From contig OZ116705.1 of assembly GCA_964199315.1 (NCBI GenBank), positions 27,280,001-27,344,000 of the forward strand: a DNA stretch of 64,000 nucleotides, in the 5' to 3' direction. Numbering within the stretch: the stretch's first letter is position 1; each line of letters starts with the position of its first letter. This document shows positions 1 to 64,000 of the stretch, in pieces. The stretch comes from Orbicella franksi (lineage: Eukaryota). Both the position numbers and the translations under genes were made by a program. The notes beneath the pieces are model-generated. The model saw only the letters and a list, made by a program, of their open reading frames with translations, ran no database searches and was not told the DNA's origin.

Positions 1-1224
1 TTTAGCAAAAAGAATCGAAAGTGACATTCATCAGACAAAAAATAGACAAGTATATGTTTGATGGGGAGCTGAGCAAATTACCAAACATATTCCCGTCTAA
101 GAAAAATAAAGCGCCATCAAAAAATCAAGCAACCAGCCACAAGAAAGAGACATAGCGTCTTAGGAAGCCGAGAACATTCTGATCTGTTCTGAAGCTTTTT
201 CACTCCAGTTCGGAATATAACATTCACTTAGCTATAACGTCTCATTTCAATTTAACAAATAGATTCCTTGTTGCCGTACATCTGTTAAGTAATAGATCAT
301 AGATGACGTCAAAATGTGGAAAGAACAAGTAAGTGGCTCACGAGGCGTTAGCCGAGTGCGTCATTCATGTTATCTATGGGTCATCTATGCGTCTATGCGT
401 CTGTCCTCTAATAGATCATTGGTGAAAACCAATCAAAATGCGAGAATAGTTCGGTTTATTATGTAAAATCGTATGAAGAATTCGCAACGTTATCAACAAT
501 TAGTGCTTGTCTACAGCTTTCTATAGCTGTATGGCTAGACAGTCTGGTCTACAAGACGCTGTTTTTTCGTTAAAAAACCTGAACTGAACACTCTTCGTGT
601 TGCAATCTTTGTTGTGGCATTTGTCTATATTTTGCAATTAGCAAACGCAGGGCAAGTTTTTAATATGTTGATCAATTAGTGTTTATATCAATTAACGCTT
701 GAAACTGTTTACAACTCGCCTGTACCAATATAAATAAAACTTACTATTATCTTTAATTATTTCTGACTTGATAATGATGTCAAGATGACATCGAAATTTC
801 GTTTTATTAAATTTCTAGTGTTAATATTCGTTGAGAAATGTATTACTTAGTTTTCACTTATTAAAATAAAACAGAGCAGATATGTTAATGATTAATTTGG
901 TTTTTGTGGCAAAAATTGAATGTGGTTTACCTTTTCCCGCTCACAGAAGCTGCCCATACATTTGTTCTTTTATATTTTACGCAACTATTAGACACTTAAC
1001 TTCTTGCTCGTTGACGCTTGTTGAGTAATGCCACCTTAACAATCGTTCTACCTCATAACGAAGCGCTCGAAGTCTAAGAATAGAATGCAAATTATTCGCG
1101 AGCGTTAGACAACATTAGCGTGTTCTGAGAGTAACAGGAGGAAAATGAACGCCAAATTTTCGTTATAAAATTGTTTTAGGAACACTTGCTTACGCGCTTG
1201 ACAACTTCTTGAAACTTTTCTTAC

Positions 1225-2183
1225 CAAGTTTTGCACAATTTTCCCCAATCCAAGGCAGTTTACACGAACATGAAAATGTTTGTTTCTTGTCGTCTGCTAT
1301 ACAAGAACCACCGTTGAAGCAACCAGGAGATGTAGGACTTTGACAACCCTGTAAAGTGTTTGAATTACAATAAAGACAGTTCAGAGCTCAGGATGGTTGA
1401 AGAGATTTGCTAAAACAAATTTTAGTCAGCTAGCAAGTCTGAGGGCAGAAGCTAGATGACTGACACTTCAGGCTAGCACGATATTGGTTATATGAACCTT
1501 ATTTACTTTGTTCTTTGATAGGTTTCTTTTCCTATACACCTGTTTATCAGGAGCGTCAGTTTTTGTAAACACAACTGTTTTAAGAAAGGTTTATTTCGAC
1601 GAATAGAATGTGCCGGACAGTATTCCTTTGACCCTATTTTGGGATAAAAAAGACTGAATTTGAGCCATTCCTTGATGACAGTTCCAGCCTTGGAAAATAT
1701 TAGTGTATTCGTTCCCATATTACAGTGATCAAAGATGTATATCTTCACTTGCTCTGGGGCCAACAGGCACGTTTAATCGAACGGCAAATCCAGGTCCTAA
1801 ATATTTTTGTGAACGATTAGAACTAATGGCTAATTGCTAATAACCTTTAAAAGCAAAGAAAAAGTCACTCCTTGCTGATCATGAAACTTGGTGTTTTCTT
1901 CAATGGGCCCATGCTTGTTCAGTTCGCAAGTTGATTTCTCGGTTTCCTCGGATGCTATCTTGAAATTGGTTGAAGTACACCACGAATTTCTCAGGCAAGA
2001 CCGGCTGCATGAGGTCAGGCTGGGACACTCAAACCTTTTGACAACATGTCCCTGAAGTCGCTTATCTTGCCGCATCGTGAAGAATACTGAACGAAAAAGT
2101 TTGGAATCTTCTTCAGCAGCGTAAACAATGGCATTCACCATTCCTTGAAACAGAACAAAGAACAAAACGGTTTTAGCGTCCAT
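1225..2183 (-). CDS. Secreted PAN/apple-EGF(-fibrinogen-like) protein, paralog A copy 1; exons 1845-2183 and 1225-1348, later exons lie off the left edge of the window
   Basis: Exon 1 (113 codons) has a hydrophobic leader and a PAN-type motif SCSRSCLRNSWCTSTNF...TCELN, with donor AAG|GTTATT. Exon 2 (cag|...G|gtaaga) reads GCQSPTSPGCFNGGSCIADDKKQTFSCSCKLPWIGENCAKL, a six-Cys EGF domain. Confidence 0.85.
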
Positions 2184-2390
2184 TACCTTAAAACAGAATT
2201 CAAAGCGGAAAGGAAAGGTGGACTATTCAAACTTTGAAAGTTTATTGCAAGGAGTGGTTTTGCTTTGCTGTTTTATTTATGTAGTGAAATACAAAGTAGC
2301 AACGATTGGCTTATTCTCCTAAATATACTACTTAAAGATGTTTGATTAGTTGTCCCGCTGTGAGATATCGGCCTGCAGAAATCGCAAGGT

Positions 2391-2560
2391 TTGGGGAAAC
2401 CGTTAAGAGTTCGTATAAACTGCGTGGGTCACTCGCTCGAAGATATCCAAGTGGCAGCGGTAAAGACAGATTTGCCTCAGAGAGACTTGAGACAACGGGA
2501 GGAGATGCAAGACATCTTTAGATACCACACACTTATTCCTTTCGGAATCAACGGTGACGT
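2391..2560 (+). mobile_element. Decayed GIY-YIG endonuclease C-terminal fragment, Penelope-like retroelement (copy 2 at ~27649-27818)
   Basis: The translation GHSLEDIQVAAVKTDLPQRDLRQREEMQDIFRYHTLIPFGIN fits the H(S)..D+.V....R...E...I....TL.P.G(I/L)N tail of Penelope GIY-YIG domains. Confidence 0.55.
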
Positions 2561-3461
2561 TGGTTATGTTATCTTATGGCGCACGCATCCTCGCACACCA
2601 AGTTAGTTTGCATACGAAAGCAAATAATAAGCTGAATCTGGAGTAACAGTGAAACGTAAGACAATTGATGATAGTTTAGCTGTCAGCGGATATTTCCACT
2701 GCACTCAGCCTGTTGAAAACTGTCTGGTTACTTGTACTTTATCCAATTTTTTATCTCATCGAACCGAACTCCAAAACGTCGGACTTAGCACCAACGCATC
2801 GAAGAGCGCAAGTCGTCTGCCATTTAGAAACCTTTTAAAACAGAAGTATATCGCCGAGATCTACCGAGCTTGCAAGTAAATTTTCAATCGCAAAGAGATG
2901 CAAAGAAAAGCTATATTGTCTAATCTATGAGACGCTGTTTATTCGTTAACTGGTCACCCAATAAAACTATATTCGTGTAAAAGTCGGTAGAAAATCGAAG
3001 GGGCGCTTATTAATAAAAACACATTCTAAAGGGGGAGGGGGGACGCTTATTGCATGGATCATTACGGTAGAAAAAGCTGTGGACTAGGATAACTCTTTTT
3101 TTATAACGTTGGGAATTCTATCATACAAAAGAATGTAATATAAAACCACAATGTCTTCTTAGGGATGGAAATTATATTTTTGACGGGGAGAGGCAAGCAA
3201 CTTTTAAGACCTTATTATATATATATTTTTTTTTGGCATGATTTTTTTTTTTTTTTTCGCTTTTTCGCCGTGTTTCTTTCTGGCTGGCTGGTTTTGTGCG
3301 AGTATGTGTTCTGTCGCTTTTTCTTGTACAGGATCGGAATTACTTTGGTAATTGCCCAGCTCCCCTGAAATTTAAGCACTACTTGTGAAAACTATAATAA
3401 TTTCAAAACAACATGCATTTCATAAGACCGTCAAATCTTTGCGTTTTTTGTTATCTTTCAG

Positions 3462-3553
3462 ATACTTTTTCATGTGATGAGACTCAAAAGGAAACAAATG
3501 AGACGTTTCTAAATGGGCAATATTTGCTAACAAATAGAAGCGTGTCATTTAAT
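3462..3553 (+). pseudogene. Orphan exon 3 of a third PAN-EGF-FReD paralog
   Basis: 92 bp, ttatctttcag|AT...AAT|gtaagc, open frame (D)TFSCDETQKETNETFLNGQYLLTNRSVSFN. The flanking intron DNA (~3367-3580) is an inverted homolog of ~24820-25045. Confidence 0.8.
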
Positions 3554-3700
3554 GTAAGCAATATGGAGAAGACATCACTGGCTAACTAGATGAAAGAGAA
3601 GCAAGAAAAACCTGACAAAGGCACGATTTTGTAGCTGATAATTTATGACCCTCTTCTCCAAAAAATGTTTAAGGAATACTAAACTCGCTCCTCTCACATT

Positions 3701-3927
3701 TAGAATGTTCACAGTCTGTCTATTTTTCAACGCACGGAAAAGAAAAAGCGAATCAGAAGCTAGCGCGAAACATGCAGGGATGGGGGTGGGGAGGCGAGCA
3801 AAACGGGCCGAGCCCCTATCCTGTCAAGTCTCCCGTTTTGCGCTGGCGTCCAGTTCTGTGGCGTTTCTACCCACGCGTTCAACGATCAAATAAAAATAGG
3901 AGAAAATAGAAGGTTGAGAACAGTCTA
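3701..3927. mobile_element. Short TAGAC-ended MITE-like repeat (also in copy 2)
   Basis: Ends tagaatgttcacag and gttgagaacagtcta form imperfect TIRs. No clean TSD. Confidence 0.4.
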
Positions 3928-4917
3928 CGCTCATTAGATGTACTGTCACGTGTCAGATGATGGCAATGGATAGACTCTGGTCAGCCGTTAAAACAGCTTT
4001 GTTAATCCGGTTATCAACGGACCACAAAAATTTGGCCGTCTCAACGGCGTGGCCGTATGAAACGGGCTCTTTAAAAGAGAAAATGAATAAAGTGGCAAGA
4101 ATAAAGTGGCCGTAATAACGATATTTTAAAGGAGTTTTAGAAACTCCATTATTTCTGAAATTTATATCGCCGTTATCAATCGAAAACTGATCAAAACTCC
4201 ACTAGATTTACTTTACACTCAGTCCACTGGCCTTGTGTTATCATTTTGAAGCGTTCTCCTCTTTATCGGAACCCCCAAAATAAGGTAAATATTTACGTTT
4301 TAAAATAGCCCTTATGTACATTACGTCTGCACATTACGTTATCCCGTTTCATTCACGAACATTAACAAAATACACGAGTCACAATTACTTTAAGCCACTT
4401 TATACGATGGCTTTTTTTCTCATGAATTGACCAATCTCGTAATAATAGTCGTGCGCTTTGCCAAAGGACAAACGGCTCAGCTTATAGAAGACCCCTAAGC
4501 GTAAAAAAGAGGTAGGGAAACTCGCTAACGGTGTTAATTGCAGATTTGCCGTATAACGTAGAATGTCCAGGACAGAACGCCAGTGTTTTCGCACAAAGGA
4601 CAAATTAATCCCTTTCAATACCCAACAACAGAATGATGAAATAACTACAGAACTGAGAGATCACGCATAGGCTTAAATCTCGAAGTATCTTTTATTCCAA
4701 ATGAGTCAACACTTCAATAACTAAATGTAAACGTGCACAATGCCAAAATACAAAAAGGCTTGAAAATACGGAAATATAGAAGAAAAACGGGCGTTCAGAC
4801 AAATACATATTATGTGATTCTTTCAATATACAGAACAGCAAAAATTACGCCATGTTCTCAATATATGAATACTACTTTCATATGCAAAATAGAATTAACA
4901 TTCATATAGAACCTCTT

Positions 4918-5082
4918 TCTCGCCGATGTTCAGCGGCGAGGTAATTCTGTCTGTATAGTAAAAGAACCAAAATCTCGCCGATGTTCAGCAGCGAGGTAGT
5001 TCTGTCTGTATAATAAAGGAACCAAAATCTCGCCGATGTTCAGCGGCGAGGTAGTTCTCTCTGTATAAGGGACGGAAATCTC
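4918..5082 (+). repeat. 55-bp minisatellite, 3 units (5 units at ~30186-30460 in copy 2)
   Basis: Unit tctcgccgatgttcagcggcgaggtaattctgtctgtatagtaaaagaaccaaaa, with the internal hairpin ctcgccg..cggcgag. Confidence 0.95.
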
Positions 5083-5606
5083 GATGATGATGACGATGAT
5101 GATGATCGTCGGCTAGATTAATGATCCTCAGCGAGATGAATGCAGAAGTACTCTAAAGCAATTCTAAATATATTTCTGTTGCTTTTGCGATCACATAGTT
5201 TAAGACGCGGATGCTGTGTGTTTATATTCCGGACGGTAATTTTTAAATTTTGGAAATCACTTATTATCGGAACTTGAAGTCTAGTAACTGTATTTTGTAA
5301 AAAACTATCCCGTTGCGTTTGCATACGTTGCTTTCATGATGTTTTCCTATCCTACGTACCCTTGCCACTCTTGCCAATCTCGCAACAATTAATCTCTCTG
5401 TGCAGTTCGAGTACTTGCTGTTCTTACAGTTTGAGTGCCAAAAAAGTGATATTTCCCTTTATGATTTAATTTAATCAAAAAACGAAGGTATATGGATCTA
5501 GTGTTCTATCTTTAATCTCTGAAGTTTGCATAGGTCTTGGCCTCTAGAACTGCACAATTCCATTAAACTTTTTATTAAGCGAATAGTACGCATACTCCAT
5601 CAGTTA

Positions 5607-6038
5607 TTAATCAAACAGTCGCACGTCCTTCTCTTCTACAGACTGCAGCCATTTCTGGTCACCGTCTTCAAAATTAACTATATAGCCCTTGGATCTGTTC
5701 CATGCCGCGATGGTGCCCTTTATCCAGCCGAGATATTCAGTGGAGCCATCCAAATTGGCTCGGTTGTATTCTACCTCAAGTCTTGCTCCAATAAGGGCAT
5801 TACCTGTGGAATAAAGTACATGAATGACTCCCACTACATGACATCCTCTTCAGTCATAGTTAATTTCTCTTGTAATCAAAATGAAAACAAAAACGGGCTT
5901 TTTTCTTTTATGATATAAGCTTGCAACAATGGAATCAGTCAAAGATCATTGACCAAAATTATTTTGTACCTTGTCTCTTTTTACCATGCTTTCCGTAGTT
6001 GCAGGCACGTTGCAACTGGCGCCTTTTATCTGGTGGAC
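5607..6038 (-). CDS. Spliced 3' exons (5985-6038, 5607-5803) encoding a Tudor/Agenet-like domain inside the CACT element
   Basis: cttttag|GT CCA..CAT G|gtaaaa then ttccacag|GT AAT, both phase 1. Protein: PPDKRRQLQRACNYGKHGNALIGARLEVEYNRANLDGSTEYLGWIKGTIAAWNRSKGYIVNFEDGDQKWLQSVEEKDVRLFD. The G.R+EV..W..GTI...Y.V.FEDGD.W pattern is Tudor-like. Upstream coding DNA is interrupted by stops. Confidence 0.6.
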
Positions 6039-7430
6039 CTAAAAGATTTTAACGAGTTGTTAACTATATATAGTACGGGGAAATGAGTTTAGGTAGAGCC
6101 CTGTTCGTTTTCTACCCTTTCAATTGTTTAGGATGACTTCAAACATTGACTACATCTATAATAGTTATAGTAGCACTGCGCCTAACTTGTCCTCTACTGC
6201 ATTAGCTTAATTATCAAAGAATCTGAGTATTGCTGCTGCCTTGAGTAGACAGGACGCAAGCCTTGCGCCAGGGGCGCTTAACATGTTATTTTAAATATAG
6301 GTTGAAAATTTCCTTACTGAGGGGAATGGAATTGAAAGCTGCTGTAGTATTTTCATCGAATGTTGGGAAGGCTTGGGTGAAAACAAAATAATCGTCGCTA
6401 GCAATTGTATAAAGCAAATGGTGTTCAAAACACCGATTGTTACGGTGAAATCTAGAAAGGCGATACTTCGAAGGTAATAGGTGCCATTTCCCAAAGCCCT
6501 TGAACAAAGATGCGGGCCAGGTCCCGCACCCGCATCACAAGAACGAGCTTCACATGTGATAACAATAATGCATGGTCTCACATTATCCGTCAATATTATC
6601 ATCTCGAAAATCTTTTAGGAAAATACTAGGGTCGAGGAATTTAAGAAGGCTCGACAATTGACTGAATCCCAATTGATATCACTAAAAACTTTTAATTTTT
6701 GGAGAATTCCCTACCGTCTTCTTTAGGAACATGAAATCTTCGTTTCCTTCTGCGATTATCGTTTCGCCTCCCTCTTGCTTCTTCAGAGTTGTCACGATAA
6801 GACAGCGAAACATTCTTTCCTGCTGCTACAACTTTGGCTGCCTGCACTCTGTCTTCTCGATATATGTTCTCCAGCAAGGGTTCGAGACTGTTTCCTTTTT
6901 CTGGAATTGACCGCTTATTAATACTTTCTACCGGTTTGTTTGTGTTTGGTCCTTTCTCCAGGTTTCCTCAAAGAGTAAAGTGTAGGCTTTTGTAAACATT
7001 CCTAGACACAGTGGTAATGACGTAAACAAAAATGCACAAATCGTTTTAAAAATGTCCTAACAATCCGAATTAATTTCATTACATTTTTAATTGTCAGGTA
7101 AATTCATAGTACTCGCGACCACTTTTGAGTTAGTTTAAGTTTAAGTTTAATAATACTTTGTCATGAAAAACAAAAAGTACATGACTGGAGAATAATTGGG
7201 GGAAACTAAATTGCCATACAAAGAATATTCTCCGATATTAAACATTCTAAAAAATTAAGAAATAAAACTGTAAATTTGAGTGGGGCCCAAAACTAGCCTA
7301 ATTAAATTGCATACTAAAATTGACACTAAAAATTATGAAGTAAGATTTAAATACGGCCCAAAGCTAACCTAATTAAATTGCATACATGTCACTCACGAGA
7401 TACACCTGATCTAAAATTGACACAAATGAT

Positions 7431-7611
7431 CATCGGCGAGACTTTGGTTCCTTTATTATACAGACAGAACTACCTCGCCGCTGAACATCGGCGAGATTTT
7501 GGCTCCTTTATTATACAGACAGAACTACCTCGCCGCTGAACATCGGCGAGATTTTGGTTGCTTTATTATACAGACAGAATTACCTCGCCGCTGATCATCG
7601 GCGAGATTTTC
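7431..7611 (-). repeat. Inverted copy of the 55-bp minisatellite, 3 units plus a partial unit (copy 2 at ~32810-32990)
   Basis: Reverse complement of the left array. Confidence 0.95.
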
Positions 7612-8299
7612 GTTCGGTATATAAGTGAAATTAAATTATCACATATTCCAAAATTTACATAAAATAGTTTCAATCTATATATTTAAACATTCACATAATA
7701 TGCGAATATATGTAAACCCGAGAAAAACTTCTAGAAAACAAAATGTGAAAATTTTTAAAAGGACATGCTAAAAAACAATTGTGTTATCACAGTTTCCCTC
7801 GGTTTCAGAATTATTTCAAAATGGGGGGAACATATTGTTTGGAAATACGTGCAGATGCTTTATTAGGAAATGTTAAAAGCAATGTTTGAATTTACGACAG
7901 GTACCGGAAATTGCGACAATTCAGTGCTACAATTCACGACATAAGTGTCTAGTATTGTCAGAAAAAAAATTACGAGCAGAAGTTTGATGTCAAGCTTACC
8001 TTTCTAAACAGCAGGTTTTACACGAAAGCCAGGCGTTACGCTTAAAATCTGCTGCATTTTGATGCCATCGTCCTGGAATTGCCTCCAATCCCAAAAGCCA
8101 AATTTCAGGAATGACGGACTTATTTTATGGTTAAGATGCAGTTCGTTATCTCTTAGCTTAAGTTAGGATTGTTATACCGCGGTTAAGTTATGTTATAGCA
8201 AGCAAAATGGTTCCAAAACATACGCACAACAGCTATTTCGCGTACCGGATCTCAGGGAATAACATGACTACAATTTCTTAGTTTGGGAGTCGTTGTTAA

Positions 8300-9097
8300 G
8301 GTATCAGTATACCGTACCCCAAAGTTGACCATTTTTCAAAGAAATTGTTTTTCGCTCTTTCAGATAGATCTTTTTATGGTCTTTAATTTTAAAAAAAAAT
8401 TCTACGAAAAAAAATATTAATTCTATGCAAAGTTACAAACGAAAAACGTTTCTTTTCGTTAATTATCTCTAATTGATAGCTGTCAACGGGTTGTCACAAG
8501 AAGTATATGCAAACTTGCAATTGCCGTCTATGAACCAACCGTTTGTGTTCGGTATGGTCGACGTGCTGGTCTGGGTGCCCGGGTCTGGGTGTTCTCTGTT
8601 TGTAGATTGTTGATTTAACCTTTAATATGTCGTCGAAGAAACACAAAAGTTCGTGCCATTTGCAAGCTCGAAGAAAGCACCACGGAGAAAAAGGTCGGGG
8701 GAAAAGGTTTGAAAAACATTCGATCAGAATTGGGCTGATGCGTTAGCTGCTAGCGACAAAGGTTGCTTGCACTGGACGTGGAAGATGTTTGACATTTTCT
8801 ACGCATTACTTTCTTGGTGCTTTCGCCGTTCAAAGCGGTAACATTAATAAACCCATTTCAACTTAATCGGTGTCTCGTGGGTTTCCTTCACGTTGTTTAC
8901 GAGTTTACGTTTTAAAAATCGAAAGCAAGAAACAGGAGCGAAAATTATTCGTTTTTTTTATTTTAATGAATACACCCCCGTAATTAACAATTCCTAAGCT
9001 TTCAGAAAATGTATACTTTACTGGGGTTTGGGTAAAACATCCGACCGTAATGCGGCGTCAACGAATTATGGTCATTTGGGGTATACTGATAGTTACC
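8300..9097. mobile_element. Non-autonomous TIR element, Kolobok-like (copy 2 at 33675-34471)
   Basis: ttaa|ggtatcagtatacc..ccaaa..tgaccat pairs with atggtcatttggggtatactgata..cc|tcaa, a degenerate TTAA target. It contains a short basic ORF start (MSSKKHK..RRKHHGEKGRGKR). Confidence 0.45.
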
Positions 9098-9100
9098 TCA

Positions 9101-9290
9101 AAGGAGCTCAGTCACGGTGTTTTGAGTTATTTCGGCCACGTACAAAATCAGCTTAAAATTGAAAGAAACCTGAGAAAAGTAGTCTACTAAGATAAAAAAA
9201 ACCAAAGCGATAAAAATCACCCATAAAGAAACAAGGTTGGTTAAGGATGGAGAAGATTAACACAGATTACGAACGACACTCTTGAAAGAT
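9101..9290 (+). repeat. Dispersed repeat end, with an inverted relative at ~22745-22932 in iGluR intron 6
   Basis: aaaggagctcagtcacggtgttttgagttattt... matches the reverse complement of ...aactcaaaataccgtgattgagcttctttaa over ~190 bp. Confidence 0.7.
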
Positions 9291-9943
9291 TTAGCGTAAA
9301 CTTTTAGAGGCTCCTCCTTTACGCTTTAGTGTAGTGTATGGTGTTTTGAATCGGCTATTGTGTATCGCTACACGAGAACATTACCAACCTTTCCATCTGG
9401 CTCTGCTGTTTGCCAGTCGAGGTTTGTTTCATTTTGAATGTAATAACGTCAGCATGTTTAATTAGTTACAATGTAAACAATGTTGAAATTCTCTCGTTTA
9501 CGGTTATCTAGCCCTTACAACTACGCGACATCTGTTTTAATAAAGTTGCTGACATTTTACCACAATTTGCCATCTGGCTTATAAAAGAAATTGCTCATAT
9601 TTTGAATCGAAATGTACAAATACCCTGTGCTTTTACTGTCCATCTGTGCACAGGGATCCAAAGCTCCAGCTGTGAGCGACTAAGACTGTCTGGGAATATT
9701 TATGATCGTTTTTAGGGATACTAAAAAGATAAAAATACCTTATGCTACCTCCACAGTACATTGCTTGTTGTCTGTTCGCTTTTCCAGCTTATTTGAAGCG
9801 ATTTTGGTGAGTTATCGTTCCCTGGGTTAAGAAATTGTTTCGCTGCAAAGTTGCTTCCAATCAGCAGAAAAAGCAAACAGACAACGTAACTGTCAAACCG
9901 ACAACTTATTAGCAGCCTGAACTCTAACAGATCTAGAAATCAA

Positions 9944-10009
9944 CCAATCAGGTCTTCTTATTACACTACACGACGGTGGTAGCCATAGAAACACCATTAC
10001 ATTTATAAA
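9944..10009 (+). promoter_or_regulatory. Putative CCAAT box and TATA box of paralog B
   Basis: CCAAT at 9944 and TATAAA at 10004, ~50 bp before the ATG at 10058. Paralog A has a CCAAT on the minus strand at a similar distance (~2305-2309). Confidence 0.35.
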
Positions 10010-10057
10010 TGTGACGTTTTTGGAACAACTTCCCTTTCCAAGACGACTTACCAAGCA

Positions 10058-13000
10058 ATGCATGGCCATAGGCTTCTAGCGTTTCTCCTTTTTCAAGGAA
10101 TGATAAATGTTTCTTATCTCGCGGCCGAAGAAGACCCTACATGGTCTCGCTCGGCGTATTTCACGACGCACGAGAATCAGCGGCTTGAAGGCCACGTCGT
10201 TGAGCAGTTTGAGTCACCTAGTTCAATATCGTGCAGTTATTCTTGTCTGAGAAATCCCTGGTGTACTTCCACAAACTTCAACGTGTTATCCGAGAAGAAC
10301 GACAGAGGAACGTGCGAACTGAACAAGCACGGAGTGCTCGATGAAAACTCTGAGTTTCATGAAAAAGACGGAGTGACATTTTCTTTGATCCAGAAGGTAG
10401 GGCATTATTAGCAAACGTTTTTGACCAGTTGTATTAAGGAAGTTCGCACTGTCTTCCTTTATACGAATATATCTTCGCAAACTCATTAATAATAAATCAT
10501 CAAGTTTAAACAAAGGAAATCATGACCGTGGCGGTGTCTGGATATCTGATCTTAATTTAAAAAGATTTCTCCCTAGTTTTCGTTTCGATTGAGAAGATAT
10601 ATCAAACACTCATGACAGTATTTGACCACACTTCTAAATACCTCGAAGCTCGTCAAACTATTCCGCTGCGCGTCGTATTTTCAACTCACTTCTCGATGTT
10701 TAGAAATGTAGTCAAACTCGGTCTTTCGTGTTTGATATATTACTAACAAGAATACCGAGGCGAAAATTTGCGAAATTTTAAGAATACTTTGAGAGAAACC
10801 GGAGGCTAAGACTCTAAAAAGAATATAATTTTGCCTGTTGAAAATTTCTTTAAAAAAATGCATAATACAATAACATGTTTTTACTAAAACACATAAAATT
10901 CTTCCTTTCTCTAAACGGCAAAACTAGCCAAAAAAACAACAAACTCGGCACTAGCCTTATGCTCGACGCTAACAACATTTCTGCAAAAAGTTGCGTGTGT
11001 CATATGGGGCTTTATTGACTGCAGCCTGGCTCCAAACTTACTTCAACACCATCAAAATCATGAGAATTTCTTTAAAAAAAATATCTAAGAACATTCACAA
11101 GAAGATTTTTAAGCTAACATCGCCAGAAAGAATAGTTATATAAGAACTTTGAGCGTGGGCCGGAAAAACCATATTCTTATTTTAAAAAAAAGAGTGTAAT
11201 CCAGACGAGACTGCTGAATTTATGGTTTGCTTCAAGCTCTCTATCATTACTTTTGTCCATTAGTGGTCGCTTCGTGCTTAGGATAAAAAGTTTACTATGA
11301 AGAGCTCAGTTAAATTTGACAGTTATTTCTAAAAGCGTTGCCTATTCGTCAAGAGATCAGTAAATATGTCATTCTTTGCTTGAAAAAGCTTCGCGTAAAA
11401 AGTGTAATAAAACTTTTGATTATTCATTGGGTCTTTTCAGTTGCCAACCTCCTCTAGTAAAGAGTATGTCAATCTTTGTTTTTAAAGTGCCTCTCGTGAA
11501 AAGCACATGTAGTTGAAGTTGAACATTTCAATCTTCGCACCAAATGTGTTACTCGTGAATAGTTCATGATCAGTAAAATATATCAGCACAGTGTTTCAAA
11601 TGTGCCATTTCTTGTTCCAAAAGGACTTCTCGAGATCAGCGAAGTAAAACGCTTTTCGTTCTAAATGTGTTTCTCGTGAAGAGCTCAGTAAAATATTTAC
11701 TCTTCGTTCTCAAAGCACGTCGCAAACTGGCCCAATAAAACATGACATTTTCTTCTTTCTAAAAGTGCCACGAATGCGCGCTTAAGTACTACGAGAGTTA
11801 AAATGTGCGCTTGTTGAAACCCGGGACCTCCCCTGCTTAATGTAAAATACGGTTCTGTCCGTATAAATTATAGCTTATTCTAATTCTAGCAGTCCTAAAC
11901 AAAGAAAATACTCCCTCAGTGTACCAATGCTCGACGACACAACCTAAAATACTACCTGACAAATTATAGCTTCTTACTAATGCGCCAGCACTGTAGTCGA
12001 TTCTTAATGTTTTAAGCAACAAGGAGAAAAAGCATACCAATGAATTTTTCGTTTGAATCACTCCTTTTTCATCTGCAACGTAATGGCCTGGTAAGTTTTG
12101 GAGGATTTTCCACCGATGGCCTTTTCCAGCTTTTTCAAGGTTTTTTACAAGCCGCAAGGGTGCTCCGGTAAAATTGGATTTTGTTTTTCTGGATCAACTG
12201 CAATCCTCCAAGTCTATTTATTAAGTTTAAACCAACAGAATGATGTCCTTGGCTGTTTCTGGATTTCTGGTAGTTTTGGCATAGATTTTTTTACCATATT
12301 ATTGTTACATTTTCTCCTCTTAAACCCCATTAAGGCTTCGATTTAAAAAAAAGAAAAGAAAAAGATATTTAACATTCTAGACAGTGTTTTTATCTCGAGA
12401 ATCGTCAAAAATTATCTGCTGCGCGTCATATTTTCAGCTCTCTTCTCGTTGATTGGAAATGTGGTAAAACACGGTGTCTCGATCGTGTGTAATGCATTAC
12501 TGCGCATACAGCTACAGATATTCAATTGCTTTTGATATTCTTTTCGCCTGCTATTTTGAACTGTAGGGATGTCTCATAACCGGCTGTCATAATGGTGGCG
12601 TTTGTGTAGCTGACGAGCTGAAACAAACATTTTCATGTTTGTGCCAGGTACCGTGGGCTGGAGCAAAATGTGACATTAAAATCGGTAAGAAATGTAAAAG
12701 CTCATATGAAGGCAACAGGCAGATGCTGTCAATGGTATCGACTGGGTTGAATCACTTCCTTTAACGATCTACTCGTAGGTTTGGTGACGGATTTCCGCTG
12801 ACCCAAATGCATAGTCGTCATATCTTCGATGGTACAGTAGCCCATTTCCAAGTTACCCCAAACCTCTCTATCAAAGCGAGGCCTGGTCAACAACTTTCAT
12901 ATGAAAATGAGTTTACTTTTGCATGTGAATGAAGTCTCATTTTCGTATGAAAGGATGGACACCAAGACTCGCTTTGAGAAAGAGCTAGGCTGAAGGCAAT

Positions 13001-15013
13001 TCGAACCTTGTCGAAGATGGCGGCAGAGGGACAAAGTTCCCGCAACAAACCTTGGAAAAGCAAAACAGTGATGCCAATATCAAATATATCTCAGTGCTAA
13101 AGATAACTTGGAGTAAGACATAATTGTCAACAAATGAAACAAATTACGTATAAGACCGCTTTGGCTATTTGCCAAAGTATTGAATTAATTTTTGACAACT
13201 TTGTAACATCTCTAATTTGTTCATCTTTCAGATGCCTCCACGTGCGACGAGGCCCAAATGAAAGGCAACCAGATGTTACAAAATGGAGAATATCTGTTAA
13301 CAAATGGAAGCTTGTCATTAAAGGTAAGCAAGATTAAAAAATCATTTCTTCCTTGTAATAATATCATAACGCTGCGTGCCGTCTATTGTTGTAGCAGCCT
13401 AAAGGTCGGAACACACGAGGGGGACCAGTCCCTGTGACTAGTCCCTGCAACTGGTCCCCTGAAGAGTTTACACGAAGGGACTGCTCGCAAGAACTTGTCC
13501 CACGAACAGTTCACACGAAGCGTTTTGAGGAACAAGTCGCAGGGACTTGTTCCCACAAATTCAAACTGGTTTGAATTCGTGGGACTAGTCGCAGGGACCA
13601 AACTTTGGTCCCTGCGACTAGATTTTGAAGCAAAAATGGCCAGTTCACACCATGGGACTTCTCCCCGCGACTTCCTGCAGGGTCTAGTCGCAGGGACTAT
13701 CCCCCTCGTGTATGCCGACCTTAAAAATAAAGTGAGCCGTCTGTTGAACTCTACCCTACCCTACCCTACCCTACCCTACCCTACCCTACCCTACCCTACC
13801 CTACCCTACCCTCACCTCCTTCCCTTCCCCTCCCCTCCCTTTTCCCACCTTCCAAACAGCACCACCACAAACACCCTTTTTTAGATCGTTAAGTAAATTT
13901 TACTTCCTTTCTTGCTGCTTATGAGTTTAGATAACATGAGCAAGGAAGCTAAACCTTTTGAAATAACCCCCACGTTGACCAACCGAGTTGTAGTTTTATC
14001 GAGACGTGAATAATGGTGTTAAAACATTTAGGACTAAATTGGCCGACTTTCTCTTTGTTGTCTAAAATGACAGAAAACGATAACATTTCTCTTCCACAAA
14101 TGCATTTTTGTTTTTAGTAGGTGTAACTGTTGCTAGGTGTTGCCATGGTAACCCATTCTGTCATGAAAGTAGTAACAAATTGTTCACCAATGACTGAGCA
14201 GTTTGTCGATACCATAATTGTAGCATCAATTGACAAAGAGTGGCTGAAATGCCTATCAAAGTGCTGGAAACTGTTGCTAGCCACCTTAAAAACCCGTAAC
14301 CTCTATTTACACGTACTACGCGCCTTCAATGTCATCGCTTTAATTCGCTTCTTCCGTATTAGGTGTACTGTCACATGACAGATGATGGTAAAGGATGGAC
14401 TCTGATCGCCCGGTTCTCAAATAGTGACATAAGAAAGTGGATGGTTAAATCCGGACGCTTCTGGTACTTCAAGCAAAAAGCCCTTGGAAACACAACTAGT
14501 CCGTCGATAAATGCCGACATGATCTCTACCGCATTTTGGTTGGTCAGCGGCAGAGAGTTTAAGATCACGCGCAGTGATGACCCCAGTCACACTCCTCTGT
14601 TACAGACCACAGGTAACTGTTTGGCTGGACAAACATTCCGATCAAAAATCACCAGTTATGGCGACTTTAGAAATGGCACGGTTTGGGCCAGTGACCAGTG
14701 CCTGGGAAGCTGCACGGTTCAATATGGCGGTCAGTACAAGTCAACAGACGGGTTTCAACAGGCTGAGTGCAGTGGAGACATCCAAAGCGCCAACAACATC
14801 GGCTTCTGGTGTGACTGGAGTGGTGATGGATCAGTGATGATGATTGGTGGAGGAGGAAGTAGCTGCTCAGGTGCTGATCATGGGATTGGAATAACAGCAA
14901 TGGACGGTGCTTCTTTCTTTGGGAAAGGGGAAACTGAAGATGATTTTGGTTATAATGCTAACTTGACAACCAAGCCATCTCAGGCATACGCATTGAATCT
15001 TTGGATCCACTAA
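10058..15013 (+). CDS. Secreted PAN/apple-EGF-fibrinogen/intelectin-like protein, paralog B copy 1, 399 aa; exons 10058-10396, 12567-12684, 13232-13323, 14363-15013
   Basis: All introns are GT-AG with matching phases; 339+118+92+651=1200 nt. EGF exon GCLITGCHNGGVCVADELKQTFSCLCQVPWAGAKCD. STC..NGEY..VYCHMTDDGKGWTLIARF is the fibrinogen-related N-terminal motif. AATAAA lies ~70 bp after the stop. Confidence 0.9.
10500..10745. repeat. Dispersed repeat family; other members at ~37080-37325 and ~54420-54680, partial at ~12380-12490
   Basis: Shared text gatatctgatcttaatt..gtttcgattgagaagatatatc..gtttgaccac..cgtattttcaactc. Confidence 0.8.
13403..13721. mobile_element. PIF/Harbinger-type MITE in intron 3 of paralog B (copy 2 at 39985-40302)
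   Basis: TAA|aggtcggaacacacgagggg...cccctcgtgtatgccgacct|TAA: TIRs plus a 3-bp TAA TSD, with internal gtccctgcgactag motifs. Confidence 0.8.
13751..13812 (+). repeat. (CCCTA)n microsatellite followed by a pyrimidine tract
   Basis: About 12 perfect units seen directly. Confidence 0.95.
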
Positions 15014-16695
15014 AATGCGATTGACCTTAAGCTACATCTTTAAGCTTCTTTAAGAAATCACAGTGATACTATTAGCAAAAAAATAAACAAAAAGTAACTT
15101 GGTTTGAAATAAATGAATGCAACGCAGGATCTGATGGTAATTGTAAATCAAAATTCTAAGGAATCTTCGTAAAAACCGTGAAATATAATTCAATACTCAG
15201 ATTAGCTTAATTATAATTTCTGATTACAATCAGTCTTTACATTTAATTCCAAATTAGCTGGTCAATAAAAATCGATATCTTAACCGTGAAGTTATTATGA
15301 TAAGTTGGTTGTCCTGTGTAATTGGCATTATAACTTGATGTGATCTTGAGGGTCACATGTTCTCTAAAAGATTTATACTAATAATAAACTCTTGTAGTCG
15401 AAGCGCACAGACATGTATTTCCTTACTCATTTACTTATAATAGAAGTTAAACGATTTACCAGCTTGAATCTGCCGGTGGGCCTTCGACGTGCCGTAGAAA
15501 ACAAAATTTGACTCATAAAATAAAGGAGCTCAGTCATGGTATCTCTTTTTTACCCGCACAGACCTTTTACCACTCGTAGTGCAACGACCACACCTACGGC
15601 CTTGCCTTAAAATGACACTACAAAGCTAAAACGCTGGTACACTTTCACTGTTACTAATCTCGATCGTGAAGACGAAGAATATGATAAAGACGCCGATTAA
15701 ATGTTTGTGTCCAATAGAGGCGATCAAGGCCACTGATATTCTGGGTTCTATGTGCTGGAGGTGGCATCTTAATCAAGGCCCCAAGCTGTCATACAGAGGT
15801 ACTTCCCGCGCTCGTTCGTTACGCGTGCGTCGCTTTTTCATCCTCGTTATTACGCTGTCTTCGACTTTTAAAGCTCGCTTGCCTTTGTCGACGAGACACA
15901 ATAAAAATTAGCCGCTAAACAACAACTCAGCTTTTCTCCACAACCTCAAACCTCGTTGCTTAACTGCACCTTTTTTTGTAGTTGATTTATGACCCAAGTC
16001 CTGATCACAAGCAACTAATATAAGGTAGAGTGTTCGTGAGTTTTATTGAGCAACACAATACTGAGGCACATCAAGCGATATCTTCTCCTCTAATAGAAAA
16101 CTGCATTTCAGCTTGCGGCGTAACGAATATGATGCTTTTTAGTCGTAGATTCATTATGAGAATTAACACAGCCCCGGCCCTTATGTTAGTCCTCCACTCT
16201 TTTCGTTAAAAATAAATTGACGGCATGAGTTCTATCCACTTTACAATTTGACCGATTAGCGTACATGCAGTTTTAGATGTATCAATACTAAAAATAAAGG
16301 TTTCCATTGCTTTAAATTTAACCAAGTCCTGCCGAGTGGTAAATAATCACGAGAAATACATGTACCCCTAGTAGTTATATTGTCTTTTGCAACGGAACGA
16401 AAATTTTCAAACTGTGCTATTTCCTTCATGTATGGCGCTTTCTATTGTCTACACTCTTGAAGTAACCAACAAACATTACCTGCCATTGGATAGTGTATGT
16501 CGTCTTTTCTCTGTTCTAATCTCGTGGCCTGATTAATCAAGAAAAAAATTCATGCAACGATATATTTATAGAATTCGACGTCTTAATTGACGTTCTTCCA
16601 GAACATGTGTTAAGTTTCAGAGAGCGGCGAGACTTAAAGACAAGCTTTCTAAAAACACACGTCGCCGTGGCTTAATAGGAGAGAAAAACTTTGGA

Positions 16696-19600
16696 ATGGT
16701 TGGAGTCGCCCTATTTTTGGCAAAGGTTGTCTTGCTTCTTCTCAAACTTAAAACTTCACCATTGTTAATCTCCCTACTGGCTTTGCATCGTTCGCAAGCG
16801 AGCTACAATGTGACAATATTGTTGTTTTACGACGAAACTTGCGATGAACGCATCAAAAAAGAAGCAAGCCAGCTGTCCCACCAAGATATTTTCCCACGGA
16901 AATCTGAAGTAATCAACTTTAGATGGGTAAAAGTCAACGCAACCAGTATTAATCGCAGTCAAGTTGGAGTATTCAGCACTCTTGAATTTCTAGAAAAACA
17001 CTCCACAACAGTAGATGGAGCAATTTTTATCGACGTAACGCCCGATTCAGTAGCTTTTTCATCGCTGTTGAAAAGTTTACACGTCTTAACAGTTGGTTTA
17101 TTTCAAGAGCAAGGAGGTTTCCGAACTGAGGTAACATAGAGAGATATTTGCGCCTCAAAAGTGTTTTAATTTACCAACTTACAGTTCAAAAGTCAACAAC
17201 AAAAGATTGATTTTAATGCTAGCTGGCAAAATGCTTCTTCGACCGCTCAGCCCGATGCCATCAGTGAATCGAACTTGTCGTTAATTTCCTGTGATACAAA
17301 ATCATGAATTTTTAATAAACTTTTCCTTGTCTTTTTCAATGAAGACTGTAATGCTGGTAGCTTAAAATTACTATCAGTAAGATTTAATGTTCCTTAAACT
17401 TTGAAGGTTTCTTCCCAAACGATTTTGCTAAGCGACTCTGTTGCTCCAACTTGAGGTTTTGAAGATTATTTTCTTTAAGCATGGTGTATCCGCGAACATA
17501 TGCCCCATTAAAAACGCAACCGAATGAGCCACGAAATGGGGAGAAATAATGCAGCTAAAAACATTAACTAGAAAAAAGCCTTAAAAGCCATTGTCCACTA
17601 ATATTTGCACAGTTTTCGGAATTCTGCAAAATTACTTTCGCCAGGTCACTCATAGATATTTATTGAACTATGTAATTATTTTTTCAATTTTCTTACCAAA
17701 TAATCAGTAGCTTTCAATGACATTTAATTAAATTCGTTTCAGTTCTCTTGTCCCACTTTCCTTTATTCTACTTTAGAAATACAGACAACCACTTAGTAAG
17801 TTTATGAAAAAATGTAAGTTTACTACAAGGATCGTGGCATGAATACGTCTCACAACTGTTTCAGATTTCAGTCTTGTTCCGACGTTCCGATTTTAGCTTT
17901 TCTTTTATCTACGTACATTTTTTATACATACATTTTTATTTTTGTTTTCAAATAAAAATAACAATTATCTCAGTAAAAGAATTAAAAGATGTAGAGGCGT
18001 AGAAACGAAACTCAACTAAAAATAAATTAGGAATAAAAAGCCAATAAACTGACATTTCACACGAAGCGTAAAAGGAATTCAAGTGAGAAAGTAAGATGTG
18101 CCAATTATAATTTTCTTACTGCATTTGATCCGGTCAGGTATTACAAATAAAAAGCGAAGTAGAAAACGTAAGGCAAACAGTTGAAAGTCCGTTTCGCCTT
18201 CTTTTAATCCGTTTTTTTATTTTATTCCTTTATTAGGAACATTCTGGTGATTTTACGAGAGTGGTATTTCCATCAATGTTTCGCTACGCGACCTCAGTGT
18301 GGAGAATTATAAAGAAACATGGATGGAAAACTATTTCGTTAGTGCTGTCTGCTGACTACGAAGGCATCAAATTTGTGGAGAGTATGCGAAGCTACGCTTT
18401 TCAGGAGAAATGGCAAATTTTTAAGGTAGTCTGGCTAACGGAGGACCCGATTGGAAATGGCACAGAAACAGAATTAAAAGATGTAGTGAGTAATACGACA
18501 AACGATGTTATTGTTATGCACAGCAGGTTGTGGCAGGATGCGCAGCTCTTTGCGATTGTTCAAGAGCTTGGCCTCAGCAAACAGAAAGCTGTGTGGATTA
18601 TAACAGAAATCACAAGCCACCAGTTTAAGAACTGTCAGAAACTTCCACAGGGACTGCTAAAGATAAGCCTCAAACGTCCAGAAAAACATCACGACTACGT
18701 TATTTACGAAAATGCTCTTCACGATGCCGTCTCATTGTTTCAACTTTCCTTTGAAGAGAGTTTGAAAGAGTATTCTCTGAATTTCAATGTAGAGGATTGT
18801 GAACAAAGAATCACCCGTGACAGAATAAGGCGCATTTCCAAAAGGTATCTGTCTCTCAATTTCCAACCTTTGTTTTCAAATATATTTCCACCAAGAGAAG
18901 ATCAAGGTGGAATCCAAGTCCCTCTTAAGTTATATTTAGACATGGAGAGTCCAGGAGAGTTTCTTGAGACTACCTGAGACGAAATGGCGGAAAATGTGGG
19001 GAAAAGTCTTTGATCCTCTCTTTATTCTCACTCGTTTTTCTAGATGTACAAGTCTTTGTTCATGATCAGTTTTTGAACGACATCGTCTTCAATGTGCCCA
19101 TAAATCGTGCAGCTTTTGTTCTAAACGGGTCTTCCTCTCTCCCAATCCCTTTTAGCTTTCGCTAAAGTTAATTTTCTGCTAAATGCTAACACATGCTGTA
19201 TTTGAAGGCCTAGCTTGAAGATAGCATGAATACCTATATTTAGTTTCGTGGGAGAGGCGAGGAATGGTTCACTCTGTCCATGACCAATGAGCATTCGAAT
19301 AGAAACGCATAAGAGATAATTTCCCAGGCAATTTAACCTGATATTTACATAATTTTACTGTGCAGATACTTGACACAGATATCATTGTCGGGGCGAAGTA
19401 TACTCTTTGATCCTCTTGCGCTCAAGAACAAGCATCCCGCTTTTACAATCTGGAACCTGAAGAGAGACGGAGATGGTGTAAAGAAATGGTTCCCTGCAGG
19501 AATGGGTGCAACCACTGGCCTTGCTATGGAGAAATTCACAGCACCTAACGGAACGCTCATAAAAGCCGCTTCTCAAATTCCAAAACGTGTTATCCGCGTG

Positions 19601-22600
19601 GCCGTGAACGATTATCCTCCTCTGGTCAATAAGATACCTCCTGGTGTCGGAGAAGAGTGCTTTGGGAGGTTTGTGGCGTGTTATGAAAACAGCCATAAAG
19701 ATATGTCGGCTAACATTCCACCAAAGATGTTTTGTTGCTTCGGTGCTTCACTGGACTTTTTGTCGTTTCTCCAAAAAGACCTTAACTTCGAAGCGTATAT
19801 CTATTTTACTCCCGATGGGAAATACGGAGTGTACAATGATAGCGCTGGTAAATGGAATGGCATTGTGCAAGAGCTGATAAGTGGTAGGGCCATGCTTTCA
19901 TTAGAAATGGGTATGAACAGCAGGCGAGCTGAAGTGCTGGGATTTGCTCATCCAACGCTACTTTTGGAGCTAGGCATCTTGATTAACGAGGATGGACACA
20001 AAGGTAAGTACCACAAGTAAGTAAGGTAAGGTAAGTTCCACAAGTTGCTCGGCAACTTTTTGGCAACTTCTCGTATTTCGAGCAACGTTTCTCGTCTCCA
20101 GCAACTTCTTACATTCTGAGCAATTTCTCGTTTTCTACCAATTCTGAGAAATCGTAGCAGCTTTTAGTGCTTAAATTAACCTTTCTTCCATATTTCACAA
20201 TGATTTGCCTTAATTTGCCTTGATTTTGTGCCTTAACCTTTCAGACATAAATAGAGATTCTTGGCTACACCCCTTCAGCACAGTTTTATGGTTGTGTCAA
20301 ATGGCAACTGCTTGCATAGTCTTTGTTGTAATATGGTGTCTGGACCGGAAAAGCCCTCAAGGCTACTATCATGTGCTCAAGGGCAGTGATGAGGACGGAT
20401 TCACATTACTGGGTAAACTGGCTTCTTGTACCGTGACAAGAAATTACTGACATCACCCCTCTGAGGAATCGAAATCGGTCGTGTCTCTACAGTGTAATGC
20501 TCATGATTTTGACGGGGGAGAGGTAGTTGGTGACATCGGAGAGCGGTTGAGAACATGTTTGATGACATATTGGCGAAAACTCATTGATACACAGATGTGA
20601 CCTTTTGATCTCGTTGAAGTAAACGTTTCTTTGCAGAGGGGACCGCTAAGATAGACTATGAGTAGTCCCTCTTTCGCTTGCGTGACGTGAAAGAAACCCT
20701 CGAGGAAAAAATGGCCGCGCGAAATCCTGGGGGCGAGAAGCGCACAAAACGAAGTCCCCGCGCGGCCATTATGTTTTCTTTTCGAGGCTTTCCTTTACGT
20801 CAGGCACGACGGACTAAGCGAAAGTGGAACTACTCGTAGTCTACCGCTAAGATGATGAAACCGTTGATTAAGCGGAGTTCGCGTGTTATTGAAAGCCGCC
20901 GTAATACCGAATGAGCATTTCCCATTTCAGTTTGTACTAATTTAGTTATTAGTATAAGTAGGTGAAAAGCTCTCCCAGTTTCTTTGGCCATTTTGGGCGA
21001 TGTTTGATCTCTGACATTGTTGACCTTCCAAAGAGAATTTCACAGAGTCGCCCGCTTCCCGCCGCTGGCCAAGGGGAACAAAGGCTTTGGGTATGAGGTT
21101 GAGCGCAATGAAGGCGGGTCCCAGGTTAGCACTTTCAAGAGCACTCGATCTTCATTTTTTAACATTGTTTCTTACTGTTTTGGCAGATTCCATCAGTTAT
21201 GTTGGCGGTGTGGCGTTTGGTAAGGATATCGGCCCAGTCAGAACTCCGCTGAGCACAAGTTCACGGCTCGTGTCCTATGTCTACTCATGTCTCGCTCTCG
21301 TCATGATCAATTCTTACTGCGCTAACCTCATGGCGTTCTTAGTCGAAGAAAAAGTCGGTCTTCCCATAACTGGCGTTCGTGATCCTAAGGTACGTGTGTA
21401 TGCGCTGTATGAGTGCATGAATGTTAATGTTCCAAGTTATCTCCGCGCTTTTTCCGACTCTAACTCAAAACTGGTACTGCGCTTGAATTTGAATTGACCA
21501 ATAAGAATACACCTACAATCCTGGTCAAAAATCTTGGGACAATATGCACTTTAGCCAACACATGGAATTTCTGTCAACCTCCCCCACCCCACCCCCAGCA
21601 CAATGTTGCTGCTGATCCATCCAAAGTAGGCCCACTATTGTAAGATTGCTTTGGCGCGCGGGGGGGGGGGGGGGGTAGGGGGGCATCACCAGTTGGCATC
21701 TTGTCAAGTGTTTCAAGGAAATCTGGCCAGGATTGTAGTCTGGACGGTTGCTCTGAGAAATGTTAAATAAATTGAAAATGCATGTAGAAGGATAGTGAAA
21801 AACAGTGCCTGTAGAGAAATCTGAATGTATGTAAGAATTTTTTTTCTTAGTAGCATTCATTCGTGAGGCAAATGTAGTATGAAAACGAGAATAATTGTTT
21901 GACCTAATCATTTATGATTCCCATAAGAGAAACGAGGTTAATGAGGAAGTTTGAGAGAAAGAGATTTTCGGACAAAAAAAACGACAACCTTAATTAACAT
22001 AATTTGCCGAAGAGAGACGAGCAGAAATTGGTGCTCAAATAACTCGTGCCAGTTTCACAGTCCTCTTGTCTCGTTCCCAGATCATCTCTGAACCTCCAGA
22101 GTTTAAGGTGGCCGCTGTGCGAGGTTCAAATGAAGAAGATTACTTCAAGCATCATGTTAATTCTTCGTTCCGTAAAATTTATGATGTCAACTTGCGAAAA
22201 AACAGTGTGACAAGCTTGACATCAGGAGTCGAACAGTTGAAGGCAGGGTATGTTTGATTTAGTTAAATATTTCTGTTCTGATTTCACTTCTTTACCCTTA
22301 CATCAAACTTCCAAAAATGACCGCCAAGTTCCAAAATTAATGATCCTCGAATTAACATCCTTTTGCCTACCGTTGTTTCAGGAGAGGGTTCGCTAAGGTT
22401 TCGCTTATCTCTTTTCAAATACTGTACTGCTACGCACGTACCCAACGGCGATAATCTAAGTTCACTATTGCACTGCTATGTAACGGACATTTTTTAGGCT
22501 GAATGTTTCCTGGGTCCTGTGGACAATGAAACTCTCACAAGACTAGGCAAAAACCCCACTAGGGTGATGATGGGTTAGACAATGCATTTCCTTCCACGGG

Positions 22601-23554
22601 CGACATCCCTCACCAGGGAGGGAGTAAACTGACTAGGGAATGTTTCAGAATTCTCTAGGATATGGAGGTCTCCATATGACCCGGGCAGGCCAGTCCTGTT
22701 AAAAGGAGGTGGTTTGTGCGTCTTGAACAATTTAGCCTAAATGTTTTAAGTTCGTCGTTTGTAATCCTTGTTAATCTTCTCCATCCTTAACCATCCTTGT
22801 TTCTTTACAGTTTATTATTATCTCTTTGGAGTTTTTCTATCTCAGTAAACTACTATTTTCAGGTTTCCTTCAATTTAAAGGTAATTTTGTCCGTGGCCAA
22901 AATAACTCAAAATACCGTGATTGAGCTTCTTTAATCGCTATGTGTCACTGATATTCTTCCAGGACTATCGACGGCTTAATAGGCGACTACTTGTCTCTCC
23001 GTCACATCGCCAGCACAGACAAGGACTGCAATTTCATTTTGATTAAAGAACACTCTCTCAAGTCAGGCTACGGTTTTGCCGTCTCTAAACATGGCATGCC
23101 ATGGCTGCAAGAGATTTCCCTCTCGGTCTTAAAGCACCAGGAAAACAGCACTGTGAAGTCGATCGAGGAGCGATGGTTTCCCAAACAGACCTGTGGAAGA
23201 AATGAGCACCGACCTCTGAAAGCCATCGACTTTGCTGGCCTCTTCTGGGTTCTTGTCGGAGTGGCCGCTTTTTCGTTGCTGGCCCTTCTTGTAGAAAGCC
23301 TGTTGGTGTTTACCTTGATCAAATGCGGTAAGTGCCTGGGACCGTTTGGAAGGCTTTTGAAAAGATTCTTGTTTGATGTGAAGAAAGGTGAAGAGGATTA
23401 CTTCACCTTGCAGTATCGTCCAGCTGGGCTAATGGCGAGAAGCTGGACAGTTGAAACGACCAATGAGGATACCACACAAGAGCAAACAAGTTACGAGAAC
23501 CAGGGCTTTGTCGATATCGGTGAACTGGAAAGAAAAATCGCTTCCTTGCGATAG
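16696..23554 (+). CDS. NMDA-type ionotropic glutamate receptor-like subunit, copy 1, 936 aa; exons 16696-17130, 18237-18844, 19366-20003, 20245-20412, 21187-21389, 22081-22247, 22963-23554
   Basis: All introns are GT-AG and the phases give 2811 nt in frame. It has a signal peptide and ATD, S1 (TPDGKYG..GKWNGIVQELISGRA), M1 (LHPFSTVLW..LDRKSPQGY), pore loop (VAFGK), M3 SYCANLMAF, S2 (GSNEEDYF, IGD, SGYGFAV, W..EISLSVL) and M4 (DFAGLFWVL). Confidence 0.92.
20652..20843. mobile_element. Mutator-like MITE in iGluR intron 4 (copy 2 at 47369-47560)
   Basis: ccgctaaga|tagactatgagtagt...actactcgtagtcta|ccgctaaga: TIRs and a perfect 9-bp TSD. Confidence 0.8.
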
Positions 23555-24353
23555 CCTTTCGGAGCGGCTTAAGACCTCATTTAAACGGTCTCGGTTCCCC
23601 CGCGTCTTATTGAGAGAATTGGCCGTTAAGATAGTTTACACCCAAAAAAGCGCCATTAGTAACTACTTTAGATGTAACAATTTATTAAAAACCTCTTGCA
23701 GAGTGAAAACTGACTTAATGTGGACTGATACTTCGTAACGGCCCACGTTACAAAAATTTCCTAAATACACAGTCAATATCTTGCTGCAATGTTGTATCTA
23801 AGTTATTTATTAAAACTTTTTTATGTATACTTTCTGATATTAAACTGCATTCACCGCCTTACAAATTGACTGTTATTCATTTTTCTTTATTTGTGAAATA
23901 TTAAAAATTAAACCAGTCATAAAAAAAAAAACAGCACAAGAACGGCTGGCATGATTCAAATGGGAGCTGAATATCTCGCTTTTGTTATGTATACCAGCCA
24001 GCACTTATTCTCGTGTTCTGTCAGTTGTGATTTCGAGTTATTTCAACATGAACAATTTCATGGTTGCCACCGACATCATTTTTCCAAATACCCTGACTCT
24101 TACAGCCTTCCTATTCGTGGGGGGCGGGAGGGTTTTTTTTTGCTTGCCCTCCCAGCTTTTCTTCCTTCTCCTCCCTTCTTTTTTTTAGGGAAAATGCATC
24201 TTGCATTGGGTATGTTTCTTGGAAGAAGCTACTTTTTTATCATTATCAATAAGACCATTAACTAAAGCTCTTCATAACTTATGTTTTAGGGCAACTGTGC
24301 CACCCACAACGTTAATAAATAGGGTATCGATTTTTTACCCAGGCCATAAATAG

Positions 24354-24664
24354 AAAAGGTGAAGCCTTGGAACCGACTGGCTTATAGTTGCCGTAGCCCC
24401 TCCCTTTTTTTTTAGCATGAAGCGGCTAGGAGTGTTTCTACTCCCCCTGGACGGGATGCTAGTCCATCGCAGGTCACTTCCCCGCAATTTGTTAGCTTTC
24501 CCCAACAATTCGCCGGTACTCATTTATACTGCTGGGTGGAGAGAGGCACTGTAAAAGCTAAGTGTCTTGCCAAAGAACACGACACAGTGTCCCCGGCCAG
24601 GGCTCGAACCCGGATCGCTCGATCCGGGGATGCACGCACTAACCACGAGGTCACCGCGCCTCCA
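24354..24664 (-). mobile_element. tRNA-derived SINE with a CORE-like central domain
   Basis: On the minus strand it has an A box (tgacctcgtgg), a B box (ggttcgagccc) and a central ggcaagacactt..gtgcctctctccaccc segment. The 15-bp TSD is ccagg(c/t)cataaatag. It is nested in an older ggtcataaatagggt repeat. Confidence 0.85.
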
Positions 24665-24858
24665 CCAGGTCATAAATAGGGTACAGCAAAAATCGCAGAT
24701 TTTGGTCATAAATAGGGCAAGAGTTTTGGGAAGTGGGCCGCACATCCCCACCCAACTTTTCTGGGAGTATCTCCCCTCCCGGGTCATAAACTATCCGCTA
24801 AAAAGTTATGCTTTGCTTTTGTCAAGTTATTCAATGATGTCTTCTCCATTCTGTTTAC

Positions 24859-27441
24859 CTTAAATGAGACGCTTCCATTTGTCAGCAAGTATTGTCCATT
24901 TGGTAACGTCTCGTCAGCTTTCTTTTGAGCATCACTACATGAAAACGCATCTGAAAGATAATTAAAAAGACAAAGAATTTGACGATGTTATAAAATACAT
25001 GTTGTTTTGAAATAATTATAGTTTTCACAAGCAGTGCTTAAATTTTAGCAAAAAGAATCGAAAGTGACATACATCAGACAAAAAATAGACAAGTATATGT
25101 TTGATGGGGAGCTGAGCAAATTAACAAACATATTCCCGTCTAAGAAAAATAAAGCGCCATCAAAAAATCAAGCAACCAGCCACAAGAAAGAGACATAGCG
25201 TCTTAGGAAGCCGAGAACATTCTGATCTGTTCTGAAGCTTTTTCACTCCATTTCGGAATATAACATTCACTTAGCTATAACGTCTCATTTCAATTTAACA
25301 AATAGATTCCTCGTTGCCATGCATCTGTTAAGTAATAGATCATAGATGACGTCAAAATGTGGAAAGAACAAGTAGATGGCTCACGAGGCGTTAGCCGAGT
25401 GCGTCATTCATGTTATCTATGGGTCATCTATGCGTCTATGCGTCTGTCCTCTAATAGATCATTGGTGAAAACCAATCAAAATGCGAGAATAGTTCGGTTT
25501 ATTATGTAAAATCGTATGAAGAATTCGCAACGTTATCAACAATTAGTGCTTGTCTACAGCTTTCTATAGCTGTATGGCTAGACAGTCTGGTCTACAAGAC
25601 GCTGTTTTTTCGTTAAAAAACCTGAACTGAACACTCTTCGTGTTGCAATCTTTGTTGTGGCATTTGTCTATATTTTGCAATTAGCAAACGCAGGGCAAGT
25701 TTTTAATATGTTGATCAATTAGTGTTTATATCAATTAACACTTGAAACTGTTTACAACTCGCCTGTACCAATATAAATAAAACTTACCATTATCTTTAAT
25801 TATTTCTGACTTGATAATGATGTCAAGATGACATCGAAATTTCGTTTCATTAAATTTCTAGCGTTGATATTCGTTGAGAAATGTATTACTTAGTTTTCAC
25901 TTATTAAAATAAAACAGAGCAGATATGTTAATGATTAATTTGGTTTTTGTGGCAAAAGTTGAATGTGGTTTACCTTTTCCCGCTCACAGAAGCTGCCCAT
26001 ACATTTGTTCTTTTATATTTTACGCAACTATTAGACACTTAACTTCTTGCTCGTTGACGCTTGTTGAGTAATGCCACCTTAACAATCGTTCTACCTCATA
26101 ACGAAGCGCGCGAAGTCTAAGAATAGAATGCAAATTATTGGAACCCCGCGAGAGTTAGACAACATTAGCGTGTTCTGAGAGTAACAGGAGGAAAATGAAC
26201 GCCAAATTTTCGTTATAAAAATTGTTTTAGGAACACTTGCTTACGCGCTTGAAAAAGCGTCAAATCTTCCACCATTCCGTTTTGTTTGTCTCAGTTTGTC
26301 TGAGTTATGACGTCACTCGCGCGCTTCGCTATCAATCGACACTATCGATCTGCTTTCGAAAAGCAAACGGCATCTTATTTTAGAGAGACTAACTAGATGT
26401 GAAAATCGTTTGACAGGGTGTGATGTACAAATATAAATTTATTTAACAATACAACACTGCAGTTCTTGAAACTTTTCTTACCAAGTTTTGCACAATTTTC
26501 CCCAATCCAAGGCAGTTTACACGAACATGAAAATGTTTGTTTCTTGTCGTCTGCTATACAAGAACCACCGTTGAAGCAACCTGGAGATGTAGGACTTTGA
26601 CAACCCTGTAAAGTGTTTGAATTACAATAAAGACAGTTCAGAGCTCAGGATGGTTGAAGAGATTTGCTAAAACAAATTTTAGTCAGCTAGCAAGTCTGAG
26701 GGCAGAAGCTAGATGACTGACACTTCAGGCTAGCACGATATTGGTTATATGAACCTTATTTACTTTGTTCTTTGATAGGTTTCTTTTCCTATACACCTGT
26801 TTATCGGGAGCGTCAGTTTTTGTAAACACAACTGTTTTAAGAAAGGTTTATTTCGACGAATAGAATGTGCCGGACAGTATTCCTTTGACCCTATTTTGGG
26901 ATAAAAAAAGACTGAATTTGACCCAGTCCTTGATGACAGTTCCAGCCTTGGAAAATATTAGTGTATTCGTTCCCATATTACAGTGATCAAAGATGTATAT
27001 CTTCACTTGTTCTGGGGCCAACAGGCACGTTTAATCGAACGGCAAATCCAGGTCCTAAATATTTTTGTGAACGATTAGAACTAATGGCTAATTGCTAATA
27101 ACCTTTAAAAGCAAAGAAAAAGTCACTCCTTGCTGATCATGAAACTTGGTGTTTTCTTCAATGGCCCCATGCTTGTTCAGTTCGCAAGTGGATTTCTCGG
27201 TTTCCTCGGATGCTATCTTGAAATTGGTTGAAGTACACCACGAATTTCTCAGGCAAGACCGGCTGCATGAGGTCAGGCTGGGACACTCAAACCTTTTGAC
27301 AACATGTCCCTGAAGTCGCTTATCTTGCCGCATCGTGAAGAATACTGAACGAGAAAGTTTGGAATCTTCTTCAGCAGCGTAAACAATGGCATTCACCATT
27401 CCTTGAAACAGAACAAAGAACAAAACGGTTTTAGCGTCCAT
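24859..27441 (-). CDS. Paralog A copy 2, 3'-truncated: exons 27103-27441 (SP+PAN), 26482-26605 (EGF), 24859-24950 (start of fibrinogen-like domain); no terminal exon before the duplication junction
   Basis: The phases are compatible (0, 1, 0). The 92-bp exon 3 reads (D)AFSCSDAQKKADETLPNGQYLLTNGSVSFK|gtaaac and is homologous to exon 3 of paralog B. No VYCHM-type exon is seen between 24187 and 24858. Confidence 0.8.
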
Positions 27442-28729
27442 TACCTTAAAACAGAATTCAAAGCGGAAAGGAAAGGTGGACTATTCAAACTTTGAAAGTT
27501 TATTGCAAGGAGTGGTTTTGCTTTGCTGTTTTATTTATGTAGTGAAATACAAAGTAGCAACGATTGGCTTATTCTCCTAAATATACTACTTAAAGATGTT
27601 TGATTAGTTGTCCCGCTGTGAGATATCGGCCTGCAGAAATCGCAAGGTTTGGGGAAACCGTTAAGAGTTCGTATAAACTGCGTGGGTCACTCGCTCGAAG
27701 ATATCCAGGTGGCAGTGGTAAAGACAGATTTGCCTCAGAGAGACTTGAGACAACGGGAGGAGATGCAAGACATCTTTAGATACCACACACTTATTCCTTT
27801 CGGAATCAACGGTGACGTTGGTTATGTTATCTTATGGCGCACGCATCCTCGCACACCAAGTTAGTTTGCATACGAAAGCAAATAATAAGCTGAATCTGGA
27901 GTAACAGTGAAACGTAAGACAATTGATGATAGTTTAGCTGTCAGCGGATATTTCCACTGCACTCAGCCTGTTGAAAACTGTCTGGTTACTTGTACTTTAT
28001 CCAATTTTTTATCTCATCGAACCGAATCTCAGCAACTCCAAAACGTCGGACTTAGCACCAACGCATCGAAGAACGCAAGTCGTCTGCCATTTAGAAACCT
28101 TTTAAAACAGAAGTATATCGCCGAGATCTACCGAGCTTGCAAGTAAATTTTCAATCGCAAAGAGATGCAAAGAAAAGCTATATTGTCTAATCTATGAGAC
28201 GCTGTTTATTCGTTAACTGGTCACCCAATAAAACTATATTCGTGTAAAAGTCGGTAGAAAATCGAAGGGGCGCTTATTAATAAAAACACATTCTAAAGGG
28301 GGAGGGGGGACGCTTATTGCATGGATCATTACGGTAGAAAAAGCTGTGGACTAGGATAACTCTTTTTTTATAACGTTGGGAATTCTATCATACAAAAGAA
28401 TGTAATATAAAACCACAATGTCTTCTTAGGGATGGAAATTATATTTTTGACGGGGAGAGGCAAGCAACTTTTAAGACCTTATTATATATATTTTTTTTTT
28501 TGGCATGATTTTTTTTTCTTTTTTTCGCTTTTTCGCCATGTTTCTTTCTGGCTGGCTGGTTTTGTGCGAGTATGTGTTCTGTCGCTTTTTCTTGTACAGG
28601 ATCGGAATTACTTTGGTAATTGCCCAGCTCCCCTGAAATTTAAGCACTACTTGTGAAAACTATAATAATTTCAAAACAACATGCATTTGATAAGACCGTC
28701 AAATCTTTGCGTTTTTTGTTATCTTTCAG

Positions 28730-28821
28730 ATACTTTTTCATGTGATGAGACTCAAAAGGAAACAAATGAGACGTTTCTAAATGGGCAACATTTGCTAACA
28801 AATAGAAGCGTGTCATTTAAT
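28730..28821 (+). pseudogene. Orphan exon 3, copy 2
   Basis: Same 92-bp exon with intact splice sites; Y changed to H in GQYLL. Confidence 0.8.
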
Positions 28822-30166
28822 GTAAGCAATGTGGAGAAGACATCACTGGCTAACTAGATGAAAGAGAAGCAAGAAAAACCTGACAAAGGCACGATTTTGT
28901 AGCTGATAATTTATGACCCTCTTCTCCGAAAAATGTTTAAGGAATACTAAACTCGCTCCTCTCACATTTAGAATGTTCACAGTCTGTCTATTTTTCAACG
29001 CACGGAAAAGAAAAGGCGAATCATAAGCTAGCGCGAAACATGCAGGGATGGGGGTGGGGAGGCGAGCAAAACGAGCCGAGCCCCTATCCTGTCAAGTCTC
29101 CCCTTTTGCGCTGGCGTCCAGTTCTCTGGCGTTTCTACCCACGCGTTCAACGATCAAATAAAAATAGGAGAAAATAGAAGGTTGAGAACAGTCTACGCTC
29201 ATTAGGTGTACTGTCACGTGTCAGATGATGGCAACGGATAGACTCTGGTCAGCCGTTAAAACAGCTTTGTTAATCCGGTTATCAACGGACCACAAAAATT
29301 TGGCCGTCTCAACGGCGTGGCCGTATGAAACGGGCTCTTTAAAAGAGAAAATGAATAAAGTGGCAAGAATAAAGTGGCCGTAATTACGATATTTTAAAGG
29401 AGTCTTAGAAACTCCATTATTTCTGAAATTTATATCGCCGTTATCAATCGAAAACTGATCAAAACTCCACTAGATTTTCTTTACACTCAGTCCACTGGCC
29501 TTGTGTTATCATTTTGAAGCGTTCTCCTCTTTATCGGAACCCCCAAAATAAGGTAAATATTTACGTTTTAAAATAGCCCTTATGTACATTACGTCTGCAC
29601 ATTACGTTATCCTGTTTCATTCACGAACATTAACAAAATACACGAGTCACAATTACTTTAAGCCACTTTATACGATGGCTTTTTTTCTCATGAATTGACC
29701 AATCTCGTAATAATAGCCGTGCGCTTTGCCAAAGGACAAACGGCTCAGCTTATAGAAGACCCCTAAGCGTAAAAAAGAGGTAGGGAAGCTCGCTAACGGT
29801 GTTAATTGCAGATTTGCCGTATAACGTAGAATGTCCAGGACAGAACGCCAGTGTTTTCACACAAAGGACAAATTAATCCCTTTCAATACCCAACAACAGA
29901 ATGATGAGATAACTACAGAACTGAGAGATCACGCCTAGGCTTAAATCTCGAAGTATCTTTTATTCCAAATGAGTCAACACTTCAATAACTAAATGTAAAC
30001 GTGCACAATGCCAAAATACAAAAAGGCTTGAAAATACGGAAATATAGGAGAAAAACCGGCGTTCAGACAAACACATATTATGTGATTCTTTCAATATACA
30101 GAACAGCAAAAATTACGCCATGTTCTCAATATATGAATACTACTTTCATATGCAAAATAACATTAA

Positions 30167-33006
30167 CACTCATATAGAACCTCTTTCTCGCCGATGTTCA
30201 GCGGCGAGGTAATTCTGTCTGTCTAGTAAAAGGACCAAAATCTCGCCGATGTTCAGCAGCGAGGTAGTTCTGTCCGTATAATAAAGCAACCAAAATCTCG
30301 CCGATGTTCAGCGGCGAGGTAATTCTGTCTGTATAGTAAAAGAACCAAAATCTCGCCGATGTTCAGCAGCGAGGTAGTTCTGTCTGTATAGTAAAAGAAC
30401 CAAAATCTCGCCGATGTTCAGCGGCGAGGTAGTTCTCTCTGTATAAGGGACGGAAATCTCGATGATGATGACGATGATGATGATCGTCGGCTAGATTAAT
30501 GATCCTCAGCGAGATGAATGCAGAAGTACTCTAAAGCAATTCTAAACATATTTCTGTTGCTTTTGCGATCACATAGTTTAAGACGCGGATGCTGTGTGTT
30601 TATATTCCGGACGGTAATTTTTAAATTTTGGAAATCACTTATTATCGGAACTTGAAGTCTAGTAGCTGTATTTTGTAAAAAAATATCCCGTTGCGTTTGC
30701 ATACGTTGCTTTCATGATGTTTTCCTATCCTACGTACCCTTGCCACTTTTGCCAATCTCACAACAATTAATCTCTCTGTGTAGTTCGAGTACTTGCTGTT
30801 CTTACAGTTTGAGTGCCAAAAAAGTGATATTTCCCTTTATGATTTAATTTAATCAAAAAACGAAGGTATATGGATCTAGTGTTCTATCTTTAATCTCTGA
30901 AGTTTGCATAGGTTTTGGCCTCTAGAACTGCACAATTCCATTAAACTTTTTATTAAGCGAATAGTACGCATACTCCATCAGTTATTAATCAAACAGTCGC
31001 ACGTCCTTCTCTTCTACAGACTGCAGCCATTCCTGGTCACCGTCTTCAAAATTAACTATATAGCCCTTGGATCTGTTCCATGCCGCGATGGTGCCCTTTA
31101 TCCAGCCGAGATATTCAGTGGAGCCATCCAAATTGACTCGGTTGTATTCTACCTCAAGTCTTGCTCCAATAAGGGCATTACCTGTGGAATAAAGTACATG
31201 AATGACTCCCACTACATGACATCCTCTTCAGTCATAGTTAATTTCTCTTGTAATCAAAATGAAAACAAAAACGGGCTTTTTTCTTTTATGATATAAGCTT
31301 GCAACAATGGAATCAGTCAAAGATCATTGACCAAAATTATTTTGTACCTTGTCTCTTTTTACCATGCTTTCCGTAGTTGCAGGCACGTTGCAACTGGCGC
31401 CTTTTATCTGGTGGACCTAAAAGATTTTAACGAGTTGTTAACTATATATAGTACGGGGAAATGAGTTTAGGTAGAGCCCTGTTCGTTTTCTACCCTTTCA
31501 ATTGTTTAGGATGACTTCAAACATTGACTACATCTATAATAGTTATAGTAGCACTGCGCCTAACTTGTCCTCTACTGCATTAGCTTAATTATCAAAGAAT
31601 CTGAGTATTGCTGCTGCCTTGAGTAGACAGGACGCAGGCCTTGCGCCAGGGGCGCTTAACATGTTATTTTGAATATAGGTTGAAAATTTCCTTACTGAGG
31701 GGAATGGAATTGAAAGCTGCTGTAGTATTTTCATCGAATGTTGGGAAGGCTTGGGTGAAAACAAAATAATCGTCGCTAGCAATTGTATAAAGCAAATGGT
31801 GTTCAAAACACCGATTGTTACGGTGAAATCTAGAAAGGCGATACTTCGAAGGTAATAGGTGCCATTTCCCAAAGCCCTTGAACAAAGATGCGGGCCAGGT
31901 CCCGCACCCGTACCACTAGAATGAGCTTCACATGTGATAACAATAATGCATGGTCTCACATTATCCGTCAATATTATCATCTCGAAAATCTTTTAGGAAA
32001 ATACTAGGGTCGAGGAATTTAAGAAGGCTCGACAATTGACTGAATCCCAATTGATATCACTAAAAACTTTTAATTTTTGGAGAATTCCCTACCGTCTTCT
32101 TTAGGAACATGAAATCTTCGTTTCCTTCTGCGATTATCGTTTCGCCTCCCTCTTGCTTCTTCAGAGTTGTCACGATAAGACAGCGAAACATTCTTTCCTG
32201 CTGCTACAACTTTGGCTGCCTGCACTCTGTCTTCTCGATATATGTTCTCCAGCAAGGGTTCGAGACTGTTTCCTTTTTCTGGAATTAACTGCTTATTAAT
32301 ACTTTCTACCGGTTTGTTTGTGTTTGGTCCTTTCTCCAGGTTTCCTCAAAGAGTAAAGTGTAGGCTTTTGTAAACATTCCTAGACACAGTGGTAATGACG
32401 TAAACAAAAATGCACAAATCGTTTTAAAAATGTCCTAACAATCCGAATTAATTTCATTACATTTTTAATTGTCAGGTAAATTCATAGTACTCGCGACCAC
32501 TTTTGAGTTAGTTTAAGTTTAAGTTTAATAATACTTTGTCATGAAAAACAAAAAGTACATGACTGGAGAATAATTGGGGGAAACTAAATTGCCATACAAA
32601 GAATATTCTCCGATATTAAACATTCTAAAAAAATTAAGAAATAAAACTGTAAATTTGAGTGGGGCCCAAAACTAGCCTAATTAAATTGCATACTAAGATT
32701 GACACTAAAAATTATGAAATAAGATTTAAATACGGCCCAAAGCTAACCTAATTAAATTGCATACATGTCACTCACGAGATACACCTGATCTAAAATTGAC
32801 ACAAATGATCATCGGCGAGACTTTGGTTCCTTTATTATACAGACAGAACTACCTCGCCGCTGAACATCGGCGAGATTTTGGCTCCTTTATTATACAGACA
32901 GAACTACCTCGCCGCTGAACATCGGCGAGATTTTGGTTGCTTTATTATACAGACAGAATTACCTCGCCGCTGATCATCGGCGAGATTTTCGTTCGGTATA
33001 TAAGTG
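30167..33006. mobile_element. CACT-ended DNA transposon, copy 2
   Basis: Left end CACTCATATAGAAC, right end ...ggtatataagtg, AA flanks. It is 111 bp longer than copy 1, essentially through two extra repeat units. Confidence 0.6.
30985..31416 (-). CDS. Tudor/Agenet-like exons, copy 2 (31363-31416, 30985-31181)
   Basis: Same splice sites, frame intact, two amino-acid changes (A>V, K>E). Confidence 0.6.
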
Positions 33007-35433
33007 AAATTAAATTATCACATATTCCAAAATTTACATAAAATAGTTTCAATCTATATATTTAAACATTCACATAATATGCGAATATATGTAAACCCGA
33101 GAAAAACTTCTAGAAAACAAAATGTGAAAATTTTTAAAAGGACATGCTAAAAAGCAATTGTGTTATCACAGTTTCCCTCGGTTTCAGAATTATTTCAAAA
33201 TGGGGGGAACATATTGTTTGGAAATACGTGCAGATGCTTTATTAGGAAATGTTAAAAGTAATGTTTGAATTTACGACAGGTATCGGAAATTGCGACAATT
33301 CAGTCCTACAATTCACGACATAAGTGTCTAGTACTGTCAGAAAAAAAATTACGAGCAGAAGTTTGATGTCAAGCTTGCCTTTCTAAACAGCAGGTTTTAC
33401 ACGAAAGCCAGGCGTTACGCTTAAAATCTGCTGCATTTTGATGCCATCGTCCTGGAATTGCCTCCAATCCCAAAAGCCAAATTTCGGGAATGACTTATTT
33501 TATGGTTAAGATGCAGTTCGTTATCTCTTAGCTTAAGTTAGGGTTGTTATACCGCGGTTAAGTTATGTTATAGCAAGCAAAATGGTTCCAAAACATACGC
33601 ACAACAGCTATTTCGCGTACCGGATCTCAGGGAATAACATGACTGCAATTTCTTAGTTTGGGAGTCGTTGTTAAGGTATCAGTATACCGTACCCCAAAAT
33701 TGACCATTTTTCAAAGAAATTGTTTTTCGCTCTTTCAGATAGATCTTTTTATGGTCTTTAATTTTAAAAAAAAATTCTACGAAAAAAAATATTAATTCTA
33801 TGCAAAGTTACAAACGAAAAACGTTTCTTTTCGTTAATTATCTCTAATTGATAGCTGTCAACGGGTTGTCACAAGAAGTATATGCAAACTTGCAATTGCC
33901 GTCTATGAACCAACCGTTTGTGTTCGGTATGGTCGACGTGCTGGTCTGGGTGCCCGGGTCTGGGTGCTCTCTGTTTGTAGATTGTTGATTTAACCTTAAA
34001 TATGTCGTCGAAGAAACACAAAAGTTCGTGCCATTTGCAAGCTCGAAGAAAGCACCACGGAGAAAAAGGTCGGGGGAAAAGGTTTGAAAAACATTCGATC
34101 AGAATTGGGCTGATGCGTTAGCTGCTAGCGACAAAGGTTGCTTGCACTGGACGTGGAAGATGTTTGACATTTTCTACGCATTACTTTCTTGGTGCTTTCG
34201 CCGTTCAAAGCGGTAACATTAATAAACCCATTTCAACTTAATCGGTGTCTCGTGGGTTTCCTTCAAGTTGTTTACGAGTTTACGTTTTAAAAATCGAAAG
34301 CAAGAAACAGGAGCCAAAATTATTCGTTTTTTTATTTTAATGAATACACCCCCGTAATTAACAATTCCTAAGCTTTCAGAAAATGTATACTTTACTGGGG
34401 TTTGGGTAAAACATCCGACCGTAATGCGGCGTCAACGAATTATGGTCATTTGGGGTATACTGATAGTTACCTCAAAGGAGCTCAGTCACGGTGTTTTGAG
34501 TTATTTCGGCCACGTACAAAATCAGCTTAAAATTGAAAGAAACCTGAGAAAAGTAGTCTACTAAGATAAAAAAAAAACCAAAGAGATAAAAATCACCCAT
34601 AAAGAAACAAGTTTGGTTAAGGATGGAGAAGATTAACACAGATTACGAACGACACTCTTGAAAGATTTAGCGTAAACTTTTAGAGGCTCCTCCTTTACGC
34701 TTTAGTGTAGTGTATGGTGTTTTGAATCGGCTATTGTGCATCGCTACACGAGAACATTACCAACCTTTCAATCTGGCTCTGCTGTTTGCCAGTCGAGGTT
34801 TGTTTCATTTTGAATGTAATAACGTCAGCATGTTTAATTAGTTACAATGTAAACAATGTTGAAATTCTCTCGTTTACGGTTATCTAGCCCTTACAACTAC
34901 GCGACATCTGTTTTAATAAAGTTGCTGACATTTTACCACAATTTGCCATCTGGCTTATAAAAGAAATTGCTCATATTTTGAATCGAAATGTACAAATACC
35001 CTGTGCTTTTACTGTCGATCTGTACACAGGGATCCAAAGCTCCAGCTGTGAGCGACTAAGACTGTCTGGGAATATTTATGATCGTTTTTAGGGATACTAA
35101 AAAGATAAAAATACCTTATGCTACCTCCACAGTACATTGCTTGTTGTCTGTTCGCTTTTCCAGCTTATTTGAAGCGATTTTGGTGAGTTATCGTTCCCTG
35201 GATTAAGAAATTGTTTCGCTGCAAAGTTGCTTCCAATCAGCAGAAAAAGCAAACAGACAACGTAACTGTCAAACCGACAACTTATTAGCAGCCTGACCTC
35301 TAACAGATCTAGAAATCAACCAATCAGGTCTTCTTATTACACTACACGACGGTGGTAGCCATAGAAACACCATTACATTTATAAATGTGAAGTTTTTGGA
35401 ACAACTTCCCTTTCCAAGACGACTTACCAAGCA

Positions 35434-38400
35434 ATGCATGGCCATAGGCTTCTAGCGTTTCTCCTTTTTCAAAGAATGATAAATGTTTGTTATCTCGCGG
35501 TCGCAGAAGACCTTACATGGTCTCGCTCGGCGTATTTCACGACGCACGAGAATCAGCGGCTTGAAGGCCACGTCGTTGAGCAGTTTGAGTCACCTAGTTC
35601 AATATCGTGCAGTTATTCTTGTCTGAGAAATCCCTGGTGTACTTCCACAAACTTCAACGTGTTATCCGAGAAGAACGACAGAGGAACGTGCGAACTGAAC
35701 AAGCACGGAGTCCTCGATGAAAACTCTGAGTTTCATGAAAAAGACGGAGTGACATTTTCTTTGATCCAGAAGGTAGGGCATTATTAGCAAACGTTTTTGA
35801 CCAGTTGTATTAAGGAAGTTCGCACTGTCTTCCTTTATACGAATATATCTTCGCAAACTCATTAATAATACACCTTTTGCTGTTCATTTACAGAAAATAA
35901 ACATTCATTTGTTTCCAAGTTTCTTTCATTATGATCATTAAACTCTCATTAACACCAATATGACCTTCATTTGCGCGTAAGGAACGTTCAAGAAAAACAT
36001 TTACATATGCATTAACATTCAAAATCATCAAAAGAAAAACAATACCTTCATTTGACATTCATTGACTGTAAATGTATTTTCATTTTGGTCGAAAAAAAAT
36101 TCGTTGTCACGAAACGACAATCATTTACACTTTACGACATTCAGTTTTCAACAAAAGACTTTCAATAACACAATTTGCATGAGAACTAACATTCAATTGC
36201 ATTACTATGCAACCATATCCATGAAGGTAACAATCTTTAATGCGGCGAGACAAACATTACAGCCATAATAACATTTATTTTTGAAAGATAGAATATCAAA
36301 TTCGCTGAACGATTTATCCTTCAATTGCCACACTAGTAAATAGTAAATAGTCTTCATTGACATCTTCAAAAGCCCTGACTATCCTTTCGCAGTGTTCAAA
36401 TGCGATTCTATTTCTTCGTGGCATTTCTGGACAAATCGAACTGTCACTACATGCACATGTATGTCACACGAATACTGTAGTGCGCCCTCTGAGTTGTACG
36501 CAAAAAGTTTCGTAAGTGGCCGAATTTATATCTGCAAGGGGAGGATTGTGAAATTATGATTTGAAAAAAGTACATATGGTCCCTTGTTCTATAATCAAAT
36601 TTTCGAGGAAAATTGGGCGAGATATCTCTGTTCAAAAGAATTACGCTAATGAGCGATTGTTTTCTCTTAACGTTAGGTGAAAACACGGTAATGTATGTCT
36701 CACCGCATTTAAGATTGTTACCTTCATGGATATGGTTGCATAATAATGCAATTGAATGTTAGTTCTCATGCAAATTGTGTTATTGAAAGTCTTTTGTTGA
36801 AAACTGAATGTCGTAAAGTGTAAATGATTGTCGTTTCGTGACAACGAATTTTTTTTCGACCAAAATGAAAATACATTTACAGTCAATGAATGTCAAATGA
36901 AGGTATTGTTTTTCTTTTGATGATTTTGAATGTTAATGCATATGTAAATGTTTTTCTTGAACGTTCCTTACGCGCAAATGAAGGTCATACTGGTGTTAAT
37001 GAGAGTTTAATGATCATAATGAAAGAAACTTGGAAACAAATGAATGTTTATTTTCTGTAAATGAACAGCAAAAGGTGTAAATCATCAAGTTTAAACAAAG
37101 GAAATCATGACCGTGGCGGTGTCTGGATATCTGATCTTAATTAGAAAAGATTTCTCCCTAGTTTTCGTTTCGATTGAGAAGATATATCAAACACTCATGA
37201 CAGTGTTTGACCACACTTCTAAATACCTCGAAGCTCGTCAAAATATTCCGCTGCGCGTCGTATTTTCAACTCACTTCTCGGTGTTTAGAAATGTAGTCAA
37301 ACTCGGTCTTTCGTGTTTGATATATTACTAACAAGAATACCGAGACGAAAATTTGCGAAATTTTAAGAATACTTTGAGAGAAACCGGAGGCTAAGACTCT
37401 AAAAAGAATATAATTTTGCCTGTTGAAAATTTCTTTAAAAAAATGCATAATACAATAACATGTTTTTGCTAAAGCACATAAAATTCTTCCTTTCTCTAAA
37501 CGGCAAAACTAGCCAAAAAACAACAAACTCGGCACTAGCCTTATGCTCGACGCTAACAACATTTCTGCAAAAAGTTGCGTGTGTCATATGGGGCTTTATT
37601 GACTGCAGCCTGGCTCCAAACTTACTTCAACACCATCAAAATCATGAGAATTTCTTTAAAAAAAATATCTAAGAACATTCACAAGAAGATTTTTAAGCTA
37701 ACATCGCCAGAAAGAATAGTTATATAAGAACTTTGAGCGTGGGCCGGAAAAACCATATTCTTATTTAAAAAAAAAAGAGTGTAATCCAGACGAGACTGCT
37801 GAATTTATGGTTTGCTTCAAGCTCTCTATCATTACTTTTGTCCATTAGTGGTCGCTTCGTGCTTAGGATAAAAAGTTTACTATGAAGAGCTCAGTTAAAT
37901 TTGACAGTTATTTCTAAAAGCGTTGCCTATTCGTCAAGAGATCAGTAAATATGTCATTCTTTGCTTGAAAAAGCTTCGCGTAAAAAGTGTAATAAAACTT
38001 TTGATTATTCATTGGGTCTTTTCAGTTGCCAACCTCCTCTAGTAAAGAGTATGTCAATCTTTGTTTTTAAAGTGCCTCTCGTGAAAAGCACATGTGGTTG
38101 AAGTTGAACATTTCAATCTTCGCACCAAATGTGTTACTCGTGAATAGTTCATGATCAGTAAAATATATCAGCACAGTGTTTCAAATGTGCCATTTCTTGT
38201 TCCAAAAGGACTTCTCGAGATCAGCGAAGTAAAACGCTTTTCGTTCTAAATGTGTTTCTCGTGAAGAGCTCAGTAAAATATTTACTCTTCGTTCTCAAAG
38301 CACGTCGCAAACTGGCCCAATAAAACATGACATTTTCTTTTTTCTAAAAGTGCCACGAATGCGCGCTTAAGTACTACGAGAGTTAAAATGTACGCTTGTT

Positions 38401-41400
38401 GAAACCCGGGACCTCCCCTGCTTAATGTAAAATACGGTTCTGTCCGTATAAATTATAGCTTATTCTAATTCTAGCAGTCCTAAACAAAGAAAATACTCCC
38501 TCAGTGTACCAATGCTCGACGACACAACCTAAAATACTACCTGACAAATTATAGCTTCTTACTAATGCGCCAGCACTGTAGTCGATTCTTAATGTTTTAA
38601 GCAACAAGGAGAAAAAGCATACCAATGAATTTTTCGTTTGAATCACTCCTTTTTCATCTGCAACGTAACGGCCTGGTAAGTTTTGGAGGATTTTCCACCG
38701 ATGGCCTTTTCCAGCTTTTTCAAGGTTTTTTACAAGCCGCAAGGGTGCTCCGGTAAAATTGGATTTTGTTTTTCTGGATCAACTGCAGTCCTCCAAGTCT
38801 ATTTATTAAGTTTAAACCAACAGAATGATGTCCTTGGCTGTTTCTGGATTTCTGGTAGTTTTGGCATAGATTTTTTTACCATATTATTGTTACATTTTCT
38901 CCTCTTAAACCCCATTAAGGCTTCGATTTAAAAAAAAGAAAAAAAAAAGATATTTAACATTCGAGACAGTGTTTTTATCTCGAGAATCGTCAAAAATTAT
39001 CTGCTGCGCGTCATATTTTCAGCTCTCTTCTCGTTGATTGGAAATGTGGTAAAACACGGTGTCTCGATCGTGTGTAATGCATTACTGCGCATACAGCTAC
39101 AGATATTCAATTGCTTTTGATATTCTCTTCGCCTGCTATTTTGAACTGTAGGGATGTCTCATAACCGGCTGTCATAATGGTGGCGTTTGTGTAGCTGACG
39201 AGATGAAACAAACATTTTCATGTTTGTGCCAGGTACCGTGGGCTGGAGCAAAATGTGACATTAAAATCGGTAAGAAATGTAAAAGCTCATATGAAGGCAA
39301 CAGGCAGATGCTGTCAATGGTATCGACTGGGTTGAATCACTTCCTTTAACGATCTACTCGTAGGTTTGGTGACGGATTTCCGCTGACCCAAATGCATAGT
39401 CGTCATATCTTCAATGGTACAGTAGCCCATTTCCAAGTTACCCCAAACCTCTCTATCAAAGCGAGGCCTGGTCAACAACTTTCATATGAAAATGAGTTTA
39501 CTTTTGCATGTGAATGAAGTCTCATTTTCGTATGAAAGGATGGACACCAAGACTCGCTTTAAGAAAGAGCTAAGCTGAAGGCAATTCGAACCTTGTCGAA
39601 GATGGCGGCAGAGGGACAAAGTTCCCGCAACAAACCTTGGAAAAGCAAAACAGCGATGCCAATTTCAAATATATCCCAGTGCTAAAGATAACTTGGAGTA
39701 AGACATAATTGTCAACAAATGAAACAAATTGCGTATAAGACCGCTTTGGCTATTTGCCAAAGTATTGAATTAATTGACAACTTTGTAACATCTTTAATTT
39801 GTTCATCTTTCAGATGCCTCCACGTGCGACGAGGCCCAAATGAAAGGCAACCAGATGTTACAAAATGGAGAATATCTGTTAACAAATGGAAGCTTGTCAT
39901 TAAAGGTAAGCAAGATTAAGAAATCATTACTTCCTTGTTATAATGCCATAACGCTGCGTGCCGTCTATTGTTGTAGCAGCCTAAAGGTCGGAACACACGA
40001 GGGGACCAGTCCCTGTGACTAGTCGCTGCAGCTAGTCCCCTGAAGAGTTTACATGAAGGGACTGCTCGCAGGGACTTGTCCCACGAACAGTTCACACGAG
40101 GCGTTCTGAGGAACAAGTCGCAGGGACTTGTTCCCACAAATTCAAACTGGTTTGAATTCGTGGGACTAGTCGCAGGGACCAAACTTTGCTCCCTGTGACT
40201 AGATTTTGAAGCATAAATGGCCAGTTCACACCATGAGACTTGTCCCTGCGACTTCCTGCAGGGTCTAGTCGCAGGGACTATTCCCCTCGTGTGTGCTGAC
40301 CTTAAAAATAAAGTGNNNNNNNNNNNNNNNNNNNNNNNNNNNNNNNNNNNNNNNNNNNNNNNNNNNNNNNNNNNNNNNNNNNNNNNNNNNNNNNNNNNNN
40401 NNNNNNNNNNNNNNNNNNNNNNNNNNNNNNNNNNNNNNNNNNNNNNNNNNNNNNNNNNNNNNNNNNNNNNNNNNNNNNNNNNNNNNNNNNNNNNNNNNNN
40501 NNNNNNNNNNNNNNNNNNNNNNNNNNNNNNNNNNNNNNNNNNNNNNNNNNNNNNNNNNNNNNNNNNNNNNNACAGCACCACCACAAGCACCCTTTTTTAG
40601 ATCGTTAAATAAATTTTACTTCCTTTCTTGCTACTTATGAGTTTAGATAACATCAGCAAGGAAGCTAAACCTTTTGAAATAACCCCCACGTTGACCAACC
40701 GAGTTGTAGTTTTATCGAGACGTGAATAATTGTGTTAAAACATTTAGGACTAAATTAGCCGACTTTCTCTTTGTTGTCTAAAATGACAGAAAACGATAAC
40801 ATTTCTCTTCCACAAATGCATTTTTGTTTTTAGTAGGTGTAACTGTTGCTAGGTGTTTCCATGGTAACCCATTGTGTCATGAAAGTAGTAACAAAATGTT
40901 CACCAATGACTGAGCAGTTTGTCGATGCCATAATTGTAGCATCAATTGACAAAGAGTGGCTGAAATGCCTATCAAAGTGCTGGAAACTGTTGCTAGCCAC
41001 CTTAAAAACCCGTAACCTCTATTTACACGTACTGCGCGCCTTCAATGTCATCGCTTTAATTCGCTTCTTCCGTATTAGGTGTACTGTCACATGACAGATG
41101 ATGGTAAAGGATGGACTCTGATCGCCCGGTTCTCAAATAGTGACATAAGAAGGTGGATGGTTAAATCCGGACGCTTCTGGTACTTCAAGCAAAAAGCCCT
41201 TGGAAACACAACTAGTCCGTCGATAAATGCTGACATGATCTCTACCGCATTTTGGTTGGTCAGCGGCAGAGAGTTTAAGATCACGCGCAGTGATGACCCC
41301 AATCATACTCCTCTGTTACAGACCACAGGTAACTGTTTGGCTGGACAAACATTCCGATCAAAAATCACCAGTTATGGCAACTTTAGAAATGGCACAGTTT

Positions 41401-41729
41401 GGGCCAGTGACCAGTGCCTGGGAAGCTGCACGGTTCAATATGGCGGTCAGTACAAGTCAACAGACGGGTTTCAACAGGCTGAGTGCAGTGGAGACATCCA
41501 AAGGGCCAACAACATCGGCTTCTGGTGTGACTGGAGTGGTGATGGATCAGTGATGATGATTGGTGGAGGAGGAAGTAGCTGCTCAGGTGCTGATCATGGG
41601 ATTGGAATAACAGCAATGGACGGTGCTTCTTTCTTTGGGAAAGGGGAAACTGAAGATGATTTTGGTTATAATGCTAACTTGACAACCAAGCCATCTCAGG
41701 CATACGCATTGAATCTTTGGATCCACTAA
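35434..41729 (+). CDS. Paralog B copy 2, 399 aa; exons 35434-35772, 39152-39269, 39814-39905, 41079-41729
   Basis: Same splice sites and an intact frame; 10 amino-acid differences from copy 1 by eye. Confidence 0.9.
35871..37077. mobile_element. Foldback Tc1/mariner-type deletion derivative with 390-bp TIRs, present only in copy 2
   Basis: TA|caccttttgc...gcaaaaggtg|TA. The TIRs are 35871-36260 and 36688-37077. The empty site in copy 1 (~10490, attaataataaatcatc) has a single TA. An internal minus-strand ORF at 36314-36424 (MPRRNRIAFEHCERIVRAFEDVNEDYLL) resembles a transposase HTH start. Confidence 0.85.
40316..40571. other. Assembly gap (256 N) at the position of the (CCCTA)n tract of copy 2
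   Basis: The flanks aaataaagtg and acagcaccacc match 13725-13734 and 13856-13866. Confidence 0.98.
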
Positions 41730-43412
41730 AATGCGATTGACCTTAAGCTACATCTTTAAGCTTCTTTAAGAAATCACAGTGATACTATTAGCAAAAAAAT
41801 AAACAAAAAGTAACTTGGTTTGAAATAAATGAATGCAACGCAGGATCTGATGGGAATTGTAAATCAAAATTCTAAGGAATCTTCGTAAAAACCGTGAAAT
41901 ATAATTCAATACTCAGATTAGCTTAATTATAATTTCTGATTACAATCAGTCTTTACATTTAATTCCAAATTAGCTGGTCAATAAAAATCGATATCTTAAC
42001 CGTGAAGTTATTATGATAAGTTGGTTCTCCTCTGTAATTGGCATTATAACTTGATGTGATCTTGAGGGTCACATGTTCTCTAAAAGATTTATACTAATAA
42101 TAAACTCTTGTAGTCGAAGCGCACAGACATGTATTTCCTTACTCATTTACTTATAATAGAAGTTAAACGATTTACCAGCTTGAATCTGCCGGTGGGCCTT
42201 CGACGTGCCGTAGAAAACAAAATTTGACTCATAAAATAAAGGAGCTCAGTCATGGTATCTCTTTTTTCCCCGCACAGACCTTTTACCACTCGTAGTGCAA
42301 CGACCACACCTACGGCCTTGCCTTAAAATGACACTACAAAGCTAAAACGCTGGTACACTTTCACTGTTACTAATCTCGATCGTGAAGACGAAGAATATGA
42401 TAAAGACGCCGATTAAATGTTTGTGTCCAATAGAGGCGATCAAGGCCACTGATATTCTGGGTTCTATGTGCTGGAGGTGGCATCTTAATCAAGGCCCCAA
42501 GCTGTCATACAGAGGTACTTCCCGCGCTCGTTCGTTACGCGTGCGTCGCTTTTTCATCCTCGTTATTACGCTGTCTTCGACTTTTAAAGCTCGCTTGCCT
42601 TTGTCGACGAGACACAATAAAAATTAGCCGCTAAACAACAACTCAGCTTTTCTCCACAACCTCAAACCTCGTTGCTTAACTGCACCTTTTTTTGTAGTTG
42701 ATTTATGACCCAAGTCCTGATCACAAGCAACTAATATAAGGTAGAGTGTTCGTGAGTTTTATTGAGCAACACAATACTGAGGCACATCAAGCGATATCTT
42801 CTCCTCTAATAGAAAACTGCATTTCAGCTTGCGGCGTAACGAATATGATGCTTTTTAGTCGTAGATTCATTATGAGAATGAACACAGCCCCGGCCCTTAT
42901 GTTAGTCCTCCACTCTTTTCGTTAAAAATAAATTGACGGCGTGAGTTCTATCCACTTTACAATTTGACCGATTAGCGTACATGCAGTTTTAGATGTATCA
43001 ATACTAAAAATAAAGGTTTCCATTGCTTTAAATTTAACCAAGTCCAGCCGAGTGCTAAATAATCACGAGAAATACATGTACCCCTAGTAGTTATATTGTC
43101 TTTTGCAACGGAACGAAAATTTTCAAACTGTGCTATTTCCTTCATGTATGGCGCTTTCTATTGTCTACACTCTTTGAAGTAACCAACAAACATTACCTGC
43201 CATTGGATAGTGTATGTCGTCTTTTCTCTGTTCTAATCTCGTGGCCTGATTAATCAAGAAAAAAATTCATGCAACGATATATTTATAGAATTCGACGTCT
43301 TAATTGACGTTCTTCCAGAACATGTGTTAAGTTTCAGAGAGCGGCGAGACTTAAAGACAAGCTTTCTAAAAACACACGTCGCCGTGGCTTAATAGGAGAG
43401 AAAAACTTTGGA

Positions 43413-46400
43413 ATGGTTGGAGTCGCCCTATTTTTGGCAAAGGTTGTCTTGCTTCTTCTCAAACTTAAAACTTCACCATTGTTAATCTCCCTACTGGCTT
43501 TGCATCGTTCGCAAGCGAGCTACAATGTGACAATATTGTTGTTTTACGACGAAACTTGCGATGAACGCATCAAAAAAGAAGCAAGCCAGCTGTCCCACCA
43601 AGATATTTTCCCACGGAAATCTGAAGTAATCAACTTTAGATGGGTAAAAGTCAACGCAACCAGTATTAATCGCAGTCAAGTTGGAGTATTCAGCACTCTT
43701 GAATTTCTAGAAAAACACTCCACAACAGTAGATGGAGCAATTTTTATCGACGTAACGCCCGATTCAGTAGCTTTTTCATCGCTGTTGAAAAGTTTACACG
43801 TCTTAACAGTTGGTTTATTTCAAGAGCAAGGAGGTTTCCGAACTGAGGTAACATAGAGAGATATTTGCGCCTCAAAAGTGTTTTAATTTACCAACTTACA
43901 GTTTAAAAGTCAACAACAAAAGATTGATTTTAATGCTAGCTGGCAAAATGCTTCTTCGACCGCTCAGCCCGATGCCATCAGTGAATCGAACTTGTCGTTA
44001 ATTTCCTGTGATACAAAATCATGAATTTTTAATAAAATTTTCCTTGTCTTTTTCAATGAAAACTGTAATGCTGGTAGCTTAAAATTACTATCAGTAAGAT
44101 TTAATGTTCCTTAAACTTTGAAGGTTTCTTCCCAAACGATTTTGCTAAGCGACTCTGTTGCTCCAACTTGAGGTTTTGAAGATTATTTTCTTTAAGCATG
44201 GTGTATCCGCGAACATATGCCCCATTAAAAACGCAACCGAATGAGCCACGAAATGGGGAGAAAGAATACAGCTAAAAACATTAACTAGAAAAAAAGCCTT
44301 AAAAGCCATTGTCCACCAATATTTGCACAGTTTTCGGAATTCTGCAAAATTACTTTCGCCAGGTCACTCATAGATATTTATTGAACTATGTAATTATTTT
44401 TTAATTTTCTCACCAAATAATCAGTAGCTTTCAATGACATTTAATTAAATTCGTTTCAGTTCTCTTGTCCCACTTTCCTTTATTCTACTTTAGAAATACA
44501 GACAACCACTTAGTAAGTTTATGAAAAAATGTAAGTTTACTACAAGGATCGTGGCATGAATACGTCTCACAACTGTTTCAGATTTCAGTCTTGTTCCGAC
44601 GTTCCGATTTTAGCTTTTCTTTTATCTACGTACATTTTTTATACATACATTTTTATTTTTGTTTTCAAATAAAAATAACAATTATCTCAGTAAAAGAATT
44701 AAAAGATGTAGAGGCGTAGAAACGAAACTCAACTAAAAATAAATTAGGAATAAAAAGCCAATAAACTGACATTTCACACGAAGCGTAAAAGGAATTCAAG
44801 TGAGAAAGTAAGATGTGCCAATTATAATTTTCTTACTGCATTTGATCCGGTCAGGTATTACAAATAAAAAGCGAAGTAGAAAACGTAAGGCAAACAGTTG
44901 AAAGTCCGTTTCGCCTTCTTTTAATCCGTTTTTTTATTTTATTCCTTTATTAGGAACATTCTGGTGATTTTACGAGAGTGGTATTTCCATCAATGTTTCG
45001 CTACGCGACCTCAGTGTGGAGAATTATAAAGAAACATGGATGGAAAACTATTTCGTTAGTGCTGTCTGCTGACTACGAAGGCATCAAATTTGTGGAGAGT
45101 ATGCGAAGCTACGCTTTTCAGGAGAAATGGCAAATTTTTAAGGTAGTCTGGCTAACGGAGGACCCGATTGGAAATGGCACAGAAACAGAATTAAAAGATG
45201 TAGTGAGTAATACGACAAACGATGTTATTGTTATGCACAGCAGGTTGTGGCAGGATGCGCAGCTCTTTGCGATTGTTCAAGAGCTTGGCCTCAGCAAACA
45301 GAAAGCTGTGTGGATTATAACAGAAATCACAAGCCACCAGTTTAAGAACTGTCAGAAACTTCCACAGGGACTGCTAAAGATAAGCCTCAAACGTCCAGAA
45401 AAACATCACGACTACGTTATTTACGAAAATGCTCTTCACGATGCCGTCTCATTGTTTCAACTTTCCTTTGAAGAGAGTTTGAAAGAGTATTCTCTGAATT
45501 TCAATGTAGAGGATTGTGAACAAAGAATCACCCGTGACAGAATAAGGCGCATTTCCAAAAGGTATCTGTCTCTCAATTTCCAACCTTTGTTTTCAAATAT
45601 ATTTCCACCAAGAGAAGATCAAGGTGGAATCCAAGTCCCTCTTAAGTTATATTTAGACATGGAGAGTCCAGGAGAGTTTCTTGAGACTACCTGAGACGAA
45701 ATGGCGGAAAATGTGGGGAAAAGTCTTTGATCCTCTCTTTATTCTCACTCGTTTTTCTAGATGTACAAGTCTTTGTTCATGATCAGTTTTTGAACGACAT
45801 CGTCTTCAATGTGCCCATAAATCGTGCAGCTTTTGTTCTAAACGGGTCTTCCTCTCTCCCAATCCCTTTTAGCTTTCGCTAAAGTTAATTTTCTGCTAAA
45901 TGCTAACACATGCTGTATTTGAAGGCCTAGCTTGAAGATAGCATGAATACCTATATTTAGTTTCGTGGGAGAGGCGAGGAATGGTTCACTCTGTCCATGA
46001 CCAATGAGCATTCGAATAGAAACGCATAAGAGATAATTTCCCAGGCAATTTAACCTGATATTTACATAATTTTACTGTGCAGATACTTGACACAGATATC
46101 ATTGTCGGGGCGAAGTATACTCTTTGATCCTCTTGCGCTCAAGAACAAGCATCCCGCTTTTACAATCTGGAACCTGAAGAGAGACGGAGATGGTGTAAAG
46201 AAATGGTTCCCTGCAGGAATGGGTGCAACCACTGGCCTTGCTATGGAGAAATTCACAGCACCTAACGGAACGCTCATAAAAGCCGCTTCTCAAATTCCAA
46301 AACGTGTTATCCGCGTGGCCGTGAACGATTATCCTCCTCTGGTCAATAAGATACCTCCTGGTGTCGGAGAAGAGTGCTTTGGGAGGTTTGTGGCGTGTTA

Positions 46401-49400
46401 TGAAAACAGCCATAAAGATATGTCGGCTAACATTCCACCAAAGATGTTTTGTTGCTTCGGTGCTTCACTGGACTTTTTGTCGTTTCTCCAAAAAGACCTT
46501 AACTTCGAAGCGTATATCTATTTTACTCCCGATGGGAAATACGGAGTGTACAATGATAGCGCTGGTAAATGGAATGGCATTGTGCAAGAGCTGATAAGTG
46601 GTAGGGCCATGCTTTCATTAGAAATGGGTATGAACAGCAGGCGAGCTGAAGTGCTGGGATTTGCTCATCCAACGCTACTTTTGGAGCTAGGCATCTTGAT
46701 TAACGAGGATGGACACAAAGGTAAGTACCACAAGTAAGTAAGGTAAGGTAAGTTCCACAAGTTGCTCGGCAACTTTTTGGCAACTTCTCGTATTTCGAGC
46801 AACGTTTCTCGTCTCCAGCAACTTCTTACATTCTGAGCAATTTCTCGTTTTCTACCAATTCTGAGAAATCGTAGCAGCTTTTAGTGCTTAAATTAACCTT
46901 TCTTCCATATTTCACAATGATTTGCCTTAATTTGCCTTGATTTTGTGCCTTAACCTTTCAGACATAAATAGAGATTCTTGGCTACACCCCTTCAGCACAG
47001 TTTTATGGTTGTGTCAAATGGCAACTGCTTGCATAGTCTTTGTTGTAATATGGTGTCTGGACCGGAAAAGCCCTCAAGGCTACTATCATGTGCTCAAGGG
47101 CAGTGATGAGGACGGATTCACATTACTGGGTAAACTGGCTTCTTGTACCGTGACAAGAAATTACTGACATCACCCCTCTGAGGAATCGAAATCGGTCGTG
47201 TCTCTACAGTGTAATGCTCATGATTTTGACGGGGGAGAGGTAGTTGGTGACATCGGAGAGCGGTTGAGAACATGTTTGATGACATATTGGCGAAAACTCA
47301 TTGATACACAGATGTGACCTTTTGATCTCGTTGAAGTAAACGTTTCTTTGCAGAGGGGACCGCTAAGATAGACTATGAGTAGTCCCTCTTTCGCTTGCGT
47401 GACGTGAAAGAAACCCTCGAGGAAAAAATGGCCGCGCGAAATCCTGGGGGCGAGAAGCGCACAAAACGAAGTCCCCGCGCGGCCATTATGTTTTCTTTTC
47501 GAGGCTTTCCTTTACGTCAGGCACGACGGACTAAGCGAAAGTGGAACTACTCGTAGTCTACCGCTAAGATGATGAAACCGTTGATTAAGCGGAGTTCGCG
47601 TGTTATTGAAAGCCGCCGTAATACCGAATGAGCATTTCCCATTTCAGTTTGTACTAATTTAGTTATTAGTATAAGTAGGTGAAAAGCTCTCCCAGTTTCT
47701 TTGGCCATTTTGGGCGATGTTTGATCTCTGACATTGTTGACCTTCCAAAGAGAATTTCACAGAGTCGCCCGCTTCCCGCCGCTGGCCAAGGGGAACAAAG
47801 GCTTTGGGTATGAGGTTGAGCGCAATGAAGGCGGGTCCCAGGTTAGCACTTTCAAGAGCACTCGATCTTCATTTTTTAACATTGTTTCTTACTGTTTTGG
47901 CAGATTCCATCAGTTATGTTGGCGGTGTGGCGTTTGGTAAGGATATCGGCCCAGTCAGAACTCCGCTGAGCACAAGTTCACGGCTCGTGTCCTATGTCTA
48001 CTCATGTCTCGCTCTCGTCATGATCAATTCTTACTGCGCTAACCTCATGGCGTTCTTAGTCGAAGAAAAAGTCGGTCTTCCCATAACTGGCGTTCGTGAT
48101 CCTAAGGTACGTGTGTATGCGCTGTATGAGTGCATGAATGTTAATGTTCCAAGTTATCTCCGCGCTTTTTCCGACTCTAACTCAAAACTGGTACTGCGCT
48201 TGAATTTGAATTGACCAATAAGAATACACCTACAATCCTGGTCAAAAATCTTGGGACAATATGCACTTTAGCCAACACATGGAATTTCTGTCAACCTCCC
48301 CCACCCCACCCCCAGCACAATGTTGCTGCTGATCCATCCAAAGTAGGCCCACTATTGTAAGATTGCTTTGGCGCGCGGGGGGGGGGGGGGGGTAGGGGGG
48401 CATCACCAGTTGGCATCTTGTCAAGTGTTTCAAGGAAATCTGGCCAGGATTGTAGTCTGGACGGTTGCTCTGAGAAATGTTAAATAAATTGAAAATGCAT
48501 GTAGAAGGATAGTGAAAAACAGTGCCTGTAGAGAAATCTGAATGTATGTAAGAATTTTTTTTCTTAGTAGCATTCATTCGTGAGGCAAATGTAGTATGAA
48601 AACGAGAATAATTGTTTGACCTAATCATTTATGATTCCCATAAGAGAAAAGAGGTTAATGAGGAAGTTTGAGAGAAAGAGATTTTCGGCCAAAAAAACGA
48701 CAACCTTAATTAACATAATTTGCCGAAAAGAGACGAGCAGAAATTGGTGCTCAAATGACTCGTGCCAGTTTCACAGTCCTCTTGTCTCGTTCCCAGATCA
48801 TCTCTGAACCTCCAGAGTTTAAGGTGGCCGCTGTGCGAGGTTCAAATGAAGAAGATTACTTCAAGCATCATGTTAATTCTTCGTTCCGTAAAATTTATGA
48901 TGTCAACTTGCGAAAAAACAGTGTGACAAGCTTGACATCAGGAGTCGAACAGTTGAAGGCAGGGTATGTTTGATTTAGTTAAATATTTCTGTTCTGATTT
49001 CACTTCTTTACCCTTACATCAAACTTCCAAAAATGACCGTCAAGTTCCAAAATTAATGATCCTCGAATTAACATCCTTTTGCCTACCGTTGTTTCAGGAG
49101 AGGGTTCGCTAAGGTTTCGCTTATCTCTTTTCAAATACTGTACTGCTACGCATGTACCCAACGGCGATAATCTAAGTTCACTATTGCACTGCTATGTAAC
49201 GGACATTTTTAGGCTGAATGTTTCCTGGGTCCTGTGGACAATGAAACTCTCACAAGACTAGGCAAAAACCCCACTAGGGTGATGATGGGTTAGACAATGC
49301 ATTTCCTTCCACGGGCGACATCCCTCACCAGGGAGGGAGTAAACTGACTAGGGAATGTTTCAGAATTCTCTAGGATATGGAGGTCTCCATATGACCCGGG

Positions 49401-50269
49401 CAGGCCAGTCCTGTTATAAGGAGGTGGTTTGTGCGTCTTGAACAATTTAGCCTAAATGTTTTAAGTTCGTCGTTTGTAATCCTTGTTAATCTTCTCCATC
49501 CTTAACCCTCCTTGTTTCTTTACAGTTTATTATTATCTCTTTGGAGTTTTTCTATCTCAGTAAACTACTATTTTCAGGTTTCCTTCAATTTAAAGGTAAT
49601 TTTGTCCGTGGCCAAAATAACTCAAAATACCGCGATTGAGCTTCTTTAATCGCTATGTGTCACTGATATTCTTCCAGGACTATCGACGGCTTAATAGGCG
49701 ACTACTTGTCTCTCCGTCACATCGCCAGCACAGACAAGGACTGCAATTTCATTTTGATTAAAGAACACTCTCTCAAGTCAGGCTACGGTTTTGCCGTCTC
49801 TAAACATGGCATGCCATGGCTGCAAGAGATTTCCCTCTCGGTCTTAAAGCACCAGGAAAACAGCACTGTGAAGTCGATCGAGGAGCGATGGTTTCCCAAA
49901 CAGACCTGTGGAAGAAATGAGCACCGACCTCTGAAAGCCATCGACTTTGCTGGCCTCTTCTGGGTTCTTGTCGGAGTGGCCGCTTTTTCGTTGCTGGCCC
50001 TTCTTGTAGAAAGCCTGTTGGTGTTTACCTTGATCAAATGCGGTAAGTGCCTGGGACCGTTTGGAAGGCTTTTGAAAAGATTCTTGTTTGATGTGAAGAA
50101 AGGTGAAGAGGATTACTTCACCTTGCAGTATCGTCCAGCTGGGCTAATGGCGAGAAGCTGGACAGTTGAAACGACCAATGAGGATACCACACAAGAGCAA
50201 ACAAGTTACGAGAACCAGGGCTTTGTCGATATCGGTGAACTGGAAAGAAAAATCGCTTCCTTGCGATAG
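43413..50269 (+). CDS. NMDA-type iGluR-like subunit, copy 2; exons 43413-43847, 44954-45561, 46083-46720, 46962-47129, 47904-48106, 48797-48963, 49678-50269
   Basis: The translations match copy 1 in every exon; splice sites are intact. Confidence 0.92.
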
Positions 50270-52312
50270 ACTTTCGGAGCGGCTTAAGGCCTCATTTAAA
50301 CGGTCTCGGTTCCCCCGCGTCTTATTGAGAGAATTGGCCGTTAAGATAGTTTACACCCAAAAAAGCGCCATTAGTAACTACTTTAGATGTAACAATTTAT
50401 TAAAAACCTCTTGCAGAGTGAAAACTGACTTAATGTGGACTGATACTTCGTAACGGCCCACGTTACAAAAATTTCCTAAATACACAGTCAATGTCTTGCT
50501 GCAATGTTGTATCTAAGTTATTTATTAAAACTTTTTTATGTATACTTTCTGATATTAAACTGCATTCACCGCCTTACAAATTGACTGCTACTCATTTTTC
50601 TTTATTTGTGAAATATTAAAAATTAAACCAGTCATAAAAAAAAAACAGCACAAGAACGGCTGGCATGATTCAAATGGGAGCTGAATATCTCGCTTTTGTT
50701 ATGTATACCAGCCAGCACTTATTCTCGTGTTCTATCGGTTGTGATTTCGAGTTATTTCAACATGAACAATTTCATGGTTGCCACAGACATCATTTTCCCA
50801 AATACCCTGACACTTAGAGCCGTCCTATCCCCTCATTCATTTCAGATTCAGTGTCGGCTCCAGACCTTGAGGTAAGGGGGTGGGGGGCGGGAGGGTTTTT
50901 TTTTTTTTCTTGCCCTGCCGGCTTTTCTTCCTTCTCCTCCCTTCGTTTTTTTTTTTTTTACCCAAAATAGGGGGTCTCCCCTAAATCCGCCACTGAGACT
51001 GATCAGTTTTCAACAGCTTTCGCTTTCTTCATTAAGGGAAAATGTCGTTTGCATAAAAAAAAAGACCCTAATTTTCTTTTTTCCAGCTTTCGATGTTTTC
51101 GAATACTTTTGATACTTATCAATTTTCCCCTGGCTTTTCTTCAAAATGCCAAGAGATAAAATTCCCTGACTTATCCTGACCTTGAATATATTTTTCCCTG
51201 AACATTTCGTGAACTGTCGCAACCCTGAATTTTCCTCGAGCAGAACACAGTCTTGACTCACTAACAAGCAGACGACATTAATTTTTACGTCTTGTCATCT
51301 CGTTTAACCGCACGCAGACGACAGTCGACTCTAAAAAACATCTTCCAACCTCTTCTAATTAACTTGCGAATTAAACCTATTATTTCACTATAGAAATAAA
51401 TAAATACTGAACAAATAAATAAACTATAAATAATTTGACAATATAAATACGACTGAAAAGCAAGTATAGTCTGTTCACCTTTTCAGTTACTAGCGCCATC
51501 TTGGTTGTAAGGGGAAAACGTTCGTAGAGGCAAAAAATCGTGAATAAGGGTAACTTCCAAGGAACGTCTATGAAACATACATTGAAAGTAATTTGAGCAA
51601 TGTTTGTCTCCAAATCAAGATGGCGTCAGCAACAGAGAAGAGTTTTATCGCCAATATCTACTTAATACAACTTGTCAAAATTTTCATCTAATAATTATTC
51701 AAAATTGTTCAGGAGAGTTTTCCTTACCCCAAAGGCAATAAATAAGCAAACCTGGAAGGTAATCTTAAGCTTCGGTGATATTAAACACGTACAGGTATTC
51801 ATATTAAAAACTTCTCACACTGACTGCAAAATATTTGCTTAATCCAAAATTAATTTCTAATAAAAACGGGAAATAAATATTATCAAATGAAAGAACTGCT
51901 CAACAGCTCTAAATTAAATCGTCACACGCAGAGAAACCCGTTTCGTGACAACCCAAAGAAAGGCTACAAAAGAACCATATTAAATTTGTAACCTAGTCAG
52001 ACTTCTAGTCTATTGAACTCAAAGAAGTCAAACTTCCAGATACGTAACTAAGTGAACGGAGATTTGTCTCTATTCTCAACCTGTTTAGTTTGTCTAAAGT
52101 ATCCAGGAAAATGTAAGTCAAGTTGCGTGCCTCCAAAAGACAACAATCTTGGCAAGATTCAATCGCTTCGGACAAAGGACACCGTAAGAAACAAGTTCTC
52201 ATGTACTTTGGGAGGTAAGGAGAGGGAAGGAAGGTGTGTGTTACAGAAGTGTTGTTACAAGGGTCGCCACGTAACACTTGCGTGACAGCCAAAGTACTTG
52301 TCACAGCATCAA

Positions 52313-55300
52313 TCATTTGAGTTTCTCCAGTTGTGGATCTGAATGTGCCAGCACAAACACCAGGTCTGTCTGCTGCAGTACAAAGTTGTAAGGCGGCGAG
52401 CAGATCACATATCGCTTGGCGGATGGTACTCCAACACTGACCTTGTTACTGTCTCGGAAACGGTACAGACCAAGGCAGATCATGGAAGAGGCCCGCAGCG
52501 CGTGCAAAAACATGTCACCAAACGAACCGCCATCCTGAATGGGAGTTCGAATAAAGTAAGAATTTCAAGATTGGCATTTTGGATGGAATTTCTACAAAAA
52601 TTGTTATCACTCTGTGGTGTCTAAGGGACGAAACTGTACATGTAACAGAATAAGAACAACTTTTAAACTACATAGCGCAGTTTAATCCTCACATACAAAC
52701 TAAAGCTGACACCACTCTCATGCTTACCAAGGATTTAGTCAGGGAGACCAAAGTACGGCTAAAATGTATCAGGTTAACCGGAGCGCTATCCAAAGTTAAA
52801 GTTAAAATAACAACTCGACACTTTTACTGGAAGTAGAAACTCAAACCATAAACCCTATCTCCTCTGTTGGGGAATTGCAATTGATAATGACAAACTCGAA
52901 CCTCGTGGGCTTTCCCCTAATTTAACGTCTATTCTAAGTTACGGATAAGAAATAACCAAGAAAAGAATGCAGCATTAATTAAATACCCTTGCTTGAGGGC
53001 AGATCTTGTCTGATTCTTACAAGGTAAGTTTGAATCGCACGATATTACTAATTTGGATCTTATTCTGTAGACTCAACCAAAGAACTACAGCTGTTCTGTT
53101 CATTCAGTCTCAGAATTATTGTTACTTATCTCGAAAATCCAAAACCAATTAGAGACTATACATAACTTTCTGTGGAGCTGCTACCGGCGTGGACATTTGG
53201 AAGCCGAATCACACATATCTTTTGCACGCGAAAAGCGCGAATTTACACGCGAGAAGCGCGAATTTACACGCGAGAAGCGAGAATTTACACGCGAGAAGCG
53301 AGAATGTACACGCGAGAAGCGCAATATCTGAAAACTCACACTACCCAGGAAGAAAAACTTAAAGCCGAGGAGGGGGGGTGGGGGGGGGGGAGGGGGAACT
53401 CGTAAAAGACTTACCCCGTAATGTGCAAGTGGACCATCAAACAGCGACATCTGCAGAATTTTACACCGGCTTCTGGTGTCTGCTGTCTGTGCCGCGTCCA
53501 GTCCTCCTCGGAGCTCGTCCCCCTCAGCGATATGCTCTTCCAAGAATTGGTTTACTCCTCCGGTTACAAGATTCCGTACAAGAGTAAGAACGTCTGGGTT
53601 GAAGTAAGACTGAAAAGCGAATACAGATATCAACGATGGTTTTCTACTCACAACGGCAATGTATAATTTCGAGCAAGGTCAAGAGATTTTAGGACGGGAT
53701 CACTAATGAAAAGTAGCTGGCCTTAATTCTAAACATCTTTCCCAGCTGGTAATATAACATTTAGCATCATGAAGATTAGACCAAGGAGGATGGTGCAGAA
53801 TATTGGCTGATAATAAGTTGACGTGGTCATAGACAGTGTTGGCTAAAATTATAAGAGAATATTCCGGATGAATCAGGAGGTAAACTTGGTAATGACCAAC
53901 ATTAACTCTGAGAAATAACACTGAAGTCATTGAATACCACTCGATACTTAACCAACGAGGTTGAAGGCCGTGTTGAATAAACTCTAAACTTAAACAAACT
54001 GACATTCCGTACGATTCCGCAGGCTAATTGTCTCATTATTTATCAAATTGTCAACGAAATGGCGTAACGCAGCCATATTAACTAGGGTTATGCAGAGATA
54101 ACACAGTCGCTCTCTCAGATTCTTTCTTTCGGGGAGGACAGCAGTAAGACCATAGAAGGCCATAAGAATGACAACTCACGGCGCTCATCAGAGAGTCCAA
54201 CATGGAGACTGTAAAGGCTGTACCACAAGCAAACGGCTGAGTCAGGTACAGTTCAAGGTCGTCATCATCTTCATCATCGATGTCCAAGTACTGCACATTC
54301 TGGTCAAAAGCTACCACACAAAGAAAAAGAAAACAAAAAACAAAAACAAATGTGTGACAGAAAAAGGGTAAAAGTTTCTTGCACGCTGAGTTAAATGAAC
54401 TTCTCATTAATTATTCATCAAGCTTAAACAAAGGAAGTCATGTCCCATGGACGTGACGGTGTTTGGATATCTGATCTTAATTAGCATAGATTTCTACGAT
54501 TTTATTTCTCCGTTTTCTCCTTAGTTTTAAGTTTCGATTGAGAAGATATATCTAACACTCAAGACAGTGTTTGACCACATTTCCAAATAACTCGAAGTTC
54601 GAAAAAGATACCCCACTACGTCTCGTATTTTCAACTCTCTTCGCGGTGTTTGGAAATGTCGTCAAACCCGATCTTTCGTTCTTGTTATTGTAGAAACTAA
54701 TCTCCCGCCTAGCCTCTGTCCGCGCGGCTAAGCATAAATAGTTCTACCTTCGCACGGGTTATGAAAATCGCTCGAGTTCACCAGTTATAACAACGTTACG
54801 TTCTTTATCCTATTTCGTTCGCCGTATCCCCAGATCGTCAGGTAATGTCCTCTGTCTTCGTTTGTCTCGTATTTCCTATGTTATTTCCACTGTTGTAATT
54901 AGCTGTTCCGCTCTTAATGCATTATGTTTGTTACCTTTATTCTAGAAACCACTGGCATTGTTATGTAAAATTAAGTTAAGAGTTCGAGTTGTTGGCAACT
55001 GCATTAAACTTCTTTACGACCTAAATTATTGCCGGTGCGTTGGCTACAGTTACATTACTTCTTGCAAGATAACAAAAGCTGAAAAGGACCCCATCCTTCC
55101 ACACCAAGTCTGTATCCACCTCTGCATAATTCCCTTAAGCCTTTAACAAACTTCTTTCATTGCTACTTTTGGATTTAGTGCGCTTTTCCCGCCACTGCTT
55201 TCTAAGGATCTAAATATGCTTGGGAGCCTTTCGGGTGCTTGAAACCAGTACATCTAACAAAATATCCAGCTTAATGAAATAGATTCGAACAACAATTCGA

Positions 55301-58300
55301 AGGAATCAGTCTTTGCCTTTCACATTTATTCCACATTACTTCAGGTATAACTGGACCTCTCTCTGTCACGCAACGCTACGTTCTCGCTATGGTCAGAGCT
55401 GGACTAGCTCACTGTTTACTCCAGAAGTTGTTTTATTCGGTCTGATGTGATGTTCAATGCTGCGGGAAGTTGTTTTCGTCAAGTTATTTATTAAGGAAAT
55501 AAAAGGCATTTGTTACTATCAGCGGGACGTTCCTTTCAGGGGTCTCAACCTTTTTGGGGTTTTAAGGTAAGATATGCACAGTGCTGCCATGACTACTCAC
55601 CAACTTCAGTGATTATTGGAATATTACAGCCATACGCTGAGCCTCGTCTTTCCACCTGTGGTAATTCATTAAACTCCAGTCCCGCAAAAGCGTTCCGTGT
55701 ATTCTCACTGAGCATGCCAACTGCATCATCAAATGACATGGCTTTCAGGTTCAGCGACGCCAAAATCGATTCCTTGTCGGCTAACTTCGGGTCGTCGGCT
55801 TTGCTGGCCGTTGAAGGCGAGAGGAACACGACCATATCTGCTAAGTTTGCATTAACAGCTCGCAGATCCGCTCGACAGAAAGGAGAACCCTATAACATGA
55901 TACAAATGCTTTATCGTTACCTTTTACAATCACGTATTGTGGAACGGTATTACTATCCAATATACTGGACCTACGTTCTGGCATCTTAATCATACCAAGG
56001 AATACTAGAAGTTCATCGACATTGTCAGCTTCTAGGAAAAACATTCGCAAACTTGACTTGGATATTTTGACTGATGATTGTGGTACTAATGGCATCTTAT
56101 GTGGTTATTAATGTCCTTTACAGTGGCGGATGTACGGGAGGGGCCTGGGGAGCAATAGAGCCAATAACTCTAGGAAATTCAGTAAGCTACTCACCGGTAA
56201 AACAAACACATCTTCAAAATTACACAGCTGGTGCCACTGAAAAGTTTCAACAAGCATTAAAAGACACGTTACGAAGACAGAACACAAACGATTGTGAATA
56301 AACAAACGAAAGAAGGATTAAAACAAACAGTCCATTCTTAAATCACAGAGTGACCAAAATCTAGACTCTCCTTCAAAAATCAATACAGTGTCAAGCAAAC
56401 AAGAGACAAGAATAACGAAAATCATCAACTGGGGATACTGTTTCGACGTAGCAACAGAGCTGAAGGCCCTTTAACACCTTAAGACCAAATTGCAATAGGT
56501 ATGGATAACTAAGGGTATCTGACCACCGAAAAGCAAAGGAAAAGCGATTTCGACAACACTGCCATCCGTCAGCAGCAGATTCTACACAAACGGAGACCCC
56601 AGAATTTCAAGTCCGTGACTGACGGTTCGCGCTGCACGATAATCTTGCACGAAATTAACCACAGGCAACGCAAATTCCAGCCAATGATACCGACCAAGTA
56701 ACAATACATTTGAATCCCAATTTATCGAACTTCCAGAGAAACGAAACCTGGTTCGAGACAATTCTACGGCAAGGAGGAAATGAACAATCTATGATTAATA
56801 CATGATTGTATAGAGTGCATTACAGTACCTCTCTTTCCATGTATTCCTTATTTCCAAGGAATACAATTTTCTTCAGCTCACTTTGCAGAAGGTTGCTGGC
56901 TCTTAATGGTATAACCTGCGCGAAACAGTGATACGGGAACTCTTAGTTATGAGTACTGATGAAAAAGTTTATTAATATCTACTTCATAGCTATAATTGGT
57001 CAGTCATGTACAGCAACAATAACGCATGCAAGAAACAAAACAAATCTGATTCCACAATGTTTGTACTAAAGGAGACCAGTAACCATGCCCAATTCAAAAC
57101 TTGTAAGCAGATAATCAACTTCCTATTCTAGCTAATTAACTGCGCAGCAACACTGTATTGTCTTCAGGTCTCAACGCATCTTGGAAGCTCGCCAAAATGC
57201 AACAAAGTGTTCAAAAATGGAAACTAAAATAAATTTTCTTAGGGAACAAGGACGGCATTTTATTATTAGGGAGCTTAAGCAACGACGACGACGCCGACGA
57301 CGATGCCAAGTAAAATATGAATTTATATTTTACCAGCGAAATTAGCAACTGTCTAGATCTGCTCAGTACGCCAATGGCTTTAAAAACGTGCTCAGGATAA
57401 ATACGCAATGACAGCGCTCAATTCCAAATGGAAATACGAAAAATCAGCCGTCGTCGTTCGCGTTCCCCAGACTACGCAGAATTTTGTCATTTCAGGTTCT
57501 TGTTTTGCAGAGGAAGGCCAAGAAATGTGCAACGATTTATAACGTACGTGCACAGCTATTGTTCTGCTCATTAAAGCTTTCGTTTGGTGCCGCTCTCGTT
57601 GCCGTCGTCGTCGTGGTAGCTCCCTATTATCCCTGACCGCCGCAGCCAATTTAGTATTTCGTGACATCTCGAGGAAACAAAGAAAACTAAAGAAATTTTT
57701 GCCCGCGCAACTCTACCCGAGCTTGCGCTTTTACCTTGATTTCCGATAAGTTAACTATTAGAAGAAAGCTGAGATTGATTAAACTTACCAACGGTCTCAA
57801 TCCCAAAAGCGGAGCGTCTTTTTCATTGAACACACAAACAAGTATATGGTGGGAGAAGACGATATTCAAGGCCTCCTCTCGTGTCTACCAAAGCCAACAA
57901 AAAAAAACTATCATGGAAACAAGACAGAAATGGAAGAATAATGTTCACTATCGTTGCTTCTGTGTATGTCAGCGACCGATATGACTTCAGTTACAGCACA
58001 AGACACAAATAATGTTGTGTCGACAGGATGAGTTGCATTTCACCACAAAGTATTATGCGCTGTTTTTCGATGACTTGTTCCATTAAGGAAATTGAGACTG
58101 ATAAATTCCTATAGTTTGTTCAATGACATACACTCTGTAAAACTACATCAGTCAGATACCAAGCAGAACTATACAGTTCCATTATGGATAATTTACAATG
58201 CAATCTACAATTATCTAAGATTGCTTGATATAACAGGAAAAAAAAACGAACGGATACCCCCAAAATTCCGATTTTGAGAAATAAGACGCTAACTCGACCC

Positions 58301-58636
58301 TACAGAAGCTAGTTAAAGCATTTCAGGCTGAAATCCTTGAAAAAGATTCCAATCCAACACTGCAACGTTTGCCTCATTCAGTATGGCAGATTTTACTGCA
58401 AAGAAGTAAAGAAATGGTCTCGACTTCTATCGTTTTTCAAACCTTTTATCGAGCTGTGGACATGGGTCACAAGATTTGGACATTATAAACACACTGTGAA
58501 CTGCTCATCACCGTAAACATAAGGGAAACTCACCAACAAGACGTCTTCAAATCGTGTTGGCGCACACCAGTAGAACGTTCCTGAGATGTCGAAACAGGGC
58601 TTCTTTTCACAGTCGCTTGCTTGTTGCTCTTTTAAA
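52313..58636 (-). CDS. KCNMA1: BK/Slo1 calcium-activated K+ channel alpha subunit, 3' part (RCK2); exons 58534-58636, 57789-57884, 56829-56915, 56195-56236, 55601-55889, 54180-54310, 53415-53609, 52313-52534; the 5' part lies further right, probably beyond the window
   Basis: The spliced translation [115 protein letters not shown] follows the Slo1 RCK2 and calcium-bowl sequence. All phases match. Confidence 0.93.
53222..53325. repeat. 21-bp minisatellite, about 5 units, in a BK intron
   Basis: Unit acacgcgagaagcg(c/a)gaattt. Confidence 0.9.
57268..57625. mobile_element. MITE with AGGGAGCT termini in a BK intron
   Basis: att|agggagcttaagcaacgacgacg...cgtcgtcgtcgtggtagctccct|att, 3-bp TSD. 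Confidence 0.7.
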
Positions 58637-58837
58637 CTAAATAAAAGATACAAGACAAGTGCCTATTTTATAGCAACTTTAACATTTGTTGGGAAAGATC
58701 TTGGGTGTTTTTTGACAAAATTAAAATCCCTAAAGACCGGGCCATGCCAGAAACTTGTCACGCAGTTTTTGAATTCAGTCAACGCAACAGACCACTATAC
58801 ACTTTATCAACATCCTCACAAACCATAGCGTACTTAC

Positions 58838-58934
58838 GCTTTAAGCTTATGTAAAACCTTGTACGTTCCTTGTTTGGCTTCTCCTCCGGGTTTGTTTGGT
58901 AAAGCGAATGAAAGCCTGGCATCCACTGTTTTGA
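58838..58934 (-). CDS. KCNMA1: Candidate BK RCK1-RCK2 linker exon
   Basis: catgtag|TC...GC|gtaagt, open frame. Its phase-2 end matches the phase-2 start of the 58636 exon. No motif support. Confidence 0.5.
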
Positions 58935-61196
58935 CTACATGACAAGGACAAAACGACCGAATGTAAAGGATTAGCATGACGGTTTGTGAATAGTAAATCT
59001 AACACCTAACACTATAGACACTTGGTTCTAAGAGAAATCGCTTCCAGTTTTTGAGCACGTAAAATAACATGAGGCACTTTTATTCAGTTGTCTGAACGCT
59101 TTTTGTTGAATCCCAGTTACACGTATCTCCAGAAATTTATATACTCCAGGAGTTGGTAGGCCTGAAAGCCTCTGCCAGCTCCCCTATTTCACTAGACCAA
59201 GATAAGCAGTGGCTGAAATTGTGTGTTTAAGTAATCATTCTTGTGTATGTTCCTCTGGCTAAGAACTGCTTACATTCTTCCACATCTATGTGTGTTTCAC
59301 TAAGAGATGCATTTTCTGACTTCCAAGTTGTACCAACGTGTAGCACGTTCCTTTCACTGCTACCAACATTTCTGCTTGGTCGATCTAAGAATCAAAGTTA
59401 AAGAGAGCTCGAGACAGTCTCAGTTTTGAAAATGATTGGCCAAAGTGAATTTGTGATGATGGATGGCATGAGTGGTATTCTTCGGTAAACGGAGCGGCAA
59501 CCTTTCCATCATGGAAGAAAATGCAACTGTCAGTGATAACAATGGAATGGACTGTAAAATGCTGAAGTGAAAATGTATGGGCTTCCCACACAAACCCGAT
59601 CTTACTGAATACCTATTCTTCAAAACCGGTTAAAATGGGTACTCGAGGGTACTGTGGATTCCCGCCAAGAATTCCCACATTTTGCAGACCTCCAACTGAA
59701 ATTTTACACATGTTTGGCTTCTATTACGTAACTCAAATAACAATTTGATATTTTCCAAGACACACTTTCCAAGACTGACAGTGAAACGCAACAGTTTGTA
59801 AGTCTATAATGCACTCTATTTCATCTTCGCCATCGTTAGTTGACCGTCCGTTCCAATTCAGTCTTCTAATTTGGTAGGTATTCGCACTTTTCTACAACAA
59901 CAAAATATTGTCGATTGGGCAGCGATCTATGCATGTCTCAAGCTTCACACAACAGAGAAACCACAGTGTTTCTGAGGTAACGCACCCTCACAGTTTCACT
60001 ACTATTCCTAACCATCAAATGCTCCACCCATGCAATAAGGATCACTGAAATAAAGCATGGCATGGTAGGCCATTCCTTGCTAAGGTAAGCTATTGGCGAA
60101 ATTTTATTACAAAGAATAAGCCATTCCACACCAAATATTCGAGTCAATGATGTTGCTTTATGCGATCATATCATGCAGATGGGCAGAATTAAGAAAACAA
60201 GATCTTTTCTGTCGTGAAACGACTTGTAAAGTTGCAGAGGAAGCCTGAAACAATTTAAGCCATTTGACTCCGTTGACGAAAGGGCAGTTTATTGTGAGGT
60301 GTGAGGTTTGAAATGGCATCATAGCGGTACTAAATGAAGCTGGATTCCCTTTCTCCAGACTAATCTCACCCGGAAAATTACACACTACAAAAATAATACC
60401 ATCCTAACGGAACACGTGTCTGTATTCAGCGATGGTACACAGTACATTCACAAGAACTTCTTAGACAAAACTGCATGACAACTTCAAGTATTTTCCACTA
60501 CTACGTGGGCTTATTACACAAACTTAGACAGTAAAACCTACCTTTTTTTGGAAATAGAAAGGGACACCTGTGTATTCTGAATTTTTGAACGTAAGAAGCT
60601 TGTAAGAAGGTTTTAGGCTTCCACGTTACGTCTACTCCATTCATGCTATACTACTTTGAAAAAACCCCAGATACTCCATGATTCTATCATGGTCCCCCAA
60701 GATGTCACTGTAACTGAGTAACTTCAAACCCGTTTATCGAATACCCCTACGAAACATTTTTTAATACAATGAAGACTGATTACTATATCCATCTGCCAGC
60801 AGCCTGATAATGAACTGATGTTGAAAGGAGAAATGATGTGTTGATTAACCTTAGGAGTTAGCTGTGTAATCAGTGCAGGTGAAAGGAATTTCTTATTGCC
60901 GCAGAAAATAACAGTGCAAGTGCTAAAAACTAGTAGAAGCTCAAAACAACTGTCTACAATTGGACTTAATTTAGGTTTACATGTTGGCATTACAAGACAC
61001 CGGACGTTTTGTACCGTTTCTTACTGTATGCCTGGATGGCATTTCTAAATAGCCCATCCCAGCACGATCCATCTCAAGGAGAAAATCTGGTTCAATAATG
61101 GACCACTTTAGCTTCTAAGGGTCTGTTTATATGAACAAACATTGTCCCTGGCAGGAGGGTCACTCTCCATAACGAACTTTTCCTTACGTTTAATAA

Positions 61197-61906
61197 GGGG
61201 TGTTCCTTTGGGATGATCTGGATCAGGCTTTGTGATCAAAGATCATCCGGGTTCTGGCGCAGCAAAGGAACCAATGAATCCACTCTGGGAAAGGATTTGT
61301 CGGGGCTGTCGATACACCAAGATCTGAGTGATCCCGGATCATGGTGCAACAGAGAAATCAGATTCCACTCTTGACAACAATTCATAGAGTCTGTCGATGC
61401 ACCATGATCCGAGAGATTCTGAATGATGGTGCATCAAGGGAACCAATGAATCTACTCCAGACAATGATTTGTTGCGGCCTTTGATTCAACATGATCCTAT
61501 TGATCCTGAATTATGATGCATCGAAGGAGCCAACGCTTCCACTCTTGAGGAGAATTCATGCAGTCTGTCAGTGTACCATAATCCGAGGGATCCTGAATCA
61601 TGGTGCATAAAAGGAACCAATGAATCCACTCTAGACAATGATTTGTCAGGGCCTTTGATTTAACATGATCTGCATGAGTGATCCTGAATTATGGTGCATC
61701 AAAGGAACCAATGAATCTACTCTGGACAACCATTTATTGCGGTCTTTACTCTTTAAAACAATACGATCCAAGTGATCTTGAATCAGGTACATCAAAGGAA
61801 CCAATAAATCGAATCTGGACAAGGATTCATTGGGCCGTTCATACACCATGGGTCTGTAAGAGTAATCTTGGATCTCCGATCCAGATCATCCCGAAGGAAC
61901 GCACTC
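61197..61906. mobile_element. Harbinger-like non-autonomous element filled with degenerate tandem units
   Basis: taa|ggggtgttcctttgggatgatctggatc...gatccagatcatcccgaaggaacgcactc|tta, with repeated atggtgcatcaaaggaaccaatgaatccactct motifs inside. Confidence 0.7.
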
Positions 61907-62174
61907 TTAGTGTCTTTCTTGCCCACCGATGTAGCACAACAGTTTCTTTAGCAAATGATCATTTTTGAATAATTTTAATCGCCCCAGGTCAGTCCTGTTT
62001 GGCCAGAAAATTTTCCCTTCACAAGTACCATTTTTGAAAACAATTGTGAACAGCATGGCCACTGTGAAACCCATTCTAATTCTAGTCGATACACGACAAC
62101 CTAACGTCAAGATAATCCTTCTCTGTGAGCCAGAGTTATGACAATTACCAAAATCATTTACCACTCAAACTTGC

Positions 62175-62258
62175 CTGATGTCTTCCCATTTCGCAGTTTG
62201 CCTTCTGGAGCGAAAGACAAATATGCTGAATCATGATGAACAGCATGGTTGACTAAGC
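62175..62258 (-). CDS. KCNMA1: Candidate 84-bp BK linker exon with a GC donor
   Basis: aattaacag|GC TTA..TCA G|gcaagt, phase 1-1, open frame LVNHAVHHDSAYLSFAPEGKLRNGKTS. Confidence 0.3.
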
Positions 62259-62340
62259 CTGTTAATTGAACATCTGACTTGTGTTCTTAAATAAACAAAT
62301 TAAAGCAACTTTTAATGAAAACAAACTAAATCAGACATGG

Positions 62341-62470
62341 CCGCCTGTCTTTCTGTAGGTCCCTCTGTTTGTCTGTCTAACCGCTTGTCTGTCTGTCGGA
62401 CCGTGTGTTTGTCTGTCTCTCTGTCTATCTGTCTGACCGTGTGTCTGTCTTTCTGTCTGTCTGTCAGTAT
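62341..62470. repeat. Degenerate (TGTC)n simple repeat
   Basis: Seen directly. Confidence 0.8.
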
Positions 62471-63017
62471 TTCCCATGAAAGCTAGGGATCAAGCTTGAG
62501 GTCCATACAGTACATCAACGACCAGGGATCAATTTCTGGCCCAAACACAAAGACCACAGAACACAAGTCTGAAACCCCAGTAACCCTGTTAGCTAATACA
62601 AATTTTGGTGCAAATCAAAGAAAACAAAGGTGCAAGTGCTCATGGTGAAATTAACAGTGCTATAAATCAAACAAAAGTGCAAAGTTAGTAACTTATCAGT
62701 CTATAGCTTTCCTAGAGTGATCATAGCCAAAATTGAAACAGTGATGATGAAATTTATGCTATCACAGCATACATTACTATGCACCCCACAATTGATGTAA
62801 AACGATATTCAAAAAATCACACAAGGGCATTCTAGAAGAGTATCAACCCTAGCTTAAGTCGTGATCGAATGGATTGAGCATATTGAGCTCTATATACTAA
62901 CAGAAAAAAGGGAAGAGGTGGGCCAAATTGTTTTAGGCTGTGCATTTATTTCACGACTTTGTGATTGAATAGAAAAAGTTGTTGAAAACTTGACCTGGCC
63001 TAATACTTACAGTTGTA

Positions 63018-63319
63018 AGGTGAGGTAACGGTCTGCATACGAGCCAAGTGGCCCATCAGGCCGGAGCTTATCCCGGTTTCTGTAGCATGAAGCGACTGGG
63101 AGTATTTCTACTCCCCCCTGGATGGGATGCTAGTCCATCACAGGGTTACCCCCAGCATTAAGCTCGCCGGTACCCATTTATACACCTGGGTGGAGAGAGG
63201 CACTGTGAGAGTAAAGTGTCTTGCCCAAGAACACAACACAATGTCTCCGGCCAGGGTTCGAACCCGGACCGCTTGATCCGGAGACGAGCGCACTAACCAC
63301 GAGGCCACCGCGCCTTCCG
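63018..63319 (-). mobile_element. Full-length tRNA-derived SINE, same family
   Basis: A box tggcctcgtgg, B box ggttcgaaccc, perfect 13-bp TSD acttacagttgta (63005-63017 and 63320-63332). Confidence 0.9.
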
Positions 63320-64000
63320 ACTTACAGTTGTAGAAGCTACCATACAAGAGCTGATTTTAGTTCTTGGTACAATCAGCTGACTCACATGTAGCATGACCAG
63401 CACATTTTGGTTCTCATTACTTAGTTTTGTTTGTAAAATGACGATATTATCTACTAAAAGAACTTGCAGGTGTGTTTTGGACACCCTTAGCACCTTCCTT
63501 GGCAATGTTTGTGTGTATTACATTAGGTGTGAAGTACAAAGAAACGCAAAATGAATGAGACCATGAGACTTGTACTTTATGTAACCCAAACTAGGTTTCC
63601 ATGACTTACACACTGCCTATTTATGGTGCAAAGGCTAGCTGGGAATCAGTAGATGGAAGAAAACTGACCATTCAATGGTCACTTAAGTAGCAATAAAAAG
63701 TCAGAAGCTTTCGTGTACAAAAACAATGGCAACGACTGGTAGGATAAGATAGAGCACCAATTTAAACAATTAACTTTGCTCTAACAATTCTACTGTCAAA
63801 TCAAGTTGGAAAAAGACAGGTTCAGAGACAAACTCCATTATCTGCAGTGAAGAAGTTATAAGAAGTTTCCAACAAAAACATATCATGTTTAGAGGTCCAA
63901 ACTGGAATAAAATACTGGGCACGGCCTCACAGTGGGACATCGACAGGCCCTGTTAGGGGTTTTCAGGATCAAGATATTTAGGTAAAAAAAAAATAACGGG

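Follow-up and report, generated by a model that had tools for sequence, protein, structure and literature searches.

A non-autonomous, internally deleted Foldback-like transposon in a scleractinian coral genome, probably of the Mutator superfamily

Termini, target-site duplication and subterminal arrays

The window, a stretch of 64,000 nucleotides from contig OZ116705.1 of the coral Orbicella franksi, contains a repetitive insertion whose limits, set by alignment with independent copies, lie at 4789 and 7719. The left terminal unique region (4789-4917, plus strand) matches 28 genomic copies at 91-97%, and position 4789 is the exact start of the similarity to independent copies; the right terminal unique region (7616-7719, minus strand), its limit likewise set by alignment, matches 25 genomic copies at 94-100%. 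The termini of the element are 5'-CGGCGTTCAG...ATGTAAACCC-3', with a G as the first base of the canonical left tip in the window copy. Directly outside these ends a 9-bp target-site duplication (TSD) was found, AAGAAAAAC at 4780-4788 and GAGAAAAAC at 7720-7728, which agree at eight of nine positions with one mismatch. Perfect 9-bp direct repeats stand directly outside CGGCGTT...AAACCC in 15 of the 19 complete genomic copies examined, and in three further complete copies, including that of the window, the match is 7-8 of 9. The TSDs of the family have no sequence in common and none is TTAA. No empty-site allele of the window insertion was seen.

The initial annotation had correctly recognized this locus as a DNA transposon bearing inverted subterminal arrays, but had placed its ends at 4899 and 7627, with CACT termini and a 2-bp AA duplication. 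Those ends are wrong, as independent copies extend about 110 bp further on each side and both positions fall inside the terminal regions conserved in 25-28 genomic copies. Positions 4899-4902 read CATT instead of CACT, and the AA pair occurs by chance, the surrounding sequence being rich in A and T; the real duplication is 9 bp long.

Next to the unique termini lie two arrays of a 55-bp unit, one of three units on the plus strand (4908-5072) and one of 3.4 units on the minus strand (7427-7615), which is inverted relative to the first and 87-94% complementary to it. The inverted arrays therefore exist as had been proposed, and so does the 7-bp palindrome in each unit, CTCGCCG-N8-CGGCGAG. Unit number varies between ends and between copies, and in other copies the total ranges from 2 to over 60. 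In a set of 600 units drawn from 18 elements the palindrome was the best conserved part of the unit (1.0% mismatches vs 7.4% elsewhere), and its suggested role as a protein-binding site is plausible, although homogenisation of the arrays, rather than selection for binding, could partly explain this conservation.

A second copy of the same insertion, with five units in its left array, is located at 30057-33098 on the plus strand and has the perfect TSD GAGAAAAAC at 30048-30056 and 33099-33107. It lies in the other unit of an apparent tandem duplication of about 25 kb, which contains an N gap, and we rejected it as an independent insertion because its flanks are duplicated as well, at 98-99% identity.

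Exons retained in the window copy

Three exons, all open and in phase under predicted splicing, were identified on the minus strand. Exon A (6715-6967) contains the end of a DDE core with the catalytic-E motif NKPVESINK, an ENIYREDR motif and a basic RRRKRR stretch; it has a donor G|GTAGGG at 6715/6714 and is in phase with exon B (5970-6038), a basic linker PPDKRRQLQRACNYGKHGKKRQ with phase-1 borders on both sides. The last exon, exon C (5607-5803), has its AG acceptor at 5805-5804 and encodes a Tudor-like beta-barrel followed by the stop codon. The two spliced terminal exons described before, with GT/AG borders, a common phase and a Tudor-like barrel, were thus confirmed. The basic stretch noted at 6692-6877 indeed belongs to a real reading frame; however, this frame is not decayed, but is part of the third intact, in-phase exon. 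In an intron of the gene, 7124-7431 is a fragment of an unrelated dispersed repeat of about 310 bp, of which at least 20 separate genomic copies with 80-93% identity were found without the rest of the element. These copies run past 7431, so the fragment was rejected as the element's own end, and 7431 marks an internal deletion breakpoint.

No ATG is present in any of the three exons of the window copy, nor any coding sequence upstream of them, and the Tudor-like domain therefore cannot be made from this copy. The exons are not a one-off capture from the host, since at least 10 copies, as well as a full-size element, carry them too. Capture of a host gene in the manner of Pack-MULEs was also rejected, because the transposase gene of the full-size element, like that of an intronless relative (an intact open reading frame of 2007 aa on contig C12), contains sequence collinear with the exons. 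Exon A aligns to TTNPVEALNRQS...ENIYLEDR of that reading frame, exon B to its GPPDKRR... segment, and exon C is homologous to its C-terminus and to that of the full-size element.

A full-size element and the origin of the window copy

A full-size copy of about 17.5 kb, with the same ends as the window copy, was found at C5:8153829-8171365. It is flanked by the TSD CATTCTCCG and has arrays of 32 and 26 units; full-size composite inverted ends consist of a unique terminus of about 105-130 bp followed by tens of the 55-bp units. The single gene of about 9 kb on its minus strand is predicted to encode, in one protein, a protein kinase, a RecQ-type helicase, a MULE-like DDE transposase that has a zinc finger and the residues D, D, CxxH and E, then a basic stretch and, at the C-terminus, a Tudor-like barrel. 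The copy matches residues 22-2006 of the 2007-aa reading frame on C12. In Pfam searches with the C5 copy itself the kinase, DEAD, Helicase_C and RQC domains scored above threshold and RecQ_Zn_bind below it. Such coral genes appear in databases as 'ATP-dependent DNA helicase RecQ'.

Aligned with C5, the window copy covers positions 1330-1606, 3102-5546 and 18577-18866 of that copy; about 13 kb are absent, and only the last three exons of the transposase gene are retained. Its deletion junction, ...AAATGATC|ATCGGCGAG, is common to one copy on contig C15 only, and the breakpoints differ in other deleted copies. As it has the same termini and the same kind of TSD as an element of coding-competent size, while the internal part is absent, we interpret 4789-7719 as a Foldback-like transposon of a scleractinian coral that belongs to the Mutator (MuDR/MULE) superfamily, is internally deleted and is non-autonomous, a reading to which we assign a probability of roughly 0.9. 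The earlier view that the element had no DDE transposase and carried an accessory reader instead does not hold: its three exons represent what the internal deletion has left of a transposase gene, namely the 3' end, and the catalytic-E motif is retained in exon A. Accordingly, the Tudor-like domain forms the C-terminus of the transposase and is not a separate accessory system.

Probable assignment to the Mutator superfamily

Using the MULE-type DDE signature as defined in PMC10045372 and PMC9587614, we found D253, D324, C349-xx-H352 and E468 to be invariant in eight family homologues, while the window copy keeps only the E motif. Pfam MULE (PF10551) was the only transposase family matched, in five of the eight members (best E 0.005, profile positions 3-94 of 99), all of these matches being under the gathering score (best 16 bits vs a cutoff of 27.6). 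The ten best named clusters of the protein atlas were all MULE, with a top score of 0.96. The TSD length of about 9 bp, seen at 8/9 in the window copy and 9/9 in the second copy, lies within the 8-11 bp of MuDR/MULE elements, and the composite inverted ends of tandem repeats are of the Foldback type.

An alternative that we consider unlikely is membership of the family in AcademH, the Academ lineage that encodes a helicase; the window copy would then still be a deletion derivative. AcademH elements have TSDs of 9 or 10 bp and encode a helicase (PMC10045372), and the helicase of the coral element is large and fused to the transposase. Nevertheless, the sole Pfam transposase match and all ten best atlas clusters point to MULE, and the Foldback-type composite ends fit Mutator/Foldback families. 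The choice of MuDR/MULE over AcademH is supported indirectly, AcademH having been compared by its description only.

Sequence divergence of the exons

Both window copies and several further deletion derivatives keep all three exons open and in phase, and one could imagine that the exons were exapted, a host or truncated transposon transcript yielding a small Tudor-like protein with a role in regulating the family or in reading chromatin. We regard this as very improbable. Besides the absence of a start codon and of any upstream part of the gene, the exon identity among copies (94-97%) is not above the intron identity (94.5-98%), and the copies are young enough for frames to be open by chance. 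Over the three exons dN/dS was 0.13-0.5 between copies from different lineages and 1.6 for the pair formed by the window and C15 copies, which have a deletion breakpoint in common and differ by 17 non-synonymous and 3 synonymous changes.

The remaining alternative, a CACTA/EnSpm (CMC) element bounded by 4899 and 7627 with an AA duplication and a stand-alone gene for a histone reader, could draw on the AGTG at 7624-7627, the AA on both sides and the intact, Tudor-like exons, but is refuted, with next to no probability left to it, by the boundaries and the 9-bp TSDs of independent copies, and the family shows neither CACTA termini nor a 2-3 bp TSD and has a MULE-like transposase whose gene ends in these very exons.

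The Tudor-like barrel

The prediction that the C-terminal domain has a Tudor fold was supported by structure modelling. The last exon was modelled as a five-stranded barrel with a pLDDT of 91, and its structure matched the RDM15 Tudor domain with a Z of 8.6 (rmsd 1.8 Å over 55 residues); Spindlin, SETDB1, PHF20, PHF1 and PHF19 followed with Z of 5.8-7.8, values under 8 being common for small barrels. The best structural matches are methyl-lysine-reading Tudor domains, and in the last exon the conserved aromatic residues Y24, W27 and Y41 are candidate cage residues. At the sequence level no Tudor family reached its Pfam gathering score: Tudor_5, Agenet and PTM_DIR17_Tudor gave E values of 0.01-0.05 at about 15 bits vs cutoffs of 27-31, and Agenet was matched in six of the eight homologues (best E 0.004). 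Sequence searches of the PDB, run with the profile of the barrel and with the exon alone, returned nothing but spurious matches to repeat proteins (polyubiquitin and designed WD-like Ika proteins), and no individual segment reached significance. The Tudor-like domain is a part of the transposase, as chromodomains are in some integrases.

Comparison with known systems

The closest likeness is to the Mutator/Foldback elements, such as FB of Drosophila, Tm1 of root-knot nematodes and the Phantom subclass of MULEs. In Tm1 the terminal inverted repeats are composites of tandem repeats, the tips are asymmetric and the TSDs measure 9 bp (PMC3169594); the coral element likewise has 9-bp TSDs, composite inverted ends with variable counts of short tandem repeats, and short, asymmetric tips outside the repeats (CGGTTAA / CCTACCC in Tm1, CGGCGTT... 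/ ...AAACCC in the coral). A MULE-type DDE transposase with an N-terminal zinc finger is also common to both (PMC3169594), although FLYWCH, unlike in Mutator/Foldback, was not detected by Pfam in the coral family protein. MITE-like and deleted derivatives of Mutator/Foldback elements are mobilised in trans, and by analogy the deleted coral copies may be as well. The coral unit, however, is 55 bp long with an internal 7-bp palindrome, vs about 14 bp in Tm1, and the coral protein, about 2,000 residues long, also includes a protein kinase, a RecQ helicase with RQC and the C-terminal Tudor-like barrel.

KolobokH and AcademH likewise combine a DDE transposase with a helicase of superfamily 2 or of the RecQ type, either encoded alongside it or fused to it (PMC9587614; PMC10045372), and AcademH also resembles the coral family in its 9-10-bp TSDs (PMC10045372). 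KolobokH is known only from fungi, and Kolobok elements duplicate TTAA, 4 bp (PMC9587614), with the helicase downstream of the transposase in KolobokH; in the coral the helicase is upstream and the 9-bp TSD is not TTAA-specific. From both groups the coral family differs in its transposase signature and profile matches, which point to MULE and not to Academ. With CACTA/EnSpm elements it shares subterminal arrays, which are probably transposase-binding sites, and derivatives by internal deletion, whereas termini, TSD length and transposase family are different.

A reader fold of the royal family at the C-terminus of an inserting enzyme, as in the coral, is known from chromoviruses and from the Tudor-bearing Gypsy-10_Ec32 of Ectocarpus, and this C-terminal position is the one expected for target tethering (PMC12477816). 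These are integrases of LTR retrotransposons, while the coral carrier is an animal cut-and-paste DDE transposase whose histone binding is putative. The Gypsy element of the brown alga, reported in 2025, was the only Tudor-bearing transposable element that we found in the literature (PMC12477816), and we found no paper describing the combination of kinase, RecQ helicase, Mutator transposase and Tudor-like domain. The domain combination of the parent family is unusual; the window copy itself is ordinary.

Proposed mechanism and implications

In the mechanism that we propose, the transposase would bind the palindrome repeated in the 55-bp arrays, and DDE cut-and-paste excision would be followed by re-insertion at cuts staggered by 9 bp. 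The window copy may have arisen by abortive gap repair at the short microhomology TGATC, and it would be mobile only if a full-size copy provides the protein. The Tudor-like barrel, an untranslatable remnant in the window copy, may tie the transposase of full-size elements to target chromatin or DNA. A further-reaching and rather doubtful possibility is that the family represents an undescribed animal Mutator/Foldback lineage, in which a protein of about 2,000 residues unites kinase, RecQ helicase and MULE transposase with a Tudor-type reader of histone marks that steers insertion to particular chromatin, the 55-bp arrays serving as multivalent landing pads.

For the window copy, a dead derivative, the consequence is one of routine repeat annotation: it should be masked as Mutator/Foldback and not as CACTA. 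The family, on the other hand, offers a cut-and-paste transposase with kinase, RecQ helicase and reader-type barrel in one polypeptide, and a compact test system, in which natural mini-elements are available alongside a full-size copy and the palindromic repeat is well defined. Should the barrel prove to read histone marks, the idea of targeting known from chromodomain integrases would be extended to DNA transposons, and if insertion is indeed steered in this way, the coral family would provide the first case of a cut-and-paste DNA transposon guided by a reader domain.

Element Ends, Subterminal Arrays and Duplication

Independent genomic copies of the element remain alignable to the window out to 4790 on its left side and to 7720 on its right. 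In an alignment of five left ends the shared sequence begins with CGGCGTTCAGACAAACACATATTATGTGA, where unrelated flanks stop, and the right shared sequence, aligned from two ends and read as the reverse complement, begins with GGGTTTACATATATTCACATATTATGTGA; good genomic matches numbered 28 for the left 130 bp and 25 for the right 105 bp. The window element thus delimited occupies 4789–7719 and is flanked by AAGAAAAAC and GAGAAAAAC. Among 19 complete elements of 0.4 to 17.5 kb, 15 carried a perfect 9-bp direct repeat immediately outside C-GGCGTT...AAACCC, three (the window copy included) matched at 7–8 of the 9 positions, and one had no repeat. The initial annotation had placed the left end at a CACT at 4899, read AA as the target-site duplication (TSD) and assigned the element to CACTA/EnSpm. 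The supposed CACT reads CATT and falls within the conserved terminal region, AA is not a target duplication, given the 9-bp repeats of independent copies, and CACTA/EnSpm membership fails because termini and TSD length are both wrong.

The inverted subterminal arrays and their hairpin-like palindrome, also described initially, are real. Tandem Repeats Finder and a repeat finder located three 55-bp units on the plus strand at 4908–5072 and 3.4 inverted units of 55 bp at 7427–7615, the two arms being 87–94% complementary, and the palindrome CTCGCCG-N8-CGGCGAG was present in every 55-bp unit of the window copy. The unit occurs at hundreds of sites in the ~497-Mb genome, usually as long plus and minus arrays face to face. 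In 600 units from 18 elements, mismatch rates were 1.0% in the palindrome arms, despite the CpGs in each arm, 3.4% in the loop and 7.4% in the remainder; no compensatory changes were found in the arms of these units, so the comparison is uninformative on the hairpin as such. The conservation is consistent with a putative dimeric protein-binding site repeated many times, and homogenisation of the arrays may contribute to it.

Self-comparison showed that 1–24114 recurs at 25044–50828 with 98–99.4% identity, as a tandem duplication of ~25 kb whose second unit is broken by a run of N (assembly gap, 40316–40571). It contains a second element copy (30057–33098), bordered on either side by an exact GAGAAAAAC; the left array of this copy has five units. 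An independent insertion was rejected for this copy, as it occupies the same site inside the duplicated sequence; the insertion is therefore older than the duplication, or the duplication is an assembly artefact. The ~25-kb repeat may reflect a genuine duplication of recent date, or tandem assembly of a second haplotype. Only the second duplicate carries a 1.2-kb insertion at 35870–37079, with the empty site at ~10494 in the first, a clean filled-versus-empty pair within one window; its 392-bp inverted ends (CACCTTTTGCTG...CAGCAAAAGGTG) and TA duplication indicate a Tc1/mariner-type foldback or MITE-like element.

Full-Size Element and Deletion Derivatives

Through a weaker match (49% identity), an intact, intronless ORF of 2007 amino acids was found on another contig of this genome (C12:14519652–14525675, minus strand). 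It encodes a protein kinase domain (residues 43–323), a DEAD/Helicase_C helicase (758–1290, with a weak, sub-threshold RecQ RQC match) and a weak MULE match (1631–1729), and its C-terminus is collinear with all three window exons. The ORF belongs to a sister family (kinase, RecQ, MULE-like, Tudor-like) 40–50% identical to that of the window; ~0.8 kb past its stop there is an array of 11 repeat units of 57 bp, and its transposase region shares 75% identity with a Stylophora pistillata protein that carries a RecQ helicase annotation.

A 17.5-kb element, the full-size representative of the family to which the window copy belongs (C5:8153829–8171365, minus strand), matched residues 22–2006 of the C12 protein in tblastn, with the first ~1,450 residues in a single open frame and the transposase part over several exons. 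Its termini are those of the window copy, its TSD (CATTCTCCG) is perfect, and its two arrays number 32 and 26 units; in its own frame, Pfam detected kinase, DEAD, Helicase_C and RQC domains above threshold and RecQ_Zn_bind below it.

The window element maps to positions 1330–1606, 3102–5546 and 18577–18866 of this copy and so lacks ~13 kb: the kinase and helicase regions are gone, together with the greater part of both the transposase and the right array. The left array has 3 units versus 32. The deletion junction, between ...AAATGATC and ATCGGCGAG, lies within a TGATC microhomology and is common to the C15 copy only; the breakpoint of the C6 copy lies 8 bp beyond it, and those of the C1 and C5b copies are more distant again. 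These differing breakpoints give the usual picture of one autonomous element from which several derivatives arose by independent deletions.

Positions 7124–7431 hold a fragment of a separate dispersed repeat (~310 bp or more, at least 20 genomic copies, 80–93% identity), with (AAGTTT)n at its start and two direct repeats of 41 bp within it. In the full-size element it lies in a transposase-gene intron; in the window copy it marks the deletion breakpoint. Two derivatives, C6:8247853–8248260 (0.4 kb) and C10:21554899–21555777 (0.9 kb, perfect 9-bp TSD AACAAAGAC), consist of termini and 2 or 11 units with no internal sequence and show miniaturisation down to MITE size. The copy at C3:15850943–15853258 shares only ~82–85% identity; its arrays have diverged, a stop and indels interrupt its three terminal exons, and it represents an older subfamily of this element.

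Coding Remnant and Tudor-Like Domain

The window copy retains three exons on the minus strand. Exon A (6715–6967; donor G/GTAGGG, in phase with exon B) aligns with TTNPVEALNRQS...ENIYLEDRLQAVK...KSKRKR of the C12 ORF, exon B (5970–6038; 69 nt, GT/AG borders, phase 1 on both sides) with GPPDKRR, and exon C (5607–5803; open, AG acceptor) with LIEVEYDEKD...YWGWCKGQIVAY...GYLVKFED...DVRLLDQ. Borders and phase bear out the two spliced terminal exons proposed earlier; the basic ORF reported at 6692–6877 is likewise real, and belongs to the third exon, A. Near-full copies of the internal 2.35 kb (~94% identity) are present on C1, C5 and C6, with fragments elsewhere, and at least 10 genomic copies include the last exon. 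As the three window exons contain no ATG and no part of the gene lies upstream, the window copy is unable to make the domain unless spliced to a foreign start.

Over the three exons, dN/dS was 0.13–0.5 between copies of different lineages (small counts), consistent with divergence while the gene functioned in master copies. Comparison of the window copy with the C15 copy, which has the same breakpoint, gave 17 non-synonymous and 3 synonymous changes and a ratio of 1.6 (small counts), as would be expected of decay after the deletion. Exon and intron identities between copies were similar.

The Tudor-like fold proposed for the last exon was upheld by structure prediction. Folded alone from an alignment of 12 family members, it was confidently modelled as a five-stranded barrel (pLDDT 91), for which Foldseek returned the RDM15 Tudor with H3K4me1 as best match, followed by Spindlin, PHF19/PHF1 and SGF29. 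VIA-align gave Z 8.6 for RDM15 (rmsd 1.8 Å over 55 residues) and Z 5.8–7.8 for Spindlin, SETDB1, PHF20 and PHF1/19; Pfam gave Tudor_5 and Agenet below threshold only. The predicted structure thus supports a Tudor-like fold; a methyl-lysine cage in it would be putative. The domain had been proposed as a possible accessory system; it is kept at the C-terminus in nearly all homologues and is therefore part of the transposase and no accessory gene. A 2025 study presented the Tudor domain of an Ectocarpus Gypsy element as the first on a transposable element (PMC12477816).

Superfamily Assignment

Eight homologues were aligned: the C12 ORF, the S. pistillata protein (named 'ATP-dependent DNA helicase RecQ') and six unnamed proteins from public assemblies. 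Two aspartates, a CxxH and the glutamate of the motif TNPVES(L/I)NRQS were invariant, and a cysteine/histidine-rich region lies upstream. MULE was the only transposase family matched in Pfam (5 of 8 members, best E 0.005, near-full profile coverage, below the gathering score), and for this region the ten top-ranked named protein-atlas clusters were all MULE families (top score 0.96), one of them MULE plus FLYWCH. The 9-bp TSD points to MuDR. Mutator/Foldback elements such as Tm1 (PMC3169594) are recognised by composite inverted tandem-repeat ends, short asymmetric tips and TSDs of 9 bp, all of which the window family has.

Helicase-bearing DNA transposons are already known in AcademH and KolobokH. 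AcademH, to which PMC10045372 ascribes 9–10-bp TSDs and a helicase, is a minor alternative to a Mutator-type assignment, compared here indirectly. KolobokH, a fungal group with RecQ fused to the transposase (PMC9587614), is excluded by its TTAA TSD versus the 9 bp here.

No Mutator-type element with a kinase, a RecQ helicase and a Tudor-like domain turned up in the literature searched. The element in the window is a dead derivative of an ordinary kind, and its initial classification was wrong; the Tudor observation does lead to a real, unusual family.

Follow-up and report, generated by a model that had tools for sequence, protein, structure and literature searches.

NMDA-type iGluRs confined to cnidarians have been described as a class of their own, NMDA-Cnidaria (Ramos-Vicente et al. 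2018), and that source (PMC6307864) already reports altered binding residues and unpredictable ligands, many members having lost the Arg or the acidic residue that anchors an amino acid. No functional test of any member was found in the literature searched. Pocket residues have proved a poor guide to iGluR ligand choice, even among close relatives (PMC13648236), and the residue directly after the anchor Asp is a small Ser, Gly or Ala in most iGluRs (bioRxiv 10.1101/2023.08.03.551817). We analyzed a gene that probably belongs to this class, in a 64,000-nucleotide stretch of the Orbicella franksi genome (contig OZ116705.1; hereafter the window). In contrast to the many members that lost part of this anchor, the coral gene keeps both parts of it, R535 (GluA2 485/GluN1 523) and D748 (705/732).

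The gene lies intact on the forward strand at 16696-23554 of the window, with seven exons encoding 936 aa, all introns GT-AG and no internal stops (Table 1). Its parts follow the architecture of the iGluR superfamily, with the amino-terminal domain (ATD), the S1/S2 clamshell and M1-M2-M3-M4 in order, as judged by Pfam, PDB matches that include full-length NMDA receptors, and the hydrophobicity of M1, M3 and M4. The pocket motifs LEMGMNSRR, RGSNEE and LIGDY are all exonic in this single gene; since the gene is real, chance is not at issue for them. Seven of the nine residues of the M3 gate are those of SYTANLAAF. The pore tip F-G-K aligned to GluN3 F-G-R, and the pore Q/R/N-site Asn of GluN1 and GluN2 is absent, which is no bar to NMDA-subfamily membership because GluN3 is also without it. 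NMDA-type cysteines are present as a sequence pattern, with Cys446, 453, 471 and 472 on the loop-1 Cys of GluN3A/GluN2 and a Cys762/Cys817 pair in S2. When the exon pieces were aligned in MAFFT with a Nematostella paralogue, P0013, the result was scrambled and did not serve as a profile.

Table 1. Features of the window (1-based positions)
Feature	Position	Strand	Content
Exon 1	16696-17130	+	ATG start (first ATG of the open stretch); signal-peptide-like hydrophobic N-terminus (aa 1-19) matching that of P0013; ATD begins; donor GAG/GTAACA
Exon 2	18237-18844	+	ATD; Pfam ANF_receptor E 6.7e-10
Exon 3	19366-20003	+	ATD end and S1 half of ligand-binding domain; Pfam Lig_chan-Glu_bd E 6e-14; Cys446, 453, 471, 472; lid Tyr501 (19823-19825); L-E-M-G-M-N-S-R-R (19901-19927)
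Exon 4	20245-20412	+	Pre-M1 and M1 transmembrane helix (hydrophobic aa 574-592), matching M1 of P0013; Pfam Lig_chan weak, E 0.029, under the family cut-off
Exon 5	21187-21389	+	M2 pore loop V-A-F-G-K-D-I-G and M3 gate S-Y-C-A-N-L-M-A-F, aligned with GluN3 L-F-G-R-T and S-Y-T-A-N-L-A-A; Pfam Lig_chan E 1.6e-9
Exon 6	22081-22247	+	S2 begins; R-G-S-N-E-E (22120-22137) holds S700, N701, E702, E703
Exon 7	22963-23554	+	Remaining S2; L-I-G-D-Y (22976-22990) holds G747, D748, Y749; Cys762 and Cys817; M4 (aa 832-850); ~85-aa C-terminal tail; stop codon
Block copy 1	1-24114		~25-26.7 kb unit, recurring at 25044-50828 with 98.0-99.4% identity (self-BLAST)
N gap	40316-40571		Inside block copy 2
Second whole-gene copy	43413-50269	+	CDS 100% identical, 0/2811 nt differ

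Pocket residues were mapped with HMMER and two MAFFT alignments, which agreed on the columns; positions are given in GluN1 numbering beside those of the coral gene. By HMMER, the S1 exon matched the ligand-binding domains (LBDs) of GluN3A/3B (E 6e-15) and GluN1 (E 4e-10), with E-M-G on GluN3A S-F-S (GluN1 P516-L517-T518) and the second Arg on R638/R523. The S2 exon searched alone against the PDB is too short and returned no iGluR match, only chance leucine-rich-repeat matches. S2 was mapped through P0013 (Nematostella XP_001639888, 985 aa), which is gapless against the coral gene at both S2 motifs; HMMER placed its G-S-F-E-E on Q-S-S-V-D of GluN1 and E-S-S-A-E of GluN3A, and its V-G-D on I-W-D and I-M-D, respectively. 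Going from GluN1 to the coral gene, the pocket reads F484 to Y501, P516 to E528, T518 to G530 and R523 to R535 in S1, and S687 to S700, S688 to N701, V689 to E702 (the site of GluN2 Thr690), D690 to E703, W731 to G747, D732 to D748 and S733 to Y749 in S2. Cys762 of the S2 disulfide follows D748 by 14 residues, a distance that the GluN3A and GluN2 rows share.

The first-pass annotation had reached much of this pocket by eye, and its alignment is confirmed for the kept alpha-carboxyl Arg and alpha-amino Asp, the Thr-to-Gly and Ser-to-Asn changes, the Glu at the GluN2 Thr position and the Gly before the Asp; alignment with HMMER and MAFFT did not restore canonical residues. Its description of the pocket as roomier went too far, disregarding the Tyr749 right after the Asp: the aromatic bulk lost at 731 may have been regained at 733, with Tyr749 refilling the space at Gly747. 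The change of P516 to Glu, that of S733 to Tyr and the clade-wide nature of the pocket had been overlooked.

A register with Tyr749, not Asp748, on D732 was also considered, prompted by a Tyr732 reported in a Nematostella gene, and was rejected because of the paralogue HMMER alignment, the absence of gaps in the strand leading to the Asp and the Cys spacing of 14 residues. The gene ascribed this Tyr at position 732 is v1g219279, the id given for GluNCni2_Nve (bioRxiv 10.1101/2023.08.03.551817). P0013 is a candidate for GluNCni2_Nve: it matches that row in the source data of PMC6307864 by species, its 985 aa and a signal-peptide cut at 19-20 alone and, unlike v1g219279 as described, is without Tyr at 732.

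In the tree, the NMDA subfamily split from three AKDF outgroup sequences at 100/100. The coral gene, two orthologues, three coral paralogues and P0013 formed a 100/100 clade within a larger cnidarian-only clade (99/98), itself sister to bilaterian GluN2+GluN3 (95/94) with GluN1 outside; GluN1 was sampled by a single sequence (Lingula), and the tree had no epsilon or lambda sequences. Together with the best PDB matches (GluN3A/B and GluN1), the loop-1 cysteines and the S2 pair, this phylogeny indicates that the coral gene is an NMDA-subfamily subunit, as the first-pass annotation had held, and its placement fits NMDA-Cnidaria (PMC6307864). With that class it shares a cnidarian-only position in the NMDA branch, derived ligand-binding residues and, in the 985-aa Nematostella protein, the closest full-length relative found; an Asp three residues after its pore-tip Gly (G-K-D-I-G) also lies near the acidic "Q/R +4" residue noted for cnidarian NMDAs in PMC6307864. 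The coral signature E-M-G / S-N-E / G-D-Y is not spelled out in the available text of that source, nor did Y-C-A-N-L match in its alignment files, of which the main alignment was covered in part. Word-index protein searches with P0013 and P0094 returned 10 and 2 proteins, among them no coral protein and no annotated product of the gene.

Among subunits of known structure, GluN3A/GluN3B (PDB 2rc7, 2rca) gave the best S1 match and share the lid Tyr, the S2 pattern R-x-S-x-x-E-D-Y, the four loop-1 Cys and a basic residue right after the pore-tip Gly (G-R in GluN3, G-K in the coral gene). LBD identity to GluN3 is only ~28%, however, and bilaterian GluN3 forms a separate 100/100 clade while the coral gene branches with cnidarian genes, so it is not a GluN3 orthologue. 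Relative to GluN3, S633 is replaced by Gly, S801 by Asn, A802 by Glu and M844 by Gly, the gate reads S-Y-C-A-N-L-M-A-F, and one residue is deleted before 516. GluN1 was the best PDB match of the last exon (E 1e-9) and shares Arg523, Asp732 and the disulfide pattern; the coral gene differs from it by T518G, S688N, V689E, W731G, S733Y and the missing pore Asn. LBD identity to Lingula GluN1 is ~25%, and the coral genome holds a separate GluN1-like locus (G000:C2:22.935 Mb) whose M2-M3 stretch shares 83% identity with Lingula GluN1.

The derived pocket is well conserved. An intact orthologue (L002) has seven exons with the same phases and 67% LBD identity, and all 14 of its pocket positions are identical (chance ~0.004), which argues for a working pocket and not decay. 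The dN/dS ratio was ~0.22 against this orthologue and likewise against a closer relative, L006. The coral paralogues share G731-D732-Y733, S687, E689 and an acidic residue at 516, and differ at 518 (G/A/S) and 688 (N/Q/I/F). By these comparisons, selection keeps the derived pocket (E528, G530, S700, N701, E702, G747, Y749) unchanged. The remodelling is not peculiar to this gene: those shared features are common to the coral paralogues, and the class had been described in 2018 (PMC6307864). The pocket oddity is real and conserved, but it is a clade trait already reported for the whole branch.

The reading we favor, on balance and by the residues of the pocket, is that the gene encodes an NMDA-Cnidaria channel subunit whose kept anchor most likely receives a neutral or cationic amino acid or an amine. 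The product would be a full-length ligand-gated cation channel subunit, with signal peptide, ATD, S1, M1, M2, M3, S2, M4 and a short tail, and would close its clamshell in the usual way on a ligand resembling an amino acid. Free glutamate would be disfavored because Glu702 takes the place of the GluN2 Thr that holds the gamma-carboxylate, and the fit of glycine would be altered because the W731/V689 packing is lost; from these two points together follows the predicted neutral or cationic ligand. With a pore tip resembling that of GluN3, Gly-Lys in place of the GluN1/2 Asn, the subunit is a probable heteromer partner, perhaps of the GluN1 orthologue that lies at another locus of the genome. Gating by neither glutamate nor glycine, as the first-pass annotation proposed, is plausible on this pocket. 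A stronger version starts from the combination of the kept Arg/Asp anchor, the added carboxylates at 516 and 689 and the Gly at 518 and 731: the receptor with this conserved coral pocket would then be the first in the NMDA subfamily to open to a ligand outside glutamate, glycine and D-serine. Candidates would include basic or neutral amino acids, amines and gamma-glutamyl compounds. We regard this version as rather doubtful.

The most serious competitor is a GluN3-like subunit for glycine, D-serine or another small neutral co-agonist, in which the site was retuned and glycine binding not replaced. The best S1 structural matches are the glycine-binding domains of GluN3A/3B, R-G-S-N-E-E-D-Y in S2 is close to GluN3A R-E-S-S-A-E-D-Y, the lid Tyr and G-K pore tip are GluN3-like, and Tyr749 may fill the Gly747 cavity. 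GluN1 Thr518 and Ser688 hydrogen-bond glycine, and in the coral gene Thr/Ser518 and Ser688 are both altered. Ser at 687 (GluA2 653) would be "glycine-type" by the rule in PMC6307864, but position 689 (GluA2 655) is a charged Glu, as against non-polar residues in glycine binders, and the same source leaves the ligands of 7/9 class members unassigned. We judge this account unlikely, if worth keeping in view.

Less probable again, and distinctly so, is a receptor needing no agonist, with Tyr749 and Glu702 filling or locking the cleft so that the subunit acts as a constitutive, modulatory or ligand-inhibited partner. Trichoplax AKDF19383, with Tyr at both 732 and 733, carries a constitutive current and is ligand-inhibited, and GluN1 D732L/F gives glycine-independent receptors (bioRxiv 10.1101/2023.08.03.551817). 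The coral gene has in common with AKDF19383 the bulky Tyr after the anchor-acid position, found also in all the coral paralogues, and its M3 gate is changed too. AKDF19383 belongs to a different subfamily (AKDF), however, and its effect required Tyr at 732 itself, where the coral gene keeps Asp; the strict conservation of Asp732 and Arg523 would be hard to explain without a bound amino-acid head group.

We also considered whether the gene is silent or being lost in this coral, its odd pocket having no present function. No spliced transcript was seen: contigs of three RNA libraries were colinear with the genome including introns, at low depth, and none of their joints fell at a predicted exon junction. 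In the stretch compared, polyA sequencing of a related coral placed no reads on exons 2-7; its coverage was confined to intronic repeats and one segment past the stop codon. These contigs and reads are not counted as expression of the gene. Bulk RNA often misses neuronal or sensory receptors. An orthologue in another species (L007) is pseudogenized, with three stops inside exons as well as a frameshift, and two short contigs from other species (L001, L006) change frame within an exon; the gene lineage is dispensable in some corals for these reasons. For the O. franksi gene, on the other side, the 936-codon frame is intact with canonical introns, dN/dS is low, and none of the four exon variants listed for other samples changes an amino acid. 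The difference map of the two gene copies in the window likewise placed none of 60 differing sites in an exon; the second block copy is either a haplotig or a true duplication. Silence or loss thus appears very unlikely for this gene.

An ordinary GluN2-like, glutamate-gated subunit would agree with the kept Arg, Asp and lid aromatic and with a branch sister to GluN2+GluN3, but the Gly-Ser-Thr triad of glutamate binders is here Ser-Asn-Glu, with a carboxylate at the site of the ligand gamma-carboxylate, and GluN2 Tyr730 is Gly, making this the most improbable account of all.

For the most part, the result restates what was already published for the class in 2018. Of the suggestion that the gene is an uncharacterized cnidarian chemosensory or transmitter receptor, the uncharacterized cnidarian class stands; neither expression nor chemosensory evidence turned up for the role itself. 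Under the stronger, rather doubtful version above, paralogues varying at 518 and 688 may be tuned to different ligands, and such tuning, with duplicates and a pseudogene (birth-and-death), would be closer to the pattern of a chemoreceptor family than to that of a synaptic receptor. The gene, full length with the anchor kept and the pocket constrained, is a reasonable candidate for a functional test, and the same genome offers a GluN1-like partner as well as three paralogues whose pockets differ by degrees. A ligand other than glutamate or glycine would widen the chemistry of the NMDA branch and bear on amino-acid sensing in corals.

The window (eukaryotic DNA, GC ~40%, from a 497-Mb coral genome) carries seven iGluR-like open stretches on the + strand, in the order ATD, S1, M1, M2-M3, S2 and M4. 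We modelled the focal gene with the Nematostella protein P0013 as guide, reading splice junctions directly. All its introns are GT-AG, and the 936-aa product has no internal stop. Full channel architecture is present, with a hydrophobic N-terminus and hydrophobic M1, M3 and M4 segments, four cysteines in loop 1, one cysteine pair in S2, the gate S-Y-C-A-N-L-M-A-F, and a G-K pore tip resembling the G-R of GluN3. The gene is real and constrained. Three open stretches upstream, inside the same duplicated block as the receptor, probably form exons of an adjoining gene of secreted or adhesion type.

Coordinates of the focal gene and of the open stretches upstream of it
Feature	Position	Strand	Evidence
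Exon 1 of focal gene	16696-17130	+	P0013-guided model
Exon 2 of focal gene	18237-18844	+	P0013-guided model
Exon 3 of focal gene	19366-20003	+	P0013-guided model
Exon 4 of focal gene	20245-20412	+	P0013-guided model
Exon 5 of focal gene	21187-21389	+	P0013-guided model
Exon 6 of focal gene	22081-22247	+	P0013-guided model
Exon 7 of focal gene	22963-23554	+	P0013-guided model
PAN/apple domain	9989-10408	+	E 6e-6
EGF domain	12567-12761	+	E 1e-7
216-aa Trp/Gly-rich domain	14363-15010	+	No Pfam match

The first-pass annotation had placed three pocket motifs by eye against GluN1 and GluN2A, and each proved to lie where it had been put. Searched with HMMER, the S1 exon matched the GluN3A/3B ligand-binding cores best (E 6e-15) and GluN1 next (4e-10), aligning its E-M-G with GluN3A S631-F-S633, equivalent to GluN1 P516-L-T518, and the second Arg of the S1 motif with R638/R523. 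The small S2 exon searched alone against PDB gave no match. P0013, a paralogue, aligns without gaps to the focal protein at both S2 motifs, and its HMMER alignment to GluN1/GluN3A places the S-N-E-E of the focal protein on S687-S688-V689-D690 and its G-D on W731-D732; identical columns came from MAFFT alignments of 20 and nine sequences. The by-eye alignment was therefore right: the Arg and Asp are kept, with T518G, S688N, V689E (GluN2 T690E) and W731G. Further pocket changes beyond that list are P516E and S733Y, and a one-residue deletion immediately before position 516 is common to the whole clade.

In a maximum-likelihood tree of 29 sequences, the NMDA subfamily split from the three AKDF outgroup sequences at 100/100. 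Lingula GluN1 branched first within it, and a cnidarian-only clade (99/98) was sister to bilaterian GluN2+GluN3 (95/94). Inside this clade, the focal gene, two other-species orthologues, three same-genome paralogues and P0013 formed a 100/100 group, bearing out the earlier assignment as an NMDA-type subunit. P0013 (XP_001639888, 985 aa) fits GluNCni2_Nve by length and signal cut: Ramos-Vicente et al. (PMC6307864) list GluNCni2_Nve, identifier v1g219279, at 985 aa with its signal cut at 19-20. Seljeset et al. report Tyr at the D732 position of Nematostella v1g219279, unlike the V-G-D-E of P0013; either the gene models differ or the alignment in Seljeset et al. is shifted.

All coral paralogues and orthologues in the alignment share the lid Tyr, an acidic 516, Arg523, Ser687 and G731-D732-Y733, and nearly all have Glu689. 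Position 518 varies across the clade (G, A, S), as does 688 (N, Q, I; F in Nematostella). The orthologue at L002, a locus from another species, is intact (928 aa, seven exons, phases as in the focal gene). Its LBD is 67% identical to the focal one, yet the pocket-lining positions checked are 14/14 identical, for which we calculate a chance of ~0.004. dN/dS was 0.22 in both comparisons, with L002, where dS is saturated, and with a closer relative (dS 0.32); exon variants listed from other samples were synonymous (4/4). These sequences indicate a pocket that is characteristic of the clade and held under selection. Against this stands loss of the gene in some lineages: in the orthologue at L007, from another species, three stops fall within exons, the frame is shifted once and Arg replaces Gly530, and frame shifts occur within an exon in contigs L001 and L006. 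A reverse-transcriptase ORF (L007 6368-9166, - strand; 932 aa, RVT_1 + SAP) sits in the intron directly preceding the S1 exon of the L007 pseudogene.

The gene lies in a tandem block of ~25-26.7 kb, 1-24114 recurring at 25044-50828 (98.0-99.4% identity; N gap at 40316-40571 in the second copy). Coding sequence is identical between the two gene copies: the 10.26-kb gene-holding segment has 60 differences, none in exons, and a 4.2-kb tract (17695-21932) is identical. A third copy just upstream of the window (G000:C8:27270001-27280000) is partial and more diverged, and includes an exon-1-like piece at 91.6% identity. The repeat reflects either recent tandem or segmental duplication or serial assembly of two haplotypes.

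The three same-genome paralogues lie at G000:C10:13.40-13.46 Mb and G000:C8:26.52 Mb, the two on contig 10 head to head ~40 kb apart; all have the Y-C-A-N-L-M-A-F gate and a G-D-Y motif, with pocket differences at positions 518 and 688. An exon at G000:C2:22935374-22936113 (-) shares 83% identity with Lingula GluN1 over M2-M3 and likely belongs to a coral GluN1 orthologue. With this gene on another contig, a heteromer is possible, the GluN1-like product being a possible partner subunit.

RNA-library contigs cover the focal gene at low depth, introns and exons alike, with no splice joints seen; in polyA reads of a related coral, coverage of the exons examined, 2-7, was zero. Very deep contig coverage at 20622-21009 (intron 4) and 22562-22949 (intron 6), with summed depths from thousands to ~93,000, many loose ends and odd joints, looks like abundant transcribed repeat copies, not focal transcript. 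In the raw polyA run, 23726-23900, directly 3' of the stop codon, is ~68 reads deep with first mates on the + strand, against no reads in the last exon; this is probably a separate other-strand transcript, or a repeat.

Residues gripping the alpha-carboxylate and alpha-amino group are conserved in the focal protein. By analogy with GluN1/GluN2 structures, backbone contacts at 516, 518 and 688 could persist, and two side-chain hydrogen bonds, at T518 and S688, would be altered. GluN2 Thr690 holds the glutamate gamma-carboxylate; Glu702 would place at this site a negative charge that should repel acidic side chains. The pocket had also been called roomier. That claim is uncertain: the majority of iGluRs carry Ser, Gly or Ala at the position of the bulky Tyr749, and in other iGluRs cleft behaviour is governed by residues 732-733 (bioRxiv 10.1101/2023.08.03.551817). 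Recent functional work found pocket residues to be poor predictors of ligand, even between close relatives (PMC13648236). From its sequence, a receptor gated by neither glutamate nor glycine would be a fair hypothesis. The class to which the focal gene probably belongs was named NMDA-Cnidaria by Ramos-Vicente et al.; ligand-binding residue changes are especially common in it, and the ligand was predictable for just 2/9 members (PMC6307864). In the literature searched, a single further paper refers to its genes, terming them uncharacterised. The peculiarity of the focal gene is probably a property of a class already named and functionally unexplored.
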